Of a stretch of DNA of 64,000 nt, positions 1-64,000 are shown in pieces (positions within the stretch are counted from its first letter, which is position 1; every line of letters starts with the position of its first letter). The translations under genes and the position numbers were made by a program. The notes below the pieces were generated by a model, which was given only the letters and a program-made list of their open reading frames with translations, did no database searches and was not told where the DNA came from. Source of the stretch: an uncultured cyanobacterium (lineage in GTDB: Bacteria > Cyanobacteriota > Cyanobacteriia > Cyanobacteriales > CAWUOF01); the NCBI GenBank assembly GCA_963744145.1, contig CAVUSO010000001.1, positions 6,144,001 to 6,208,000 of the forward strand, in the 5' to 3' direction.

Positions 1-1
1 C

Positions 2-799
2 TGTTTAGCAGCTTTAGCAGATGAGGAAAAGTTATTAACTGAGCTGTTTCAATATCGATTTCGGGCAGGAAATGGCTTAATTGGTCACAGTTTTGGTAAC
101 TTGTTTCTGACGGCAATGAGTGATATTACTGGGGATCTCGAACAAGCGATCGCTGCGAGTTCCCAAGTATTAGCTGTACGTGGTCGAGTTTTGCCTGCTA
201 CCCTAAGTGATGTACGTCTCTGGGCAGAATTAGCTGATGGTCGTCGGATTGATGGTGAATCAAGTATTACCGAAGCTGGGGGCAAAATTATTAAAATTGG
301 CTGTAATCCCGCTGACCCACCAGCTTTACCCGCAGTCTTACAAGCCATCTATGAAGCTGATTTGATTATTATTGGACCGGGGAGTTTATATACGAGTGTG
401 ATTCCCAATTTGCTTGTCCCGGAAATTACTGCGGCGATCGCTGCGGCTTCGAGTCCTAGTATCTATGTCTGTAATATTATGACTCAACCGGGAGAAACTC
501 AAGGATATAGTGTCGCTGACCATATTCGGGCAATTGATCATGCTTGTGGTAAGAATTTATTTAGTGCTGTTTTAGTGCAAAGTAAAGTTCCCTCGGCTAA
601 AGCTTTAATTCGCTATGCTCAAGATAGTTCTAATCCCGTTTTTTTAGATCAAGAAGAAGTGGTAAAATTGGGTCGTGAAGTGGTTTTAGCTAATGTGATG
701 GATGAAGATGAAAACACAGGTTTAGTCCGTCACAATTCCCAGCGATTAGCACGGATGTTATTACGTTGGTATAGTCGGGTTCAAGGTTTATCCCATTGA
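2..799 (+). CDS. YvcK/CofD-like gluconeogenesis factor family protein (5' end outside window)
   Basis: Frame is open from base 2 (…[12 protein letters not shown]…); carries the family motifs [15 protein letters not shown] and [12 protein letters not shown]. Confidence 0.9.
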
Positions 800-1287
800 C
801 AACGGATTTTCAAATTGTTCTTGCTACTCCCTCCGCTACTCTAGCTCTTGGTCAAACTTTGGGGCGATCACTATCTGCGGGTAGTGTAATCTTATTATTA
901 GGTGAGTTAGGTAGTGGTAAAACGACTTTGGTGCAAGGGTTAGGTGCTAGTCTGGGGATTAATGATCCGATTGTTAGTCCGACTTTTACCATTATTAATG
1001 AATATCTCGAAGGACGTTTACCCTTATATCATCTAGATTTATATCGATTAGCACCACCAGAAGTAATGGATTTACACCTCGAAACCTATTGGTCAGGAAT
1101 TGAGGTAGTCCCGGGAATTATCACCATTGAATGGGCTGAAAAATTACTGGAACGACCTGAAAGTTATTTGGTGGTTAAGTTAAGCTATACTGAGCAGGGC
1201 GATCGCTTGGCTCATTTTACTGCTATTGGTGATCGAGCAGTCAAGATGCTCCAAACTGTAAAGCTTGACCACGCACAGCATGATTAA
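796..1287 (+). CDS. tsaE: tRNA threonylcarbamoyladenosine biosynthesis ATPase TsaE
   Basis: Walker [21 protein letters not shown] and IEWAE motifs; TTG start overlaps the upstream stop. Confidence 0.93.
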
Positions 1288-2575
1288 GTTTACCATGATC
1301 GTAGACAATTTGACCGCCGACGATCGTAATTACTGGCCATCCAGTTAAATTCCACCCCTCAAACGGACTCCAACCACATTTAGTTAATAATTCTGCTCTT
1401 AATACCGGACGGTAGTTGTTTAAATCTACCAAAACCAGATCCGCATCATAACCGGGCGCGATCACTCCTTTGTCAGGAATTTGATATGCTTTTGCTACAG
1501 CAGAAGACATCCAATGAGCTACTTGGGCGATCGTACATCGACCTTGGTCAGCTTGTGTTAACATTAGAGGTAAAGATGTTTCTACTCCGGGCATTCCTGA
1601 AGGACTCTGGGGATAGGGTTGGGCTTTTTCGCTCAGAGTATGAGGTGCATGATCGGTAGCGATGAAGTCAATGATACCATCTTGTAAAGCTTGCCAGAGC
1701 AGTTGATTATCTTCTGGCGATCGCAAAGGTGGATTCATTTGGGCTAAAGTCCCAATCTGATCATAGGCGTTTATATTTAACAATAAATGTTGGGGGGTTA
1801 CTTCTGCGGTTACCCAACTTGGTTTATCCTGGCGCAAGAGTTCGGTTTCCTCACCAGTAGACAAGTGTAAAATATGTAATCTTCTATGATATTTTTTAGA
1901 TAATTCTAGAGCTAACTGAGTAGCTTGTAAGGCTGCTTGATTGTCTTGAATTTGGGAATGTAGTTTTGGGTCATTGACTGATCCAAATAATTCTCTTCGT
2001 TCCTTAATCCGAGTTTGGTCTTCCGCATGGACAGCGATCAAGCGATCGCCCGATGCAAAGATTGCTTCTAGTACCTCTTTCTGATCCACTAATAAGGGAC
2101 CGTGCATCGACCCCATAAAAATTTTAATTCCAGGAGTGGGATGAGCTGCTAATAAATCGGGCAGATTTTCCCCAGTTGCTCCAATAAAAAAGCCATAATT
2201 TACTAAACATTTAGCTGCTGCCCGTTGTAGCTTATCATCTAAATTAGCTTGTGTGGTAGTGAGAGGTTTAGTATTGGGCATCTCTAGAAAAGAAGTCACC
2301 CCACCTTTAGCACAAGCACAACTAGCGGTAAATAAGTCTTCCTTATATTCCAGTCCGGGTTCACGGAAATGTACCTGTGGATCAATCACCCCAGGCAACA
2401 AAGTCAAACTAGATGCGTCTATTTCTATGTGAGGAGTTTTTACTTCTTCATCAGTTATTGTCGGAGTAACCTGGATGATTTTATGACCGTAAGTTTGCAC
2501 ATCCCCAACTAAAAATTCACCACTGGGTAATAAAATACGGGCACCACGGATTAGTAAGTAGGGAGGAGAAGACAT
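1241..2575 (-). CDS. pyrC: Dihydroorotase / cyclic amidohydrolase
   Basis: PGVIDPQVHFREPG, EVTPQHL, MNPPLR and ATDHAPH motifs. Confidence 0.85.
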   Translation of the reverse strand: MSSPPYLLIRGARILLPSGEFLVGDVQTYGHKIIQVTPTITDEEVKTPHIEIDASSLTLLPGVIDPQVHFREPGLEYKEDLFTASCACAKGGVTSFLEMPNTKPLTTTQANLDDKLQRAAAKCLVNYGFFIGATGENLPDLLAAHPTPGIKIFMGSMHGPLLVDQKEVLEAIFASGDRLIAVHAEDQTRIKERRELFGSVNDPKLHSQIQDNQAALQATQLALELSKKYHRRLHILHLSTGEETELLRQDKPSWVTAEVTPQHLLLNINAYDQIGTLAQMNPPLRSPEDNQLLWQALQDGIIDFIATDHAPHTLSEKAQPYPQSPSGMPGVETSLPLMLTQADQGRCTIAQVAHWMSSAVAKAYQIPDKGVIAPGYDADLVLVDLNNYRPVLRAELLTKCGWSPFEGWNLTGWPVITIVGGQIVYDHGKLNHAVRGQALQFGAS

Positions 2576-2725
2576 AGCAACCAGAATAACTACAATGTTC
2601 GGATCATAACCAAATTTTGGGAAAATCTTTGTGCTGATCGGTGAGTTCTAAATAACGACTCTTTCCGGAATCAACCCGTTGATTAAGCTTTATAATCTAT
2701 AACCAACAACCGTCATTAGACAACT

Positions 2726-3321
2726 ATGTCCCTTGTGCAGCAAATGTCAGATAAACATCCCAGTCGAGACTCAGAAAATCCGTGGATAGAAGGACTGAAA
2801 ACGATCGGACTCAGTGCTGTTTTCGGTCCTTTGGAATTCGGACTTTTGTGGCTGAAGCTCGTTATATTCCTTCTGGGTCAATGCTACCAACTTTGCAGAT
2901 CAACGACCGTCTGATTGTAGACAAGTTGAGTTATAAGTTTCAACCACCTCAGCGCGGGGACATTGTGGTATTTTCCCCAACCGAAAAACTTCAGCAACAA
3001 AATTTTAAAGATGCGTTTATTAAACGGATCATTGGTCTACCAGGAGACAAAATCGAAGTTAAGGGTGGAAAGGTTTATGTGAACGACAAACCCTTAGAAG
3101 AAAAATATATAGCAGCTTCACCCGAATACCAATATGGTCCAGAAACTGTGCCGCCTAATTCCTACTTAGTTTTAGGAGATAATCGCAACAATAGCTATGA
3201 CAGTCACTACTGGGGATTTGTCCCTCGGGAAGACATCATCGGTCGAGCGATCGTGCGTTTTTGGCCTTTAAATCGCATGGGAGAATTAGATCCAGCACCT
3301 GTCTATCCTAGCAAAAAATAA
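2726..3321 (+). CDS. lepB: Signal peptidase I, split by a frameshift at about 2822-2830
   Basis: N-terminus ([16 protein letters not shown]) is in one frame; [33 protein letters not shown] and [11 protein letters not shown] are in another. Confidence 0.88.
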
Positions 3322-3422
3322 ATAGGTTAGTTGAGTCCCACCAGAAGTTCTGTACTCCCGGATGTTGAAAGCTAAACAGATTGTCAGATTTCTAAGCAGT
3401 GAAAACTTCCGGGGTCGCAGTT

Positions 3423-3641
3423 TTAGCCGTGGGGAATTAAATTCCAGAGGGTTTGAGATAGATTGATAATTTCTGACCAAAGTTGATCTGGCTTGATGCC
3501 AAACATTAACTGTAAGATCAGAACGATTGCAGCGATCGCGATCGCTGTGGTGACTGTAGTTTTTACTACTTTGAGTAACCAGGTAAAAACTAGCCACGAA
3601 ATGATTAAGGCGGCTAGAATAATAATTAAATTCAAAGGCAT
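3423..3641 (-). CDS. Small two-TM membrane protein, hypothetical
   Basis: 72 aa with two hydrophobic stretches; 7 bp downstream of dxr on the same strand. Confidence 0.7.
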   Translation of the reverse strand: MPLNLIIILAALIISWLVFTWLLKVVKTTVTTAIAIAAIVLILQLMFGIKPDQLWSEIINLSQTLWNLIPHG

Positions 3642-3648
3642 ATTTTAA

Positions 3649-4857
3649 TTAACGTCCATCACTTACCAAAGAAATGAGTCGATGGTCGGCTGATAATATC
3701 TTACTTGCTTCTAAAACCGCTTGTCGCGCCCATTGATCGGCTGCAATGATATCTGCTAAAGTTGGCTGGGCACAATTATCCGATTGATGGCGATCGCAAA
3801 CTAACTCAATTACTTTCGGAATATCTAAAAACTGAATTTTTTCTTCTAAAAATAATGCTACTGCTTGTTCGTTTGCTGCATTTAAAACAGCGGGCATAGA
3901 ACCACCAGCCCGACCAGCAGCATAAGCTAACTGCATACAAGGATATTTTTGATGATCTGGTGCCCGAAAAGTGAAATTACCAATTTTGACTAAATTTAGG
4001 GGTTCCCAATTAGTATAAATTCTTTCTGGCCAAGATAGCGCATAAAGTAAAGGTAAACGCATATCGGGCCAACCTAATTGGGCTAAAACTGAAGTATCTT
4101 GCAATTCAATTAACGAGTGAATAATACTCTGAGGATGAATCACGATCTCAATCTGGTCATAATCTAACCCAAACAGAAAATGGGCTTCAATTACTTCTAA
4201 CCCTTTATTCATTAATGTGGCTGAGTCTACGGTAATTTTCCGACCCATTGACCAATTGGGATGTTTGAGAGCATCAGCAACTTTGACTTCAGCTAATTTT
4301 TCGACGGGCCAATCCCGAAAAGCACCACCAGAAGCAGTTAGCAAAATTCGACGTAAACTTCCTGAAGGTATACCCTGTAAACATTGAAAAATTGCCGAAT
4401 GTTCCGAATCGGCTGGTAATAATTTTACCCCAAATTGTTCCACCAAGGGATTAACTACTGGTCCACCCGCAATTAAGGTTTCTTTATTAGCTAAGGCAAT
4501 ATCTTTACCAGCTTTAATTGCTGCGATCGTTGGTAATAACCCAGCACAGCCAACAATTCCAGTGACTACTGCTTCGGCATCACCATAACCAGCCACCTCA
4601 ATTATACCAGCTTGACCGGCGACTAGGATTGGTTGGGGTTCTAGATCAGCGATCGCTTCTTTTAGTTCTGCTAATTTCTCTGCTTGAGCGATCGCCGCAA
4701 TTTCCGGTCGAAACTGTCGAATTTGTTGAGCTAACATCGCAACATTACTACCTGTTGCTAATCCCACGATCCGAAATTGTTGGGGGTATTGAGCCACAAT
4801 ATCCAAAGTTTGAGTCCCAATCGAGCCAGTAGAGCCAAGTAGAGTAATAGCTTTCAC
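3649..4857 (-). CDS. dxr: 1-deoxy-D-xylulose 5-phosphate reductoisomerase
   Basis: [26 protein letters not shown] and [15 protein letters not shown] motifs; GTG start at 4857 preferred. Confidence 0.96.
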
Positions 4858-4908
4858 AATGGTTAAAGAATTTAGGGGCAACTCTACTATAAATTGGTTG
4901 AGGTTCAA

Positions 4909-5328
4909 TTATTGACAGCGATCGCAAACTCCTTTGACAGTCACCTCATAACGTTCTGCTTGTAGTCCTGCACGTAATTTGCTTAGATCAACATACTCAA
5001 AGGTATTCCAAGGAATATCTTCGATCGCCCCACAACACCGACAACGGAAATGATGGTGAGGATCAACATTAGCATCATAACGAGATACACCTTCTTCTAG
5101 TAGGACTTCTTGGGCTAATCCCGCTTCTCTCAATGCTTGTAGTGCAGAGTATACTGTTGCTTGAGAAGACATGGGTGCATCTTTATTTAGGTCGAGCAGA
5201 ATTTGCTCAACGGTGGGGTGATCATTTCTCGATAACAAATTCGCATATACAGCAAACCGTTGGGGTGTGACACGCAACCCTTTTGATTTTAAAATTTCTA
5301 CAACTGCATTATATGACTGTCGTGACAT
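4909..5328 (-). CDS. perR: Fur-family peroxide regulator (PerR-like)
   Basis: RVTPQR, HPT, SQATVY, HHHFRCRCCG and CDRC motifs; divergent from a peroxiredoxin. Confidence 0.85.
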   Translation of the reverse strand: MSRQSYNAVVEILKSKGLRVTPQRFAVYANLLSRNDHPTVEQILLDLNKDAPMSSQATVYSALQALREAGLAQEVLLEEGVSRYDANVDPHHHFRCRCCGAIEDIPWNTFEYVDLSKLRAGLQAERYEVTVKGVCDRCQ

Positions 5329-5414
5329 AAGCGTTAGATATAAGGCTTGATGTTAAACTTAATTTTTGGTTTCTCCACGATTATAAACGATTAACTTTGG
5401 GAAGGGCAATGACT

Positions 5415-5480
5415 ATAGAATAATTATCTTAATTAAGTAAATATAACTATTGACTAATTATTATCTTGGAATTATTCTGA
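5415..5480. promoter_or_regulatory. Candidate Per/Fur boxes in the divergent perR-peroxiredoxin promoter
   Basis: AT-rich 7-1-7 imperfect palindromes ATAGAAT-A-ATTATCT (5415-5429) and TTGGAAT-T-ATTCTGA (5466-5480). Confidence 0.5.
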
Positions 5481-5527
5481 TCTATAGTTCTAGTCCGAGA
5501 GTCATTTGTCATTGCTTTGAGGTTCTT

Positions 5528-6100
5528 ATGACCGTTATTACTCATGTTCCTGATGTTGTATTTAAGACCCGCGTTCGTGATGAATCTGTACCTGGACCTA
5601 ATCCCTATCGGTGGCAAGATCTAACTACAAAAGAAATTTTTGGTGGGAAACGAGTGGTATTATTTGCTCTTCCCGGTGCTTTTACCCCAACTTGTTCTTC
5701 GACCCACCTACCCCGATATGAAGAACTGTACGAAGAATTCAAAGCTCAGGGAATTGATCAAATTATCTGTTTATCAGTCAATGATGCTTTTGTGATGTTC
5801 CAGTGGGGTAAACAGCAAGGTGTGAAGAATATATTTTTATTACCAGATGGTAATGGTGAATTTTCGCGCAAAATGGGGATGCTAGTCGATAAATCAAATA
5901 TCGGTTTTGGGCCGCGTTCTTGGCGTTATGCTATGGTAGTCAAGGACGGTGAGATCGAAAAAACCTTTATCGAACCTGGATATGCTGATAACGCCCCATC
6001 TGATCCTTTTGAAGTTTCTGATGCTGATACTGTATTAGCTTATCTCAAAGGTGTACCTCGTGGATCAGCAGTGGCACCTCGGTTAGATTTTGTTGGTTAA
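5528..6100 (+). CDS. Type II peroxiredoxin (Prx5-like)
   Basis: LPGAFTPTCS, SVNDAFVM and RSWRYAM motifs; ATG at 5528 preferred over the ORF-track TTG. Confidence 0.93.
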   Translation: MTVITHVPDVVFKTRVRDESVPGPNPYRWQDLTTKEIFGGKRVVLFALPGAFTPTCSSTHLPRYEELYEEFKAQGIDQIICLSVNDAFVMFQWGKQQGVKNIFLLPDGNGEFSRKMGMLVDKSNIGFGPRSWRYAMVVKDGEIEKTFIEPGYADNAPSDPFEVSDADTVLAYLKGVPRGSAVAPRLDFVG

Positions 6101-6135
6101 ATTTAATTAGGTGTTTTGGTAAATTCTCCTACCTG

Positions 6136-6205
6136 TGTAGGGGTGAAGCATTCGGGCGACAATTGAGCGATCAAACCAGTAATATTATACCCGAATGCTT
6201 CACCC
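6136..6205 (+). repeat. REP-like palindrome (TGTAG lead, 16-bp perfect stem)
   Basis: GGGTGAAGCATTCGGG (6141-6156) pairs with CCCGAATGCTTCACCC (6190-6205); an inverted second copy is at 34251-34344. Confidence 0.85.
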
Positions 6206-6253
6206 TTCTTCTGCCCAGATCCCCAAAAATATTCTTAACTAAACCGTATTGGG

Positions 6254-7453
6254 TCAAAAATCTGGGAACCCCATCGCTCTTAAACCTTCACGTAGCTGTT
6301 GAGCTGAGGGTGATTGCTTTTTTTCATGTCGAGCGATCGCTTGTTTAAAAGCGGTTAAACTAGCAGAAACATTGCCAATTTTCAGCAGTACAACTCCGAG
6401 ATTTTGATAAGCTTCAGCATAGTTAGGATCGAGATTAATTGCTTGTTCGTAGCAAGCGATCGCGTCGGTAAACATGCCCAAGTTTTTGCAAGCCATTCCG
6501 AGATTATAATAACCAGCTACAAATTGGGGATCAATTTCGATCGTTTTTTGATAGGCAAATTTGGCACCATGAAAGTCTCCATTTGCTAGTAATAGATTCC
6601 CTAAATTATTATAGGCACCCAGTTTTAATTGGGGTATTACATCGATTTCAATTGCTTTTTGATATGATAATTGAGCTTTTTTGATTTGTTGAATGCGGTT
6701 ATAAGCAATACCTAAATGATAGTAAAGTTCGTATAAGACTGATGGCTCAAGGGATTGAGGATTATTTAAGCCATTTTCTAATAATTTGATCCCTTTAGCT
6801 ACTTCACCAATTTGGACATATAATGCACCTAATTTGCTACAAGCGTAAGCATCAGTTGGGTGTTTAGCGAGATAACCTTCCATCGTAGTTTGGGCGATCG
6901 TAATCTTATCACGAGCAGCAATCACACTTGGATCATAGCCATAGTGTAAAATTGCTACATCAGTCAGAGTACCGATTTGCCATTCTGGTTCCTGTGCTAA
7001 TAATTTGGATATACTATCATCAACCATTGCATGGTAAGGACGCTCAAAATAGATATTAGGATGATGGCGAAATAACCTCGAAACCAGGGAATAGGGAGAT
7101 TGAGCAGCACCAATTTCATGTCGAACTAAGTTAATTAAAATATGGCGATCGCTTTGCATTGCTAGTCTGATTTGGGGGATAATTTCCGGGACTAATACCT
7201 CATCAGCATCAAGAATCAAAATCCACTCACCTTGAGCATATTTTAAACACTTATTCCGGACTTTAGCAAAATCATTACACCATTTACAGTGATAGACCAT
7301 CGCACCGAAACTTCTGGCAATTTCTGGTGTATGATCGGTAGAGCCAGTATCGAGAATAATCATTTCCTCGACCACATTTTGCACACTACTCAAACATTTG
7401 GAAAGTGAGTTAGCTTCATTTTTCACGATCATACATAGACTGAGTTTGATCAT
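6254..7453 (-). CDS. Glycosyltransferase family 2 with C-terminal TPR repeats
   Basis: LSLCMIVKNE, DTGSTD and LDADE motifs, then TPR-like YNNLG/YYNLG/YQNLG repeats. Confidence 0.9.
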   Translation of the reverse strand: MIKLSLCMIVKNEANSLSKCLSSVQNVVEEMIILDTGSTDHTPEIARSFGAMVYHCKWCNDFAKVRNKCLKYAQGEWILILDADEVLVPEIIPQIRLAMQSDRHILINLVRHEIGAAQSPYSLVSRLFRHHPNIYFERPYHAMVDDSISKLLAQEPEWQIGTLTDVAILHYGYDPSVIAARDKITIAQTTMEGYLAKHPTDAYACSKLGALYVQIGEVAKGIKLLENGLNNPQSLEPSVLYELYYHLGIAYNRIQQIKKAQLSYQKAIEIDVIPQLKLGAYNNLGNLLLANGDFHGAKFAYQKTIEIDPQFVAGYYNLGMACKNLGMFTDAIACYEQAINLDPNYAEAYQNLGVVLLKIGNVSASLTAFKQAIARHEKKQSPSAQQLREGLRAMGFPDF

Positions 7454-7618
7454 AATGGTATGCTATAATCAATGGGCTAACTGATAGTAATGGTAATTGG
7501 AGCAGGGCAATTTTCCTCATTTGATGTGGTGGTTATACTTACCCCAAAAAATGATAAGTTAAGATTTTACCCTAATTGACCAGATTCAGACCTGAAAAAG
7601 CTTCTCGGAGATGTAATA

Positions 7619-8410
7619 ATGCTGGAGTTGTATCAATTTGAACTGTCCCAATACAGTGAAAAAGTGCGGCTGATTCTGGACTATAAAGGACTAGCGTACC
7701 GTAAAATCGAAGTAACGCCAGGAATAGGACAGCTAGAACTTTTACATCTGTCCGGTCAACGGATGGTGCCTGTACTTAAAGATGGTAACCTATTCATTCC
7801 AGATTCGACAGCGATCGCTAAATACCTAGACCAGCATTATCCAGATCGACCCCTACTACCCACCGATGTCAAACAACGAGCATTGTGCTTAATTTTAGAA
7901 GAATGGGCCGATGAGTTGATCGGGACTAAGAGCCGCAAAGTGTTATTGGGTAGTATTAGTCAAGACCAAAATTTCCGGGCTGCTTTATTACCAGCTTCTA
8001 CTCCTGATTTGATCAAAATCTTAGTGCAATCAGTGCCTTCGGACTTACTCACAACTCTGGGTTTAGGTCTCGGTCTTAGTCCAGAATCACTCAAAGGGGC
8101 AAATGAGTCGATTAAACAAGCCTTAGAAGCACTTTGTTTCTTACTCCAAGATAGTCCATATTTAGTTGGAGAGCAACCAACTTTAGCTGATTTTACGGTA
8201 GCAGGGTTATCCCTATTGCTGAAATTTCCTGATGGTCCGTATTTAGATATACCAGAGACCCTTCGGGGTAAAGGTGTGCCCGGTATTGCGGATAACCCTC
8301 TTTATGAACCATTTTTTACTTGGCGCGATCGGCTATATGCTCAGTATCGTCAACCCCTTCCCTCCACTTCCCAGAGTAATTCTGCTCCGACTTCAATTCA
8401 GATAGACTAA
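7619..8410 (+). CDS. Glutathione S-transferase family protein
   Basis: SQYSEKVRLIL, VPVL, DSTAIAKYL and PTLADFTVA motifs. Confidence 0.88.
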   Translation: MLELYQFELSQYSEKVRLILDYKGLAYRKIEVTPGIGQLELLHLSGQRMVPVLKDGNLFIPDSTAIAKYLDQHYPDRPLLPTDVKQRALCLILEEWADELIGTKSRKVLLGSISQDQNFRAALLPASTPDLIKILVQSVPSDLLTTLGLGLGLSPESLKGANESIKQALEALCFLLQDSPYLVGEQPTLADFTVAGLSLLLKFPDGPYLDIPETLRGKGVPGIADNPLYEPFFTWRDRLYAQYRQPLPSTSQSNSAPTSIQID

Positions 8411-8420
8411 TCTTAGCGAT

Positions 8421-8439
8421 CAGCCCCCATGAGGGGCTG
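8421..8439 (+). terminator. Hairpin after the GST gene
   Basis: CAGCCCC-CATGA-GGGGCTG stem 10 bp after the stop; no clear U-tract. Confidence 0.4.
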
Positions 8440-8464
8440 GTGATGATAGGTAAATTAGCATTTA

Positions 8465-8890
8465 GTGATGATCAAAATGTTTTTTTTGGAAAAATTAGCC
8501 AAAAATGTATTGAGAATATTATTAATATTTATCCTGCCATTAATGATTTTAACTAATCCTAATAAAGTGGAATATGTTGTCTTTGCTGGGGCTAAATTTA
8601 AGTTATATGCCCAAGAAGCAATTTGTAATGAAGCTTTATTTAGTCAAGAATGTAATACTATGTTAAGAAATAAATTAGAAACTGAACCTAATTATATTGA
8701 ACAGTTTTTCTTAGAAAAAAGTACCAGAAAAAACTTTTATATATTTAGCATCTATTTAACTAAATTTGATATTGATTTAAAAATTGAAAAATATAAATCT
8801 GTCAAAAGAGCTGATTTTTTATGTATCGGAATTTTGCAAAATTTCGTGATTTTCCAAAAACCGGACTGGGAAGATTTTCCGAGAAATTAA
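8465..8890 (+). CDS. Hypothetical protein (very AT-rich, doubtful)
   Basis: 141-aa ORF with a hydrophobic N-terminus and no recognisable motif. Confidence 0.35.
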   Translation: MMIKMFFLEKLAKNVLRILLIFILPLMILTNPNKVEYVVFAGAKFKLYAQEAICNEALFSQECNTMLRNKLETEPNYIEQFFLEKSTRKNFYIFSIYLTKFDIDLKIEKYKSVKRADFLCIGILQNFVIFQKPDWEDFPRN

Positions 8891-8941
8891 AGCATGATGC
8901 TAAAGATGGTAAAATTCTCTTAGCTTCTTGGAGACTAAATT

Positions 8942-10162
8942 ATGATTGATATAGTCTTAATGATGATGTTAGGGTTTGTGGGAAGTTTTGGTCATTGTCT
9001 GGGAATGTGTGGTCCACTGACAGTAGCGTTTTCCCTATCACAAAACTCAGCAGCAGAAAAAAGATTTTCTCTTAGTTTTAACATTCTCCTCAACTTAGGA
9101 CGGATCATTAGTTATACCTTGGTTGGTGGTGCAATGGGGGGATTAGGTTCAGTATTAATTGCGAGTGGACAAATAGCGGGAATAGGAAGTGAAATTAGAA
9201 GAGCGATCGCCATTCTAACTGGAATTATATTAATCTGGTATAGTTTAATACAAATTAAACCAAAATTTCTGCCAAATCTACCATTTTTACATCCCTTCAC
9301 CCAAGGAAAATGGCGCGATCGCTTGAATAGAGCAATGACAAATCTTGCTAATCAAAACCAGTGGTATACACCAGCTTTATTAGGGATATTTTGGGGTTTA
9401 ATTCCTTGTGGGTTTCTTTATGTCGCTCAAATTAAAGCAGCACAAACTGGTAATCTCTGGTTAGGTGCAGCAACCATGTTAGCTTTTGGATTGGGAACAA
9501 TACCAACTATGCTAGGAGTGGGAATATTAACATCAAAATTAAGTAGTGATGAACGGAGTCAATTATTTCAGGTGGGAGGTTGGATTACCTTAGCGATCGG
9601 GATTCTGACATTAATGAGAACAGAAGAACATATAGATTACATTGGTCATGGCGCTCTACTCTGTTTAATCTTAGCACTAATTGCCCGTCCAATTAGTAGA
9701 ATTTGGTCGTCACTTTTATATTACCGTCGTGTTTGGGGAGTATTAGGATTTTGCTTATGTCTTGCACACACGATTCAGATGATTCAGCATACATTTAAAG
9801 GCAATTTAACCGCTTTATTGTTCATGTTACCACAGCATCAATTGGGAATTATTGCCGGGATCATAGCTTTAACGTTAATGATACCTTTAGTTCTGACTAG
9901 TAGCGATCGCTGGCAAAATTCTTTAGGAACAATCTGGCGCAAAATTCACTTATTAGTAGTACCAGCATTTATTCTAGCGGTAATTCATACCGTGTTAGTC
10001 GGCTCTCATTATCTGGGTGGATTTCAATTAACAGTTAGCAATAAAATCTTCACAATCTTTTTAGGATTTATTACTGTTGGTGTGTTACTATTCCGATTAC
10101 GTTTTGTTTGGCTCATCTTATCTTTGGAGGATTTTTATGCTGCACCGATCAAATCAAAGTAA
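8942..10162 (+). CDS. DsbD_2/TauE-like membrane protein fused to a ferric-reductase-like TM domain
   Basis: HCLGMCG, NLGRIISY, GLIPCGFLY and FGLGT motifs, then YRRVWG…LTS…WRKIHLL…IH. Confidence 0.8.
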   Translation: MIDIVLMMMLGFVGSFGHCLGMCGPLTVAFSLSQNSAAEKRFSLSFNILLNLGRIISYTLVGGAMGGLGSVLIASGQIAGIGSEIRRAIAILTGIILIWYSLIQIKPKFLPNLPFLHPFTQGKWRDRLNRAMTNLANQNQWYTPALLGIFWGLIPCGFLYVAQIKAAQTGNLWLGAATMLAFGLGTIPTMLGVGILTSKLSSDERSQLFQVGGWITLAIGILTLMRTEEHIDYIGHGALLCLILALIARPISRIWSSLLYYRRVWGVLGFCLCLAHTIQMIQHTFKGNLTALLFMLPQHQLGIIAGIIALTLMIPLVLTSSDRWQNSLGTIWRKIHLLVVPAFILAVIHTVLVGSHYLGGFQLTVSNKIFTIFLGFITVGVLLFRLRFVWLILSLEDFYAAPIKSK

Positions 10163-10577
10163 AATTTGGACATTACTATTCTCAATCGGATTTTTAATTT
10201 CTCCAGTTGTTGCCCACGAAATGGAAACTTCCAACGATGTCGGTGTAACTTTTCATATCGATCCAAATCACAATCCTACTGCTGGAATAGCATCCAAAGC
10301 TTGGTTTGCGCTCACTCGTAAAGGTGGTGAAGTTATTCCTTTAGAAAAGTGTGATTGTCATTTAGCAGTCTATCCTGAACCTCACGAAGAAGGTAAAACA
10401 CCACCTTTATTAAAACCAGATCTTTACTCGACCGATGTGGAAAAATATCAAGGTATTCCAGCCGCAGATATCACTTTCCCAAAAGCCGGAACTTATGAAC
10501 TAGAACTAACTGGTGATCCCATAAATAAAGATGATTTTCAACACTTTGAATTCAGCTTTTCTGTTACTGCCCATTAA
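10137..10577 (+). CDS. Secreted hypothetical protein, possibly metal-handling
   Basis: Signal-peptide-like N-terminus followed by AHE; CDC motif; ITFPKAGTYEL; overlaps the end of the upstream gene. Confidence 0.7.
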   Translation: MLHRSNQSKIWTLLFSIGFLISPVVAHEMETSNDVGVTFHIDPNHNPTAGIASKAWFALTRKGGEVIPLEKCDCHLAVYPEPHEEGKTPPLLKPDLYSTDVEKYQGIPAADITFPKAGTYELELTGDPINKDDFQHFEFSFSVTAH

Positions 10578-10916
10578 GGAAATCAAGCCAAGTATTTCGG
10601 CAGATCAGCATTGCCTGGTAGATTTTTTTTTCTTCATTTATTGTTACATAGTTTGTTTTTTTGTGCCTACCTAATTACGGCGGAGATAACAATACTGGAA
10701 AATCAGAAAATATCCATCTCCAAGGTGGCGAATTTGGTTAACATCAGTTTGACGGACTAGACAAAGCTGAAAAAAGCTGAGACTAGATTTGAAGAATTTG
10801 GTCTCAGCCATGCTTGATATTAGATCACGTCCAACTATCACCCAAATATTTTGTGATCTGGACAAAACTGTACATATTTTGATTGCTATAGTCCCAATGA
10901 ATAGAAAAAATTAGAG

Positions 10917-12764
10917 ATGGAATGGCTGAACTTATCCGAAAAGGTTAAACTGGCAATCCAGACCAGTATAAATCGCCTGGATAAGTCGCAAGATGCTCAT
11001 GAGGCGATCGCTAAAACCCTGGAAGCGATCGGAGAAGTTTTGTCACATATAGGCATCATAGCAGTTAGTCTGATCTCTTACAATTCCAAAAATAAAACGC
11101 TGCGCTATAAAATTGTAGTTCGCGAGGGAAAAGAGGTTTCTTTAGACGGAACTGTGCTTGATCGTGATTGGTCTGTTGACCAGGAAACCTGGAAAATACC
11201 TTGGAACAGGATGCAAAAAGAAGATTTTCTGTGGGGTCTTACTTGTGATCCTACGGTGCTGATTCCTGAAATTAGGGCTTATTATGAAGCAGATGGGGCG
11301 ATCGCTGTTGCTTATCAACCTTTACGTCGAGATCAAAAGATATTTGGCTGGATTACGATTAGCTGGCGATCGCCACAACCTCCTGCACCTGAGCAAATTC
11401 AACTGATTCAGGTGCTCGCTGCATATACCTCACTTGTGATTGAAATGGCTCGGTTAACTAAGTTCGATCGCGATGTCACCGTAGCTCAGGAACAAGAAAT
11501 TGCCGCCGAGCAGCGAGCGATTGAATTGGCAAAAGTGAATGACATCATGCTCGGCACCTTAAATCGTCTGGCGATCGAACAAGAAAAAGCTGCTCTAGAG
11601 CGAGTCGCTCAACTTGCCCAAGCCAATAATACCCTGAAGAAAACACTCGATGTGTTAGCCACTGAACCAAAATTAAATAGCGCTTTAGATCGGATTTTTC
11701 AAGTAACAATCGAACAGCTTGGTTCATCTTCGGCAGCACTTTGGCTATATAAACCAGACTTAGATCAATTCCGTCTCCACTTGATTTATCTTGATGGCAA
11801 GATCATTACTGCTATCTCTGAAAATGCCCATCTCCTAACGGATATTTGGATCAATGGACAAAACCTATCTCGTGACCTGGGATTCAAAGAGCATATTGAG
11901 AAACGTACTCCTGTAATCTATGATGTCGATAGCCATCCAGCCATCAGTAAATTAGCCAGTCGATTTCTCAATAAACTGAACATAAAAACCCTGTTAGGGA
12001 TTCCTTTGCTGCTTGGTTCTGAAGTTATTGGTAGCTATACCATTCGCTTTAGTGATCAACGTGAATTCCAAGCAGAAGAACTAGAATTAATCCAAGCTTT
12101 AGCTCATCAAGCAACCTTAGCAATTAAATTATTACAAATGGCAGAAGAAGCTAAAAATTTGGCCATTCTTGAAGAACGTAACCGATTAGCAGGAGAAATT
12201 CATGATACTTTAGCTCAAGCTTTCACAGGTATCTCAATTCAAACTGGAGTTGCTAAAGAAATTCTTGAACGTGATCCCATTCAAACCCAGCAGATTCTTG
12301 ATCATATTTCGACCCTATCCCAAACTGGATTAGCTGAAGCTCGTCGTTCAGTTTGGGCACTTCATTCCTCTGCGGCTGAATATGCGGATCTAGTTCACAA
12401 TTTACAGCATTATTTTGAACAATTCAAACATATCACCACTCAAGTCGAAGTGAAAATTGAAGGTACACCTAGTCTAGTCTCTCCTGCGATCGGGAAAAAT
12501 CTCCTCAGAATCGCTCAGGAAGCTGTTAATAATGCTATGAAACACGCTAATGCTACAACTATTAGAGTAAAACTTACCTGTGAAGTAGATTTCTTAGGTT
12601 TAGAAATTCGGGATAATGGGTGTGGCTTTGAGCTATCTTCAGATCGAGATGGTTTTGGACTGATCAGTATGACAGAACGAGCAGAGCGGATTGGTGGACA
12701 GATTTTGATCACCAGTGAACTTGACAAAGGTACAGTCATTCAGGTTTATGCACCACTAGCCTAA
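10917..12764 (+). CDS. Two-GAF sensor histidine kinase (HisKA_3/NarX type)
   Basis: EERNRLAGEIHDTLAQ H-box, QEAVNNAMKHA, DNGCGF and GFGLISM; two GAF-like segments. Confidence 0.9.
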   Translation: MEWLNLSEKVKLAIQTSINRLDKSQDAHEAIAKTLEAIGEVLSHIGIIAVSLISYNSKNKTLRYKIVVREGKEVSLDGTVLDRDWSVDQETWKIPWNRMQKEDFLWGLTCDPTVLIPEIRAYYEADGAIAVAYQPLRRDQKIFGWITISWRSPQPPAPEQIQLIQVLAAYTSLVIEMARLTKFDRDVTVAQEQEIAAEQRAIELAKVNDIMLGTLNRLAIEQEKAALERVAQLAQANNTLKKTLDVLATEPKLNSALDRIFQVTIEQLGSSSAALWLYKPDLDQFRLHLIYLDGKIITAISENAHLLTDIWINGQNLSRDLGFKEHIEKRTPVIYDVDSHPAISKLASRFLNKLNIKTLLGIPLLLGSEVIGSYTIRFSDQREFQAEELELIQALAHQATLAIKLLQMAEEAKNLAILEERNRLAGEIHDTLAQAFTGISIQTGVAKEILERDPIQTQQILDHISTLSQTGLAEARRSVWALHSSAAEYADLVHNLQHYFEQFKHITTQVEVKIEGTPSLVSPAIGKNLLRIAQEAVNNAMKHANATTIRVKLTCEVDFLGLEIRDNGCGFELSSDRDGFGLISMTERAERIGGQILITSELDKGTVIQVYAPLA

Positions 12765-12775
12765 AAAAAAATTAT

Positions 12776-13402
12776 ATGCTCGAAACTAATATCCAAGTCA
12801 TGATTGTAGACGATCATCCCATTGTGCGAAATGGTCTTGCTCTAATGGTGAAATATGAACCAGGAATGGAAGTGATCGCTGAAGCTAGTAGTGGAGGTGA
12901 AGCAATCACTTTTTTTCGTCAGTATCAGCCTGATGTTACTCTAATGGATTTGCGAATGCCAGAAATTACTGGTGTAGAAACGATCGCAGCTATTCGCCAA
13001 GAATTTCCTGATGCTAAACTAATTATCTTGACTACCTATGATAGTGATGAAGATATTTATCGTGGTTTACAAGTAGGGGCTAAAGGATATATTATGAAAG
13101 ATGCACCTCTTGATGAAATCAAAAAAGCGATTCGGGATGTTTACGCTGGTAAGAAATATATTCCACCTGAAGTAGGCATAAAATTAGCTGAACGTTTGAA
13201 CAATTTTCAGTTAAGTGAACGTGAATGTGAGGTTTTACAACAGGTTGCTCAAGGGAAAAGTAACCGTGAAATTGGCGAAACTTTAAATATTTCTGAAGGA
13301 ACTGTAAAAATGCACATCAATCGTATTTTAAGTAAATTTAACGCATCCGATCGCACCCAAGCTGTTGTGATTGCCTTAAAACGTGGAGTAATTAGTCTTT
13401 AA
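12776..13402 (+). CDS. NarL/LuxR-family response regulator
   Basis: IVDDH and LMDLRMP receiver motifs; LSERE…SNREIG…TVKMH helix-turn-helix. Confidence 0.93.
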   Translation: MLETNIQVMIVDDHPIVRNGLALMVKYEPGMEVIAEASSGGEAITFFRQYQPDVTLMDLRMPEITGVETIAAIRQEFPDAKLIILTTYDSDEDIYRGLQVGAKGYIMKDAPLDEIKKAIRDVYAGKKYIPPEVGIKLAERLNNFQLSERECEVLQQVAQGKSNREIGETLNISEGTVKMHINRILSKFNASDRTQAVVIALKRGVISL

Positions 13403-13540
13403 TTCAGAACCGTTTACTATTCCCTAACTTTCGATCAGATATCACGTAAACTGATCGTCATATTTAGAAATTTAGCGAAAGATAGATGTAAAAGCAGATC
13501 ACTTCTTGTAAACTTAAGCGTAGACTTTAGAGTTACCATC

Positions 13541-14635
13541 ATGAATGCTATGATTAATCTATTTTCTCCCTTCCAGTTAGGAGAAAATCTTCTGTCTAAC
13601 CGAATAGTTATGGCTCCGATGACCCGCTTACGTGCCGTGGATGCTGTCCCCACACAGTTGATGGCTCAATACTATGCTCAAAGAGCTTCAGCAGGGTTAA
13701 TAGTTACTGAATGCACCATGATTTCTCCCCTCAGTAATGGGTATATGAACGGTCCGGGGATTTATACTACAGAACAGATTGCAGCTTGGCAACAGGTTAC
13801 TGAGGCTGTTCATGGTAAAGGGGGCAAAATTTTTCTCCAATTGTGGCATTGTGGACGAGTTTCCCATACTTCATTGTTAAATGGAAAACAACCTGTAGCA
13901 CCTAGTGCAATTGCTGGGACTGGAACCTTACATACTCCTGTTGGCAAAGTTAAATTAGAAGTACCTCAAGCGTTAGAAACGGATCAAATCTTAGAAATTA
14001 TTGAGCAGTTTGGTCAAGCGGCTAAAAATGCCCAGCAAGCAGGGTTTGATGGGATTGAGCTACATGGAGCATTTGGATATTTAATCGATCAATTTCTGCA
14101 AGATGGTTCCAACCAACGAACTGATCAATATGGTGGTTCGATTGAGAATCGAGCCAGATTTTTGTTGGAGGTTGTTGAGACAGTTACCAAAGTTTGGGGT
14201 GGAAGCAAGGTGGGAATTAAGCTTTCTCCTAGTAATACTTTCTATGGTATGTTTGACTCTAATCCCAAAGCAACTTTTACATACCTTATAGAAGCTCTCA
14301 ATAGTTTTGACTTAGCATATATTCATTTGATGGAGCCTAACGAAGCAGATCTTGCTACCCGAGAGGTTCTTAATCCTGTATTACCTCTTTTTCGCCCAAT
14401 TTATCAGGGAATAATCATCACAAATGGTGGTTATAATAAAGCAAAAGGTAATGATGTCATTAGTTCTCAACAAGCTGAGTTAGTATCCTTTGGTCAACTC
14501 TTCATCGCTAATCCTGATTTACCTCAGCGATTTGCCCAGGATGCACCTTTAAATGAACCGAATCCTAGAACCTTTTATTGGCAAGGTTCGCAAGCACAAG
14601 AGATTGGATATACTGACTATCCTACATTACCGTAG
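13541..14635 (+). CDS. Old yellow enzyme family alkene reductase (NemA-like)
   Basis: NRIVMAPMTR, QLWHCGR, AGFDGIELHGAFGYLIDQF and RTDQYGGS motifs. Confidence 0.92.
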   Translation: MNAMINLFSPFQLGENLLSNRIVMAPMTRLRAVDAVPTQLMAQYYAQRASAGLIVTECTMISPLSNGYMNGPGIYTTEQIAAWQQVTEAVHGKGGKIFLQLWHCGRVSHTSLLNGKQPVAPSAIAGTGTLHTPVGKVKLEVPQALETDQILEIIEQFGQAAKNAQQAGFDGIELHGAFGYLIDQFLQDGSNQRTDQYGGSIENRARFLLEVVETVTKVWGGSKVGIKLSPSNTFYGMFDSNPKATFTYLIEALNSFDLAYIHLMEPNEADLATREVLNPVLPLFRPIYQGIIITNGGYNKAKGNDVISSQQAELVSFGQLFIANPDLPQRFAQDAPLNEPNPRTFYWQGSQAQEIGYTDYPTLP

Positions 14636-14676
14636 CATTTAACATTTTTTGAATTATTTTCAAATTAATCATCAAC

Positions 14677-15339
14677 ATGAGTGATATCCTCACTGTTCCT
14701 GTCTACCCATTTTCCTTACCTGTTCTCCGATTTCCTTACGATGCACTCGAACCATTTATTGATGCAGAAACAATGCAAGTGCATCATCAATTACACCATC
14801 AAAACTATATTGACAATCTGAACGCTGCGATCGCCGAATATCCACAATTGCATCAGATGTCGATCGAAGATATGATGCGACATCTCGATCAAATTCCTGA
14901 AGTGATCCGAGAAACTGTTCGCAATCAAGGAGGTGGTCATGCTAATCATCAGTTTTTTTGGAAGATATTAAAACCTGCTTCTGCAACTTTACCCACAGGT
15001 GTATTAGCAGAAGGAATCGCTCAAACCTTTGATTCGTTTGAAAACTTCAAAGTTCAATTTCATGATGCAGGAATGAAGCTATTTGGCTCAGGTTGGGTTT
15101 TTCTAGTGATTGATCCTAAAGCAGACGGAAAACTAAAAATCCATACTACTACCAATCAAAACAGCGTATTGCTAGAAGGATTACCTGGATTGTTATGCTG
15201 TGACTTATGGGAACATTCCTACTACTTGAAATATCGTAATCAGCGGGCTAACTATTTAGAAGCGTTTTGGAACGTCGTAGATTGGGATGTGGTAGGAAGA
15301 AGGTTAGAAGGTATTCGTGCAGGGAAAAAGCAACTCTAG
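14677..15339 (+). CDS. Fe/Mn superoxide dismutase (Mn-type signature)
   Basis: HHQLHHQNY, GGGHANH, FGSGW and DLWEHSYY motifs. Confidence 0.92.
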   Translation: MSDILTVPVYPFSLPVLRFPYDALEPFIDAETMQVHHQLHHQNYIDNLNAAIAEYPQLHQMSIEDMMRHLDQIPEVIRETVRNQGGGHANHQFFWKILKPASATLPTGVLAEGIAQTFDSFENFKVQFHDAGMKLFGSGWVFLVIDPKADGKLKIHTTTNQNSVLLEGLPGLLCCDLWEHSYYLKYRNQRANYLEAFWNVVDWDVVGRRLEGIRAGKKQL

Positions 15340-15425
15340 TTTGAGTTATTTACATAATGGGTAATTAAAATTACTACATTCAACCACAAACTTTCATCAT
15401 TAACTTTAAAATAGGAAAGAGAAAA

Positions 15426-16913
15426 ATGACTGCTACATTTACGAAAAAACAACTGTTGAATTGGAGTGAAATGAATGGAAAACTCTACAGCAACGGATGG
15501 ATAGAAGGTGTTCAAACCACCAATATCATTGCTCCAGCAACAGGAAAAATATTAGGACAGTCAGGACTAGGCTCGGCTAAAACAATTGCAGAAGCTGCCA
15601 AAATTGCCTTAGCAGCACAGAAAGAATGGATACAAGTATCACCAGAAGAAAAGCGATCGCTACTGATTCGTGCTGATGCTTTATTACATGAGTATGCTGA
15701 AGAAATTTGTGAAGTGACCATGCAGGAAATTGGGGCAACTCGTGGTAAAGCAATGTTTGAAATCACGTTCTGTTCTGATGAATTTCTAGAAGCATCTTCC
15801 TATCCAACTCAGCATCAGGGAGTCTTACTTGCCGATCGCGCTAATCGCAAAAGCTATGGAGTGCGAGTTCCCTATGGTGTAGTCGCTGCATTGACTCCTT
15901 CAAATGTACCATTATTATTAGCAGCGCGTGTGATTGCTCCCGCATTAGCGACTGGAAATGCAGTTATTCTAAGACCTCATCCTTGTTCAATTGTCTGTGG
16001 TGGGTTTCTTTTTGCACGGATTTTTGAAGAAGCTGGACTCCCCCCCGGACTGCTCCATGTGATTCCCGCTAGAGGTAAAGAAGCGGAAGCTTTTGAAACC
16101 GATCCAAACATCTCAATGATCCATTTCACAGGTTCTTCATCAACTGGACAACGTATTGCCGAAACCGCTAGTAGATCGCTGAAAAAAGTCTCAATTAGTG
16201 GTAGTGGGAAAAATCCATTTGTAGTATTAGAAGATATTGAAGACCTGGAAGCAACCGTTTCAACTGCTGTATTTAGTACCTTTTACTTTGGTGGACAGTC
16301 TTGCATGACAGCAGGACGACATTTAGTACATCGCAGTTTAATAAATGAATATATTCAGCGATTTGTGGAAATCGCCAGCAAACTGATTGTTGATGATCCT
16401 TTGACCAATCCAGATGCGTTCTACGGTCCGATGATTCAACCTGAGATGGTGCATCGTCAGGAAGAAATCGTTCAAGATGCAGTATCCAAGGGAGCTACAC
16501 TTCACTTGGGAGGGAAAGCAAGAGGACCGTTTTTTCCTCCTACTATTCTCAGTGGAGTGAAACCGGGAATGAATGCGTGGGATGAAGAAATTTTTGGACC
16601 GATCGCTGCAATCACTGCTTTTGATACTGATGAAGAAGCTATTCAATTAGCGAATGATACTCCATACGGACTTTCCGGAGCTGTGTTCGGTTCCCAGACG
16701 CGAGCAACTTATGTAGCAGAACAGTTACAAACAGGTATGATTCACATTAACGATCGCTCTACCGATGATAGTGCTTATGTTCCTTTCGGTGGATTCAAAC
16801 TATCGGGTAACGGTGGACGCTACGGTAGTTATGTTAACTGGGACGAATATACTCAGTGGCGCTGGGTTACTATTTCCCAAAAACCTACGCTAGTTTCTTT
16901 TTTCGGGCATTAA
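15426..16913 (+). CDS. Aldehyde dehydrogenase (benzaldehyde-dehydrogenase-like)
   Basis: FTGSS, GQSCM (catalytic Cys), EEIFGP and PFGGFKLSGNG motifs. Confidence 0.88.
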   Translation: MTATFTKKQLLNWSEMNGKLYSNGWIEGVQTTNIIAPATGKILGQSGLGSAKTIAEAAKIALAAQKEWIQVSPEEKRSLLIRADALLHEYAEEICEVTMQEIGATRGKAMFEITFCSDEFLEASSYPTQHQGVLLADRANRKSYGVRVPYGVVAALTPSNVPLLLAARVIAPALATGNAVILRPHPCSIVCGGFLFARIFEEAGLPPGLLHVIPARGKEAEAFETDPNISMIHFTGSSSTGQRIAETASRSLKKVSISGSGKNPFVVLEDIEDLEATVSTAVFSTFYFGGQSCMTAGRHLVHRSLINEYIQRFVEIASKLIVDDPLTNPDAFYGPMIQPEMVHRQEEIVQDAVSKGATLHLGGKARGPFFPPTILSGVKPGMNAWDEEIFGPIAAITAFDTDEEAIQLANDTPYGLSGAVFGSQTRATYVAEQLQTGMIHINDRSTDDSAYVPFGGFKLSGNGGRYGSYVNWDEYTQWRWVTISQKPTLVSFFGH

Positions 16914-16922
16914 GGAGAAATT

Positions 16923-17633
16923 ATGGCACGTTTAATATCTTATGCTGATGGTGAATCTCCCCTGGAAGGTTATTTTGTTCCTCCTCAAAATCGCGATCGC
17001 GCTCCAGGTATCCTAATTGTTCCTACTTGGTTGAGTATTACCGAAAGTATCAAACAACGTGCCGATCGCCTTGCTGCTTTAGGATACACTGCTTTTGTTT
17101 TGGATGTTTTTGGTAAGGGAGTTCGTCCTGCACCACCACAAACACCACAGGCGATCGTACATCCTTTTATGAGCGATCGCGCGAAGTTCCGCACTCGTTT
17201 AAAAGCTGGGTTAGAGATCTTACTACAACAGCCAGAATGTCATCCAGACCAGATTGGCGCGATCGGTTACTGCTTCGGTGGTTGCGCTGTGTTGGAATTG
17301 GCCAGAAGTGGTGCTAACTTGAAAGGAGTGGTTAGTTTTCACGGAGAACTTAATTCACCAATACCAGCCCAACCAGATACCATAAAAGCCAAAATTCTGG
17401 TCTTGCATGGCGATGCCGATCCAATTGTACCATTTGATCAGCTAATTGGCTTTCGAGAGGAGATGCGATCGGTTAATGCTAATTGGGAAATTGATATTTA
17501 TAGCGAGGCAAAACATAGTTTCACTGGGGAAGGGGTGAGTGGTAAAATGCCTGAAGCAGGTCTAAATCATCAGGCTGAAGCCAGATCATGGCAAAAGATG
17601 GTGAATTTCTTTGAGGAAGTCTTAGCCGTTTAA
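16923..17633 (+). CDS. Dienelactone hydrolase family protein
   Basis: GYCFGG nucleophile motif, HGDAD, HSF; AGGAG ribosome-binding site. Confidence 0.92.
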   Translation: MARLISYADGESPLEGYFVPPQNRDRAPGILIVPTWLSITESIKQRADRLAALGYTAFVLDVFGKGVRPAPPQTPQAIVHPFMSDRAKFRTRLKAGLEILLQQPECHPDQIGAIGYCFGGCAVLELARSGANLKGVVSFHGELNSPIPAQPDTIKAKILVLHGDADPIVPFDQLIGFREEMRSVNANWEIDIYSEAKHSFTGEGVSGKMPEAGLNHQAEARSWQKMVNFFEEVLAV

Positions 17634-17775
17634 ATACCATTAAGAATACACTCAAACACTCACAGATAGCCTCTCGGTAGTCGGGTGCATTGGGATTGTT
17701 ATGCAGCCGTGTTTGACTGACTAGCAAAGGAAACTGACCCAATACTGATTGGATAAGCCCAAAGCGAGACAAATC

Positions 17776-18084
17776 AAGGTTATTTTGTTCCTCCTCATAC
17801 CAATTCACCATGAAGATACATTGATGTATATTGATCTGTGAGTGAGGGTGGGTTTTGATGATTAGTGGGCAAATCTCAAACATCTCGGTGAACCCACCCC
17901 TACAAAAACCCGCAAATAGAGGATAAACTTGGTAGGGGCAGGTTCACCAGTCAATTCTGTCGCCAACAGATCACTATTATAAACCTGCCCTGGCCTAACA
18001 GATCAAACTCAGATTAAGTGCAATTTCATGGGTTATTGGTATCAAAATCGCGCGAAGTTCCGTACCCGTCTAAAAAACTGGGTT
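17776..18084 (+). pseudogene. Relic partial copy of the dienelactone hydrolase gene, split by a MITE
   Basis: 17776-17797 equals 16966-16987 exactly; 18042-18084 matches 16985-16995 joined to about 17182-17212. Confidence 0.75.
17798..18041. mobile_element. 244-bp MITE with imperfect 17-bp TIRs and a TCA target duplication
   Basis: Ends TACCAATTCACCATGAA and TTCATGGGTTATTGGTA; TCA on both sides restores the intact DLH sequence; contains two REP-like hairpins. Confidence 0.8.
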
Positions 18085-18299
18085 TTGCTATGGGGAAGTT
18101 CAGTTTAATTTAAAAAAATATTTAAAATCTAATATTTTGGTTGAAAATACTCGTCCCTTTATCCAATAAAAATTTAAACTCCTCACTAGTACAGGGATAT
18201 AGGTCACGAGTACACCCTTAATTCTCAACTGAAATTCTCAATCTCGCGTGATACCAATATAGTTGGTAAAAACAATTATTTGCGGTTCTAGCAGATTTT

Positions 18300-19214
18300 A
18301 TGAATAGTTTATCCCCAAACACCCTGAATCGGATTCGAGATCCCTTAGCTTATAGGTATAATTACTCAAGCGGGATGCCACCTAAAATCGAAAGAATGTT
18401 AAATTGGTTTGAGAAATTGGGCTACAGGGTCTTACTCCAATCCGATATTATTTCTGGTCAACATCAAACCATCTTAAGAAGTTATCAGAATGGAATTCTT
18501 TGCGATCGCTTTTCTAACTCCATCCAGAAAATCAATCCAGGGGTTTCCGAAGCGCAAATTAAACAAGTTCTGCACCAATTCATCTTTGAGCAAAATGTTT
18601 CATCATTCATCCAACAAAATCGTCAATGGCATTTACAACTATTGGAGGGGGTGAACCTCAAAACTGCGGGGGTAACCACCAAATTAAAAATCTTAGATTT
18701 CGCCAATCCAGCTAATAACGACTGGTTAGTAATTTACTCTTTTCCTGTAGTTGAAAGAGACTATTACCATTGTCTAGATTTAGTAATATTTATTAATGGC
18801 ATCCCCTTAGCTCTATTTCAAGGATTACATGGAGAAGAACAAATCTGGTCTCTCCGAGCTGCTTATTTACAGCTCCAAGAATATCAAGAGCATTTACGAA
18901 AATTTTTCTCATTTAATGAATTGTTAGTGGTTTCTAATGGGAGCCAATCCCGAATAGGGGTTTCTACTAATACCTGGAAACAATTTATCCAAGTTTGTTC
19001 AGACCAAGCAGAAGCAGCTCTGTTTTTAGGGAAAACTGAAATCCAAGCATTAATATCGATGATCTTTAATCAGTGGTCTTTTTTGCAAATCATCCAAAAT
19101 TATATTGTTTTTCGTCAAAGCCGAACAATTTTGACAAAAAAATTATGTTTCCATTCTTTTTGTACAGATCAAAACTATAATAATCTAGCTAGAACAGATT
19201 TAATCAGGAGGTAA
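18300..19214 (+). CDS. Stand-alone type I restriction HsdR N-terminal-like domain protein
   Basis: LDFANPANNDWLV, DLVIFINGIPL, FSFNELLVVSNG and IIQNYIVF segments; ends before any helicase motif. Confidence 0.75.
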   Translation: MNSLSPNTLNRIRDPLAYRYNYSSGMPPKIERMLNWFEKLGYRVLLQSDIISGQHQTILRSYQNGILCDRFSNSIQKINPGVSEAQIKQVLHQFIFEQNVSSFIQQNRQWHLQLLEGVNLKTAGVTTKLKILDFANPANNDWLVIYSFPVVERDYYHCLDLVIFINGIPLALFQGLHGEEQIWSLRAAYLQLQEYQEHLRKFFSFNELLVVSNGSQSRIGVSTNTWKQFIQVCSDQAEAALFLGKTEIQALISMIFNQWSFLQIIQNYIVFRQSRTILTKKLCFHSFCTDQNYNNLARTDLIRR

Positions 19215-19216
19215 CA

Positions 19217-19645
19217 ATGGCTACAGTAATTTTTTACGAAAAACCAGGTTGTATTAACAACACTAAGCAAAAAGCTTTATTAAATGCAGCGGGACATACG
19301 GTGGAAGCACATAACTTATTAACTGAACCTTGGACAGTAGAAACTTTACGTGCTTTTTTTGCAGATTTACCTGTCCCAGAATGGTTTAACTATACTGCAC
19401 CTCAAATCAAATCTGGAAAAGTTATTCCAGCTCAATTAGACGCAGAAACTGCTTTAAACTTAATGCTCAGTGATCCTTTATTAATCCGTCGTCCTCTACT
19501 CCAAGTTGCCGATCGCAGAGAAGTCGGTTTTGACAGTAATAAAATCGATACATGGATTGGGTTAACAGCAGCAGATCAATCTCAGCAAGTAGTTCGCGAT
19601 CGCTTAATTGAGCAAAATCTCGAAGCTTGTCCAAACAATCATTAA
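19217..19645 (+). CDS. ArsC-family 'nitrogenase-associated' protein
   Basis: FYEKPGCINNTKQK, EWFN and PLLIRRPL motifs; AGGAGG ribosome-binding site. Confidence 0.85.
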   Translation: MATVIFYEKPGCINNTKQKALLNAAGHTVEAHNLLTEPWTVETLRAFFADLPVPEWFNYTAPQIKSGKVIPAQLDAETALNLMLSDPLLIRRPLLQVADRREVGFDSNKIDTWIGLTAADQSQQVVRDRLIEQNLEACPNNH

Positions 19646-19653
19646 ATCTGCAC

Positions 19654-20847
19654 CTAATTTTTTTTACTTTTAATATCCATCTGGATCTGATCAAAAATTC
19701 CCCCATCTTTAAAAAATTTATTCTGAATCGCATCCCAACCTCCAAAAGCTGCTGCTGTAAATAACTTTTTCAGCGGTGGAAACTGCTGGGAAAATTCTTG
19801 AATCACGAGGGAATTTAAAGGTCGAAATCCGACTTTAGCAAATGCTCTTTGTGCTGCTGGAGTATAAAGAAATTGAAGAAACGCTTCAGCTACTTCACGA
19901 GTCCCTCGACGATTGACATATTTATCTACTAGGGTAATTGGATTATCAATAGAAATATTTACTTCGGGAATAATCGCAGCAGTATTTTTCGCTAAACCTT
20001 GTTGATGCGAAAGAATGAACTCATTTTCATAATTAATCAAAATATCACCCTTTTCTTGACGGAAAAAAATATCAGTTGATTCTCTAGCATCTTTGGCTAA
20101 AACAGGAACATTCTGATAAACTTGAGTAGCAAAATTAAGGGCTTCTGCTTCAGTACCCCCAGTTTGGGTAATCGCTCCCCAGAAAGCTAGAAAATTCCAG
20201 CGAGCAATTCCAGAAGTTTTTGGATCAGCAGTAATCACAGAAATACCAGGTTTAGCTAAATCTGACCAGCTATGGATTTGTTTGGGATTACCCGCACGAG
20301 TAATAATCGCACCAACTGTACGAGTGACAATACCATCGTGATTAGGTACTCTTTGCTCCCAACCAGGTAGAACTAAACCAGCTTGCTGAAGACGATTAAC
20401 ATCTAATGCTAGGGATAAATGGGCAATATCTGTCGGTAAACCATTCACGATCGCACGAGTTTGGGTACTAGAACCAGCATAGCTCTCTTGGAAGATTACT
20501 TCTTGGTGATGTTCTAGTTGCCATTTTTGTTTAAACAGAGGAATTATTTCTGCATAAGCACCTTGAGCGACAGAAAAAGCTACCAAACTCAATTCAATCG
20601 GTTTGAGCGGTGTAGCGATCGCGGTTTGCTGAGGACTAGGAGCAGTCCCTGGTGTAACCGGAGCCTTCGTACAAGCAGCAATTAGGATATTCAAGCTAAT
20701 CGTAGCGACGAGTAAAAGTAGAAAAGCTTTATGTTTAAATCGCCTGAAAGACTTTAGCCTCGGTATGAGCAACTTTACCTTAGTCAAGACCAAAGCATGA
20801 CTTTTTTCGATCCATAATTGCCATGGTTGGGTTTGGGGATAGGGCAT
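19654..20847 (-). CDS. sbp: Sulfate ABC transporter substrate-binding protein
   Basis: GNPKQIHSWSDL, PKTSGIARWNFLA, GDILINYENE and FGGW motifs; lipobox-like IAAC. The true start may be downstream of 20847. Confidence 0.9.
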   Translation of the reverse strand: MPYPQTQPWQLWIEKSHALVLTKVKLLIPRLKSFRRFKHKAFLLLLVATISLNILIAACTKAPVTPGTAPSPQQTAIATPLKPIELSLVAFSVAQGAYAEIIPLFKQKWQLEHHQEVIFQESYAGSSTQTRAIVNGLPTDIAHLSLALDVNRLQQAGLVLPGWEQRVPNHDGIVTRTVGAIITRAGNPKQIHSWSDLAKPGISVITADPKTSGIARWNFLAFWGAITQTGGTEAEALNFATQVYQNVPVLAKDARESTDIFFRQEKGDILINYENEFILSHQQGLAKNTAAIIPEVNISIDNPITLVDKYVNRRGTREVAEAFLQFLYTPAAQRAFAKVGFRPLNSLVIQEFSQQFPPLKKLFTAAAFGGWDAIQNKFFKDGGIFDQIQMDIKSKKN

Positions 20848-20992
20848 AAAAATAGTAACTCCTGGCTAAATCCTGAAATTTTGCTTAAACTACGGTAAAT
20901 CAGTAGACATACTGTAGTTTAATCTAAATTATGCTAAATTAACAAAGTAATTACTACCTTGATGGTGTGGGCTCCAACCAGACTCAAAATTC

Positions 20993-23900
20993 ATGTCAAA
21001 ATTTCTAGCTAAACTCGTTTCCAAACCATCCACCTCAATCACCCGTCAAACCTTACTGAAAATGGTAGGGAGGATCGCTCTGGTCATCTTGGGGTCTAGT
21101 ATCCTCAGCTATCTACATTTAATGTCAATCCTAGAAACCCAAACTATCCAACAGCTAGAGAAATATATTACAGAAAGAGGACAACGAGAAAGTAACATCT
21201 TTACTTTGGCTGAAGATAACCATGCGGTCCTAGATCGGGAATTAAAACGAAAGCTAGATGAACTAAGCGATCGCGATCCAGAAGCAGAATTTAACCAACT
21301 ATTGAGAAAATCGCCAGATGGTGTAATTCGCAATCAGCCAGAAAATTTTGATCGTAGTCGTCAACCTGGAGTATATATAGGTAAAAACGTCAAGCTTAAC
21401 CCAGAAATTCGTCGTCTGGTTCTTACCTTGTACCATCTGGTCATGTCTTATGGCCCAGCTTGGCATACTCGCTTTCAGAATACTTACATCAACGCACCAG
21501 AAAATATCGCTGTCATGTACTGGCCCGAAGTTCCTTGGGCAGAGAATGCGGCAGCTGATTTAGATCTACCCAAGGAAGAATCCTATTGGCTCACCGACCA
21601 AAACCATAACCCGACCCGGAAAACGATTTGCACCGGAATCTACTATGACAAAGTAGCTAGAAACTGGATGGTTTCTTGCGAAACTCCTGTGGATCAAGAT
21701 GGTAAACAAATTGCCACGATCGGACATGACCTAGTTTTAAACGAATTACTAGAACGAACGATCAAAGATTGTCTACCTGGAACTTATAATCTGATTTTTC
21801 GAGCAGATGGTCGTTTAATTGCTCATCCTGACAAAATGGATGAAATCAAAAACAAACAAGGCAAATTAGAAATTCTTCAGTCCGGAGATGCCCATCTAGA
21901 ACGAATTTTTACATTAGTTACAAACATTAAACCTGAGCAGGTAGTAGTTGAAAATACCCAAGATAAAGAATATCTAGCCGTTATTAAACTCGCTGGTTTA
22001 GAATGGTTTTTTGTGACGGTTTTTCCCAAGTCAATTTTAGCGGAGATGGCTTTTAATAATGCTAGATTTGTACTGATTATCGGCGGAATTTCCTTGCTAG
22101 TTGAAATCGGGGTTCTCTTATTTGTAATCCGGCAAAATGTAGCTATTCCTCTGCACAAATTAATGGTGGCTACCGAACAAATTGCCATGGGTGATTTTAA
22201 TATTCATTTAGATACCAAGCGTCAGGATGAAATAGGAAGATTAGCACATTCATTTAATTCCATGGCTGCGGAAGTATATGCACGGGAAGTTGGTCTGAAA
22301 AAAGCTCAAGAATCTCTCCAAAAGATGGATAAACTTAAAGATGAATTTTTAGCCAATACATCCCATGAACTGCGTACACCATTAAATGGAATTATTGGTA
22401 TTGCTGAATCTTTGATCGAAGGTGCGACTGGAAAATTGTCAGCAGTGACTATTTCTAATCTAGTCACGATCGCGACCAGTGGTCGTCGATTAGCCAATTT
22501 AGTTAATGATATTCTGGATTTTTCTAAACTTAGACATCAAACTATTGAACTCCAACTGAGTCCAGTAGCAGTTAGAGAAATTGCCGAAGTGGTGATGACT
22601 CTGATTAAACCTTTAGCCGCTCAAAAAAATTTACAATTAATCAACAATATTCCCATCAATTTACCACCCGTTAGTGCTGATGAAAATCGCTTACAGCAAA
22701 TTTTTTATAATTTGATTGGTAATGCCATCAAATTTACTGATCTAGGTAGTGTCAGAATAGAAGCTAAATTAATTAGTAGTTGTGAAGATGGAGAAATTCA
22801 GCCAAGTGAAAAAAATATTGAAAATGGTAGCGTAGCGACGGAAATTGCGATTCAAAACCTGAAATCTAAAATTGAAATCTCAGTCTATGATACAGGGATT
22901 GGTATTCCAGCAGATAAACTAGATCGGATTTTTGAATCTTTTGAACAAGCTGATGGTTCCACAGCCAGAATTTATGGTGGGACTGGATTAGGATTGGCAA
23001 TTACTAAAAAGTTAATCCAATTACATGGTGGAGAAATTTGGGTTGAATCGATCCTTGAGCAAGGTTCACGATTTATCTTTACCCTACCGATTAGTTATGG
23101 TACGGAGATTGACCATATCACCAGTTCCAATTTTAAGAATCATATTTCTGCATCACCGATTTTGAGTTCTGTTTTTTTTCGGGAAGATTGGGAAAGAACT
23201 ATAGAGCATCAAACTGAAAAAATCAGTAGTGATGCCATAGTTTTGGCAGATTTACATCAACAATTAATCAGTGATTCTGGCTCTGCTTATAAAATTTTAA
23301 TTGTGGATGATGAACCGATCAATCGTCAAGTTTTAGTTAATCATTTGTCTTTGTATAACTATGAAATTATTCAGGCTGCTTCCGGACCTGAAGCATTGGA
23401 TATTATAGAACAAGGGTTAAAACCTGACTTAATTTTATTAGATGTAATGATGTCCCGGATGACCGGTTATGAAGTTACCAGGAAAATTCGAGAAAATTGG
23501 AAAGCAAATGAGTTACCGATCGTCTTGCTAACTGCTAAAAATCAGGTAATGGATTTAGTGGTTGGTTTAGAAGCAGGAGCCAATGATTATTTAACTAAGC
23601 CGATCGCTAAAGATGAACTGTTAGCCCGAATTAAAACTCACTGTACTCAAGCAGCAATTTTCTTAGAAAATACTCGTCTTTATTTAGAATTACAAGCATC
23701 AGAAACTCGTGAAAAAGAGCGTGCTTTAGAATTAGAGCAATCTTTACAAAATCTTCAGCAGATGCAAATTCAACTGGTGCAGAGTGAAAAAATGGCAGGG
23801 ATTGGTCAATTGGTAGCTGGGGTAGCTCATGAAATTAATAATCCCCTTGGTTTTATTGTGGGTAATCTAAATCATGCTTCAGCTTGCATTCAGGATTTAA

Positions 23901-24598
23901 TTTATCTTTTAATGCTTTATCAGCAATATTATCCCCAACCTGCATCAGAAATTGCTGAACAAATAGAAATGATTGATTTACCTTATTTGATTCAAGATTT
24001 ACCTCAATTAATTTCTTCATTAAAGGTCGGAACAGATCGGATTCGAGAAATTAGTTTAGCCCTCAGAACTTTCTGTCGTTCTGATATTTCAAGTAAAGTA
24101 AACTTTGATTTGCATGAAGGAATTGATAGTACATTGATGATTTTAAGACACCGACTTAAATCTAATCAAAAACGTCCGGAAATTGTGATTATTAAAGATT
24201 ATGGAAAACTTCCTTTAGTTAATTGCTATCCTGGTCAGCTTAATCAGGTGTTTATGAATCTTTTGGCTAATGCGATCGATGCTTTAGATGAAGCTTGTGT
24301 AGATTTGTCTTATCAAGAGATTGAAGCTAACCCCAAACAAATTACTATTTGCACCCATATGTCTGGGGAAGAACAGTGGGTAACAATCAGGATTAAAGAT
24401 AATGGTTTAGGAATGAATGAAGAAGTTCAACAAAAGATTTTTGAGCATTTATTTACTACTAAATCTGTGGGACATGGAACGGGATTAGGTTTGTCAATTA
24501 GTCGTCAGATTGTGATTGAAAAACATGGTGGTAAATTGAGTTGTATTTCCTCCCTAGGAGCAGGTTCTGAATTTATCATCGAAATTCCTTTAACTTAA
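20993..24598 (+). CDS. Hybrid sensor kinase: TM-Cache-TM-HAMP-HisKA-HATPase-REC-HisKA-HATPase
   Basis: SHELRTPL, GTGLGL, IVDDE, LLDVMM, then a second AHEINNPL and GTGLGL. Confidence 0.9.
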   Translation: MSKFLAKLVSKPSTSITRQTLLKMVGRIALVILGSSILSYLHLMSILETQTIQQLEKYITERGQRESNIFTLAEDNHAVLDRELKRKLDELSDRDPEAEFNQLLRKSPDGVIRNQPENFDRSRQPGVYIGKNVKLNPEIRRLVLTLYHLVMSYGPAWHTRFQNTYINAPENIAVMYWPEVPWAENAAADLDLPKEESYWLTDQNHNPTRKTICTGIYYDKVARNWMVSCETPVDQDGKQIATIGHDLVLNELLERTIKDCLPGTYNLIFRADGRLIAHPDKMDEIKNKQGKLEILQSGDAHLERIFTLVTNIKPEQVVVENTQDKEYLAVIKLAGLEWFFVTVFPKSILAEMAFNNARFVLIIGGISLLVEIGVLLFVIRQNVAIPLHKLMVATEQIAMGDFNIHLDTKRQDEIGRLAHSFNSMAAEVYAREVGLKKAQESLQKMDKLKDEFLANTSHELRTPLNGIIGIAESLIEGATGKLSAVTISNLVTIATSGRRLANLVNDILDFSKLRHQTIELQLSPVAVREIAEVVMTLIKPLAAQKNLQLINNIPINLPPVSADENRLQQIFYNLIGNAIKFTDLGSVRIEAKLISSCEDGEIQPSEKNIENGSVATEIAIQNLKSKIEISVYDTGIGIPADKLDRIFESFEQADGSTARIYGGTGLGLAITKKLIQLHGGEIWVESILEQGSRFIFTLPISYGTEIDHITSSNFKNHISASPILSSVFFREDWERTIEHQTEKISSDAIVLADLHQQLISDSGSAYKILIVDDEPINRQVLVNHLSLYNYEIIQAASGPEALDIIEQGLKPDLILLDVMMSRMTGYEVTRKIRENWKANELPIVLLTAKNQVMDLVVGLEAGANDYLTKPIAKDELLARIKTHCTQAAIFLENTRLYLELQASETREKERALELEQSLQNLQQMQIQLVQSEKMAGIGQLVAGVAHEINNPLGFIVGNLNHASACIQDLIYLLMLYQQYYPQPASEIAEQIEMIDLPYLIQDLPQLISSLKVGTDRIREISLALRTFCRSDISSKVNFDLHEGIDSTLMILRHRLKSNQKRPEIVIIKDYGKLPLVNCYPGQLNQVFMNLLANAIDALDEACVDLSYQEIEANPKQITICTHMSGEEQWVTIRIKDNGLGMNEEVQQKIFEHLFTTKSVGHGTGLGLSISRQIVIEKHGGKLSCISSLGAGSEFIIEIPLT

Positions 24599-24621
24599 GT
24601 CAATTCTCAGACCCAAAAAAA

Positions 24622-24657
24622 AGCTGAGACGCTAATTGAAATAATTAAGCCTCAGCT
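24622..24657. terminator. Hairpin between convergent genes
   Basis: AGCTGAG…TAATT-GAAAT-AATTA…CTCAGCT, preceded by an A-tract. Confidence 0.55.
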
Positions 24658-24701
24658 ATAACCACAGTATTAACCTAGTCAACTCTTACAAATTGTTGAG
24701 G

Positions 24702-26294
24702 TTAAGCTTGACATTTATGACCATATTGAAGATGATCAAATTCCACACCCATACGAACTACGGGAACGAAAACTTTAATGGCAGATATCCCACCATTGTA
24801 GTGAACACCGAAGAAACGATCTTCCGGAGTTTCACTCATAGTGGAATAATCACCACCGATGACAAAAGGTCCTTGAGCGCCTAGACTTTTGCCATTAGCA
24901 TCAAAAGCCTCAAAAGTTAAACGACCACTGCCAAAACTTGGATCTGACGCATCAATATCAGTCCAAACAATTGCCGCATCAGTGGGATAATCGCCTAGAC
25001 TTTTATCAAATGTAAATGTGATATCTCCCTTGGATAAAACTAAGCGATCGGGAGCTCGACCTCGACCATCAATTGGACCGTCATCTTCATCAACCACATC
25101 AAAGTATGTACTGTCTGTATACTTGCCAGTTTCATTAGGACTAGAAGCAATAACTCCAGGAGTATTCAGAGCAAAATTGGCATCTTTAAAGTCTTCTAAA
25201 TAAAACCAATCAGAATTAGTTTTTAAATCTTTAAAGGGACTATCACCTGCAAAACTCCGGTAAGGAATATTTACCAAAAATTTGGCACTACTCGTACCAA
25301 TACAAGCGATTGGTTTTGGAGCTGGTGGTACAGGAGCGGGTTTATTAGCGACAGTTGAAAACTTAATCGTTTGGCAGCCAGAGTTATCATCAAATTTTCC
25401 ATCATTGAGAATAAATGAGACTGAATCACCTGGTTGCAGTTCAAACTCTTGGTTTTTCCCGGTTTTGATGAATTTTCTAACTCCGTTAGCGTCTTTGATT
25501 TCTCCGACTAAGGTGCCTAGTCTGATCTCAGGATAGCGAGCACCTGTACCGGCGATAACACTTCCATCAGCATCAAATGACTTATCATAAGGACTTGGTG
25601 AATTTGCTGGAGCAACTCGCCATTGTCCTTCTGCGTTAATTTTGACTTGAACAGGATAGCTTAAGGTGTTGCTAAAGCTAGGTAAATTTTTGGATTCATT
25701 TGCTAATACAGTTAATTGACCATTTTGAGTATCAGCATTAATGGAAATAGGAGTAGCACTGCTAGCAGCACATGCTAGGGGCTGAGGATTGGGTTTATTA
25801 GCCACACTGGAGAACTTAATTATTTGCGAGCCAGAGTTATCCGCAAAGTAAGGAAGTCCATCATTGAAAATAAATGAGACTGAATCGCCTGGTTGCAATT
25901 CAAATTCTTGGTTTTTCCCGCTTTTGATGAATTTTTTAGCCCCTTTGGCATCTGTGATTTGCCCGACTAAGGTGCCTAGTTTTAAATCAGGATAGAGCCA
26001 AGCTGAATAGGGTACGTTATTACCTGCATCAGCATCGACTAAATCACTATTTGCTTCACCTGGTTTAGCCGCTCGCCATTGTCCCTCAGCGCTAATTTTG
26101 ACTTTAACGGGATAGCTTAAGGTATTGGTAAAGCCAGGTAAATCTTTGGATTCCGTTGCTAATACAGTTAACTGACCATTTTGAGCATCAGCATTAATGG
26201 GAGTAAGTGCTGCTAATGCTGGTGCTGGCAGAAAAATTACTGCGATCGCCACAATTGCACTCAGCAAACTAGACCACAACAAGTTTAATCTCAT
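24702..26294 (-). CDS. Secreted protein with two tandem LecA/PA-IL-like domains and a C-terminal domain
   Basis: Signal peptide (…APALA); duplicated roughly 130-aa repeat with GTLVG and ND…DNSG motifs; ATG at 26294 preferred. Confidence 0.7.
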   Translation of the reverse strand: MRLNLLWSSLLSAIVAIAVIFLPAPALAALTPINADAQNGQLTVLATESKDLPGFTNTLSYPVKVKISAEGQWRAAKPGEANSDLVDADAGNNVPYSAWLYPDLKLGTLVGQITDAKGAKKFIKSGKNQEFELQPGDSVSFIFNDGLPYFADNSGSQIIKFSSVANKPNPQPLACAASSATPISINADTQNGQLTVLANESKNLPSFSNTLSYPVQVKINAEGQWRVAPANSPSPYDKSFDADGSVIAGTGARYPEIRLGTLVGEIKDANGVRKFIKTGKNQEFELQPGDSVSFILNDGKFDDNSGCQTIKFSTVANKPAPVPPAPKPIACIGTSSAKFLVNIPYRSFAGDSPFKDLKTNSDWFYLEDFKDANFALNTPGVIASSPNETGKYTDSTYFDVVDEDDGPIDGRGRAPDRLVLSKGDITFTFDKSLGDYPTDAAIVWTDIDASDPSFGSGRLTFEAFDANGKSLGAQGPFVIGGDYSTMSETPEDRFFGVHYNGGISAIKVFVPVVRMGVEFDHLQYGHKCQA

Positions 26295-26595
26295 GTTAAC
26301 CAAAGTCAGATAAATGTGTGTACTTGAGACCAGCACAATTCCCATATTTATTATTAGTAATAAATACTGGAGAATGAGCTTTTGTCTCATTCAAACTCAA
26401 TTTAGCCGACCTGATTGTACCCTATTTTTTCATTTAAAATATGTGAAACTATTGTCATCTGTTTTTTTTAATAAATCGTTATAAATAATTTTGCTAGATA
26501 GTTCTTCCTTATCAAGAATCATCATATCAAAGAAAATTAGAAAAGTCAAGTAGCGAGGAAAAAATTCTGCCGATCGGATCTATCCAAAAAACAAT

Positions 26596-27864
26596 TCAAT
26601 TAACATCGACCTGAAAATCTGCTCCAGAAGTAAGAGTATAGTAGTGACCGATTAAATATAAAGAACCACATAAAACAACTAAACTGGGGTTAGTTTGAAA
26701 AGCTGCTGTTAAAGCATTAACAAGAGTAGGATAAGTTTGCACCGTAGTTAATTCCGGGCAAATATTTTGGGCAAGAATCGCTAATTCTTCAGGATTAGCT
26801 GTAGGGGAATCAGGAACAGGTACTAAATAAAGATGATCCTGTGGTCTTAATAAAGCACGGAAAATCTCACTATGGTCTTTAGTCACTAACATTCCAATTA
26901 ACCAGGTAATTGGTGGAGTATTTAAAGTATCAACATATTGACGTAATACTTGTGCTGCACCAGGATTATGTGCCCCATCAATTAATAAACGCTGATTGCC
27001 CCATTGCTGCCATTGTAAGCGTCCGGGCCATTTAGTTTTGGTCATCCCTTGAGCGATCGCCTGATCAGAAATCAACCAACTTTGTTCTCGGAGAATTTGA
27101 CAAGCAGCGATCGCTAATGCAGAGTTAGCGAGTTGAAAATCTCCTAACAAAGGTAAATAATACTTAATCCCTTGATATTCTGCCCAACCATCACCTAAAT
27201 TGACAGCAGGAGAGGGAAAAATTGCTGGACAAGATAAGGTGTTAATTTTAGTTTCGATCACGGATTGTGCTGCGGGAGGTAAGATCCCAATTACTGCTGG
27301 ACAATGAGGCTTAAGAATCCCAGCTTTTTCGGCAGCAATTTCTGCTAAAGTAGATCCTAAAACTTGCCAATGGTCACGACTAATCGAAGTAATAATACTC
27401 ACCAAGGAGCGATCGCAGACATTAGTAGCATCTAAACGTCCACCTAATCCTACTTCAATCACAGCAAGATCTACTTGTTGGTGAGCAAAATGGAGCCAAC
27501 TAGCAGCAGTCAGCACTTCAAATTGAGTTGGGGATTGGGAATAGGATTTAGTTAGAGAGTTAATTTCTAAGAGTAGATCTACTAATGCTGAAGAGGAAAT
27601 AGGTTGTTCATTAATACAGATTCGTTCATTCCAATTAACTAAATGGGGAGAGGTATAACGTCCCACACGATAACCAGCTTCAGTTAACACCGAGGAAAGA
27701 TAAGCACAGACAGAACCTTTACCATTCGTACCGGCTACATGAATAATGGGGATATGGTGATGAGGGTTGTCTAAATCAGCTAAAAGCTTTTGAATTCGGG
27801 TTAAATCGAGATGATCTCCCAAATGTCCGTAGGGTTTGAGGAGAACATCGATGTCGTTGGTCAT
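26596..27864 (-). CDS. folC: Folylpolyglutamate synthase / dihydrofolate synthase
   Basis: HVAGTNGKGS, TSPHL, EVGLGGRLDATN, WPGR, DGAHN and GSLYL motifs. Confidence 0.96.
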   Translation of the reverse strand: MTNDIDVLLKPYGHLGDHLDLTRIQKLLADLDNPHHHIPIIHVAGTNGKGSVCAYLSSVLTEAGYRVGRYTSPHLVNWNERICINEQPISSSALVDLLLEINSLTKSYSQSPTQFEVLTAASWLHFAHQQVDLAVIEVGLGGRLDATNVCDRSLVSIITSISRDHWQVLGSTLAEIAAEKAGILKPHCPAVIGILPPAAQSVIETKINTLSCPAIFPSPAVNLGDGWAEYQGIKYYLPLLGDFQLANSALAIAACQILREQSWLISDQAIAQGMTKTKWPGRLQWQQWGNQRLLIDGAHNPGAAQVLRQYVDTLNTPPITWLIGMLVTKDHSEIFRALLRPQDHLYLVPVPDSPTANPEELAILAQNICPELTTVQTYPTLVNALTAAFQTNPSLVVLCGSLYLIGHYYTLTSGADFQVDVN

Positions 27865-27917
27865 AGTTGTAAAAAACAATAGCGATCACTCAAAAAATAT
27901 TTACAATAATTAATAAA

Positions 27918-27951
27918 ACCGATTGTCTATCTAAACTGAGAGACAATCGGT
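27918..27951 (-). terminator. Hairpin downstream of psbY
   Basis: 11-bp stem ACCGATTGTCT/AGACAATCGGT followed by a T-run on the minus strand. Confidence 0.65.
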
Positions 27952-27977
27952 AATTGCATTCAGAAGCTAAATGAAAA

Positions 27978-28103
27978 TCAGGCTTGTTTATTCAAAAAGC
28001 TTTGCAGTTGCTTAAGTGCGATCACACCAATATTCTTTATAGCCCAACCTCCAGCAAGAATTAGCGGAAGTAGAACGATTAAAATGCGCCAATCAAAGTC
28101 CAT
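27978..28103 (-). CDS. psbY: Photosystem II protein PsbY
   Basis: MDFDWRILIVLLPLILAGGWAIKNIG…ALKQLQ; purine-rich RBS (GAGGGG) upstream of the ATG at 28103. Confidence 0.9.
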   Translation of the reverse strand: MDFDWRILIVLLPLILAGGWAIKNIGVIALKQLQSFLNKQA

Positions 28104-28191
28104 ATTTCCCCTCTTAAAGATGTTTAAAGACTGCTCATTTTTATTGTGCGACAAATTGGTTAAATTTAGACAGTGATTAGGATAATTAAAA

Positions 28192-28733
28192 CTAATCTGT
28201 AATTTCTGTCCCTTTTCCCGCATGAGCTAACGCTAGCTGTTGATAATGATGGGCATGATGGAGTAAATCCTCTGCTTCTTCAGGGGAAACAGCTCGTAAA
28301 AACTTAGCAGGTACTCCGACAACGAGCGATCGGGGGGAACATCTTTAGTGACTACCGAGCCAGCGCCAATAATACTCCCCGATCCAACCCGGACTCCATC
28401 CAAAACGATCGCACCAATCCCAATTAAACTACCCCGTTCAATATGAGCGGAGTGGATCACTGCTCGATGACCAACAGTGACATAATCTTCTAAAACAGTT
28501 GGTTTACCAGGATCACCATGTAAAATTGCACCATCTTGAATATTAGTAAACTCACCAACCACAATCCGCTCTACATCTCCACGCAGAACAGCACCATACC
28601 AAATACTTACCCCAACTGCGAGGGTAACTTGACCAACAACTGTAGCATTGGGAGCCACAAAAGCAGCTAAGGAGAGATCAACGGGTAACCAAGATGACCC
28701 AGGATGAAAAGCATCACTCAGAACATGAATCAC
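28192..28733 (-). CDS. Gamma carbonic anhydrase family (hexapeptide repeat) protein, frameshifted in a G6 run
   Basis: WYGAVLRGD, NIQDGAILH and TVGH; adding one base at 28332-28337 restores PPRSLVVGVPAK…HYQQLALAH to a stop at 28192. Confidence 0.85.
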
Positions 28734-28922
28734 AATAATTACTTAGTTTAAATAGAAGTAATGGAACCCAGGATTGACCTGCTTAATTCGGGATCATACC
28801 AAAAAAGTAATTCTTTTTCCACCCAATAGTCAAAAAATCAGAAATAATCGAAATGATATATAAATCTAGGTGTATGGTGAATTAGTTTACTCGTAGGGTG
28901 TTAATTTTATGGATGATTAAGC

Positions 28923-29624
28923 TTAAGAAAGATCGGGATCAATTCCCAGCGATCGCAATTGTGCCGCCAATTTTTCGACTCGATGGTTCGCTTCGATCCG
29001 AGCTAATTCTTCTATCTGTAAAGCTTCCTCCTGGGTTTTATATCGATCGCCTTTTTCATCATACCAATATAACCACTCTCTTCTGATTCCTTCATAACTA
29101 CCAATCTCTACCCCAATTCCTAAGCCAATTTCTGACATCCAGACCCGGTTTCCTGGGATTAATTTATATTCACCTGCGCTCAAATGGTACACCATTAACT
29201 GCGGCTGACGACGGCGGAATGGTGCATAAATCACGTAATACAATACTCCTTGTTTTTCATACTCAATTTTCTTGCGTTTATATTCACCCCCTGGTTTTTT
29301 CGATACTACTTCGATCATCAATTGGGGTACTACTCCATTTTCTTCCCAATTCACATAGCTTAAACGTAGATTTTCTCCCTTAATTCTTGGAACTCCTAAA
29401 CTTAAGAACCCATCGGGTGCTAAACAGGGTTTTTTTGGATCAAAATGCCAAGCCATATCAATTCCAAAAAACCAATCCTGCCGATCGCGCCAAATATAAC
29501 TCAGTATAGATTTTAACAGATGACAAACTAAATCTTGTAATTCACTATCCACGGGTTGATCGTCAGAATATGGTAATTCTGCTGCGGTTGGGAGCTTTTT
29601 TTCTAGCTGGTTGTAAGTTAGCAT
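28923..29624 (-). CDS. Uma2-family PD-(D/E)XK endonuclease, 233 aa (0 extra units)
   Basis: LPTAAELPYSDDQPVDSE, APDGFL, IEVVS and LRSLGIDP motifs. Confidence 0.9.
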   Translation of the reverse strand: MLTYNQLEKKLPTAAELPYSDDQPVDSELQDLVCHLLKSILSYIWRDRQDWFFGIDMAWHFDPKKPCLAPDGFLSLGVPRIKGENLRLSYVNWEENGVVPQLMIEVVSKKPGGEYKRKKIEYEKQGVLYYVIYAPFRRRQPQLMVYHLSAGEYKLIPGNRVWMSEIGLGIGVEIGSYEGIRREWLYWYDEKGDRYKTQEEALQIEELARIEANHRVEKLAAQLRSLGIDPDLS

Positions 29625-29702
29625 AGTTAGATATTATTCTGAGCAGAAACTAACTTTTCTATCCTGATCATACCATAAATAGTCAAAAGTTTATAATTAA
29701 GT

Positions 29703-30530
29703 TTAAGAAGGATCAGGCTCAATTCCCAGCGATCGCAATTGTGCCGCCAATTTCTCGGCTCGATGGTTCGCTTCTATCTGGGCTAATTCTGCTAGCTGTG
29801 CTTGTTGTTGAGCTTCCCTCTGGGCTAATTCTGCTAGCTGTGCTTGTTGTTGAGCTTCCCTCCGTGCTAATTCTGCTTGTTGTGCTTGTTGTTGAGCTTC
29901 CCTCCGTGCTAATTCTTCTAGCTGTAACGCTTCTTCCTGGGTTTTATATCGATCGCCTTTTTCATCATACCAATATAACCACTCTCTCCTGATTCCTTCA
30001 TAACTACCAATCTCTACCCCAATTCCTAAGCCAATTTCTGACATCCAGACCCGGTTTCCTGGGATTAATTTATATTCACCTGCGCTCAAATGGTACACCA
30101 TTAACTGCGGCTGACGACGGCGGAATGGTGCATAAATCACATAATACAATACTCCTTGTTTTTCATACTCAATTTTCTTGCGTTTATATTCACCCCCTGG
30201 TTTTTTCGATACTACTTCGATCGTCAATTGGGGTACTACTCCGTTTTCTTCCCAATTCACATAGCTTAAACGTAGATTTTCTCCCTTAATTCTTGGAACT
30301 CCTAAACTTAAGAACCCATCGGGCGCTAAACAGGGTTTTTTTGGATCAAAATGCCAAGCCATATCAATTCCAAAAAACCAATCTTGCCGATCGCGCCAAA
30401 TATAACTCAGTATAGATTTTAACAGATGACAAACTAAATCTTGTAATTCACTATCCACGGGTTGATCGTCAGAATATGGTAATTCTGCTGCGGTTGGGAG
30501 CTTTTTTTCTAGCTGGTTGTAAGTTAGCAT
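29703..30530 (-). CDS. Uma2-family endonuclease, 275 aa (3 extra 14-aa units)
   Basis: Same core as the other copies plus ELARREAQQQAQQA-type repeats. Confidence 0.9.
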   Translation of the reverse strand: MLTYNQLEKKLPTAAELPYSDDQPVDSELQDLVCHLLKSILSYIWRDRQDWFFGIDMAWHFDPKKPCLAPDGFLSLGVPRIKGENLRLSYVNWEENGVVPQLTIEVVSKKPGGEYKRKKIEYEKQGVLYYVIYAPFRRRQPQLMVYHLSAGEYKLIPGNRVWMSEIGLGIGVEIGSYEGIRREWLYWYDEKGDRYKTQEEALQLEELARREAQQQAQQAELARREAQQQAQLAELAQREAQQQAQLAELAQIEANHRAEKLAAQLRSLGIEPDPS

Positions 30531-30611
30531 AGTTAGATATTATTCTGAGCAGAAACTAACTTTTTTTCTATCCTGATTATACCATAAATAGTCAAAAGTT
30601 TATAATTAAGT

Positions 30612-31355
30612 TTAAGAAGGATCAGGCTCAATTCCCAGCGATCGCAATTGTGCTGCCAATTTTTCGGCTCGATGGTTCGCTTCTAGCTGGGCTAATTTTG
30701 CTAACTGTGCTTGTTGTTGAGCTTCCATCCGGGCTAATTCTTCTAGCTGTAACGCTTCTTCCTGAGTTCTATATCGATCGCCTTTTTCATCATACCAATA
30801 TAACCACTCTCTTCTAATTCCTTCATAACTACCAATCTCTACCCCAATTCCTAAGCCAATTTCTGACATCCAGACCCGATTTCCTGGGATTAATTTATAT
30901 TCACCTGCGCTCAAATGGTACACCATTAACTGCGGTTGACGACGACGGAATGGTGCATAAATCACGTAATACAATACTCCTTGTTTCTCATATTCAATTT
31001 TCTTGCGTTTATATTCACCCCCTGGTTTTTTCGATACTACTTCGATCGTCAATTGGGGTACTACTCCGTTTTCTTCCCAATTCACATAGCTTAAACGTAG
31101 ATTTTCCCCCTTAATTCTGGGGACTCCTAAGCTTAAGAACCCATCGGGCGCTAAACAGGGTTTTTTTGGATCAAAATGCCAAGCCATATCAATTCCAAAA
31201 AACCAATCTTGCCGATCGCGCCAAATATAACTTAGTATAGATTTTAACAGATGACAAACTAAATCTTGTAATTCACTATCCACGGGTTGATCGTCAGAAT
31301 ATGGTAATTCTGCTGCGGTTGGGAGCTTTTTTTCTAGCTGGTTGTAAGTTAGCAT
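30612..31355 (-). CDS. Uma2-family endonuclease, 247 aa (1 extra unit)
   Basis: Same core plus one repeat unit. Confidence 0.9.
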   Translation of the reverse strand: MLTYNQLEKKLPTAAELPYSDDQPVDSELQDLVCHLLKSILSYIWRDRQDWFFGIDMAWHFDPKKPCLAPDGFLSLGVPRIKGENLRLSYVNWEENGVVPQLTIEVVSKKPGGEYKRKKIEYEKQGVLYYVIYAPFRRRQPQLMVYHLSAGEYKLIPGNRVWMSEIGLGIGVEIGSYEGIRREWLYWYDEKGDRYRTQEEALQLEELARMEAQQQAQLAKLAQLEANHRAEKLAAQLRSLGIEPDPS

Positions 31356-31433
31356 AGTTAGATATTATTATGAGCAGAAACTAACTTTTCTATCCTGATC
31401 ATACCATAAATAGTCAAAAGTTTATAATTAAGT

Positions 31434-32345
31434 TTAAGAAGGATCAGGCTCAATTCCCAGCGATCGCAATTGTGCCGCCAATTTCTCGGCTCGATGATTC
31501 GCTTCTATCTGGGCTAATTCTGCTAGCTGTGCTTGTTGTTGAGCTTCCCTCTGGGCTAATTCTGCTTGTTGTGCTTGTTGTTGAGCTTCCCTTCGGGCTA
31601 ATTCTGCTTGTTGTGCTTGTTGTTGAGCTTCCCTTCGGGCTAATTCTGCTTGTTGTGCTTGTTGTTGAGCTTCCCTTCGGGCTAATTCTGCTTGTTGTGC
31701 TTGTTGTTGAGCTTCCCTTCGGGCTAATTCTTCTAGCTGTAATGCTTCTTCCTGGGTTTTATATCGATCGCCTTTTTCATCATACCAATATAACCACTCT
31801 CTTCTAATTCCTTCATAACTACCAATCTCTACCCCAATTCCTAAGCCAATTTCTGACATCCAGACCCGATTTCCTGGGATTAATTTATATTCACCTGCGC
31901 TCAAATGGTATACCATTAACTGCGGCTGACGACGACGGAATGGTGCATAAATCACGTAATACAATACTCCTTGTTTCTCATATTCAATTTTCTTGCGTTT
32001 ATATTCACCCCCTGGTTTTTTCGATACTACTTCGATCGTCAATTGGGGTACTACTCCGTTTTCTTCCCAATTCACATAGCTTAAACGTAGATTTTCCCCC
32101 TTAATTCTGGGGACTCCTAAGCTTAAGAACCCATCGGGCGCTAAACAGGGTTTTTTTGGATCAAAATGCCAAGCCATATCAATTCCAAAAAACCAATCTT
32201 GCCGATCGCGCCAAATATAACTTAGTATAGATTTTAACAGATGACAAACTAAATCTTGTAATTCACTATCCACGGGTTGATCGTCAGAATATGGTAATTC
32301 TGCTGCGGTTGGGAGCTTTTTTTCTAGCTGGTTGTAAGTTAGCAT
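31434..32345 (-). CDS. Uma2-family endonuclease, 303 aa (5 extra units)
   Basis: Same core plus five repeat units. Confidence 0.9.
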   Translation of the reverse strand: MLTYNQLEKKLPTAAELPYSDDQPVDSELQDLVCHLLKSILSYIWRDRQDWFFGIDMAWHFDPKKPCLAPDGFLSLGVPRIKGENLRLSYVNWEENGVVPQLTIEVVSKKPGGEYKRKKIEYEKQGVLYYVIYAPFRRRQPQLMVYHLSAGEYKLIPGNRVWMSEIGLGIGVEIGSYEGIRREWLYWYDEKGDRYKTQEEALQLEELARREAQQQAQQAELARREAQQQAQQAELARREAQQQAQQAELARREAQQQAQQAELAQREAQQQAQLAELAQIEANHRAEKLAAQLRSLGIEPDPS

Positions 32346-32423
32346 AGTTAGATATTATTCTGAGCAGAAACTAACTTTTCTATCCTGATCATACCATAAA
32401 TAGTCAAAAGTTTATAATTAAGT

Positions 32424-33293
32424 TTAAGAAGGATCAGGCTCAATTCCCAGCGATCGCAATTGTGCCGCCAATTTCTCGGCTCGATGGTTCGCTTCTATCT
32501 GGGCTAATTCTGCTAGCTGTGCTTGTTGTTGAGCTTCCCTCTGGGCTAATTCTGCTAGCTGTGCTTGTTGTTGAGCTTCCCTTCGGGCTAATTCTGCTTG
32601 TTGTGCTTGTTGTTGAGCTTCCCTTCGGGCTAATTCTGCTTGTTGTGCTTGTTGTTGAGCTTCCCTTCGTGCTAATTCTTCTAGCTGTAACGCTTCTTCC
32701 TGGGTTTTATATCGATCGCCTTTTTCATCATACCAATATAACCACTCTCTTCTAATTCCTTCATAACTACCAATCTCTACCCCAATTCCTAAGCCAATTT
32801 CTGACATCCAGACCCGATTTCCTGGGATTAATTTATATTCACCTGCGCTCAAATGGTATACCATTAACTGCGGCTGACGACGACGGAATGGTGCATAAAT
32901 CACGTAATACAATACTCCTTGTTTCTCATATTCAATTTTCTTGCGTTTATATTCACCTCCTGGTTTTTTCGATACTACTTCGATCGTCAATTGGGGTACT
33001 ACTCCGTTTTCTTCCCAATTCACATAGCTTAAACGTAGATTTTCCTCCTTAATTCTGGGGACTCCTAAGCTTAAGAACCCATCGGGCGCTAAACAGGGTT
33101 TTTTTGGATCAAAATGCCAAGCCATATCAATTCCAAAAAACCAATCTTGCCGATCGCGCCAAATATAACTTAGTATAGATTTTAACAGATGACAAACTAA
33201 ATCTTGTAATTCACTATCCACGGGTTGATCGTCAGAATATGGTAATTCTGCTGCGGTTGGGAGCTTTTTTTCTAGCTGGTTGTAAGTTAGCAT
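32424..33293 (-). CDS. Uma2-family endonuclease, 289 aa (4 extra units)
   Basis: Same core (one G>E change) plus four repeat units. Confidence 0.9.
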   Translation of the reverse strand: MLTYNQLEKKLPTAAELPYSDDQPVDSELQDLVCHLLKSILSYIWRDRQDWFFGIDMAWHFDPKKPCLAPDGFLSLGVPRIKEENLRLSYVNWEENGVVPQLTIEVVSKKPGGEYKRKKIEYEKQGVLYYVIYAPFRRRQPQLMVYHLSAGEYKLIPGNRVWMSEIGLGIGVEIGSYEGIRREWLYWYDEKGDRYKTQEEALQLEELARREAQQQAQQAELARREAQQQAQQAELARREAQQQAQLAELAQREAQQQAQLAELAQIEANHRAEKLAAQLRSLGIEPDPS

Positions 33294-33371
33294 AGTTAGA
33301 TATTATTCTGAGCAGAAACTAACTTTTCTATCCTGATCATACCATAAATAGTCAAAAGTTTATAATTAAGT

Positions 33372-34157
33372 TTAAGAAGGATCAGGCTCAATTCCCAGCG
33401 ATCGCAATTGTGCCGCCAATTTCTCGGCTCGATGGTTCGCTTCTATCTGGGCTAATTCTGCTTGTTGTACTTTTTGTTGAGCTTCCATCCGGGCTAATTC
33501 CGCTAGCTCGGCTCGATGGTTCGCTTCCATCCGTGCTAATTCTTCTAGCTGTAAAGCTTCTTCCTGGGTTTTATATCGATCGCCCTTTTCATCATACCAA
33601 TATAACCACTCTCTCCTGATTCCTTCATAACTACCAATCTCTACCCCAATTCCTAAGCCAATTTCTGACATCCAGACCCGGTTTCCTGGGATTAATTTAT
33701 ATTCACCTGCGCTCAAATGGTACACCATTAACTGTGGCTGACGACGACGGAATGGTGCATAAATCACGTAATACAATACTCCTTGTTTTTCATACTCAAT
33801 TTTCTTGCGTTTATATTCACCCCCTGGTTTTTTCGATACTACTTCGATCGTCAATTGGGGTACTACTCCGTTTTCTTCCCAATTCACATAGCTTAAACGC
33901 AGATTTTCTCCCTTAATTCTGGGAACTCCTAAACTTAAGAACCCATCGGGTGCTAAACAGGGTTTTTTTGGATCAAAATGCCAAGCCATATCAATTCCAA
34001 AAAACCAATCTTGCCGATCGCGCCAAATATAACTTAGTATAGATTTTAACAGATGACAAACTAAATCTTGTAATTCACTATCCACGGGTTGATCGTCAGA
34101 ATATGGTAATTCTGCTGCGGTTGGGAGCTTTTTTTCTGGATGTTTGTAAGTTAGCAT
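33372..34157 (-). CDS. Uma2-family endonuclease, 261 aa (2 extra units)
   Basis: Same core with a distinct N-terminus (KHP) and upstream region; first copy in transcription order. Confidence 0.9.
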   Translation of the reverse strand: MLTYKHPEKKLPTAAELPYSDDQPVDSELQDLVCHLLKSILSYIWRDRQDWFFGIDMAWHFDPKKPCLAPDGFLSLGVPRIKGENLRLSYVNWEENGVVPQLTIEVVSKKPGGEYKRKKIEYEKQGVLYYVIYAPFRRRQPQLMVYHLSAGEYKLIPGNRVWMSEIGLGIGVEIGSYEGIRREWLYWYDEKGDRYKTQEEALQLEELARMEANHRAELAELARMEAQQKVQQAELAQIEANHRAEKLAAQLRSLGIEPDPS

Positions 34158-34250
34158 AGATATTTAGATGATCAAAAAATAATTTTTCTATCTTTATCAT
34201 ACAATGAAGGTTCAGTTAAGAATATTTTTGATATCTCGGCTTTAGAAGAA

Positions 34251-34344
34251 GGGTGAAGCATTCGGGGATAAGATCACTGCCCTTCGACTTCGCTCAGGGT
34301 AAACTTTAATCGCTCAATTTTCGCCCGAATGCTTCACCCCTACA
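34251..34344 (-). repeat. REP-like palindrome carrying a 24-nt insertion
   Basis: Reverse-complement copy of 6136-6205 with an extra CCCTTCGACTTCGCTCAGGGTAAA at 34280-34303. Confidence 0.85.
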
Positions 34345-34393
34345 CTATTGCGGGATAACAAAGAGAAAACTCTTCATTATCCCGTTAATGATT

Positions 34394-37300
34394 CTAACTT
34401 CCGCCGATCCGTGCTACATTACGAGAATTCTCTTCAAAGGCTGCGGTTAGAGCGTCATCACCACTTAACCCTGACTCTAAAGCTTGTTTCAATGCTTCCA
34501 ATACACGCTTATAATCGGTCGGCATAACTTTCACAAACTTCGGCACCATTTCCTTCCAATTAGCTAGAACTTGAGCTGCTTTCTCGCTCTTAGTATAGTC
34601 TGTATGCTTTTGGATCATTTCTTGGAGATCATCAATCTCTTCGGGATCTTCAAGTTTTTCTAGACCGACCATTGACATATTACAGCGAGTTGCAAAATCA
34701 CCTTGTTCATCAAGAATATAGGCAATTCCTCCACTCATTCCAGCAGCAAAATTACGACCAGTTTTTCCTAATACGACAACTTTACCACCTGTCATATATT
34801 CACAACCGTGATCACCGACACCTTCTACTACTGTGTTTACTCCCGAGTTACGCACACCAAAGCGTTCTCCTGCCATACCCCGAATATATACTTCACCAGC
34901 AGTAGCACCATAGAGAACGACATTACCAACAATGATATTTTCTTCGGCGACAAAGGTAGAAACTTTGGGTGGATAAAGAATAATTTTGCCACCACTCAAA
35001 CCTTTACCGAGGTAATCGTTAGCATCTCCTTCTAATTCCAAAGTAACACCTTTAGGAACAAAAGCACCAAAACTCTGACCGGCACTACCTTGGAAATGTA
35101 AATGTACTGTATCTTCTGGTAATCCTTCCCAATGACGTTTAGTGATCTCATTCCCCAGAATTGTTCCTACTACACGATTAATGTTGGTAATCGGTAAAGT
35201 TGCTGTGACTTTTTCACCCTGTTCGATCGCGGGTTTACATAAATCAAGCAATACTTTCATATCCAGAGACTTCTCTAGTCCGTGATCCTGGGGAATTTGA
35301 CAATACCGACCAACTTCCGGACCAACTTCTGGTTGATAGAGAATATTGGAGAAATCTAAACCCTTAGCTTTCCAATGGTCGATCGCTTTCTTTGGTTCAA
35401 GAATATCAGTCCGTCCGACCATTTCATTCACAGTTCGGAAACCAAGTTGAGCCATAATTTCCCGGAGTTCTTGAGCAACAAACGTCATAAAATTGACAGT
35501 ATGCTCAGGTTCACCAGTAAATTTTTCTCGTAATATTGGGTTTTGGGTAGCAACTCCGACAGGACAAGTATTCAAATGACACACCCGCATCATAATACAG
35601 CCTAGAGTTACCAGAGGAGCGGTAGAAAAACCAAATTCTTCAGCACCTAACAGAATTGCGATCGCGACATCTCGTCCAGTCTTTAATTGACCATCAGTTT
35701 CGACCACAATCCGACTTCGCAGATTATTTAAAACTAAGGTTTGATGGGTTTCTGCTAATCCTAATTCCCAAGGTACACCCGCGTGTTTAATGGAAGTTTG
35801 GGGTGATGCTCCTGTACCACCATCATAACCAGAAATTAACACCACATCAGCATGAGCTTTAGAAACACCAGCAGCGATCGTCCCGACACCTACTTCCGAG
35901 ACTAACTTAACACTAATCCGGGCTTGGCGATTAGCATTTTTCAAATCATGAATTAACTCAGCTAAATCCTCAATGGAATAGATATCATGGTGAGGTGGTG
36001 GTGAAATTAAACCTACACCTGGAGTCGAATGTCGGACCTTCGCGATCGATGGATATACCTTACGTCCTGGTAACTGTCCACCTTCTCCTGGTTTAGCTCC
36101 TTGAGCCATTTTAATTTGTAATTCCTTCGCTTGAGATAAATACAAGCTAGTCACTCCAAACCGACCCGATGCTACCTGTTTAATCGCACTATTTTTAGAA
36201 TCCCCCTTGTCATTTTTCCAGGTATAACGAGCGGGATCTTCTCCACCTTCACCAGTATTCGATTTTCCACCTAAACGATTCATCGCGATCGCTAAGGTTT
36301 CGTGAGCTTCTTGAGAAATGGAACCATAACTCATTGCTCCTGTTTTAAACCGTTTCACGATTGCTTCTACTGGTTCAACTTCCTCAATTGGTACGGGTTG
36401 ACGCTCTTTAAATTCCAGCAATCCCCGTAAGGTATAATGTTGTTGGTCTTGCTTATTTACCAATGTAGCATATTGCCGATAAAGATCATAATTACCAGCA
36501 CGAACTGCTTTTTGCAGAGTATGAATAGTCTCCGGACTAAATAAATGAGCTTCTCCATCTTTGCGCCATTGATATTCCCCACCCACCTCAAGAGTGCTAT
36601 CATTAACTGCACGATCGGGGAAACCGTGATGATGACGTAAAATTGCTTCTTTGGCAATTACTTCTAAATCTACACCTTCAATCCGCGAAGGAGTCCAGGT
36701 AAAATATTTGTCAATGACAGAACGATTGAGTCCGATCGCTTCAAAAATCTGGGCTCCCCGATAACTTTGCAGGGTAGAAATTCCGATCTTAGAAGCAACC
36801 TTAATTACTCCTTTAGTGGCTGCTTTGATATAGTTCTTAAAAGCAGTCTTGCTATCAATATTCACTAGCAAATGTTGACGGATCATATCATTAATCGTCT
36901 CAAATGCTAGATAAGGATTGATCGCACCACAACCATAACCGATCAATAAAGCGTAATGATGTACTTCGCGAGGTTCACCTGACTCTAGCACGAGACCAAC
37001 TCTGGTGCGTGTACCCATGCGAATTAAGTGATGATGTAACCCAGCAACTGCTAACAAAGCTGGAATCGCTGCTTGTTCTGGATTGATCCCGCGATCGCTA
37101 AGAATAATAATATTTATTCCAGCATCAATTGCTTGATTAGCGCGATCGTAAATATCAGCCATTACTTTTTCCAAACCTTGCACACCCTCTAACGGATTGA
37201 ACAGAATTGGGAAGGTAACTGACTTAAAACCATCCTCATTAATATATTTCAGTTTGGCAAGTTCTTCATTACTCAGGATCGGTGTTTTCAACTCAATCAG

Positions 37301-38983
37301 ATGACAACTTTCTGGTACTGGTTCTAACAAATTGCGCTCAGAACCAATTGTAGTTTCAGCGGAAGTAACTATTTCCTCACGAATCGAATCGATCGGTGGA
37401 TTAGTCACTTGAGCAAAAAGTTGTTGGAAATAATCGTAAAGCAGTTTCGGTCGATCTGAAAGTACCGCGAGGGGAGTATCTGTACCCATAGCACCAACTG
37501 CTTCCACTCCATCCTGAGCCATTGGTGCTAATAATAAGCGGATCTGCTCAAAAGTATAACCAAAAGCTTGATGATGCTGAATCAGAGTTTGGGGATCTAA
37601 TGTGGGTAATTCTGGTGCATCTTTTACTTTCGCAAGTTCGACCATTTGTTGATCGATCCATTCGCGATAAGGATGTTCTGTGGCAATTTTATTTTTGATT
37701 TCCTCATCAGCAATAATCCGTCCCTCTTCCATATTAACGAGGAACATCCGACCTGGTTCGAGACGACCTTTTAATTTCACCCGTTCTGGTGCAATGGGTA
37801 ATACACCTGCTTCCGATGCCATAATTACCAGATCATCTTTAGTAACATAGTATCGGGAAGGACGCAAACCATTCCGATCTAGAACTGCACCCATCATCGT
37901 TCCATCAGTGAAAGCGATCGAAGCTGGACCATCCCAAGGTTCCATTAAACATGAGTGGTATTTATAAAACGCTTTTTTTGCATCACTCATGGACTCATGA
38001 GCTGTCCAAGGTTCTGGGATCATCATCATGACCGCATGGGGTAAAGAACGTCCCCCCAAAACCAACAGTTCTAAGGCGTTATCAAAAATCGTCGAATCGC
38101 TACCATTGAGATTGATGAGATTGGGAATTTTTTTCAGATCATCCCCAAACAATTCTGATTGGAACAAAGATTGTCTGGCGTGCATCCAGTTAATATTGCC
38201 ACGTAGGGTGTTAATTTCACCATTGTGGGCAATGTAGCGATAGGGATGACTGCGTTCCCAACTGGGGAAAGTGTTAGTGCTGAAACGGGAGTGTACCAGT
38301 CCCAACGCACTTTCCATGTCAGGATCATGGAGATCGGGATAATATTCCCCGACTTGCACGGGCATCAGCATTCCCTTGTAAACCAGAGTACGACAAGAAA
38401 GACTGCATTGATACCAGAAAGAATCGTTTTTTTGTCGGTGAATTTCACGGTGAGTAAGTTTACGAATCACATAGAGTTTGCGCTCGAAACTGTCTTCATC
38501 AACTATTTCTGGCGATCGCTCGATGAACACCTGTTGCATGAAAGGTTCACTCGATTTAGCTGTATCACCAATCGATGAATTATTAGTGGGTACATTGCGC
38601 CAACCAATTACTTTTTGTCCTTCCTTGGTGACAATTTCCTCAAAAACTTTTCTACTTTGTGCCCGAATTACTGGATCAGGGGATGAATAGATCAAACCAA
38701 CTGCATATTTACCTGCTTCGGGAAGAACAATATTTTCCGCAGCAGTTACTTTTTGGAGGAATTTGTGTGGGACTTGGATTAAAATACCAGCGCCATCACC
38801 CGTATTAATTTCGCAACCACAAGCACCACGATGGTCAAGATTCAACAAAATTGTTAGTGCTTGCTCAATGATATCGTGAGATTTCTTTCCTTTCATCTGG
38901 ACGATAAACCCCACACCACAAGCATCATGCTCGAATTGTGGATCGTAAAGACCTTGTTTGGATGGCTGGTGATTTTTGTTCAT
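34394..38983 (-). CDS. gltB: Glutamate synthase large subunit
   Basis: EHDACGVGF (N-terminal Cys amidotransferase), [44 protein letters not shown] and GXGXG repeats. Confidence 0.96.
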
Positions 38984-39517
38984 TTTGATTGAGTAAAATT
39001 GACTAATGTTTAGTCATTGCTAGCTGATCTAACAAGACTTACAAGCAAAGATAGGGGCTGATGACAATATCCTCCTACTGAAGACTATTAGTAGGGGATG
39101 GTGTCATTTATAGTAAACGATGAGAACGGATTGACTGGAGTTATAGATCAGATTTTGTCGCTATATATGGTAATAGATACTAGATTTTAAAGAATGTTTG
39201 ATCTAATACTGTATGATTTTACACAAATTATTATTAGGGATGGCCATTGATTGACTGCTGGACATAGTTCTGGATTTCCACTCTTTCCTTGGTAGCCTGC
39301 TCACAACCCACTCAGTTTTGGTGATGACCAGAGTAATCACATCGTATTGGGTCTTTTGAGAAAGATATTTAGCGGGCCCTGGTTCTTTGGGTAACAGAAT
39401 AGGGATATGTGGCTTGAATTGTCGCGATCGCCGTCAGATGTGGAGATTAACTAACTGAACATAGCAATCATTTTGCAAAATGGTGAAGTAGTACCTACTA
39501 ACTGGAGAGAATAATTT

Positions 39518-39711
39518 ATGAGAGAGCCTACTGAATTAGAAAAAAAAAACAATACCAAAGACTTATAGAAATATTTGCCATAGCCAGACAACGATATTTA
39601 AGTGATGGGGGCGATCCTAGAAGTCCTGGTGGTATTCTCAATGGTAAAGATTGTTTGACTGCTGAGGAAAAACAAGAAATTGTGGAGTTAGGCAACCAAG
39701 TTTTTTTTTGA
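39518..39711 (+). pseudogene. Small hypothetical gene with an A-run frameshift, ending at the RAYT fragment
   Basis: MREPTELEKK, then QYQRLIEIFAIARQRYLSDGGDP…LTAEEKQEIVELGNQVF in another frame across the A-run at 39540-39549. Confidence 0.5.
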
Positions 39712-39873
39712 GAATATAAAGAAAGACTTGGCGACATTCTAGACGCATTAAGCGAAATTCACGCATTTTTGCATCGAGTAGTAATATGATCAGAAAAGTG
39801 ATGAGACATAAATGGTCTTTCTCGCTGATTGCTTATGTGGAATAGGCTGCGTTAAGTATACCGTTTATGGTAG
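39700..39873 (-). pseudogene. Degenerate copy of the 5' end and upstream region of the RAYT-like transposase
   Basis: Aligns by eye to about 45340-45515 with small indels. Confidence 0.85.
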
Positions 39874-39914
39874 GATGCCTACGGCACGCTCTCGCGTTCG
39901 CCCAACTTCCGTCG

Positions 39915-40050
39915 ATATCTCCCAAAATATCCTTAAACGAACGGGGATGGGTTCCTCTATAGGAACCTTTGCGACGTTTCAAAATTGATAGCTCTGGTTG
40001 TGGCTCTAATTTTCCATTTAACCTAATTGGAGCTTGCGATCTGGCGATCG
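39915..40050 (-). pseudogene. Internal fragment of a Uma2-family gene
   Basis: AIARSQAPIRLNGKLEPQPELSILKRR…THP resembles the Uma2 Q-PI…EPQPD segment; begins at a HIP1 site. Confidence 0.6.
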
Positions 40051-40171
40051 CAATTATCAATTTTAAAGAGGATTCCTGTAAAGCCCGTAGAGTAGTATTT
40101 AAGGCATCAATTATTTTCGAGTCGCCATTGATAATATAGCTACAGTGGTTTGTGTCTAGCAGGTACGACAT
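40051..40171 (-). pseudogene. Truncated PIN/VapC toxin
   Basis: MSYLLDTNHCSYII PIN start; PIN similarity is lost after about 25 aa and the ORF runs into the Uma2 fragment. Confidence 0.7.
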
Positions 40172-40176
40172 AGTAA

Positions 40177-40434
40177 CTAAAACTGGGATTCTGAACGGGT
40201 TTCACGAACAAAGTTCAGACAGTCTTCTAGGTCGTCTCCTTGCCAATTTTTCGGATGTTTGAGTAAATCTTTTGCTTGCTTCCCTCGTTTAATGGGCGAA
40301 AGTTTACGCCGCGTGGGTGAATCTGGTGTAGCGCTTTGGATAGAGTCGAGAAAGCTACTGACGAGAGCAAGTCTGTCAGGAGAGAGTCGATCGAGTTGGC
40401 TATTAATTTTTTGGCGAAGTTGAGACTGGTTCAT
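40177..40434 (-). CDS. Putative antitoxin upstream of the vapC remnant
   Basis: 85 aa ending KDLLKH…WQGDDLEDCL; AGGAG RBS; 5 bp from the vapC start. Confidence 0.65.
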   Translation of the reverse strand: MNQSQLRQKINSQLDRLSPDRLALVSSFLDSIQSATPDSPTRRKLSPIKRGKQAKDLLKHPKNWQGDDLEDCLNFVRETRSESQF

Positions 40435-40516
40435 TTTTATTTCTCCTAAATATTTATTTTATTCATAATTGCTACTGTTGACGATCGCAATTATCAATTT
40501 TAAAGGTAATATCAAC

Positions 40517-41119
40517 TTAACGTTCCTGCATCATCCAGACAAGAAACCCCAAGATTTGTTCAACGGGAGGGAGTGGATAATCAGTAAGATCAATGGATAC
40601 GCATTGCTCTTCTAGTTTAAGAAACCGCCAAACTGTACCACTACTAACCGTTCCGTAAATTGTCGATATTGGCTGTTGTTTTTGTTGGTTAAAGCGTTGA
40701 GCAGCAACCATTTCGGCAAGGCATTGTCCTAGAGCGGGTTTTAGGTCTTCTTTCTTAGCTTCCACCAAGATCACCACAGGAGCTTTGATAAATAGTTGCT
40801 CCGGAGAACGACTCAGCAGAAAGTCAACATAGCCAGTGAGTTCAGCTTCTGGTTCGACATTGAATTCTTCCCCAGAAAAAACGCTAATCTGTCCTTGAAG
40901 CTGACGCTTTACTTCTAGTAGCACAGGGTTAATTATGCCCTCAGAACGGGCTTTCTCGCTACTTACTGCAATCGCCCAGGGAATTGTTTCTTTAAGAGTA
41001 TCCTGAAGTAAAGGACTGGGAGTGATGCGGGGAATTTCTGGTAAAAAACGATCTCCTTCAATGATGGTGAGATGGAAATCTTCCACAGTTTTGCTGAGGG
41101 TAAATTTACTGTAAGCCAT
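40517..41119 (-). CDS. Cyanobacterial PD-(D/E)XK-fold hypothetical protein
   Basis: MAYSKFTL, SEKARSE, GYVDFL, VEAKK, GQCLAEMVAAQ and SGTVWRFL segments. Confidence 0.75.
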   Translation of the reverse strand: MAYSKFTLSKTVEDFHLTIIEGDRFLPEIPRITPSPLLQDTLKETIPWAIAVSSEKARSEGIINPVLLEVKRQLQGQISVFSGEEFNVEPEAELTGYVDFLLSRSPEQLFIKAPVVILVEAKKEDLKPALGQCLAEMVAAQRFNQQKQQPISTIYGTVSSGTVWRFLKLEEQCVSIDLTDYPLPPVEQILGFLVWMMQER

Positions 41120-41169
41120 AGATTTATACTTCCGCTTTTTAAAGAGGATTTATGAGTGATCGGTGGGTG

Positions 41170-41229
41170 GGGGCGAGTTTTGTTTAATGATCGATGGGGA
41201 TCAAACTTCTGGGTGAACTCGCCCCTACA
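41170..41229 (-). repeat. REP-like hairpin
   Basis: GGGGCGAGTT…AACTCGCCCC-TACA; the loop resembles that of 17846-17904. Confidence 0.7.
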
Positions 41230-41423
41230 GCGATCGGAACTTATGGGATAAAATTCATAAATTGAACTAAAGAGGAATATTACCAACTGGGTAACGCAAC
41301 TAAAATTTCTGCTATCTATAAGTCTTCAAAAAGCGTATCGACTCTAATCGCTATGTCTGGAAATGAAAGAGGTGAGATGTTTTCACCACGTCTAAATTGT
41401 TGGATACTTTTATACCCAAATCA

Positions 41424-41575
41424 TGACGAGTCCCAATCGGTGCCATATAAATAATATCCCCATCAATTAGTTCTGTCTTACCATCCCCAAGCATCCCCAA
41501 TTCACCCAGCTTGTAATATTCCTCCACCGTGAATTGCTTTCTTGTTGGTTTTGTTGCTGTTGCTACTGCGATCAT
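41424..41575 (-). pseudogene. N-terminal fragment of a Uma2-family gene
   Basis: FTVEEYYKLGELG…TELIDGDIIYMAPIGTRH, then similarity is lost. Confidence 0.75.
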
Positions 41576-41619
41576 CTTTCTTACCATCCTATTGCTTGAA
41601 TGGGGTCTACCTAACAGTT

Positions 41620-41777
41620 AATTGTACCCTAACGGATGCGAGGTAATGCTGATTGTCCCGTAGGCGATCCAGTTCTCCGTCGCATATTTGCCGATCGCAG
41701 TTAATTGTTAGAGCAATCGAGTAGCGATCGCTCCACCCGATTTGGGTGTGGTGGTTTTTTTGGGGAGCGATCGCCAA
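41620..41777 (+). repeat. About 158-bp segment duplicated at 43550-43707
   Basis: Near-identical direct repeat containing HIP1 sites. Confidence 0.85.
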
Positions 41778-41981
41778 TACCCTAACGGATACCAGAGGGA
41801 CGAATACAAATACGGCTTGGTTCCGGTTTGCGATCGCTCCAAATTCCCCCAGCACAAGGTCATTTAACTAGAAGCGATCGCTCTGGGCGCGACCTAATCT
41901 GTCCCAGAAGCGACCCACCGATCTGTCCCATGCCCCACCGATCTGTCCCAGGAGCAATATAGTTCAGACACTATATTAGTA

Positions 41982-42245
41982 TCAATCACAATCATATAAA
42001 TCTTCAAAACTAGGTGGTTCGCGTAAGGGTTCTCTAACAATAGTTGGGATCTCAAAATCTCCAAAATGGGCAAAACGTCTCTTGATAGCTAAGGCAAGAT
42101 TTAAGGGTGAGAGATGATTTTCTGTCAAAACAGTGCGGAGGATTTCTTTGGCTTCTTCTTCGAGAGAACGCCCATAATATTCAGCTCGCTTTTGCAGACG
42201 GGTTTTCAGGTCATCATCAAAGTTTTGAATCGTGATGTTGCTCAT
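41982..42245 (-). CDS. FitA-like ribbon-helix-helix antitoxin (no toxin downstream)
   Basis: MSNITIQNFDDDLKTRLQKRA…GRSLEEEAKEIL. Confidence 0.8.
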   Translation of the reverse strand: MSNITIQNFDDDLKTRLQKRAEYYGRSLEEEAKEILRTVLTENHLSPLNLALAIKRRFAHFGDFEIPTIVREPLREPPSFEDLYDCD

Positions 42246-42329
42246 AATAAATTCAGTTGCTAAAGTTATATTTTTTGGCTCTAAATATCAGAATAGTATA
42301 GCATAACTGAACGCATCCCACCTAGCACT

Positions 42330-42575
42330 TTAACCAACTGCAAACTCAGTAAATTTCCGTCCATCGGGAGCTTGAAACGCCAGAACTATATCTTGCTTAG
42401 GAACTTCAGCTTCTACTAATTCATTCTTCACCCCGATTTCTGTACCATCCCGTTCAATCCAAATTTTGCCATCTTTGATTTCCACATAAATAATACAACC
42501 AAATACTCGCGTTAGCTCTTGCCAAGCAATATTAAGAACTTGATAGCGATCGCGTTCCTGATCAACTATCAATAG
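42330..42575 (-). pseudogene. XisI-family gene lacking its N-terminus
   Basis: DRYQVL…IKDGKIWIERDGTEIG…VPKQDIVLAF…TEFAVG. Confidence 0.8.
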
Positions 42576-42719
42576 GCGAAAGTTTACGCCGCGTGGGTGA
42601 ATCTGGTGTAGTGCTTTGGATAGAGTCGAGAAAGCTACTGACGAGAGCAAGTCTGTCAGGAGAGAGTCGATCGAGTTGGCTATTAATTTTTTGGCGAAGT
42701 TGAGACTGGTTCATTTTTA
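42575..42719 (-). pseudogene. Duplicated 5' half of the 40177-40434 antitoxin gene
   Basis: Near-identical to 40295-40439; joined out of frame to the xisI remnant. Confidence 0.85.
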
Positions 42720-42797
42720 AGCAACAGCCATAATTTCAGGATTATTTTCTAACCAAATCTCCCAAAATCTTCAAAGCTCCTTCATCTTTTTTCGGAG
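42714..42797 (-). pseudogene. Degenerate copy of the RAYT 3' end
   Basis: Aligns to about 44685-44770 (FWExWLExNPEIMAVA*). Confidence 0.75.
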
Positions 42798-42853
42798 GGC
42801 GATCGCCCTTACTTTTGCTAAAATAAAAACAGCGATCGCACTTCTTACCCAAC

Positions 42854-43357
42854 TTATGAAGTGATTAATTCTCCTACTAATTGTCGGAATTCTCCTGTTT
42901 GAGGATTCAATTTAAAACTGTCACCATCCATTAATCTTATCGTTAAATTATCCTCATTTATGATAATTTGTTCTGGCAAATCGGGGAAGCCATGATTAAA
43001 TCGTAAAGAACCATTGAGGTTAAATAATAATATTTCGTGTTCCGTCAAAACTGCCGTCACTTCTTGAACGATTTTAATCTGAATTAGGTTAGCTGTTAAA
43101 GGCATGGCAACACAAATGTGACCGCTTGACAGACAAAGGGCTGCTAATTGTCGATCGATACCTATCCAAAGCAGTTTTTTATCGGTTGAATATTCAATAG
43201 TTAAATCGACTAATTCACTACACCAGCTAAGTCCATAACATCCTAAAGTTTCTCCCAAGTCTAAGCAAGCAAATTTTCGGGCATATTCGTGAACAATAAT
43301 TTGCCGAATGGCTGGAATTTGGTTGAATTCTAATTGGCTGATGGAGTGTATTTGCAT
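42854..43357 (-). CDS. Hypothetical protein
   Basis: 167-aa ORF from the ATG at 43357 (MQIHSISQ…LWIGID…FPDLPE); no family recognised. Confidence 0.6.
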   Translation of the reverse strand: MQIHSISQLEFNQIPAIRQIIVHEYARKFACLDLGETLGCYGLSWCSELVDLTIEYSTDKKLLWIGIDRQLAALCLSSGHICVAMPLTANLIQIKIVQEVTAVLTEHEILLFNLNGSLRFNHGFPDLPEQIIINEDNLTIRLMDGDSFKLNPQTGEFRQLVGELITS

Positions 43358-43944
43358 AACTGTGATGGATCGTCTTGCATTAGTGGGGGTGGAGGTGACA
43401 CGACCGAAAAAGAAGTCGAATTTGCTAGATTTAATGGTAAATCCTATGCCTTGAATCAGTTCATCCATTTTGAAAAAGGGTTGTCACCTCTCAAAGAAGT
43501 CGAATTTGCTAGATTAATTGATGCCTAAAGCTGCGGCTAGGCTGTTGACAATTGTACCCTAACAGATGCGAGGTAATGCTGATTGTCCCGTAGGTGCTCC
43601 AGTTCTCCGTCGCATATTTGCCGATCGCAGTTAATTATTAGAGTAGTCGATTAGCGATCGCTCCACCCGATTTGGGTGTGGTGGTTTTTTTGGGGAGCGA
43701 TCGCCAAAATGTCTTTCACTACTTCCAGAACCATGTCTTATAAATGCGATCGCCCCAAATCCCCCCAATCACAAGACCATTCAACTAGAAGCGATCGCAC
43801 TACTCCCAGCACCAGGTCTTTTGAATGCGATCGCTCCAAATTCCCCCAGCACAAGGCCATTAAACTAGAAGCGATCGCTCTGGGCGACCTCATCAAACCA
43901 GTAGCGACCCACCGATCTGTCCCAGTATCAATTAAGCAAATAGC

Positions 43945-44075
43945 AAATATAAAGTTAACGTGAAGTGTAATTTACAGAGTTTTATATAGTATAGGGATTT
44001 TATCTTCGAGGAAATATAAAGTTTCTGTATCTTTAGAAAAACCTGTTGACAGGAATTTAATTATTTTTGTATTCT
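43945..44075 (+). promoter_or_regulatory. Promoter of precursor 1 (duplicated at 52431-52563)
   Basis: Two AAATATAAAGTT direct repeats; TTGACA (44046), 18-bp spacer, TATTCT (44070). Confidence 0.65.
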
Positions 44076-44111
44076 TTTTTTATATGACCCCTATATTAAA
44101 GGTATTCAACA

Positions 44112-44276
44112 ATGTCAATTATCAAAAACACCAAGAAGCGCGTCGTCAAAGAAGAGAATAAAAGTCTGAGTCTCATGCTGTCGGAGTCCGATTCGGAGTC
44201 CGATTTGCTGTTGCTGTCGGAGTCCGATTTGCGGGCCGTGGTCGGCGGGAAGCAATTCAATGCCCAACGGGTATAG
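44112..44276 (+). CDS. Double-glycine leader peptide precursor 1 (54 aa; predicted core KQFNAQRV)
   Basis: Hand translation MSIIKNTKKRVVKEENKSLSLMLSESDSESDLLLLSESDLRAVVGG|KQFNAQRV; not in the ORF track. Confidence 0.8.
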   Translation: MSIIKNTKKRVVKEENKSLSLMLSESDSESDLLLLSESDLRAVVGGKQFNAQRV

Positions 44277-44687
44277 TGGTAGGCATTAACAAGCAGAACC
44301 CCAAAAAAAATCAAACCAACCCATATTTAATATTCACTTCAAAAAAAGCAACAGAAGAAAGCTTCTTAAAATCCTAACCCATTAGATGAGTAGCGATCGC
44401 GCCAGATTGCGCGAGAAATAGATTAGGTACGCAAATCCTTTGTTTTAGGATTTCATTACCTGCCAAGGGGGGTATTCCCACGGGAGAACCGGGCCAAAGA
44501 TGCCTGTTTCTCCCTAGATTTTTTTAACAAATCAACAAAAATGTCATCTAAAATACAGAAATTCGGCAAAAAATCGTTCCAAGAGACAAGAATCCCTAGA
44601 AAAACGCAAAAATCGCTAAAAATAGGAATAATGATTTAAAAAAACCATCATAAATTTAGGACTAAAACAATTAGCCAAAATAAATTT

Positions 44688-45446
44688 TTAAGCAACAGCC
44701 ATAATTTCGGGATTAGTTTCTAACCAAAGTTCCCAAAATCTTTGTGCTTCATCATCTTTTTTCTTCGGTGTTTTTTTGAGAGAGTTTTGGTTTTCTTTTC
44801 CGGGTTTCCTTTCCCGACTTTTTGAAGGAGTTTTAGTTAATTTTGGCAATAAACTATTTCCCCAAAAAAACCTTTTTGGAGATTTGGATTTCGGTTGATA
44901 TTGATGACAAAAACCCTGATATTTCCTCGCACAATCATCCAAAGTTTCACCCAAAGTCAAAAAAGCCGGATGCCAAGTGGTTAACCCATCATCCCCTAAT
45001 CTTTCATAAACACCATAATTAGAAAAATCATAGAAAAAATCCTGTTGCATTCCCGCAGCTTTGGGATTAGCGTGGATGTACCTCAAAGTATTTAAAGCGC
45101 GTTTTCGATCAGCATTAGAAAAACTGGTAGCATTATATCTTTTTTCCCAGAAGCTTGTGGTGAGCGAAGTCGAACCATGCCCAGTCCGGTTAAGCATTCG
45201 GTTAAAACACATAGCAGAATACCAATTAATTAAGTGCATAATTTTCGGTAAATCTTCAGCTTTTTGTGGTTCAATTAAATAATGAATGTGATTAGACATA
45301 ATACATAAACCATAAAGTTTGAAATCATATTTCTCTATGGTTTTTTTGAGAATATAAAGAAAGACTTGGCGACATTCTAGACGCATTAAGCGAAATTCAC
45401 GATTATTGCATCGAGTAGTAATATGATAAGAAAAGTGATGAGACAT
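44688..45446 (-). mobile_element. REP-associated-type HUH (Y1) tyrosine transposase (RAYT-like)
   Basis: YHITTRCNNR, HUH motif MSNHIH, GH…FWEKRY and catalytic RYIHANP; contains an 8-aa insertion. Confidence 0.85.
45153..45176 (-). repeat. 24-nt small dispersed repeat inserted in frame in the RAYT gene
   Basis: GGTTCGACTTCGCTCACCACAAGC (GSTSLTTS) interrupts the conserved GH-FW motif. Confidence 0.75.
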
Positions 45447-45603
45447 AAATAATGGTCTTTCTCGCTGGTTGCTTATGTGGAAAAGCTTTATCGTTAAGTA
45501 TACCGTTTATGGTAGACAGCGAGCGATCGCCGACTTCGTGGGAGTTGGAGATTGTCATCAATAAATATGGACCTTGGCAGGCTTTTTATTCCTTAGAATT
45601 ATT

Positions 45604-47232
45604 ATGGTAAACGCTCAAGATAACAAAAACAAAGAGAGGATTTTCCGGGCTGAATCTTTAGAACGCTTATCCTCACCAGAACGTCTTGACCAACTGATGC
45701 AGGTACTAGCACCCTTAGATTGGCTGATCTTGGTAGTTTTTAGTGGTTTGGGAATTTTAGGTGTCGGTTGGAGTATTCTTGGTCGCATTCCAATTACGGT
45801 CGAAGGTAAGGGGATATTTATGCAACCTCGACAAGTTGTTGAGCTTCAGTCGGCGATTAGTGGACAGTTAAAGTCTTTAAATGTCAGTAATGGTAAGTGT
45901 TTTAAAAAAGATGAAGTATTGGCTACTGTCGAGCCGCTCGAACTCCAAAATCAGTTAAAATTGTCGCAAGAAAAACTAGCTCAGTTACAGAAACAAGATT
46001 TAGAAGCAACGCTAATATTAAGCCAAAGGATGACCTTAGAAAAAACTACGATCGCGGCTAGTCAAATTAGCTTACAAAAACGGTTACAAGATGCTCAAAA
46101 TTTAACCCCGATTCTCAAGGAAAAAAGTACCGATGCGATCGGGAAACAAAAATTAAGTTTACAGCAACGATTACAGGATACAAAAGCCTTTACTCCAGCA
46201 CTGAAAGAAAAGGGATTAACAGCGATCGCTCAACAGCGAATTAGTCTGCAACAAAGATTAAAAGATGCGGAAAAGATTGCCGTTGTGCTGCAACAAAAAT
46301 TTCAGCGACATAGCGAACTTGCTAAAAGTGGAGGTATATCAATAGACTCAGTATTACAGGTAGAACAAGAATATCAAGAAGGAGTTCAGAAAATAGCCGA
46401 TCTCCAAGCTCAATTAAAACAACTGGATCTCACGGAAACTCAAACTGAGCAAACCTACCAAGATAGTGTTAATAAAATTGGCGAAATGCAAGCCCAGTTA
46501 CAAGATTTGGAAGTGCAAAGTGTAAAAACTGAGCGGGAATATTTAGATAATCTGCGCTCAATTAGTGATACTGAATCTCAGTTGCAAGAACTAGATACTA
46601 AAAATAAACGACTAGATCAAGAAACTCTAGAAACGTCAACTCAACGGAAAAAAGAACTCCAAGAAGTTCAGCGAGAAATTAGTAAGATTCAGGAACAAAT
46701 AACTAACAACAGTAGGATTTTAAGCTCTCAAGATGGCTGTATTTTAGAATTAACTGCTACTTTGGGGCAAGTGGTGCAACCTAGCAGTAAATTGGGTAGT
46801 ATCCGGGTAGGAAATGAGGAAAATCTCGGGCAAGCAATGGCTTATTTTCAGATTAAAGATGGTAAGCAAATCAAACCGAAGATGTTGATTCATGTAACAC
46901 CAGATACCTTACAAAGAGAGCGTTTTGGTGGTATTGTGGGTGAAGTGACTGCGGTTTCTGCTCTCCCCGTAACTCCCGAAGGAACCGTAGCTATGATCGG
47001 CAATTCCCAAATTGTCAAAAATCTAATTGGGGAGGGAGGAACAGCGATCGAAATTACTGCCAAATTGACGACAGACCCCCACAATCCTAGCGGTTATAAG
47101 TGGTCTTCCTCTCAAGGTCCAGACTCGCCGATTACATCAGGAACTACAGCAACAGTAAGGGTCACAATTGAAGAAAGAGCGCCAATTACTTTTGTTTTAC
47201 CTTTCTTACGGGAATTAGTTGGTACTAAATAA
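45604..47232 (+). CDS. NHLM bacteriocin system secretion protein (HlyD family)
   Basis: IFRAESLERLSSPERLDQLMQV, long coiled coil, SGYKWSSSQGP and ERAPITFVLP; ATG at 45604 preferred. Confidence 0.92.
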   Translation: MVNAQDNKNKERIFRAESLERLSSPERLDQLMQVLAPLDWLILVVFSGLGILGVGWSILGRIPITVEGKGIFMQPRQVVELQSAISGQLKSLNVSNGKCFKKDEVLATVEPLELQNQLKLSQEKLAQLQKQDLEATLILSQRMTLEKTTIAASQISLQKRLQDAQNLTPILKEKSTDAIGKQKLSLQQRLQDTKAFTPALKEKGLTAIAQQRISLQQRLKDAEKIAVVLQQKFQRHSELAKSGGISIDSVLQVEQEYQEGVQKIADLQAQLKQLDLTETQTEQTYQDSVNKIGEMQAQLQDLEVQSVKTEREYLDNLRSISDTESQLQELDTKNKRLDQETLETSTQRKKELQEVQREISKIQEQITNNSRILSSQDGCILELTATLGQVVQPSSKLGSIRVGNEENLGQAMAYFQIKDGKQIKPKMLIHVTPDTLQRERFGGIVGEVTAVSALPVTPEGTVAMIGNSQIVKNLIGEGGTAIEITAKLTTDPHNPSGYKWSSSQGPDSPITSGTTATVRVTIEERAPITFVLPFLRELVGTK

Positions 47233-47240
47233 CTAAAAAA

Positions 47241-49472
47241 ATGCGATCGATGATGCAATGGTTCAAAAACTTCATCAACTCCAGAGAAAAACCTGAATAC
47301 GCCAACATTCGCGTTAAAACTCCTACTCTATTGCAGATGGAAGCAACTGAATGTGGTGCGGTGGCTTTAGGAATTATATTGAGCTATTACCGACGAATTG
47401 TTTCCTTACCAGAACTGCGAATTGGTTGCGGTGTTTCCCGTGATGGTGCTAACGCTTGGAACCTACTCAAAGCTGCTAAAAGCTATGGGATGATTGCCGA
47501 TGGGTTTAAGAGCGAAATCGATACCCTGCAAAAGATTGAGCCGCCTTATATTGTGTTTTGGAACTTCAATCATTTTCTAGTTGTAGAAGGTTTTGTGGGG
47601 CATCGGGTCTATCTCAATGACCCAGCAACTGGCCCCCGGCGCGTGACCATCCAGGAGTTTGATGAAGGTTTTACAGGTGTGGTTTTGATCATGGAACCCG
47701 GACCTGACTTTGCCGAATGTGGACAAAATCCCAGTATAATTGGTGCTTTATATTCACGTCTGAAAAATTCTTGGTCGGAACTATTATTTTGTATTATTAT
47801 CGGTTTTTTATTGGTAATCCCTAGTTTAGCACTGGCTGCAATGAGCCAGGTATTTGTTGATAATGTGCTGATTCAAAAGCACTACGAATGGCTAAAACCT
47901 CTTTTGCTAGGAATGGGTGGACTCTTATTTTTGCAAGCATTAATGACTTTGCTACGATTGCGAAAACTGAGATATTTGAATTTGCGCTTATCGATCAGCA
48001 TGACAGGGCAGTTTTTGTGGCATATATTGCATTTACCTGTAGAGTTCTACGCCCAACGTTTTGCAGGTGAAATTAGTAACCGAATTGGAATTAATAGTAA
48101 AGTAGCAGGGGTACTGTCGGGACAGTTGGCAAGAACTGTGATTGACGGGGTGATGATCTTTTTCTACGGCGCTGCGATGTTTGCTTATGATTGGGTGCTG
48201 ACCCTAATGGGAATAGTTGGGGTGGCGGTGGATATTATTTTTGTCCGGTTGATGTCTCGCCACTGGACTGATTTGAGTATGAGAATATCCCAGGATGGTG
48301 GGAAGTTAGCCGGGGTTGAAATTGCAGCTTTGCAAAGTATCGAAACAATTAAAGCAGGAGCTTTGGAGTCAGATTATTTTGCTCGTTGGGCCGGATATTA
48401 TGCGAAGCTAACCACAGCCCAACAGGAAATGAGCCAAAATCAACAATGGGTATCTCTGTTACCGTCTCTGGTGTCTTCTTTGATTTCAATGTCGGTGTTG
48501 GTGATGGGAGGGATACGGGTGATTGATGGACACCTGACCATTGGGATGTTAATTGCTTTTCAGGGGTTGATGGGGCGGTTTCAAGATCCTGTAAATACTT
48601 TAGTGAGCTTGGGAACGACAATTCAGACGTTGGATGGGGATATGAAACGCTTAGATGATGTATTGCGCCATCCCCTAGACCCTAGCTCTAATCAAGCCAC
48701 TCCTACTTGGTCTGCTGATCGCTATCGCTTGCAAGGATATGTAGAACTTCGTAATATTACTTTTGGCTATAGTCATGTGAATCCGCCACTAATTGAAAAT
48801 TTCAGTTGTAGACTGGAACCAGGGCAACGGGTGGCTTTTGTCGGTAGTAGTGGTTCGGGCAAATCTACACTATCGAAACTGATTACAGGATTGTATACAT
48901 CTTGGGAGGGGGAGATTTTATTTGATGGTTTATCCCGACAGAAAATTCCTCGTTCGGTAATGGCAAATTCTCTGGCACTGGTGGAACAGGAAATTTTTCT
49001 GTTTGAGGGAACAATTAGGGAAAATTTGACTCTTTGGGATGAAACAATTCCTGATCAGCAGTTAATTAGAGCTTGTCAAGATGCAGAAATTTTAGATGTA
49101 GTTATGGCAATTCCTGGTGGATTGGATGGAAAATTACTCGAAGCTGGAGCCAATTTGAGTGGAGGACAGCGCCAAAGGTTAGAAATTGCTCGCGCTTTAG
49201 TTCATAATCCGGCAATTTTGGTAATGGATGAGGCTACTTCGGCTTTGGATGCTCAAACAGAAAAGCGGATTGATCGAAATTTACGACGACGGGGTTGTAC
49301 TTGCATTATTGTTGCCCATCGTCTGAGTACAATTCGCGATTGTGATGAAATTATTGTGTTGGAACGAGGTAAAGTGGTGCAACGCGGCACCCATGAGTCA
49401 ATGAAGAGAGAAGATGGTGTTTATGCGCGATTAATTGGGATGGGTTTGCATAGCGATATGGAACTAAACTGA
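47241..49472 (+). CDS. NHLM ABC transporter with C39 peptidase domain
   Basis: LQMEATECGA (Cys), WNFNHF (His), NDPA (Asp); GSSGSGKS and LSGGQRQR. Confidence 0.95.
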   Translation: MRSMMQWFKNFINSREKPEYANIRVKTPTLLQMEATECGAVALGIILSYYRRIVSLPELRIGCGVSRDGANAWNLLKAAKSYGMIADGFKSEIDTLQKIEPPYIVFWNFNHFLVVEGFVGHRVYLNDPATGPRRVTIQEFDEGFTGVVLIMEPGPDFAECGQNPSIIGALYSRLKNSWSELLFCIIIGFLLVIPSLALAAMSQVFVDNVLIQKHYEWLKPLLLGMGGLLFLQALMTLLRLRKLRYLNLRLSISMTGQFLWHILHLPVEFYAQRFAGEISNRIGINSKVAGVLSGQLARTVIDGVMIFFYGAAMFAYDWVLTLMGIVGVAVDIIFVRLMSRHWTDLSMRISQDGGKLAGVEIAALQSIETIKAGALESDYFARWAGYYAKLTTAQQEMSQNQQWVSLLPSLVSSLISMSVLVMGGIRVIDGHLTIGMLIAFQGLMGRFQDPVNTLVSLGTTIQTLDGDMKRLDDVLRHPLDPSSNQATPTWSADRYRLQGYVELRNITFGYSHVNPPLIENFSCRLEPGQRVAFVGSSGSGKSTLSKLITGLYTSWEGEILFDGLSRQKIPRSVMANSLALVEQEIFLFEGTIRENLTLWDETIPDQQLIRACQDAEILDVVMAIPGGLDGKLLEAGANLSGGQRQRLEIARALVHNPAILVMDEATSALDAQTEKRIDRNLRRRGCTCIIVAHRLSTIRDCDEIIVLERGKVVQRGTHESMKREDGVYARLIGMGLHSDMELN

Positions 49473-49477
49473 ATTAG

Positions 49478-52198
49478 ATGTCAAACGGTCGAAATTTTAA
49501 TGGGTCTGAATTGGTAATAAATAGCAATAGCCCTTTCCCTCTCAACATACAGGATCGGGTTTTTTGCGTAAAATCTGGATTGATCGCAGTATTTGCGATC
49601 GCTACTACCAACAACATACCGCAAGGAGCAAGGCGCTATCTATTCGATGTGAGTCCAGGGGAGATTTTATTGGGAATAGCACCAATTTGGGAGGGCCGCT
49701 CCTACCAATTGATCGCTATAGCTTATGAAGAAACGCAATTAGTTTCGATTTCGCTGATCGATTGGATTAAGCAGACACCAGTAAGACCACATTTACAACA
49801 ATGGAGCGATCGCCTAGTGGGGGTTTTCCGAGAGGCATCTATTGATTTTAATGGTATTAAATCAGCACAGCTAGATGATCTGGAATCTCAGGGGGATACT
49901 GCTGAGGAGACATGGCATAAACTCCTAGACAACCTTCACTCTAACTTTTTATTTAGCTTAAACCAACTCGAACTAGAGGAAGCATCAATACAAGCCGAAC
50001 TATTTCGATCGCGTCTAAAACTCAAGGATACTGCAAAGGAAAAAGCATTAGGGAATCTTACTGCTGTTTTTCGATCCAAAAAAATCAAATCACCCCAAGC
50101 AGAAGAAACGACATTGTTAATGGCAGCGGGGGCTGTAGGACGGGCGATGGGGATAGAGATTCGTCCACCTGCAAAATCAGAAAATCTTCAGCGAGTTAGT
50201 GATCCACTATTGGCGATCGCCCGTGCTTCACGAATTCGCACCCGTCAGATCATTTTAAGCGGAAATTGGTGGCAGTTCGATTGTGGTCCAATCTTGGCTT
50301 ATTATCAAAGATCAGAAAATGAAAATGAAACTCCTGTTGCACTCCTACCAGCAGGTAGAAACCATTATGAAATTTTCGATCCTGAAACTCAGCGTCGTAT
50401 TCCCCTAAATCAGAAAACAGCTAAACATATCTCAATTGTAGCCTTTGTTTTCTATCGTTCTTTTCCTGAAAAAGTTCTGAAAGCAATTGATATCCTCAAA
50501 TTTGCCACCCAAGGTACTCTTCAAGAAGCAGCAATAATTTTGGGTTTGGGAGCTGTGGTTTCCTTGTTGGGAATGCTGACACCCCAAGTAACAGGTATTT
50601 TAATCGATCATGCTATTCCTAGTGGCGATCGCGGTTTAATTTGGCAATTAGCACTGGGTTTATTAGCAGTTAGTTTTGGCACTATATTGTTAGATTTAGT
50701 CGAGGGCGTCGCGACGATTCGTTTACAAACATTAGCCGAAATTCAGACAGAAGCTGCTACTTGGGATCGACTCCTGAAATTACCTCCCAATTTCTTTCGT
50801 CAGTTTTCCCTCGGCGATCTGCAAATGCGGCTTTCTGGAATTACCTATCTCCACCAAATCCTTAGCAGCACTTTAATAGGAACTATTTTTCACAGTTTTT
50901 TTGCACTGTTAAATTTAGGGTTGCTGCTTTTTTATAATTTTCAATTAGCTTTAGTAGCGATCGCGATCGCCCTGCTGAATACATTAGTAACAATAGCTTC
51001 CTATTTTATCTCCCGTCAAAGTATAGCTGAAAACAAACAATTAAGCGGAGAAATCTTTGGACTGATGGTGCAATTAATCGCCGGGATATCAAAACTACGG
51101 GTAGCGGATGCAGAGGAGAGGGCTTTTGCCCATTGGTCGAAAAAATTTGGTCAGCAACAAGAAATGATGGTAAACATGGCTGCTGTCCAAGATTGGGTGA
51201 CGCTATTTAATACGATTTTGCCAACGATTAGCTCGATTTTAGTTTACGGGTTGGGCGTAGTGCTGATTACCGAAGCCCAGACTCACGGACAGACCGGGTT
51301 TTCAACAGGAACATTTTTGGCATTTAATGCAGCATTCGGCACTTTTGTAGGTGGTGTAACTGGTTTGAGTAATGCCTTTGTGAATACAATGCAAGTCTCA
51401 ATTATCTGGAAGCGGATTCAGCCGATTTTGGTGGAAAAAACGGAGGTTGATCAGAATAAAAATGATCCGGGAAGACTAACAGGTGAGGTTAAGATTGATC
51501 ATGTTAGTTTCCGCTATGGGAAAGATAGCCCATTAATCTTAAATCAGGTGACAATAGAGGCTAAACCGGGTGAATTTATCGCTTTAGTTGGTCCTTCCGG
51601 TAGTGGTAAGTCAACCATTGTCAGATTACTATTAGGGTTCGAGCAACCTGAACAGGGAAAGGTTTATTATGATCGTCAGGACTTGACTAACTTAGATATT
51701 TTAGCAGTACGACGACAGTTGGGAGTGATGTTACAGGATGGCAAGATTAATAGCGCTTCGATTTTTGAGAATATTTCTGGTGGTGCTTTAGTAACAATGG
51801 ATGAGGCTTGGGAAGCCGCCAGAATGGCTGGTTTTGCCTCGGATATTCAGGAATTCCCGATGGGGATGTATACAGTAATTTCGGAAGGGGGGACGAATAT
51901 TTCAGGGGGACAGCGCCAACGGTTATTAATAGCGCGATCGCTTGTGTTAAAGCCAAAGATTTTGATTTTTGACGAAGCGACGAGTGCTTTAGATAATCAA
52001 ACACAGACGATTATCAGTGAAAGTTTGAATAGTTTGCAAGTAACTCGGATTATTATTGCTCACCGTTTGAGTACAATTCGTTATGCTGATCGAATTTATG
52101 TAATTGTCGCAGGGAAAGTTGTACAGCAGGGCAATTTTGAGGAATTGATGGCACAATCAGGAATGTTTGCTGATTTAATGGCGCGACAATTGGTTTAG
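49478..52198 (+). CDS. NHLM ABC transporter permease/ATP-binding subunit (no peptidase domain)
   Basis: WWQFDCGP, AEERAFAHW, GPSGSGKS, ISGGQRQR and DEATSALD motifs. Confidence 0.93.
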   Translation: MSNGRNFNGSELVINSNSPFPLNIQDRVFCVKSGLIAVFAIATTNNIPQGARRYLFDVSPGEILLGIAPIWEGRSYQLIAIAYEETQLVSISLIDWIKQTPVRPHLQQWSDRLVGVFREASIDFNGIKSAQLDDLESQGDTAEETWHKLLDNLHSNFLFSLNQLELEEASIQAELFRSRLKLKDTAKEKALGNLTAVFRSKKIKSPQAEETTLLMAAGAVGRAMGIEIRPPAKSENLQRVSDPLLAIARASRIRTRQIILSGNWWQFDCGPILAYYQRSENENETPVALLPAGRNHYEIFDPETQRRIPLNQKTAKHISIVAFVFYRSFPEKVLKAIDILKFATQGTLQEAAIILGLGAVVSLLGMLTPQVTGILIDHAIPSGDRGLIWQLALGLLAVSFGTILLDLVEGVATIRLQTLAEIQTEAATWDRLLKLPPNFFRQFSLGDLQMRLSGITYLHQILSSTLIGTIFHSFFALLNLGLLLFYNFQLALVAIAIALLNTLVTIASYFISRQSIAENKQLSGEIFGLMVQLIAGISKLRVADAEERAFAHWSKKFGQQQEMMVNMAAVQDWVTLFNTILPTISSILVYGLGVVLITEAQTHGQTGFSTGTFLAFNAAFGTFVGGVTGLSNAFVNTMQVSIIWKRIQPILVEKTEVDQNKNDPGRLTGEVKIDHVSFRYGKDSPLILNQVTIEAKPGEFIALVGPSGSGKSTIVRLLLGFEQPEQGKVYYDRQDLTNLDILAVRRQLGVMLQDGKINSASIFENISGGALVTMDEAWEAARMAGFASDIQEFPMGMYTVISEGGTNISGGQRQRLLIARSLVLKPKILIFDEATSALDNQTQTIISESLNSLQVTRIIIAHRLSTIRYADRIYVIVAGKVVQQGNFEELMAQSGMFADLMARQLV

Positions 52199-52382
52199 TT
52201 TTCAAAATCTCAGCTTTGGAAATATATATCTGAGTTAGCGATCGCTCTCACCCCCACAATTTGTCTCAGTAGCGACCTATCTATCTGCTCCAGTATCGAT
52301 TTAGTAGCAACCGAAACAGAATTTATTAGTTTCTTTTATTACTTGTAAGCTATTAATTGATTTATCGCTAATAGAATAATAT

Positions 52383-52398
52383 TGTGATTCATATCACG
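52383..52398. promoter_or_regulatory. Candidate CRP-family binding site
   Basis: TGTGA-TTCATA-TCACG; one mismatch to TGTGA-N6-TCACA. Confidence 0.45.
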
Positions 52399-52430
52399 GT
52401 TATAATCAATACGCATCACAATACTAATAT

Positions 52431-52563
52431 AAATATAAAGTTAATGTGAAGTATGATTTATAGAGTTTTAAGGGATTATCGGGATTTTATCTTCGAGGAA
52501 ATATAAAGTTTCTGTGAGTTTAAGGAAAGTGTATTGACTATTGATTAATTATTTTTGTATCTT
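52431..52563 (+). promoter_or_regulatory. Promoter of precursor 2 (paralog of 43945-44075)
   Basis: Two AAATATAAAGTT repeats; 35-bp block 52481-52515 identical to 43994-44028; TTGACT, 18-bp spacer, TATCTT. Confidence 0.65.
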
Positions 52564-52595
52564 TTTGATTATCAAAAGAAAAAGAGTATTCAACA

Positions 52596-52721
52596 ATGTT
52601 AATTACCAACAAAACCAAGAAGCGCGTCGTCAAGGAAGAGAATAAGGGGATTAGTCAGTTGTCGGAGTCCGATTTGCGGGGCGTCGTGGGGGGTCAGTAC
52701 AAGAACTGGAAAACTACATAG
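52596..52721 (+). CDS. Double-glycine leader peptide precursor 2 (41 aa; predicted core QYKNWKTT)
   Basis: Hand translation MLITNKTKKRVVKEENKGISQLSESDLRGVVGG|QYKNWKTT. Confidence 0.82.
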   Translation: MLITNKTKKRVVKEENKGISQLSESDLRGVVGGQYKNWKTT

Positions 52722-52828
52722 AAATTGATTCGGTACACAAATTCAATGGTTAGGAATTTCACAAGCTTTTCTAATTACCGATAATTGCAACGCAAACCAA
52801 TTGTTAATAATCAAAGGAGAATAATACT

Positions 52829-52987
52829 ATGGCTAATAACCAAAAAGGGAAGAAAATTATACAAGACAAGTCAGCATCAGCATCCAGTTTGCTTCCTGAT
52901 GGTATTCAATTTTTGTCGGAGTCTGCTCTTGTGGGTGTTGTGGGGGGAGGTCCTAACTTGCAAAGAGGCAAGATTATCGAATTATAA
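52829..52987 (+). CDS. Double-glycine leader peptide precursor 3 (52 aa; predicted core GPNLQRGKIIEL)
   Basis: AAGGAG RBS; MANNQKGKKIIQDKSASASSLLPDGIQFLSESALVGVVGG|GPNLQRGKIIEL. Confidence 0.8.
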   Translation: MANNQKGKKIIQDKSASASSLLPDGIQFLSESALVGVVGGGPNLQRGKIIEL

Positions 52988-53103
52988 TAGCATCAGCAGC
53001 GGATGAAAATTGATAAACAGGGACTCCTATTTCCTCAAAAACTTACTCTTAAACTAGAAGCGATCGCCCTCAACTACACAATCAAACCAAAAATGATCGC
53101 TCT

Positions 53104-53143
53104 CAGTAGCAGCAGAGTCTAATTTTCTGAGAACTGCGATCGC
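53104..53143 (+). repeat. 40-bp HIP1-terminated repeat (further copies at 53762-53801 and 56673-56712)
   Basis: CAGTA-n4-CAGAG-n2-TAATTT(T/C)CTGAGAA-n-TGCGATCGC present in three copies. Confidence 0.8.
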
Positions 53144-53171
53144 AAGTATATCTAGTATTATTTTCTCGCGA

Positions 53172-53675
53172 AGTAATGCAAATCTTATTTCAGCTAATCT
53201 AACATTAGCGAACTTAACAGCAGCAAACTTAGCTCAAGCCAATCTAAGCTCTGCTAATTTCTCAATGGCAAATTTAACGGGTGCTAATTTAAGTGAAACT
53301 AATATAACTTCAGCAAATTTAACAGGAGCAGATTTGACTAAAGCTAATTTACAAAATGCTCAATTGAATCAAGTAGTATTTAATAATAATAAATTAATAG
53401 AAGTCTGTTTACTAGGAGCAAAAATTGTCAATACTAAGTTAAAGGGATTAGACTTAACCAAAGCGAATTTATGTGGTACTAATCTAAGTAATTTAGATAT
53501 GACTGAGGCAAATTTAACTTCTGCTAATTTAGTCGGAGCAAATCTACAAGGTGCCAATCTAGAAAGGGCTAACTTAAAAGAAGCAAACTTAACTGGTGCT
53601 AATCTGAAAAATGCCAAATTAAATGGTGCTATTCTAACTGGTGCAATTATGCCCGATGGGTCAATTCATGAATAG
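53172..53675 (+). pseudogene. Pentapeptide repeat protein, probably 5'-truncated
   Basis: A(N/D)Lxx repeats continue in frame about 30 codons upstream of the ATG at 53265 with no start codon; ends GAIMPDGSIHE. Confidence 0.7.
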
Positions 53676-53809
53676 TGTTTATTGGCGATCGCTCTTAATC
53701 CCGCAACTGTGACTTATTGGTAGCGATCGCACTAAACCAGTCCCTAATCTGACAGTAGCCCCAGTAACAGCAGAGCTTAATTTTCTGAGAATTGCGATCG
53801 CCCCAATCC

Positions 53810-55281
53810 CAATACGGTTCGGTTAAGCTTTAAGCAGTATTGAGGATAGAAAAATTGAGGGTTTCATGTTTAACTCCCTGACCTCTATGAATTGGTTTCT
53901 TGGATGGAAATTTGGCGCGAGTTTTTTTAATAACACGAGGGTTACTTCTACCTTCACGTTTGGGAATTGGTTCATCCAAAATTTCCCTGATCAACCAACT
54001 AAAAAAAAGGGGAAATTCTTCTGGTTGAAGGCGCTGAAATTTGGGAATAGCACGACGGACAACATTGAGAGTACCAGTAAAACTCAATCGTAAAGGGGAG
54101 ATGTGAGCAGAGGTGGCCGCGGTCAACATGAGAGAACGAACCGCCCAATGTCCGAGGAGCCAACCATAAATTTCCTGAACCACTTCACGGGGATGAAGAG
54201 AACGAATCAGAGTTTTACGTCCCAATTGATGAACCTTCAATTCATCGATAGTATTTTCAACTTCCCAACGACGATGATATTCTGTGGCTAATAATAAAGC
54301 TGGAAATAAAGCGATGTCCGTCAAACTGGTAATCAGACGGTAAGTTTGTGCTTCGCCATTATCAATAGTGTATTCAATGACTCGAACCATAATTTTGGTC
54401 ATGCCCTGTTTTTTCGACTTGCCGTCGGGAGCAATCCAGGAGAGATAGGAACCATCATCCAATACCTGCTCCACAGGAAATTTAACATTTTTGGGGATGC
54501 GTCCCAAATAATCACATTTTTGGGACAAGGTGGCTTGCACCATTGCATAAGAATGCAATCCACGATCCCACATTAATAACATTCCAGTGGTGACTGACCG
54601 TAGTAACCTTTTCACTCTGACTCGCTCACCGATTCGGTAAGGGCAGATCAAGGCATCTACAATTAAATGTGTTCCTGCTTCAATCAATAGAACCAAACGC
54701 ACCTTGGGAAACGCGGCTCTAGTTCCAGGACGACTAGCTGGATATCCAAATACTCTGGCATTTGTGTCGCTATCTGGCACATCAAACACTGTTCCATCTA
54801 CAGCCATAATTCGCTTTTCACCTAAAAAAGCCCCTGGGGTTTCCCTAGTAGCCTGTGGTCTAACTACTATGTGAAACAGATGCCGCATTACCCCTGCACC
54901 TACTCGCTGTCTAGCTTCTGTAATTGATGATTTACATGGTATTCGCCAATAATAACTAACTCTGACCCATGCTTCATTTAAGCCATCAACCAGATTTTTC
55001 AACACTGTCCTCATTGACCCCCTAGACCATAGACTCATCCCAATGATTAGACAGATAACCAGATGCGTTGGTAATGCTCTTTGTCGTTCCTCTTTTCTAT
55101 TGGTATCTTCAATGGCTTTTTCAATTGCTGTCGATGGAATCGCTGTTTCTAACGCTTTGAGGATCATCCCTGATTCGACCACAGGTGATATTACAGTGAA
55201 TTCTTTGAGCTGCATTCCTACTCATTCCATTTAGGTGACACTTTCATTTTACCTGATTTTTAGCTTAACCGAACCGTATTG
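53810..55281 (-). mobile_element. Complete IS4-family insertion sequence (1472 bp)
   Basis: Perfect 20-bp TIR CAATACGGTTCGGTTAAGCT; 10-bp target duplication GCCCCAATCC at 53800-53809 and 55282-55291. Confidence 0.95.
53830..55215 (-). CDS. IS4-family DDE transposase
   Basis: AVDGT, WDRG and the IS4 signature YHRRWEVENTIDELK. Confidence 0.95.
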   Translation of the reverse strand: MQLKEFTVISPVVESGMILKALETAIPSTAIEKAIEDTNRKEERQRALPTHLVICLIIGMSLWSRGSMRTVLKNLVDGLNEAWVRVSYYWRIPCKSSITEARQRVGAGVMRHLFHIVVRPQATRETPGAFLGEKRIMAVDGTVFDVPDSDTNARVFGYPASRPGTRAAFPKVRLVLLIEAGTHLIVDALICPYRIGERVRVKRLLRSVTTGMLLMWDRGLHSYAMVQATLSQKCDYLGRIPKNVKFPVEQVLDDGSYLSWIAPDGKSKKQGMTKIMVRVIEYTIDNGEAQTYRLITSLTDIALFPALLLATEYHRRWEVENTIDELKVHQLGRKTLIRSLHPREVVQEIYGWLLGHWAVRSLMLTAATSAHISPLRLSFTGTLNVVRRAIPKFQRLQPEEFPLFFSWLIREILDEPIPKREGRSNPRVIKKTRAKFPSKKPIHRGQGVKHETLNFSILNTA

Positions 55282-55503
55282 GCCCCAATCCGTTTGACTA
55301 ACTCATACCCCATATTGGCCATTCAGAGAAAAGCGATCGCCTATTTCTAAAGAATTTTGAGCAGAATTCCAAAATTGATACAAACTCAATCGAAAGTCGA
55401 TGAATTCTCAAATACTCTATCAAGAACTCAAGTTAGTATAGATATAACTGCAATTAACAAAACCCTATTCCTAAAATAGGAAAACCAAAATAAGGAGTTA
55501 ATC

Positions 55504-56016
55504 ATGAAAAAGACACATAAAAAATGGCATCTTTTTATCTTAAGGATATTTATTATTATTTGTAGTATCGTTAGTTTATTCATATTATTAGATTGGTTTT
55601 TGAATGATTGGTTTTTTAATGATTTTTTAACGACGGCTAAAAATAGTAAGGAATCAGAGGCAAGAGGTTTTATTCATTACAGCAATAGAGCGCAACAAGC
55701 TTATTTTCTAGAAAATCGACATTTTGTTTATTCATTTGATGAATCAAAGGTAATAAATACTTATTATATTAATCCAGACAATTATAGTCGTTCAATGAAG
55801 AATCTAGGTAATGTTGTCTTTACCTATACAACTTCCCGCAATCATCATCTAAAAAGTTTTGTGGGTGTAGTTTTTATATCATCAAAAGGAAATCTTACAA
55901 CTGGTGTATGTAAAACAATTTATCCTAGTCAAATTACTGCTCCCGATCCAATTATTAAAGATGATAAAATTATTTGTGCTGATGGTACAGAGGATGAGAA
56001 CATTTACCACTATTAA
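55504..56016 (+). CDS. Type IV pilin-like G/H family protein
   Basis: N-terminal TM helix, KESEAR…NRAQQAYFLE, LKSFVGVV and a C-terminal Cys pair; AAGGAG RBS. Confidence 0.8.
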   Translation: MKKTHKKWHLFILRIFIIICSIVSLFILLDWFLNDWFFNDFLTTAKNSKESEARGFIHYSNRAQQAYFLENRHFVYSFDESKVINTYYINPDNYSRSMKNLGNVVFTYTTSRNHHLKSFVGVVFISSKGNLTTGVCKTIYPSQITAPDPIIKDDKIICADGTEDENIYHY

Positions 56017-56119
56017 TTTATAACTCTAACTATTTATTATTGGCCTGTAACCCTACCAAAACTCAGGATATTTGTATCTACCCTGCACGTTGCCGATATA
56101 TTGTTATCGATTATGTAGT

Positions 56120-56385
56120 ATGAAAAACGAATTTAATGCCAAATTCTTAGAACAACTCAACCAGAAAAAACATAATAAAGGTTTTACTATAATTGATTTG
56201 CAAATTATTCTTTTCATCGTTGGTATTTTTGGCTGTTATTACTCTACCATCTTTCCTAAATAGCGCCCCGCATTGTGACAACAAGCGAGTCGAAGGTAGG
56301 AGAGCAGTTGGTGCTGTTAACCTGTTACCTACAAACCGTGTCAGAAACTGGTATTACTTGTACTGGTGGAGCTTTAATGCAATAG
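56120..56385 (+). pseudogene. Degenerate type IV pilin gene
   Basis: MKNEFNAKFL…KG|FTIIDL prepilin-like start, frameshift at the T-run 56226-56230 into LAVITLPSFLN, then an apparent internal deletion. Confidence 0.75.
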
Positions 56386-56902
56386 TCGAAGGTGATATTT
56401 GCGATCGCTCTCATCCAACTCTGAAAAATGCGATCGCCCCCATTACCCAGTATTATTCTCTCGTGAAGGTCTGAAATATTTCAAACCTTTTGCCGTGAGC
56501 CCAGTCGAATAGTTGCACATCCATCGGCAGCCAGTATCGCACCAGCACAAATATACCACCCCGAAAATGTGATCGCCCAAATATCCCCATCGACCAGATA
56601 GCAGGACGATCATATTGCAACTAGACTTCAGAATAGCGATCGCTCTCCACCCGTCTCAACTGCGATCGCACCCAGTAGAATCAGAGTCTAATTTCCTGAG
56701 AAATGCGATCGCTCATATCAACGCGAAATTATTATTCTTCCATCAAATTTTGAAATAATTCGTAAACTGATAACCAAAAGTGGTTAATTTTTGATTTTAT
56801 TTATTAACTATAGAAAAATATTAAGAAATGTAATTGCGAAGTAAAAACCTATTAAAAATTATGTAGTATTGGTAATCAAAGAAAAATATCCGAGGTAAAA
56901 CC

Positions 56903-57835
56903 ATGTCTGATGAATTGATTACCACACTAGAAGGCCATACCAGTTGGGTTGTTGCAGTAGCATTTAGTCCTGATGGCAAACTAATTGCTTCAGCGAGTAA
57001 TGATTCTACTATCAAATTGTGGAATGCAGCTACTTATAATTTGATAGCTACCCTCACAGGTGGAAATCTTTACAATTCAGTAGTATTTAGTCCAGATAGT
57101 AAACTATTGATCTCAGCTGGTGATCATCGTCCAAAAAGCGGAACAATCCCAATATCCCCAATCGTGCTATGGGATGTAGCAAGCGGAAAGACTTTAAGAG
57201 GTTTCTTCGGTTATAACAATGTTGCCAAGTCTGTCGCATTTAGTCCAGATGGAAAACTTTTAGCGTTTGGGACTGGTGGTAACAGTGATGCTCGTAAAGT
57301 TTCAGGGATTTTAGATATCAATAATATCCGTGATGCCAAGATTGAGTTCCCTAATCAAAGTAACTTAGTAAGAGCGGTGGCTTTTAGTCCAGACAGTAAA
57401 TTTCTTGCGACGGGAACTGAGCAAAGAGTTGTTCAACTGTTTGATGCAGCAACAGGTGAGTTGAAAGCTACTGGTGATGCTCATCGAAGTCGTGTAAATT
57501 CAGTAGCATTTAGTCCTGATGGCAGCATTCTAGTATCAGTCAGTGAGGATAAGTCTTTGAAATTTTGGGATGCAACAACGTTGGTACTCAAAAGATCCTT
57601 AGATGCCCACAAGAAATCAATTACTGCTGTTGCGTTTAGCTCTGATGGCAAGCTTTTGGCTACAGGAAGTGAGGATTATTCTGCTAAGTTATGGGATGCT
57701 AATACATTAGCACTCAAAGCTACCTATGTAGGGCATCAAAATTTTGTGAATTCTGTGGCGTTTAGCCCTGATGGCACAGTTCTGGTTACTGGAAGTGATG
57801 ATAAGACACTTAAGTTATGGCAGGTAAAGCCTTGA
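56903..57835 (+). CDS. WD40 repeat beta-propeller protein
   Basis: Seven FSPDG/FSPDS-type repeats with GH…W(D/N) ends; GAGG RBS. Confidence 0.92.
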   Translation: MSDELITTLEGHTSWVVAVAFSPDGKLIASASNDSTIKLWNAATYNLIATLTGGNLYNSVVFSPDSKLLISAGDHRPKSGTIPISPIVLWDVASGKTLRGFFGYNNVAKSVAFSPDGKLLAFGTGGNSDARKVSGILDINNIRDAKIEFPNQSNLVRAVAFSPDSKFLATGTEQRVVQLFDAATGELKATGDAHRSRVNSVAFSPDGSILVSVSEDKSLKFWDATTLVLKRSLDAHKKSITAVAFSSDGKLLATGSEDYSAKLWDANTLALKATYVGHQNFVNSVAFSPDGTVLVTGSDDKTLKLWQVKP

Positions 57836-57873
57836 TGTGTTTTTATTCTAACTAAAGGGAAGAAGATGAACTT

Positions 57874-57969
57874 GCGATCGCACCTATCCAGACCAACAAA
57901 AGCGATCGCACCCGTATCCAGACCAACAAGTGCATCGCACCCATACCCATATCAACAAAATGCGATCGC
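57874..57969 (+). repeat. Three tandem 28-30 bp HIP1-led repeats
   Basis: GCGATCGCACC…TATCCAGACCAACAA repeated and degenerating. Confidence 0.7.
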
Positions 57970-58210
57970 CCAAATTATCAGTTAGTGATTATTCTCTTAT
58001 CAAGGTTTAAATAACTTCAAAAGTTTCTCAAAATCAGCCATTTTGACTGGAATAGCGATCGCACTTTCCCAATATTATCTCAATTGCGATCGCACCAATC
58101 ATTTCCCTTTCATGTTCCACTTCTCCCACATTTGCCGATTGAAAGGCGATCGCTCTCCACCCGTCACAACTGCGATCGCACCTCACCGAATATGGACAAC
58201 TGAGAAATAT

Positions 58211-58230
58211 GGGTAATTAAGGAATTACCC
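58211..58230. terminator. Hairpin downstream of the SDR gene
   Basis: GGGTAATT-AAGG-AATTACCC. Confidence 0.5.
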
Positions 58231-58245
58231 GATTCACCAAAATGA

Positions 58246-59070
58246 TTAACGGGAGATAGCCCCCACCTGTCGAAATTCAGGATAGCCTTTTCGTTGATTT
58301 CTAGCTAATGGTGCAGCCATTAGTAAAATCTTTTCTAATAGCCAAGGGGAAAAACGTTGACACCATACGGCTAAATGACTTTGCCATCCGACTAAGATTT
58401 CCTCAGTATCTTTAGCGAGTCCAGTGATCAGTGCTTTGGCTACTTGTTCGGGAGTCATGACCACTACCCACCGAAACCATTGTAAGTCTCTGACCATATC
58501 TGTATCCGTCAGAGATGGTAATAAAGCTATTACCCGAATATTGTATTGAGCAAGTTCTCCTCGGAGTGCTTGAGTAAAACCTAAAATGGCAAATTTGGTA
58601 GCAGAATAAGTTGCCATTGTTGGGGCTGCAACTTTACCCATTAAGCTAGAAACATTGACAATTGTACCGACATTTTGGGTTGCCATCCGTCTAGCAACTA
58701 AACGAGTAATCGCGTACATTCCGATTAAATTAATGCTAATTTCTTCCTGGACATCTGGTAGTTGCGATTTCAAAAAAGGAGCTTGGTGGGCAACTCCAGC
58801 ACAGTTAATTAACAGATGAATTGGACCATAATCGCGCCAAGCTTGAGCGATCGCAATATTCATTTCAATTAACTTACTCAGATCCACTGGTAAAATCACA
58901 ACTTCTACCCCAAGGATCTCAATTTCCCTGGCAAGTTCTGCTAAACGTTCGCGATCGCGTGCTACCAATAATAGACGCTTCATTCCTTGCTTTGCTAACT
59001 CTAACGCGATCGCTCTCCCAATACCACGGGAAGCACCTGTAATTAGAGCTGTTTTACCTTGAATGTTCAT
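58246..59070 (-). CDS. Short-chain dehydrogenase/reductase
   Basis: TGASRGIG, INCAG, NVSS and YSATK motifs. Confidence 0.93.
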   Translation of the reverse strand: MNIQGKTALITGASRGIGRAIALELAKQGMKRLLLVARDRERLAELAREIEILGVEVVILPVDLSKLIEMNIAIAQAWRDYGPIHLLINCAGVAHQAPFLKSQLPDVQEEISINLIGMYAITRLVARRMATQNVGTIVNVSSLMGKVAAPTMATYSATKFAILGFTQALRGELAQYNIRVIALLPSLTDTDMVRDLQWFRWVVVMTPEQVAKALITGLAKDTEEILVGWQSHLAVWCQRFSPWLLEKILLMAAPLARNQRKGYPEFRQVGAISR

Positions 59071-59798
59071 AAATTAAACCTCATTGTATTGCCAAATTGT
59101 TACGTGACTAGACCCTATCCCTCATTAAAAAATTCATCAGTATCATATTGAGGGACAGTTATCACTCGCACAATTTGATGTCAAGATGGCTCAACATTTC
59201 TCAGTCTTACTCTTAGTAAACTTTTGATCTACTACCCTGAGAAATATTTTTGATTTAATCTTCATTAAGCTGACAATTCTAGCTTTGGGTTCATGACGAG
59301 AATCAATTAGTTGATGATGATGAGCCAGAGTGATTGTAGAGCATAGATGGCACGTCTCCTATATGCGAGCATTGACCCCAAGCAATCCATACGCATAATC
59401 TAGCAACTAAATCAAGAATTTGCAACATTTTTTTATAAATTATCTGTAACATTTCTTTACAAATACCTGAAATCCTTATATATAGGTGGTTTTAAGCCTA
59501 ATTAAGAAAATGCCAAATAAGAGTGGACATGGTGATTGTTGATGACTGTCCCACTAATGGAGTCAGGGTCTAGACCAGAAAAAACTGGAAATTTCCGTAA
59601 ACCGATCGATGCCCAATGAATTGTGTATAGTATTATCTTATACCAATTATCAGGTCATCTAAAATTTAGAAATTCCCTTATTTAAGGAGTAGAAAAATTC
59701 TCTAAAAATAGGCGATAATTTAATCAGTATTTTAAGTTCTAGACCAGATTGATTACAACTGTATTTGGATAGAAATAAATTTGTGGAAAAAGAAATAT

Positions 59799-60593
59799 AT
59801 GAGTGAAAACCAAAACATCATACCTTCGGTTTTTGAACGCAGTAGATCAGATAGCATTCTGGAAAAACTACCTCCAAAAGCTAAAGAATGGGCAGAAAGT
59901 TTACCTTGGGAGCAGCGTCGTTATTTATTGTCAATCAGTCATCTGATCTGTGCAGCTACTCCCGATCTGCAAGCAGAATTTTTAGATGATTATACAGCGG
60001 ATGGTTTAGTAGCGAGAATGCTACAAGACCGAGACACTCAAGCTAGAGTAAAAAAATATCTGAGAAGATTTCGGATTAAAACTCAACTAGATGCAACAAT
60101 TTTAAGAGGTTATATCAGACAATTTTTTATCCATTCAGCTCAAGATGCAAGAAGACAACCAGCTCTCTACCTAGAATCGGCATTACGATTAGTAGTTAGC
60201 ACAGAAGAACAAAATCATTTTTTTAATTATTCCTTAGGATTTGAGATCCTAAAAATGATATTTCAAATGAGTTGGTTACAACAAGAAAGATTAACAAAAT
60301 TACAAAAGAATCAAGAATTTTTTATTAAAACCTATATCAAACCGATTCAATATACCCACAGAATTAATCGTCTTGTTGTGCCTAAACATGAAAGAGTATT
60401 TTTTGCCAAACGGGATTATTTTGTGCAAGAACCAGAAATTTCGGAAAGAAAATTGGTCGAGCTAGTCATAGCTACCTTTACAACTGAAATAGTAACAGAA
60501 TTGGGATTCTATCTGATTCGCCATGCCGGATTTTTATTGTTTGACTACGATTATATTTATGCCGAGGAAGCAGAAGGAATTTTTCCTCAGTAA
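59799..60593 (+). CDS. Hypothetical protein (probably conserved in cyanobacteria)
   Basis: 264-aa ORF from the ATG at 59799; no catalytic motif recognised. Confidence 0.7.
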   Translation: MSENQNIIPSVFERSRSDSILEKLPPKAKEWAESLPWEQRRYLLSISHLICAATPDLQAEFLDDYTADGLVARMLQDRDTQARVKKYLRRFRIKTQLDATILRGYIRQFFIHSAQDARRQPALYLESALRLVVSTEEQNHFFNYSLGFEILKMIFQMSWLQQERLTKLQKNQEFFIKTYIKPIQYTHRINRLVVPKHERVFFAKRDYFVQEPEISERKLVELVIATFTTEIVTELGFYLIRHAGFLLFDYDYIYAEEAEGIFPQ

Positions 60594-60684
60594 ACCAAAG
60601 ATTCTGGCTGTGGGGAGCGAGTGATCCCAATTGCTACAATCTAATGTCAAGGGTAAAATCGTGGGAAAGTCTTAGAACCGCAAC

Positions 60685-62217
60685 ATGGACTGGATTACCC
60701 CACTCAAATCCCAACAAAATGACTTTATCCTCCGACTAAAGTCTGATTCGGCCCATATCCTGGGGACAAAGATCCCTGGTTGTCATAGTGAATTGGTCAC
60801 GATCGCACCAAAGCGATTCAAAGAAATCCGTTCTCTCTGTCGCAAGCTAGTCTTAAAATCTGAGCAAACAATTCCAGTCCGAGAGGTTTTGCTCACCCAC
60901 TTACGAGTGCAATTAGCCGAAGAGGTAATATCTACCTGCTTAAATGATTTCGTCAATCAAGTCGATCCCGAATATCGACTGATGATGAAGAGTAGCAAAA
61001 GTTTTACGGTAAAAACTAATTCAAACATTGGGATTGGGGTAAAAGCTGATACTGGCAATATTGATACAATTCGATGGGTAATTACTGCCGAAGATGTGAA
61101 ACAAAATGCAGTCCTAGTCTGCATTTTCATGCCAGAAGAGGTAACTGAAGACTTATCTGAGTATAGTCCAATCCTGGCTGGATTTTTGCCGACTCAGATG
61201 CTGAAACTAGCTGATGGGGAAAGCTCCCTCGCTTTAGGAGACTTGCTCTATGGGGGTGGATTACGCGGTTATTTAGAATCCTTAAGCTCCGAACAAACAT
61301 CCCAGGAATGGCTGCGTCCACTCAAGGGACGTTTAAACTTTGGTTATCCAGTCGCCATTAGTGCTGATAGTAGCACCCTCGCTAGTTGTAGTTATGATGG
61401 GAAAATTTCCCTCTGGCTGCTCCATGATGGTAATCAAGAAACACTAGAGCGATCGCTATTAAGGACATTTTCTGGGCATTCTTGGTCATTTGGGCCAGTT
61501 TCTCTCAACCCAGAAGGACGAGTCTCTCCGAGTAGTTCTGAACCACCTATGATCCCCTGGGAAGAGTCTAAGGGACAATTAGTCAGCACCATGATCGCCC
61601 ATAATAGCGGGATCAGTTGTGTAGCCTTGAGTAGGGATGGCCAAATTCTCGCCAGTGGTGGTTATGATGGGACAATCAAGATTTGGCAGCCAGATACTGG
61701 TCAATTACGGATGACCTTACCTGGACATTCCCAAACCGTGAAACTGATCACCATTAGTAATGATGGTCACACCCTGGTCAGTGGTACAGATCAAACGATC
61801 AAGGTGTGGAGTTTGGTGAATTGTGCCTTATTACATACCTTTTCTAGTCAAACCGGGGGTGTCCTGGCGATCGCGATTAGTCCCGATGGTCATCTGCTCG
61901 CTAGTGGTGGCCAAGACGGGACCATTAAACTGCGGGACTTACATACAGGTGAATTAAGAAACACTTTTTCTGGTCATGCGGGAATGGTGCTAGGGATTAC
62001 CATGAGTCCCGATGGCCAGACTTTGGCGACAACTGGGATCGAAAAAACGATCAAAACCTGGGACTTGAACAGTGGTAAACAGAAAAGTACCCTCACCGGT
62101 CTGTCTGATCCAGTGATTGCTTTAGCGATCGATTCCGCCGAGTCTAAAGTTGCCCTAAATTTATTTCGTTATTCTGAACCAGGTTGGAGAGAATCCTCGG
62201 CTCTAACTACGGAATAA
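60685..62217 (+). CDS. WD40 repeat protein with an uncharacterised N-terminal domain
   Basis: C-terminal WD repeats (ASGGYDGTIKIW, ASGGQDGTIKL). Confidence 0.85.
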   Translation: MDWITPLKSQQNDFILRLKSDSAHILGTKIPGCHSELVTIAPKRFKEIRSLCRKLVLKSEQTIPVREVLLTHLRVQLAEEVISTCLNDFVNQVDPEYRLMMKSSKSFTVKTNSNIGIGVKADTGNIDTIRWVITAEDVKQNAVLVCIFMPEEVTEDLSEYSPILAGFLPTQMLKLADGESSLALGDLLYGGGLRGYLESLSSEQTSQEWLRPLKGRLNFGYPVAISADSSTLASCSYDGKISLWLLHDGNQETLERSLLRTFSGHSWSFGPVSLNPEGRVSPSSSEPPMIPWEESKGQLVSTMIAHNSGISCVALSRDGQILASGGYDGTIKIWQPDTGQLRMTLPGHSQTVKLITISNDGHTLVSGTDQTIKVWSLVNCALLHTFSSQTGGVLAIAISPDGHLLASGGQDGTIKLRDLHTGELRNTFSGHAGMVLGITMSPDGQTLATTGIEKTIKTWDLNSGKQKSTLTGLSDPVIALAIDSAESKVALNLFRYSEPGWRESSALTTE

Positions 62218-62291
62218 TCAGGTTTTCAGCTTGAGTTAGGGGTAGTGGTCTGAACTGATCTTGAAAAAATACATAAATTTGTAAATTTTCA

Positions 62292-62305
62292 GTAAAGTAC
62301 GATAC
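62292..62305. promoter_or_regulatory. NtcA box upstream of pirA
   Basis: GTA-AAGTACGA-TAC matches GTA-N8-TAC; it lies 18 bp upstream of a TAACTT -10 candidate with a TGn extension. Confidence 0.7.
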
Positions 62306-62369
62306 ATTTACCGCAAAAGGTGCTAACTTAAAAGTTAAGAACATAAATCAATTCAAAAAACTGTCCACC

Positions 62370-62528
62370 ATGAACATTAATCGTCAAGAACTCAAACAAA
62401 CCGCACAAACCCATCGTGCTAATGTCCAAAAAAACTTACAGCGTCGGTTAGAAGTGGCCCGTGCTAACGGAGACCAAGCTTTAATTCGTCAATTAGAAGA
62501 AGAAGCCCAATATCTAAGCCACGACTAA
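62370..62528 (+). CDS. pirA: PII-interacting regulator of arginine synthesis PirA (52 aa)
   Basis: Hand translation MNINRQELKQTAQTHRANVQKNLQRRLEVARANGDQALIRQLEEEAQYLSHD; HRxN…RRLEVARAxGD…L..QLE pattern. Confidence 0.85.
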   Translation: MNINRQELKQTAQTHRANVQKNLQRRLEVARANGDQALIRQLEEEAQYLSHD

Positions 62529-62591
62529 GTTTGATTAGTCCCATCTAATGGTGATTCACCTTAAATTTGCTCAGATTAAACAATATACCTC

Positions 62592-62629
62592 AATGACAAG
62601 AGACGTCATCCCCAGCGTCTCTTGTCATT
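62592..62629. terminator. Hairpin between convergent pirA and tldD
   Basis: Perfect 14-bp stem AATGACAAGAGACG/CGTCTCTTGTCATT. Confidence 0.7.
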
Positions 62630-62639
62630 TCAGGAATAT

Positions 62640-63998
62640 TTAATGACCTCCAACTACCACATTTTTAATTCGGACATGGGGACCACCGACACTAACCGGA
62701 AGGGGCATCTGTCCACCTTTACCACAGCCACCATTGGTATAAATAGAATCGTTGCCGATCGCCTCAATATCCTTAAGTGTCTGAAAAACATTACCAGTAA
62801 GAGTAACATCACTGACGGGTTCGGCTAGTTGACCATTCCGAATCATATAGCCGACTGCTGCGGCAAAAGTAAACATCTCACCATTAGTTTGTCCACCGAG
62901 CATCCGCACGGCATAGACACCTTCTTCAATATCACTAATCATGTCCTGAAAAGAGCGATCACCGGCAGTAATCGCTGTATTTGTCATGCGTACAATTGGC
63001 GGATAGGTAGCACTTAAAGCACGAGCATTACCTGTCGGGGCTTCGTGCATTTTGCCAGCAGTTTCCCGATTATGCAAACGACCAGTTAAAATCCCATCCT
63101 TAATCAAATATTTGCGTTGGGCTGGTACACCTTCATCATCATAGGTCAAAGTACCTGGTAAACCAGGAATAGTGGCATCATCAATCACATTCAACTGTGC
63201 GATCGCCATAGGTTTACCGAGTTGCAATAATTCCTGCATCCGGGGATTTTCATAGACAAAATCAGCCTCCGATAGATGTCCAAAAGCTTCATGAATAAAG
63301 ACCCCAGCCAAATAAGGGTCTAAAATTACGGTATATTGTCCACCTTTAACTGATTTGGCCTCCAACTGCCCCACCGCTCGTTCGGCAGCACTGATCACTT
63401 GGGATTCGAGGTTAGTGAAAACATTAAAATCAGAACGAGAGTGGCAAGATTCATAACCTTGTCGGACTAAACCACCTTCTCCACGGGCGATCGCGCCAAA
63501 ACCAGCCGAAATATCTAAGCGTTCTTGGGCGATATTACTACCGAGGGAATTAACTAAATAGGTGACCCCAAACCGATCGCGCATACTGGTCATCGTCGTC
63601 TGAATCCGGGGATCAAATTTCAGCAACAACTGATTATAATGGTCTAATAAGTTGCGTTTTTCAGCCAGAGAAATTCCTCGGGGATCACGTTTTAATTCTA
63701 CCGCAACATAATCTTGGACTGGTGTGCTTTGGGCTAGCTCAGTTTTTTCTTTCCCGACTAACTTAGCTTGGGAGATAGCTTCTGCCATGCGATTCGTTAA
63801 TTCGTCTAATCCATTAAAAGTGACAAAACTCCAACCACCCTGGTGACAAGCGCGAATACCTCCAGCCAGAGCAAAATTTCGATCTACAGCATCAAGGCGA
63901 TCGCCTCGATAAGAAATAGAAGTTGACTCACTTTGTTCCAAACGTATTTCTAGATAATCCACCAGATTCCGTACTGGCGCGATCGCTGCTTGTAGTTG
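62640..63998 (-). CDS. tldD: TldD/PmbA family metalloprotease (5' end outside window)
   Basis: HEAFGHLSEAD, YDDEG, TGNAR, RMTN and GCGKGGQ motifs; frame stays open to the window edge. Confidence 0.88.
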   Translation of the reverse strand, partial: QLQAAIAPVRNLVDYLEIRLEQSESTSISYRGDRLDAVDRNFALAGGIRACHQGGWSFVTFNGLDELTNRMAEAISQAKLVGKEKTELAQSTPVQDYVAVELKRDPRGISLAEKRNLLDHYNQLLLKFDPRIQTTMTSMRDRFGVTYLVNSLGSNIAQERLDISAGFGAIARGEGGLVRQGYESCHSRSDFNVFTNLESQVISAAERAVGQLEAKSVKGGQYTVILDPYLAGVFIHEAFGHLSEADFVYENPRMQELLQLGKPMAIAQLNVIDDATIPGLPGTLTYDDEGVPAQRKYLIKDGILTGRLHNRETAGKMHEAPTGNARALSATYPPIVRMTNTAITAGDRSFQDMISDIEEGVYAVRMLGGQTNGEMFTFAAAVGYMIRNGQLAEPVSDVTLTGNVFQTLKDIEAIGNDSIYTNGGCGKGGQMPLPVSVGGPHVRIKNVVVGGH

Positions 63999-64000
63999 AT

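Follow-up and report, generated by a model that had tools for sequence, protein, structure and literature searches.

A six-gene Uma2 array in a cyanobacterial chromosome carries one nearly invariant core on tails that differ by whole 42-bp repeat units

Analysis of the window, by which we mean the whole 64,000-nucleotide stretch of DNA, revealed six neighbouring minus-strand Uma2 (PF05685) genes that span positions 28923-34157 in the open reading frame listing and encode, in coordinate order, proteins of 233, 275, 247, 303, 289 and 261 aa. These lengths equal 233 + 14n with n = 0, 3, 1, 5, 4 and 2, and all six reading frames were recovered at the coordinates given in the original prediction, so that the predicted tandem array with each n from 0 to 5 occurring once stands. 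The array would comprise six functional paralogues of one Uma2 (COG4636, PD-(D/E)XK-type) gene, and we think it probable that the differences in length arose in a repeat prone to slippage, with selection acting on reading frame and heptad phase and the exact ladder being largely fortuitous. The features are as follows.

33372-34157, minus strand: Uma2 copy 6, 261 aa, n = 2, first in the direction of transcription (ORF; PF05685 at 51 bits)
32424-33293, minus strand: Uma2 copy 5, 289 aa, n = 4, units A A B C (ORF, alignment)
31434-32345, minus strand: Uma2 copy 4, 303 aa, n = 5, units A A A A C (ORF, Pfam)
30612-31355, minus strand: Uma2 copy 3, 247 aa, n = 1, unit ELARMEAQQQAQLA at about 30699-30740 (ORF, alignment)
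29703-30530, minus strand: Uma2 copy 2, 275 aa, n = 3 (ORF, alignment)
28923-29624, minus strand: Uma2 copy 1, 233 aa, n = 0, last in the array (ORF, Pfam)
29625-29702, minus strand: spacer of 78 bp, one of five nearly identical spacers (alignment)
30531-30611 (81 bp), 31356-31433, 32346-32423 and 33294-33371: the other four spacers (alignment)

All length differences fall in one block of whole 14-residue units past residue 205, encoded by an in-frame 42-bp repeat; the alignment of the six copies and the repeat calls thus agree with the proposal that length varies by whole 42-bp units only. Tandem Repeats Finder called period 42 in four of the six genes, including copy 2 (3.5 copies at 29780-29925), copy 5 (4.5 copies at 32501-32688) and copy 4 (5.3 copies with 97% matches at 31511-31731). 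One unit is present in the 247-aa copy; the 233-aa copy lacks any, its tail consisting only of a degenerate terminal unit, ELARIEANHRVEKL, and the C-terminal motif. The original prediction gave one unit sequence, and this can be refined, as the units are of more than one kind: the copies with n = 3, 4 and 5 carry units of the form ELAR/QREAQQQAQQ/LA, and those with n = 1 and n = 2 carry diverged "ARMEA" units. Both units of copy 6 are of the diverged kind (ELARMEANHRAELA and ELARMEAQQKVQQA), one of them being a hybrid with the terminal unit. In unit order, copy 2 is A B C, copy 5 is A A B C and copy 4 is A A A A C; these three are single-step relatives, and the four A units of copy 4 are identical at the DNA level, forming a perfect 42-bp repeat over 168 bp. 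The identical units and the single-step series are signs of repeat turnover, and mutational instability is to be expected since the long arrays are perfect 42-bp repeats. A phase-variable contingency locus acting as an on/off switch was considered and rejected: with an in-frame unit of 42 bp, slippage alters protein length and not expression, and all six copies are open.

The cores belong to the Uma2 family, with Pfam scores of 49.5-52.7 bits against a cut-off of 27 in the three copies scanned (233, 303 and 261 aa) and 97-98% identity to the first copy in the remaining three (275, 247 and 289 aa). Identity of 97-98% among the six copies bears out the claim of an almost invariant nuclease core. 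Members of this family (Uma2/COG4636/DUF820/TT1808) are putative PD-(D/E)XK nucleases (Feder & Bujnicki, 2005, PMC551604, in excerpt; Steczkiewicz et al., 2012, PMC3424549). The excerpt of PMC551604 describes a variant active site made of PD, E-x-x and a lysine shifted downstream, and all six copies display this arrangement: P70-D71, E105 and K118 are invariant in the array, and in a 34-sequence alignment P70 and K118 show no variation and D71 and E105 almost none. By comparison with that excerpted description, K118 may be the relocated catalytic lysine. In a Foldseek search, the seven best matches all came from the solved Uma2-type proteins 6okh, 9y1l, 1wdj and 3ot2 (E 9e-4 to 5e-2), with TM-scores of only 0.20-0.34 for a weak query model (mean pLDDT 66.7, residues 46-95 below 50); these proteins have 151-186 residues and no long tail. 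A profile search of PDB sequences returned nothing at E ≤ 0.01, and PADLOC-DB 2.0 gave no confident defence-protein match to the array proteins, its weak partial matches being to candidate family PDC-S03 (E 1e-4 to 9e-4, 17-20 bits, residues 97-154). Our literature searches found the term "predicted endonuclease" and no experimentally shown nuclease activity or function for Uma2/DUF820; the array proteins are presumably nucleases.

Purifying selection acts on the cores. Among the variable core sites 24 of 31 are synonymous, and the seven nonsynonymous sites compare with 80% expected under neutrality (binomial P = 1.7e-11). Pairwise core dN/dS is 0.00-0.13 (0.02-0.13 where dN > 0) and dS reaches 0.15; together with private substitutions in every copy, seven of them in the core of copy 6, these values make the copies look real and working. 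Recombination among the copies is indicated by the mutually incompatible site patterns {1,2}, {1,6} and {2,6}, and by copy 3, whose core lies only 5-6 nt from copies 4 and 5 and whose tail unit resembles that of copy 6, making it a mosaic.

Homodimer modelling, suggested alongside the original prediction, yielded a parallel, in-register dimer for copy 2 with a score of 0.75, compared with 0.00 for the best of three controls; of the proteins with a solved structure, 21 of 30 homodimers and 0 of 23 single chains reach the homodimer mark. The model, built without an alignment, shows contact agreement of at least 89% between runs and pLDDT of at least 84, and it places residues against their own counterparts at 202-202, 209-209, 223-223, 258-258 and 261-261. 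In this model the tail is a continuous parallel, in-register dimeric coiled coil that ends in the C-terminal motif; the AlphaFold2 monomer of copy 1 has its tail helix at residues 198-225. If the helix is built in this way, n would set the distance from the nuclease dimer to the motif. We estimate a gain in stalk length of about 2.1 nm per 14-aa unit from the helical rise per residue. The further idea that the stalk spaces cut sites conflicts with the model, in which both cores are adjacent at one end of the stalk and stalk length would therefore not separate the two active sites. Being rich in Ala, Gln, Arg and Glu, the tail could instead be a single stable helix. In the excerpt of a Synechocystis yeast two-hybrid study, DUF820 occurs in nine self-interacting proteins and contacts between paralogues are reported (PMC2779905).

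A tail quantised in heptads is a trait of the whole family. Of 485 proteins examined, 306 possess both the core motif and the C-terminal motif, and in 295 of these the two are separated by a distance of 4 mod 7. Within 90%-identity clusters, the orthologues of other strains step in length by 7 aa: one Nostoc cluster contains proteins of 246 (three), 253, 260, 267 (four), 274 (three), 281 and 288 aa (two), another contains 232 (six), 239 (four) and 246 aa (five), and further such clusters were seen.

Under the mutable-repeat reading that we favour, each protein would have a nuclease-like core (about 197 aa) with a single long helix after it. In the model two subunits pair through this helix, parallel and in register, and it would end in the motif ...KLAAQLRSLGI(D/E)PD. 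The helix would be encoded by an in-frame 42-bp minisatellite whose unit corresponds to 14 aa, or two heptads, and slippage during replication or unequal recombination, inside single copies as well as between them, would shift the number of units. Selection would purge changes that break the frame or the heptad phase and would preserve the core. The product would be one nuclease dimer on stalks of six lengths, and the occurrence of each value from 0 to 5 once would be a snapshot of a fast-mutating repeat rather than a set assembled by selection. Groups in other genomes show no excess of distinct lengths, which we counted in favour of this reading, and the low probability of six distinct n was counted against it. 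That probability had been put at 6!/6^6, and the arithmetic is correct (0.0154); given the observed range it becomes 0.037, both nulls having been picked after the data were seen. Tie-free paralogue groups in this genome likewise count against a neutral repeat, which should produce ties at or above the chance rate.

Those tie-free groups speak for a selected graded set, in which duplicates are kept only if their stalk length is new and so provide rulers at graded motif distances or a sorting of length-matched homodimers. Among 38 Uma2 genes of this genome in 10 groups of at least 80%-identical paralogues, 0 of 66 pairs were tied in tail length where 5.3 ties were expected (P = 0.0013), and with the array left out the nine other groups still gave 0 of 51 against 4.1 (P = 0.006). 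Runs of consecutive tail lengths recur in this genome (58 + 7n with n = 0-5 and 8; 55, 62, 69, 76; 55, 62, 69) and in genome G016 (38, 45, 52; also 89, 96, 103). Starting at the minimal tail, the six copies also fill all even heptad steps, the longest giving a motif distance close to the upper end of the common range, and recombination homogenises the cores while the tails remain different. The pattern does not, however, replicate elsewhere: across 13 groups with 29 genes in other genomes, 3 of 19 pairs were tied against 3.0 expected (P = 0.67), including two equal-length, near-identical tandem pairs at loci L127 and L191; these groups show no excess of distinct lengths. With a stricter, motif-based test there was 1 tie where 1.9 were expected (P = 0.12). 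All tie tests were designed after the pattern had been seen, with the "tail-bearing" groups chosen by eye, and both the perfect repeats, which imply short-lived lengths, and the 7-aa drift among orthologues speak against a maintained set. The proposed ruler set is only partly supported: it keeps its one core on graded stalks and its freedom from ties in this genome and loses its generality to the chance-rate ties of the other-genome groups, and selection of the complete 0-5 series is conjectural; we regard selection for graded lengths as unlikely. Slightly less likely still is its fullest form, in which paralogues are kept at differing stalk lengths, the coiled coil acts as a length code, either for self-pairing or for setting the motif at graded distances from the nuclease dimer (about 5 to 15 nm), and the six genes are a complete selected ruler set drawn from a built-in mutable repeat.

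Selfish proliferation, in which the gene is duplicated through breaks and recombination that its own nuclease brings about, and the array and its tail variety are useless to the host, appears improbable as the full explanation. In the excerpt of PMC551604, Feder and Bujnicki propose break-driven self-duplication for COG4636 and report tandem duplications, among them a run of four genes in Crocosphaera watsonii. The genome analysed here has about 55 Uma2 ORFs, and several lie in tandem groups (genome G016, of 3.8 Mb, has 111 Uma2/DUF820 matches), and two paralogues elsewhere in the genome, 65-69% identical, have internal stop codons. The position beside the glutamate synthase gene is common to 0 of 107 related loci checked, which counts in favour of this reading. 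However, dS of up to 0.15 with dN/dS of no more than 0.13 in the six copies indicates that each was long kept intact, and the heptad-phase rule shows that the tail is constrained too. Self-duplication would account for the origin of the copies and not for their role, and it is compatible with the mutable repeat.

The array itself appears genuine. The assembly consists of one 7.63-Mb chromosome and three small contigs, with no N. In the public short-read run X1, which may be the sample behind the assembly, contigs of the shared core have a word depth of 20-31, compared with about 3-7 in the flanks, which are single-copy, and 6 in the tail found only in copy 6; word depth is not copy number, and the values fit several copies. 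Many bins of the array are without cover in this run and no contig covers the whole array; the assembly is thus the basis of the unit counts for the longest perfect repeats. A public protein collection holds the same six lengths from the same contig, and this entry derives from the same assembly and is not independent. An artefact or miscount, whereby the true copy number or the unit counts of the long repeats differ and the ladder is not real, could draw on these gaps and on the 168-bp perfect repeat of copy 4, uncountable by short reads and miscountable by noisy long ones, but is very improbable given the substitutions private to every copy, the single-contig chromosome and the core depth.

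The array resembles known Uma2/COG4636 genes in its PF05685 match, its PD...E...K residues, its genomic expansion and its tandem copies. New here are the six-copy array and a tail encoded by a 42-bp repeat with 14-aa steps, both of which differ from what is known of the family. The word "coiled" has 0 occurrences in the excerpt of PMC551604, literature searches with Uma2, COG4636 and DUF820 found no paper on Uma2 tails varying in heptad steps, and the collections searched hold no protein outside this genome more than 59% identical to the array proteins. Uma2/DUF820 is among the most expanded cyanobacterial protein families, and the array provides a natural allelic series of essentially one core on six stalk lengths. 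Taken with the family heptad rule, this series suggests that the tail and C-terminal motif form a functional module, and that where this module sits relative to the core is important. Were equal-length paralogues avoided in general, it would mean that selection acts, unusually, on how long a repeat-coded spacer is throughout a gene family; the small sample from other genomes does not support such generality.

The Bdr proteins of Borrelia are size-variable membrane or surface proteins with in-frame tandem repeats whose numbers differ among paralogues. In the array, too, repeat number alters protein length with the frame kept and paralogues differ in number, but the array proteins have a putative cytoplasmic-type nuclease fold and no sequence relationship to Bdr. 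WbdD and WbbB of O-antigen synthesis are coiled-coil molecular rulers, in which one protein per cell has been experimentally shown to set one product length. A heptad-stepped rigid helical spacer between two functional ends would be common to both systems, its geometry being a model in the Uma2 proteins; unlike those rulers, six stalk lengths coexist in the array genome.

Every spacer of the array contains a TGGTATGAT (or TGGTATAAT) stretch that is similar to an extended -10 element and could be a putative promoter by its sequence; a promoter scan counted 10 consensus sites compared with a mean of 15.4 in shuffled sequence, and hence no excess. The neighbours of the array are housekeeping genes, namely those for glutamate synthase and a hexapeptide transferase, psbY and folC.

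Six tandem Uma2 (PF05685) genes lie on the minus strand of the window, and copy 6 is transcribed first. Each tail holds n units of 42 bp (14 aa).

Uma2 genes of the array, from the ORF listing
28923–29624, minus strand, Uma2 copy 1, 233 aa, n = 0
29703–30530, minus strand, Uma2 copy 2, 275 aa, n = 3
30612–31355, minus strand, Uma2 copy 3, 247 aa, n = 1
31434–32345, minus strand, Uma2 copy 4, 303 aa, n = 5
32424–33293, minus strand, Uma2 copy 5, 289 aa, n = 4
33372–34157, minus strand, Uma2 copy 6, 261 aa, n = 2

The original prediction that these lengths follow 233 + 14n, with n = 0, 3, 1, 5, 4 and 2, was borne out by the ORFs, the alignment and a read-out of the tails in 42-nt steps. The proteins are 97–98% identical to copy 1 in the protein alignment, with gaps confined to a single block after residue 205, and the three copies scanned matched Pfam Uma2 at 49.5–52.7 bits (cut-off 27). 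An NCBIfam search and a PDB sequence profile search with the array protein returned no match, and PADLOC gave weak partial matches only. Tandem Repeats Finder detected period-42 arrays in four of the six genes. With unit types denoted A, B and C, the 42-nt steps read A A A A C in copy 4 (its four A units being identical), A A B C in copy 5 and A B C in copy 2; copy 3 has a single “ARMEA” unit, copy 6 has two diverged units, one of them a hybrid with the terminal unit, and copy 1 has none. The terminal ELAQIEANHRAEKL of the array tails is a degenerate unit in its own right. Spacers between the genes are 78 bp each, apart from one of 81 bp. Promoter sites in the array were no more numerous than in shuffled sequence, and a scan for minus-strand terminators between its genes found none.

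Stepwise variation of the tail is, on sequence comparison, a trait of the family. The genome under study (G000) contains about 55 Uma2 ORFs, the majority with a heptad-repeat linker and a common C-terminal ...LRxLGIDPD motif. Among 485 proteins from G000, a second genome (G016), related loci and database hits, a set in which the six array copies are counted twice and many sequences are mutually related, the distance from core to C-terminal motif equals 4 mod 7 in 295 of the 306 carrying both motifs. Clusters at 90% identity from other strains likewise change length in 7-aa steps, and a hand count over the listed full-length members of 90% clusters gave equal lengths in about 196 of 1018 pairs (19%). 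The array is an unusually tidy case of this pattern in the family, its unit being 14 aa long.

Protein lengths (aa) within clusters from other strains, one cluster per line
246 (three), 253, 260, 267 (four), 274 (three), 281, 288 (two)
232 (six), 239 (four), 246 (five)
257 (four), 250 (five), 241, 229

We consider it reasonably probable that the tail repeat is a slippage-prone, in-frame minisatellite, in which selection would maintain reading frame and heptad phase, and that the exact 0–5 series is largely fortuitous. The perfect DNA repeats, the single-step relationships of the long tails to one another and the strain-to-strain length drift of orthologues all fit this reading. On this reading, the array genes that carry the minisatellite are functional and recombine with one another. 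The 615-nt cores differ at 31 sites (24 synonymous, seven nonsynonymous) and all six copies carry private changes; nonsynonymous sites are thus far fewer than the roughly 80% expected under neutrality (binomial P = 1.7e-11). The private changes, together with pairwise core dN/dS of 0.00–0.13 and dS of up to 0.15, show that the copies are not duplicates made by the assembler or the product of a recent amplification, and that each has long been maintained intact. Core site patterns {1,2}, {1,6} and {2,6} are mutually incompatible, and copy 3 combines a core as in copies 4 and 5 with a tail resembling copy 6, which indicates that the copies exchange segments. Two further members of the array subfamily, at G000:C1 7030090–7030767 and 7046201–7046764 (69% and 65% identical), have one internal stop codon each and are probably pseudogenes.

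The original prediction suggested that the array may be a selected “ruler” set, one nuclease on graded stalks. Its null probability for six distinct values of n (0.015) was reproduced; the value rises to 0.037 when conditioned on the range of n seen in the array. The closest match to the array proteins is 60% identical in 40 relatives' genomes and, outside G000, 59% identical among 2354 database hits, which leaves no orthologous array for comparison; the 90% cluster of the array consists only of the six copies from CAVUSO010000001.1, and in a synteny check the window's flanking genes recurred at none of 107 related loci. Avoidance of equal lengths was therefore asked among close paralogues, a tie being two of them with equal tail length, in tests that were all devised post hoc, with tail-bearing groups picked by eye. 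Ten G000 paralogue groups at least 80% identical (38 genes) showed no tie in 66 pairs, against 5.3 expected when heptad counts were shuffled among groups (P = 0.0013); without the six-gene array there was none in 51 pairs, against 4.1 expected (P = 0.006). In several groups the tail values form consecutive runs.

Consecutive tail runs in G000
58 + 7n, n = 0–5 and 8
55, 62, 69, 76
55, 62, 69

A second subfamily of seven paralogues at least 80% identical lies outside the window (three tandem, two nearby, two dispersed; G000:C1 1508529–1525334, 5916817–5917581 and 6309188–6309994) and measures 233, 240, 247, 254, 261, 268 and 289 aa, that is 233 + 7n with n = 0–5 and 8, all distinct. Examples of other Uma2 paralogue groups are found at G000:C1 5292666–5296605, 7613636–7615583, 29489–30454 and 2460468–2461412.

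This complete lack of ties, for which slippage does not account, lends some weight to a selected set of distinct stalk lengths within G000. The deficit is, however, not replicated in other genomes: G016, 78 genome loci and 79 metagenome loci together supplied 29 genes in 13 tail-bearing groups, whose three ties in 19 pairs matched the 3.0 expected (P = 0.67). Both exact ties outside G000 (loci L127 and L191) fall at the minimal, repeat-free tail, and a strict-motif test (11 groups, 41 pairs) gave no signal, with one tie against 1.9 expected (P = 0.12). We regard a selected set as rather unlikely. G016 holds 111 PF05685 matches in 3.8 Mb, and Uma2 arrays lacking the repeat tail hold equal lengths, as in its two tandem trios (G016:C1 228806–230545 and 1222821–1224630) in which every gene encodes 191 aa. 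These trios, where ties are trivial, were left out of the tie tests, as were a five-member group and four pairs of G016 with different C-terminal ends, the L145 pair (one ORF truncated) and the L112 pair (236/236 aa, 74% identical, threshold 80%). Genomes G005, G011, G007, G027 and G002 were not used, the best 150 of their 318 matches being mostly short, with open frames mainly below 225 aa; the 65 scattered Uma2 matches of G041 included no obvious close paralogues.

Homodimer modelling, proposed with the original prediction, favoured self-association: built without an alignment, the model of the 275-aa copy scored 0.75 against 0.00 for the best of three controls and passed the mark, which 21 of 30 solved homodimers but none of 23 single chains attained. 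Contact agreement across runs was at least 89% and pLDDT at least 84. Contacts between equivalent residues of the two chains run from 198 to 275 (202, 209, 223, 258 and 261) and accompany core–core contact, and the tail is accordingly modelled as a parallel, in-register stalk that carries the paired cores on one side and, at its opposite end, the paired C-terminal motifs. A possible alternative for this tail, rich in Ala, Gln, Arg and Glu, is a single stable helix. For the n = 0 copy, an AlphaFold2 monomer (mean pLDDT 66.7) places residues 198–225 in one helix; in a fold search this monomer matched best, at low TM-scores, solved structures of Uma2 proteins (6okh, 9y1l, 1wdj and 3ot2). Self-association is supported independently by two-hybrid screening in Synechocystis, which found DUF820 in nine self-interacting proteins, plus contacts between paralogues (PMC2779905). 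In some Uma2 paralogues of G016 (L082:4958–5794 and L082:6170–6988), a segment of about 28 residues replaces the LRxLGIDPD motif and gives only sub-threshold Pfam helix-turn-helix matches (GerE E = 0.008, others 0.04–0.07), a weak hint that the far stalk end may bind DNA.

The self-interaction of DUF820 proteins is already published, as are tandem duplications of COG4636 genes (PMC551604, a paper in which the word “coiled” is absent). Also in print are Uma2 expansions in cyanobacteria and the presence of Uma2 genes among the accessory genes of type III CRISPR clusters; the literature describes the function only as “predicted endonuclease.” A literature search found no paper on repeat-coded, heptad-stepped Uma2 tails. 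The copies may have originated as selfish nucleases, an idea put forward for COG4636 by Feder and Bujnicki (PMC551604) that does not conflict with slippage.

An assembly miscount is very improbable. The array sits in a contig of 7.63 Mb, one of four in an assembly free of N, and this assembly is the sole source for the number of units in the long perfect repeats. One public short-read run, which may be the source sample, contains 56% of sampled words; no contig spans the array and several bins inside it are without cover. Contigs of shared array sequence (core or spacer) reach depths of 20.3, 24.6 and 31.2, flank contigs about 3–7 and a copy 6-specific tail piece 6, which fits several array copies, depth not being equal to copy number. 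A palindromic element roughly 100 bp long (34245–34340), situated between the array and the glutamate synthase gene, has a bin depth of 96.6 in that run, where a contig also leaves out 78 bp. With a hairpin predicted at −40.8 kcal/mol and 278 BLAST hits genome-wide, 81 of them at least 70 nt, the element resembles a miniature mobile repeat.

Follow-up and report, generated by a model that had tools for sequence, protein, structure and literature searches.

The 64-kb stretch of DNA analysed here (the window), from an uncultured, filamentous cyanobacterium, carries a three-gene export operon bracketed by three small open reading frames, ORF1 to ORF3, each encoding a candidate peptide precursor with a Gly-Gly (GG) leader. 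The original prediction had placed the three ORFs correctly, on the + strand, with the sequences given below and the common motif LSESxLxxVVGG, and NCBIfam and Pfam matches agree with its naming of the genes between them as HlyD, C39-ABC and a second ABC subunit. The features are as follows.

43945-44111, + strand: conserved region upstream of ORF1, with a putative short 5' UTR
44112-44276, + strand: ORF1, predicted GG-leader precursor, 54 aa (46-aa leader, core KQFNAQRV)
44688-45446, - strand: Y1 (IS200-like, REP-associated type) transposase gene (Pfam Y1_Tnp, 8.3e-19)
45574-47232, + strand: HlyD adaptor (TIGR03794, 321.6 bits, cut-off 156.2)
47241-49472, + strand: C39-ABC, predicted cleaving subunit (TIGR03796, 1090.1 bits, cut-off 853.3)
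49478-52198, + strand: second ABC permease/ATPase, no peptidase (TIGR03797, 936.4 bits, cut-off 709.4)
52431-52595, + strand: conserved region upstream of ORF2
52596-52721, + strand: ORF2, predicted GG-leader precursor, 41 aa (33-aa leader, core QYKNWKTT)
52758-52987, + strand: ORF3 with its own upstream signals (promoter-like site 52758-52785, GGAG ribosome-binding site)
52829-52987, + strand: ORF3, predicted GG-leader precursor, 52 aa (40-aa leader, core GPNLQRGKIIEL)

The exporter genes run in one orientation, 5-8 nt apart, and all three exceed their NCBIfam equivalog cut-offs, which by these model scores makes the operon an NHLP-type exporter and a member of the TIGR03794/03796/03797 cassette (Haft, Basu and Mitchell 2010, PMC2887384), whose leaders share the Gly-Gly ending. 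The likely true start of HlyD is the ATG at 45604 (MVNAQDNK...). The C39-ABC begins with a Pfam Peptidase_C39 match (7e-32), and its peptidase domain, held to be intact in the original prediction, does retain Gln32, Cys38, His111 and Asp127. In an alignment to LahT150 (PDB 6mpz; E=4e-43), the closest solved C39 domain, Gln32, Cys38 and His111 fall on Gln21, Cys27 and His101, and Asp127 on the conserved Asp-Pro; Gln21 and His101 are among the LahT150 residues named in PMC6363468, and the catalytic residues also align to PCAT1. The first ~210 residues of the second ABC subunit belong to no Pfam family (none at E<=1 for its N-terminal 221 aa). TolC-type genes are present in this genome. Between ORF1 and HlyD lies the Y1 transposase gene, overlooked earlier, which scores 57.1 bits against the NCBIfam model REP_Tyr_transpos, below the cut-off of 80, and is a mobile insertion outside the export system.

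All three ORFs open with the first available ATG, which follows an in-frame stop by 4-9 codons. The ORF1 leader includes a tandem repeat of 12 nt, TCGGAGTCCGAT (2.1 copies, 44181-44205). In the protein collection, ORF1 corresponds to predicted protein P0002 and ORF3 to predicted protein P0001, and no called gene was found there for ORF2. About 170 nt of upstream DNA are common to ORF1 and ORF2, whose upstream regions are 78% identical over 251 nt. Both contain two AAATATAAAGTT boxes (43945-43956 and 44012-44023 for ORF1; 52431-52442 and 52499-52510 for ORF2), followed at the same aligned position by a promoter-like site (44046-44075, with TTGACA, 18 nt and TATTCT, for ORF1; 52534-52563 for ORF2). 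The distal upstream DNA of ORF2 (52237-52425) is similar to that of ORF4, a fourth paralog that stands as an orphan elsewhere on the chromosome. No intrinsic terminator was found 3' of ORF1, ORF2 or ORF3. From these signals and the codon patterns described next, we infer that the three ORFs are transcribed and translated.

Searched as a DNA pattern, LSESxLxxVVGG has four matches in this genome and none in the 400 remaining genomes of the order, and the reversed pattern, used as a control, has none; the motif is beyond chance, and the leader, proposed originally as a query across cyanobacterial genomes, was found in no other genome. Of the four copies, all but one are found no more than 9 kb from the exporter. 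When the four paralogs are compared, 8 of the 12 codon positions in the motif vary by synonymous change alone, which indicates that the motif is read as protein, and non-synonymous change is limited to -8, -6 and -5, the positions that are variable in the GG-leader consensus; in total, pairwise comparison gives 31 synonymous and 14 non-synonymous codon differences. The leaders have Leu at -12, Asp, Glu or Ala at -8, Leu at -7, Val at -4 and Gly-Gly at -2/-1. A chance origin of the ORFs, or their membership in an untranslated DNA-level repeat, would account for the very small size of the genes, for the location of ORF1 and ORF2 inside duplicated DNA and for the missing gene call of ORF2. However, the synonymous-only variation spans the otherwise diverged ORF3 and ORF4, the motif count differs so sharply from that of the other genomes, the genes adjoin the one machine that reads the motif, and counterparts in Oscillatoria carry a promoter region, a ribosome-binding site and a terminator; we consider this reading very improbable. 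That ORF1 to ORF3 are real substrates of the adjacent exporter is our main reading, to which we assign a probability of roughly 0.85.

Curated precursor models (NHLP, Nif11, CTB and TIGR01847) match none of the window ORFs. By comparison with the NHLP and Nif11 families as described in PMC2887384, the precursors fall outside both TIGR03793 and TIGR03798, have leaders of 33-46 aa rather than ~70-90 aa, and carry Cys-free cores of 8-12 aa, whereas those of LanM-type NHLPs average 26 aa and are often Cys-rich. The 55 non-overlapping ORFs of at least 80 aa in the window, all compared with Pfam, contain no match to YcaO, LanM/LanC, radical-SAM/SPASM or ATP-grasp, so the claim that no maturase is visible in the window stands. 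Elsewhere, the genome encodes one LanM (L002:7934-11050), two YcaO genes and four SPASM matches, which leaves room for RiPP precursors matured in trans by one of these or another enzyme encoded at a distance, as is established for the prochlorosins (Wang et al. 2011, PMC3140520). In favour of this reading, ORF2 has Tyr, Trp, Lys and two Thr in its core and a weak match (E=0.011, 15.6 bits) to the rSAM-modified family TIGR04149, but this match lies below the 25-bit cut-off and covers the generic leader only. Moreover, the ORF1 and ORF3 cores contain no Cys, Ser or Thr, making lanthionine or azole chemistry impossible there, and the ORF2 core contains no Cys; none of the four family members adjoins a maturase; the LanM cluster includes a GG peptide of its own, whose leader is different; and the window leader fits neither the NHLP nor the Nif11 model. 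Maturation in trans is thus improbable.

Orthologous exporters, each with one GG gene rather than the three in the window, occur in 4 of 11 genomes from a single family that includes Oscillatoria, where HlyD is 73-74% identical to that of the window and the GG gene separates the C39-ABC from a second ABC gene, which is inverted. As in the window, a short basic-then-acidic leader ending in LSExxLxxVxGG precedes cores of 4-14 residues without Cys, and a hairpin terminator is conserved 3' of these genes. The leader belongs to a different sequence family: the window-leader HMM finds the Oscillatoria leaders only at E=0.2-0.74, and the 15-position leader model TIGR01847 is passed by three of the four Oscillatoria peptides tested and by none of the window ORFs. 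The pattern of a conserved leader and a hypervariable short core, first proposed for the window, recurs here next to the orthologous exporter: leader DNA is 89-97% identical (about 93%) as against 23-43% (mean 36%) for the core, a comparison that rests on the 30 nt after Gly-Gly, and the five cores are all different and unrelated. Over these 30 nt, identity is also below the 54-60% of the adjacent intergenic DNA.

NCBI and JGI name these Oscillatoria counterparts 'bacteriocin' or 'bacteriocin-like protein' (e.g. WP_017717351.1) by way of TIGR01847. The name fits an interpretation of the cluster as encoding unmodified bacteriocins of the classical, class II-like type, with which competitors would be killed; a GG leader with a dedicated C39-ABC and HlyD is the standard bacteriocin/microcin layout (Wang et al. 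2011, PMC3140520), and the cores are cationic. Yet the label reflects the leader only, linear peptides of 4-12 residues are below the core sizes reported in the sources cited here for LahA, EbfG and LanM-type NHLP, and no candidate immunity gene was found that the window shares with the Oscillatoria loci. Nor was an immunity gene found linked to the cluster in the window scan, although, since such genes carry no signature, one may still lie there. We regard killing by such bacteriocins as unlikely.

The ten GG genes that we compared come from six genomes or contigs, and in all of them the frame is intact and the cut site canonical. Their cores comprise 92 residues with 22 Lys/Arg, 4 Asp/Glu and 0 Cys, and show no similarity between paralogs or orthologs. 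This lack of similarity would also be expected if the tails were under no selection, the leader being the only functional part and the tail a read-through to a chance stop; the genes could then be former bacteriocin genes with lost cores, or their leaders alone could act as peptides that occupy the exporter or regulate it, and conservation would extend over the promoter and leader, plus the terminator in the Oscillatoria genes. In this genome, the cores measure 8, 8, 12, 18 and 9 residues, lengths that fit a geometric model of random read-through tails (p=0.35), which is weakly rejected for the five Oscillatoria cores (p=0.04) and for all ten (p=0.05), the trend being towards modestly shorter cores. 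In one Oscillatoria allele only four residues (GGRR) follow the Gly-Gly of the cut site, a core hard to credit as a specific product, a point that we count against functional cores. Between L025 and L026 (93.8% identity over 19.4 kb) the core window (16/30 identical) does not stand alone, since five 30-nt windows, this one included, diverge to a similar degree, and the cluster has no linked receptor or immunity gene. Against unselected tails stand the Lys/Arg content, 22/92 where ~12-13% is expected from random codons (p ~0.003), together with the absence of Cys; the preservation of frame and cut site in all ten genes; the identity of 93% in leaders versus 54-60% in neighbouring intergenic DNA; and the cost of three or four genes with their own promoters if they yielded no product. 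We consider unselected tails possible but improbable, and the odds that the core is the functional part of these genes about even.

Taking ORF1 to ORF3 as exporter substrates, we propose that the peptides are made with a 33-46-residue leader ending in the canonical GG recognition motif, that the C39 domain of the first ABC subunit (Cys38, His111, Asp127) would bind this leader and cut after Gly-Gly, and that the two ABC subunits, HlyD and a TolC-type channel encoded elsewhere would export the C-terminal piece. The released peptides, with 8, 8 and 12 residues, are predicted to be linear and mostly cationic and would probably carry no modification. Cleavage, export, the lack of modification and any extracellular role are what we infer from the genes, and the proposal as a whole, in which short cores are exported as the functional products, could equally well hold or fail. 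LahT150 accepts sequences that differ greatly downstream of its cut site (PMC6363468). Its substrates, the LahA peptides, are handled with the same C39 catalytic residues but differ from the window precursors in their Nif11-type leaders, their lanthipeptide cores of 2352-2660 Da and the presence of a lanthionine synthetase (PMC6363468).

Because of product size, diffusible strain-specific peptides of the signal or kin-recognition type are more likely than pore-forming bacteriocins. In streptococci, GG-leader pheromones are processed by ComAB/BlpAB-type exporters, which free an unmodified short peptide after Gly-Gly; the alleles are strain-variable, and the genes adjoin those of their sensor kinase and response regulator. 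ComA structures are among the PDB matches of the C39 domain described here. In contrast to the streptococcal systems, no sensor kinase or regulator linked to the cluster was found in the 64-kb window, the nearest kinase genes (10917-12764 and 20993-24598) being more than 19 kb away, and the outer membrane requires HlyD and TolC. In the literature searched, the only functionally studied cyanobacterial C39-exporter systems found are EbfG1-4/PteB of Synechococcus elongatus, where mature EbfG has 6-7 kDa and a role in the biofilm matrix (PMC4997328), and HetC of Nostoc, which has an N-terminal cNMP-type domain and presumably exports a differentiation signal (PMC10986499). Judging from these reports, cyanobacterial GG-motif products need not be antibiotics. 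Signalling as the function of the cores, in line with the pheromone or kin-signal cassette suggested in the original prediction, is nevertheless a tentative and rather doubtful assignment.

The novelty of the cluster was overstated in the original prediction, since its gene order is that of 'group V' of Wang, Fewer and Sivonen (2011, PMC3140520), with HlyD, a short-type C39-ABC, an extra peptidase-less ABC and several nearby GG genes, and since the Oscillatoria counterparts had already been named. Group V precursors have 28-151 aa, 16 of 37 are outside NHLP/N11P and 9 of 37 were absent from annotation (PMC3140520); the supplements of that paper, whose Table S3 gives coordinates without sequences, contain no match to LSESxLxxVVGG. 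The two-domain cNMP-binding protein reported for group V is absent from the window but present in a genome of the same family (G001) and in the LanM cluster of this genome. The cluster is therefore of a known kind; what is unusual is its very short and variable cargo, and the window leader was found in no other genome.

Three small ORFs of the window (ORF1 to ORF3), confirmed at the coordinates and with the sequences of the original prediction, and a fourth paralog elsewhere in the same genome (ORF4) encode a leader ending in Gly-Gly (GG) followed by a core. In each of ORF1-3, the start is the first ATG, a few codons past an in-frame stop.

GG-leader precursor genes of the genome (G000; C1, its chromosome)
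44112-44276: ORF1, 54 aa, 46-residue leader, core KQFNAQRV
52596-52721: ORF2, 41 aa, 33-residue leader, core QYKNWKTT
52829-52987: ORF3, 52 aa, 40-residue leader, core GPNLQRGKIIEL
G000:C1:4972559-4972738 (fetched locus L001:8560-8739): ORF4, orphan, core RPDGAAAGPAPAGPAQAS

The last 12 leader residues of all four paralogs, numbered backwards from the GG, read L-12 S-11 E-10 S-9 D/E/A-8 L-7 x-6 G/A-5 V-4 V-3 G-2 G-1. All four leaders are thus of the double-glycine type, with hydrophobic residues at -12, -7, and -4, an acidic residue near -8, and Gly-Gly at -2 and -1; for C39 double-glycine leaders, Wang et al. 2011 (PMC3140520) cite the consensus M(R/K)ELX3E(I/L)X2(I/V)XG(G/A). Among the paralogs, eight of the 12 motif codon positions (-12, -11, -9, -7, -4, -3, -2, and -1) differ only synonymously, and amino-acid changes are limited to -8, -6, and -5. 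The protected positions include the C39-defining hydrophobic residues (-12, -7, -4) and the Gly-Gly, and pairwise codon differences over these 12 codons amount to 31 synonymous and 14 non-synonymous. This codon-level pattern provides the strongest evidence, as far as sequence can indicate, that the ORFs are translated. The LSESxLxxVVGG DNA pattern has four matches in the 7.7-Mb genome and none in the other 400 sampled genomes of the order, and the reversed pattern, used as a control, has none. An HMM of the four leaders, run against every six-frame ORF of 20-200 aa that the genome holds, retrieves those four only (next E=0.11), a scan that is circular in that the model was built from the same leaders.

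The neighbors of ORF4 are housekeeping genes (gyrA, GUN4-like, DUF3685), with a YcaO gene and an NHLP-like ORF ~16-18 kb away. The DNA upstream of ORF4 shares 74-86% identity with the more distal DNA upstream of ORF2.

ORF1 and ORF2 form a pair of paralogous cassettes. Over 251 nt, from the upstream DNA into the first part of the leader, they share 78% identity, the similarity ends at the Gly-Gly codons, and consensus matches to promoters fall at the same aligned position.

Promoter-like sites (consensus matches)
44046-44075: upstream of ORF1
52534-52563: upstream of ORF2
52758-52785: ORF3's own site, with a GGAG ribosome-binding site

Paired AAATATAAAGTT boxes, 67-68 nt apart, lie upstream of both ORF1 and ORF2. 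A regulon of this box is not evident in the genome, which holds 14 copies versus ~6 expected, paired at the ORF1 and ORF2 promoters only. Rfam returned no match at E<=0.1 over window positions 42500-54000, and RNA folds 3' of the window ORFs are no better than those of shuffled sequence. Further upstream of ORF1 are intergenic repeats (43707-43924) with a duplicated internal unit of ~80 nt, copies of which, 86-90% identical, occur at C1:6185829, C1:3090860, and C1:4848129; a 95-aa ORF spanning them (43676-43963) has no Pfam match and is probably spurious.

Between the window ORFs lies a compact operon, in which 5-8 nt separate the genes for HlyD, a C39-peptidase ABC protein (C39-ABC), and a second ABC protein. 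All three products score above the cut-offs of their NCBIfam equivalog models, making this an NHLP-type three-gene exporter.

Exporter proteins, bit scores, and transposase genes bordering parts of the cluster
HlyD adaptor: TIGR03794, 321.6 bits (cut-off 156.2)
C39-peptidase ABC: TIGR03796, 1090.1 bits (cut-off 853.3)
Peptidase-less second ABC: TIGR03797, 936.4 bits (cut-off 709.4)
44688-45446, minus strand: Y1 (IS200-like) transposase gene, between ORF1 and the operon
53830-55215: IS4 transposase, downstream of the cluster

The nearest solved relative of the C39 domain is LahT150 (6mpz, E=4e-43). Of the catalytic residues, Gln32, Cys38, and His111 line up with Gln21, Cys27, and His101 of LahT150, of which Gln21 and His101 are named in the text of PMC6363468, and Asp127 lies within a conserved Asp-Pro in the alignment to LahT150 and PCAT1. 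The second ABC protein has no Peptidase_C39 match in Pfam, so that the peptidase is present in one ABC subunit only. Elsewhere, the genome encodes three further C39-ABC paralogs like that of the window and TolC-type genes at C1:4204292-4205483 and C1:7122522-7123835. Because the Y1 and IS4 transposases border parts of the cluster, we place it in a plastic region. Other parts of the window hold six tandem paralogs of 233-303 aa (28923-34157, minus strand), in which a Uma2 domain (putative restriction endonuclease) recurs at one shared position, and a 562-aa ORF (24702-26390, minus strand) with no Pfam family at E<=1e-5.

The precursors fall outside the established families. ORF1-3 have no match at E<=10 to the NHLP (TIGR03793) or Nif11-type (TIGR03798) models, their leaders being 33-46 aa versus ~70-90, and neither they nor ORF4 match the bacteriocin-type GG signal model TIGR01847 (cut-off at least 15.7 bits) at E<=10. 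A search for the leader across cyanobacterial genomes, proposed with the original prediction, found no homolog outside this genome among 60 relatives (best E of the four-leader HMM, 0.074) or 401 genomes of the order. A profile search across 5.8 billion proteins gave 108 candidates, among which the genome's own three called peptides are the only leader homologs; a contig-database scan gave 30 matches to the leader pattern, none confirmed by tblastn, and JGI metagenome contigs gave five, none with a leader-like N-terminus, in a scan with rough handling of reading frames for its 35-nt pattern. The window-type leader is lineage-specific across these relative, protein, contig, genome, and metagenome searches. 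At 17 further loci with more distant HlyD homologs, convincing GG ORFs were present in three (L064, L069, and L071; cores of 13-43 aa), in a flank survey that detects ATG starts and nearby precursors; a candidate in L070 looks spurious. A combined HMM of seven leaders reached a best E of 0.56.

Oscillatoria sp. PCC 10802, an O. princeps MAG, and two further MAG contigs carry orthologous exporters (HlyD 73-74% identical), and in the three loci with flanks a single small GG gene follows the C39-ABC gene. An HMM of the leaders of these genes matches in four of the 11 genomes of one Oscillatoria-containing family, and a fifth allele came from a separate profile search. The five leaders are almost identical (MKARNSKIEQKNL.AKEAQVEELSEEQLAAVSGG) and are followed by unrelated cores: AAPGHL, RDRAIKK, SVRIRS, ASGKGSEARVRRLR, and GGRR.

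Mean pairwise DNA identity among four Oscillatoria loci
400 to 201 nt upstream: 54%
200 to 1 nt upstream: 60%
Leader: 93%
30 nt after Gly-Gly: 36%

Downstream of the cores, identity rises again at a hairpin terminator; together with the identity pattern, this indicates that the GG genes are self-contained. The drop from 93% in the leader to 36% in the 30 nt after Gly-Gly lends independent support to the proposal of a conserved leader joined to a hypervariable short core.

In the main rival explanation, only the leader has a function and the tails evolve free of selection. Core lengths in G000 (8, 8, 12, and 18 residues, and 9 for a peptide of its LanM cluster) fit random read-through tails (p=0.35), as this explanation expects. 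When the PCC 10802 locus (L025) is aligned with another Oscillatoria locus (L026), identity is 93.8% over 19.4 kb and 16/30 in the core window, which is one of five comparably divergent 30-nt windows in that alignment; core divergence beyond the neighboring intergenic level rests on 30 nt. In Oscillatoria, the five cores fall modestly short of the length of random tails (p=0.04; all ten cores, p=0.05). Composition is less random and speaks against unselected tails: the ten cores, 92 residues in all, contain 22 Lys/Arg versus ~12-13% expected (p ~0.003), four acidic residues, and no Cys. We favor the view that the cores are selected products, which these sequence statistics suggest but do not prove. 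If the tails were unselected, "bacteriocin" labels derived from a 15-residue leader model would say nothing about the product. Three of four Oscillatoria peptides pass that model, TIGR01847 (18.3-19.5 bits; cut-off 15.7), and NCBI and JGI name these counterparts "bacteriocin" or "bacteriocin-like protein" (e.g., WP_017717351.1), a label that reflects the leader only.

As the original prediction held, no maturase is encoded in the window: a Pfam scan of its 55 non-overlapping ORFs of at least 80 aa found no YcaO, LanM/LanC, radical-SAM/SPASM, or ATP-grasp protein. Other parts of the genome hold one LanM, two YcaO, and four SPASM matches, along with two Nif11-type and two sub-threshold NHLP-like leaders, making it possible that the precursors are RiPPs matured in trans by enzymes encoded elsewhere. 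However, none of the four leader-family members has an adjacent maturase, the cores of ORF1 and ORF3 lack Cys, Ser, and Thr, and that of ORF2 has two Thr and no Cys. Because of these core residues and the lack of an adjacent maturase, the products do not fit lanthipeptides or azole peptides (TOMMs), which limits trans-maturation to other chemistry, and nothing points to its occurrence. A radical-SAM RiPP was considered from a TIGR04149 match of ORF2 and rejected, as the match is below cut-off and confined to the leader, with no radical-SAM gene nearby. Immediately 3' of ORF3 is a pentapeptide-repeat protein gene (53265-53675, plus strand), and 9 kb beyond it a PmbA/TldD-family gene (62640-63962, minus strand). 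Both families are tied to microcin B17 biology. We regard their presence here as coincidence, since there is no local YcaO and the cores are not heterocyclizable; neither gene was seen in a partly scanned Oscillatoria locus.

Two further exporter clusters of the chromosome carry leader ORFs of their own. The genome's only LanM gene (L002:7934-11050) is preceded by a GG-leader ORF (L002:7579-7716; G000:C1:5147578-5147715; MSAQKES...ELSMVELDTIAGG), whose 9-residue core, RAAQSAKSL, has two Ser and no Cys and hence could not form a lanthionine ring; the cluster also encodes a two-domain cNMP-binding protein, HlyD, two C39-ABC paralogs, and a TPS-domain protein. A third cluster contains a Gly-Ala-type leader ORF (...LQGVVGA; L004:13226-13453, minus strand, on C1) with a Cys-rich 21-residue core, next to a MauE-like protein, two unnamed small proteins, and exporter genes. 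The SPASM pairs C4:6783-6977 and C4:15689-15880 score nearly the same as C1:5044230-5044424 and C1:5035336-5035527 (35.9/35.9 and 26.8/27.6 bits), which suggests that the small contig C4 duplicates that C1 region.

The definition of the transport cassette and of its tie to NHLP and Nif11 precursors goes back to Haft et al. 2010 (PMC2887384); ORF1-3 fail the HMMs of both precursor families. In gene order, the cluster is of the "group V" type that Wang, Fewer and Sivonen described in 2011 (PMC3140520): genes for HlyD, a short-type C39-ABC, and one more ABC protein that lacks C39 stand close to GG precursor genes, and LanM is missing from the window. The likeness is one of gene order, Table S3 of that paper containing no precursor sequences. 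Group V is reported to include 37 precursors of 28-151 aa, 16 outside NHLP/N11P and nine missing from annotation. The predicted window products, at 8-12 residues, are far smaller than LahA cores (2352-2660 Da; PMC6363468), mature EbfG (6-7 kDa; PMC4997328), and LanM-type NHLP cores, which average 26 residues (PMC2887384), and the literature searched contains no description of cyanobacterial GG peptides with such short cores. The window holds a lineage-specific member of an ordinary cluster type, notable for an unusually small, variable, Cys-free cargo, a trait it shares with the Oscillatoria loci. G001, the sole other genome from the family of G000, has at locus L067 a 392-aa protein (5299-6477), rather than a second ABC or GG ORF, after the C39-ABC; upstream of HlyD, it encodes a two-domain cNMP-binding-like protein, on a contig that stops at 7.6 kb.

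In the mechanism that we propose, the leader would dock on the C39 domain and be cut after Gly-Gly, and the C-terminal piece would leave the cell through the two ABC subunits, HlyD, and a TolC-type channel. LahT150, the nearest characterized protease, takes very different sequences after its cut site (PMC6363468), and by analogy the short cores should be processed as well. The products would be linear and presumably unmodified, with computed [M+H]+ of 990.548 (ORF1 core), 1068.547 (ORF2 core; 1051.52 if its N-terminal Gln cyclizes), and 1337.790 (ORF3 core).

Peptides of 8-12 residues suit diffusible signals better than membrane-active bacteriocins. The original prediction likened the cassette to one for a peptide pheromone or kin signal, or else for a RiPP matured in trans, and this interpretation is partly supported: its conserved leader and variable short core stand, supported by the Oscillatoria DNA, but a linked kinase or regulator is lacking. 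A Pfam scan of the window ORFs identified no sensor kinase, regulator, or immunity gene linked to the cluster, and, other than expected for a ComC/BlpC-type pheromone, the nearest kinase/regulator genes (10917-13402 and 20993-24598) are >19 kb away. No kinase flanks the Oscillatoria GG genes, where the sole signaling gene within 6 kb is a receiver-adenylate cyclase gene beside the second ABC gene. In PCC 10802, this gene (L025:19284-20858, minus strand) adjoins the peptidase-less ABC gene and encodes a protein with receiver, HAMP, adenylate/guanylate cyclase, and TPR domains, which may be related to the cNMP-binding proteins of other such clusters. On balance, we give a chance of roughly one in five to the reading that this exporter lineage, in G000 and Oscillatoria, releases unmodified, strain-specific kin or quorum signals of 4-14 residues between filaments. 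The conserved leader would then be an export address, the core a fast-evolving identity tag, and the paired AAATATAAAGTT boxes upstream of ORF1 and ORF2 a site of autoinduction.

Cyanobacteria have many peptidase-containing ABC exporters; in the literature found, functional work on their C39 exporters covers EbfG/PteB (PMC4997328) and HetC (PMC10986499) only, with a substrate function known for EbfG with PteB and the HetC substrate unknown. A conserved leader with a variable core across related species is the expected look of a strain-specific signal or recognition tag. If the kin-signal reading were true, this would be the first GG-leader peptide signaling system described in cyanobacteria and would offer a concrete candidate class for the substrates of HetC-like exporters. 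Cargo of 4-14 unmodified residues is easy to test, as such peptides can be synthesized, and a signal or tag of this kind would open peptide signaling in filamentous cyanobacteria to experiment.
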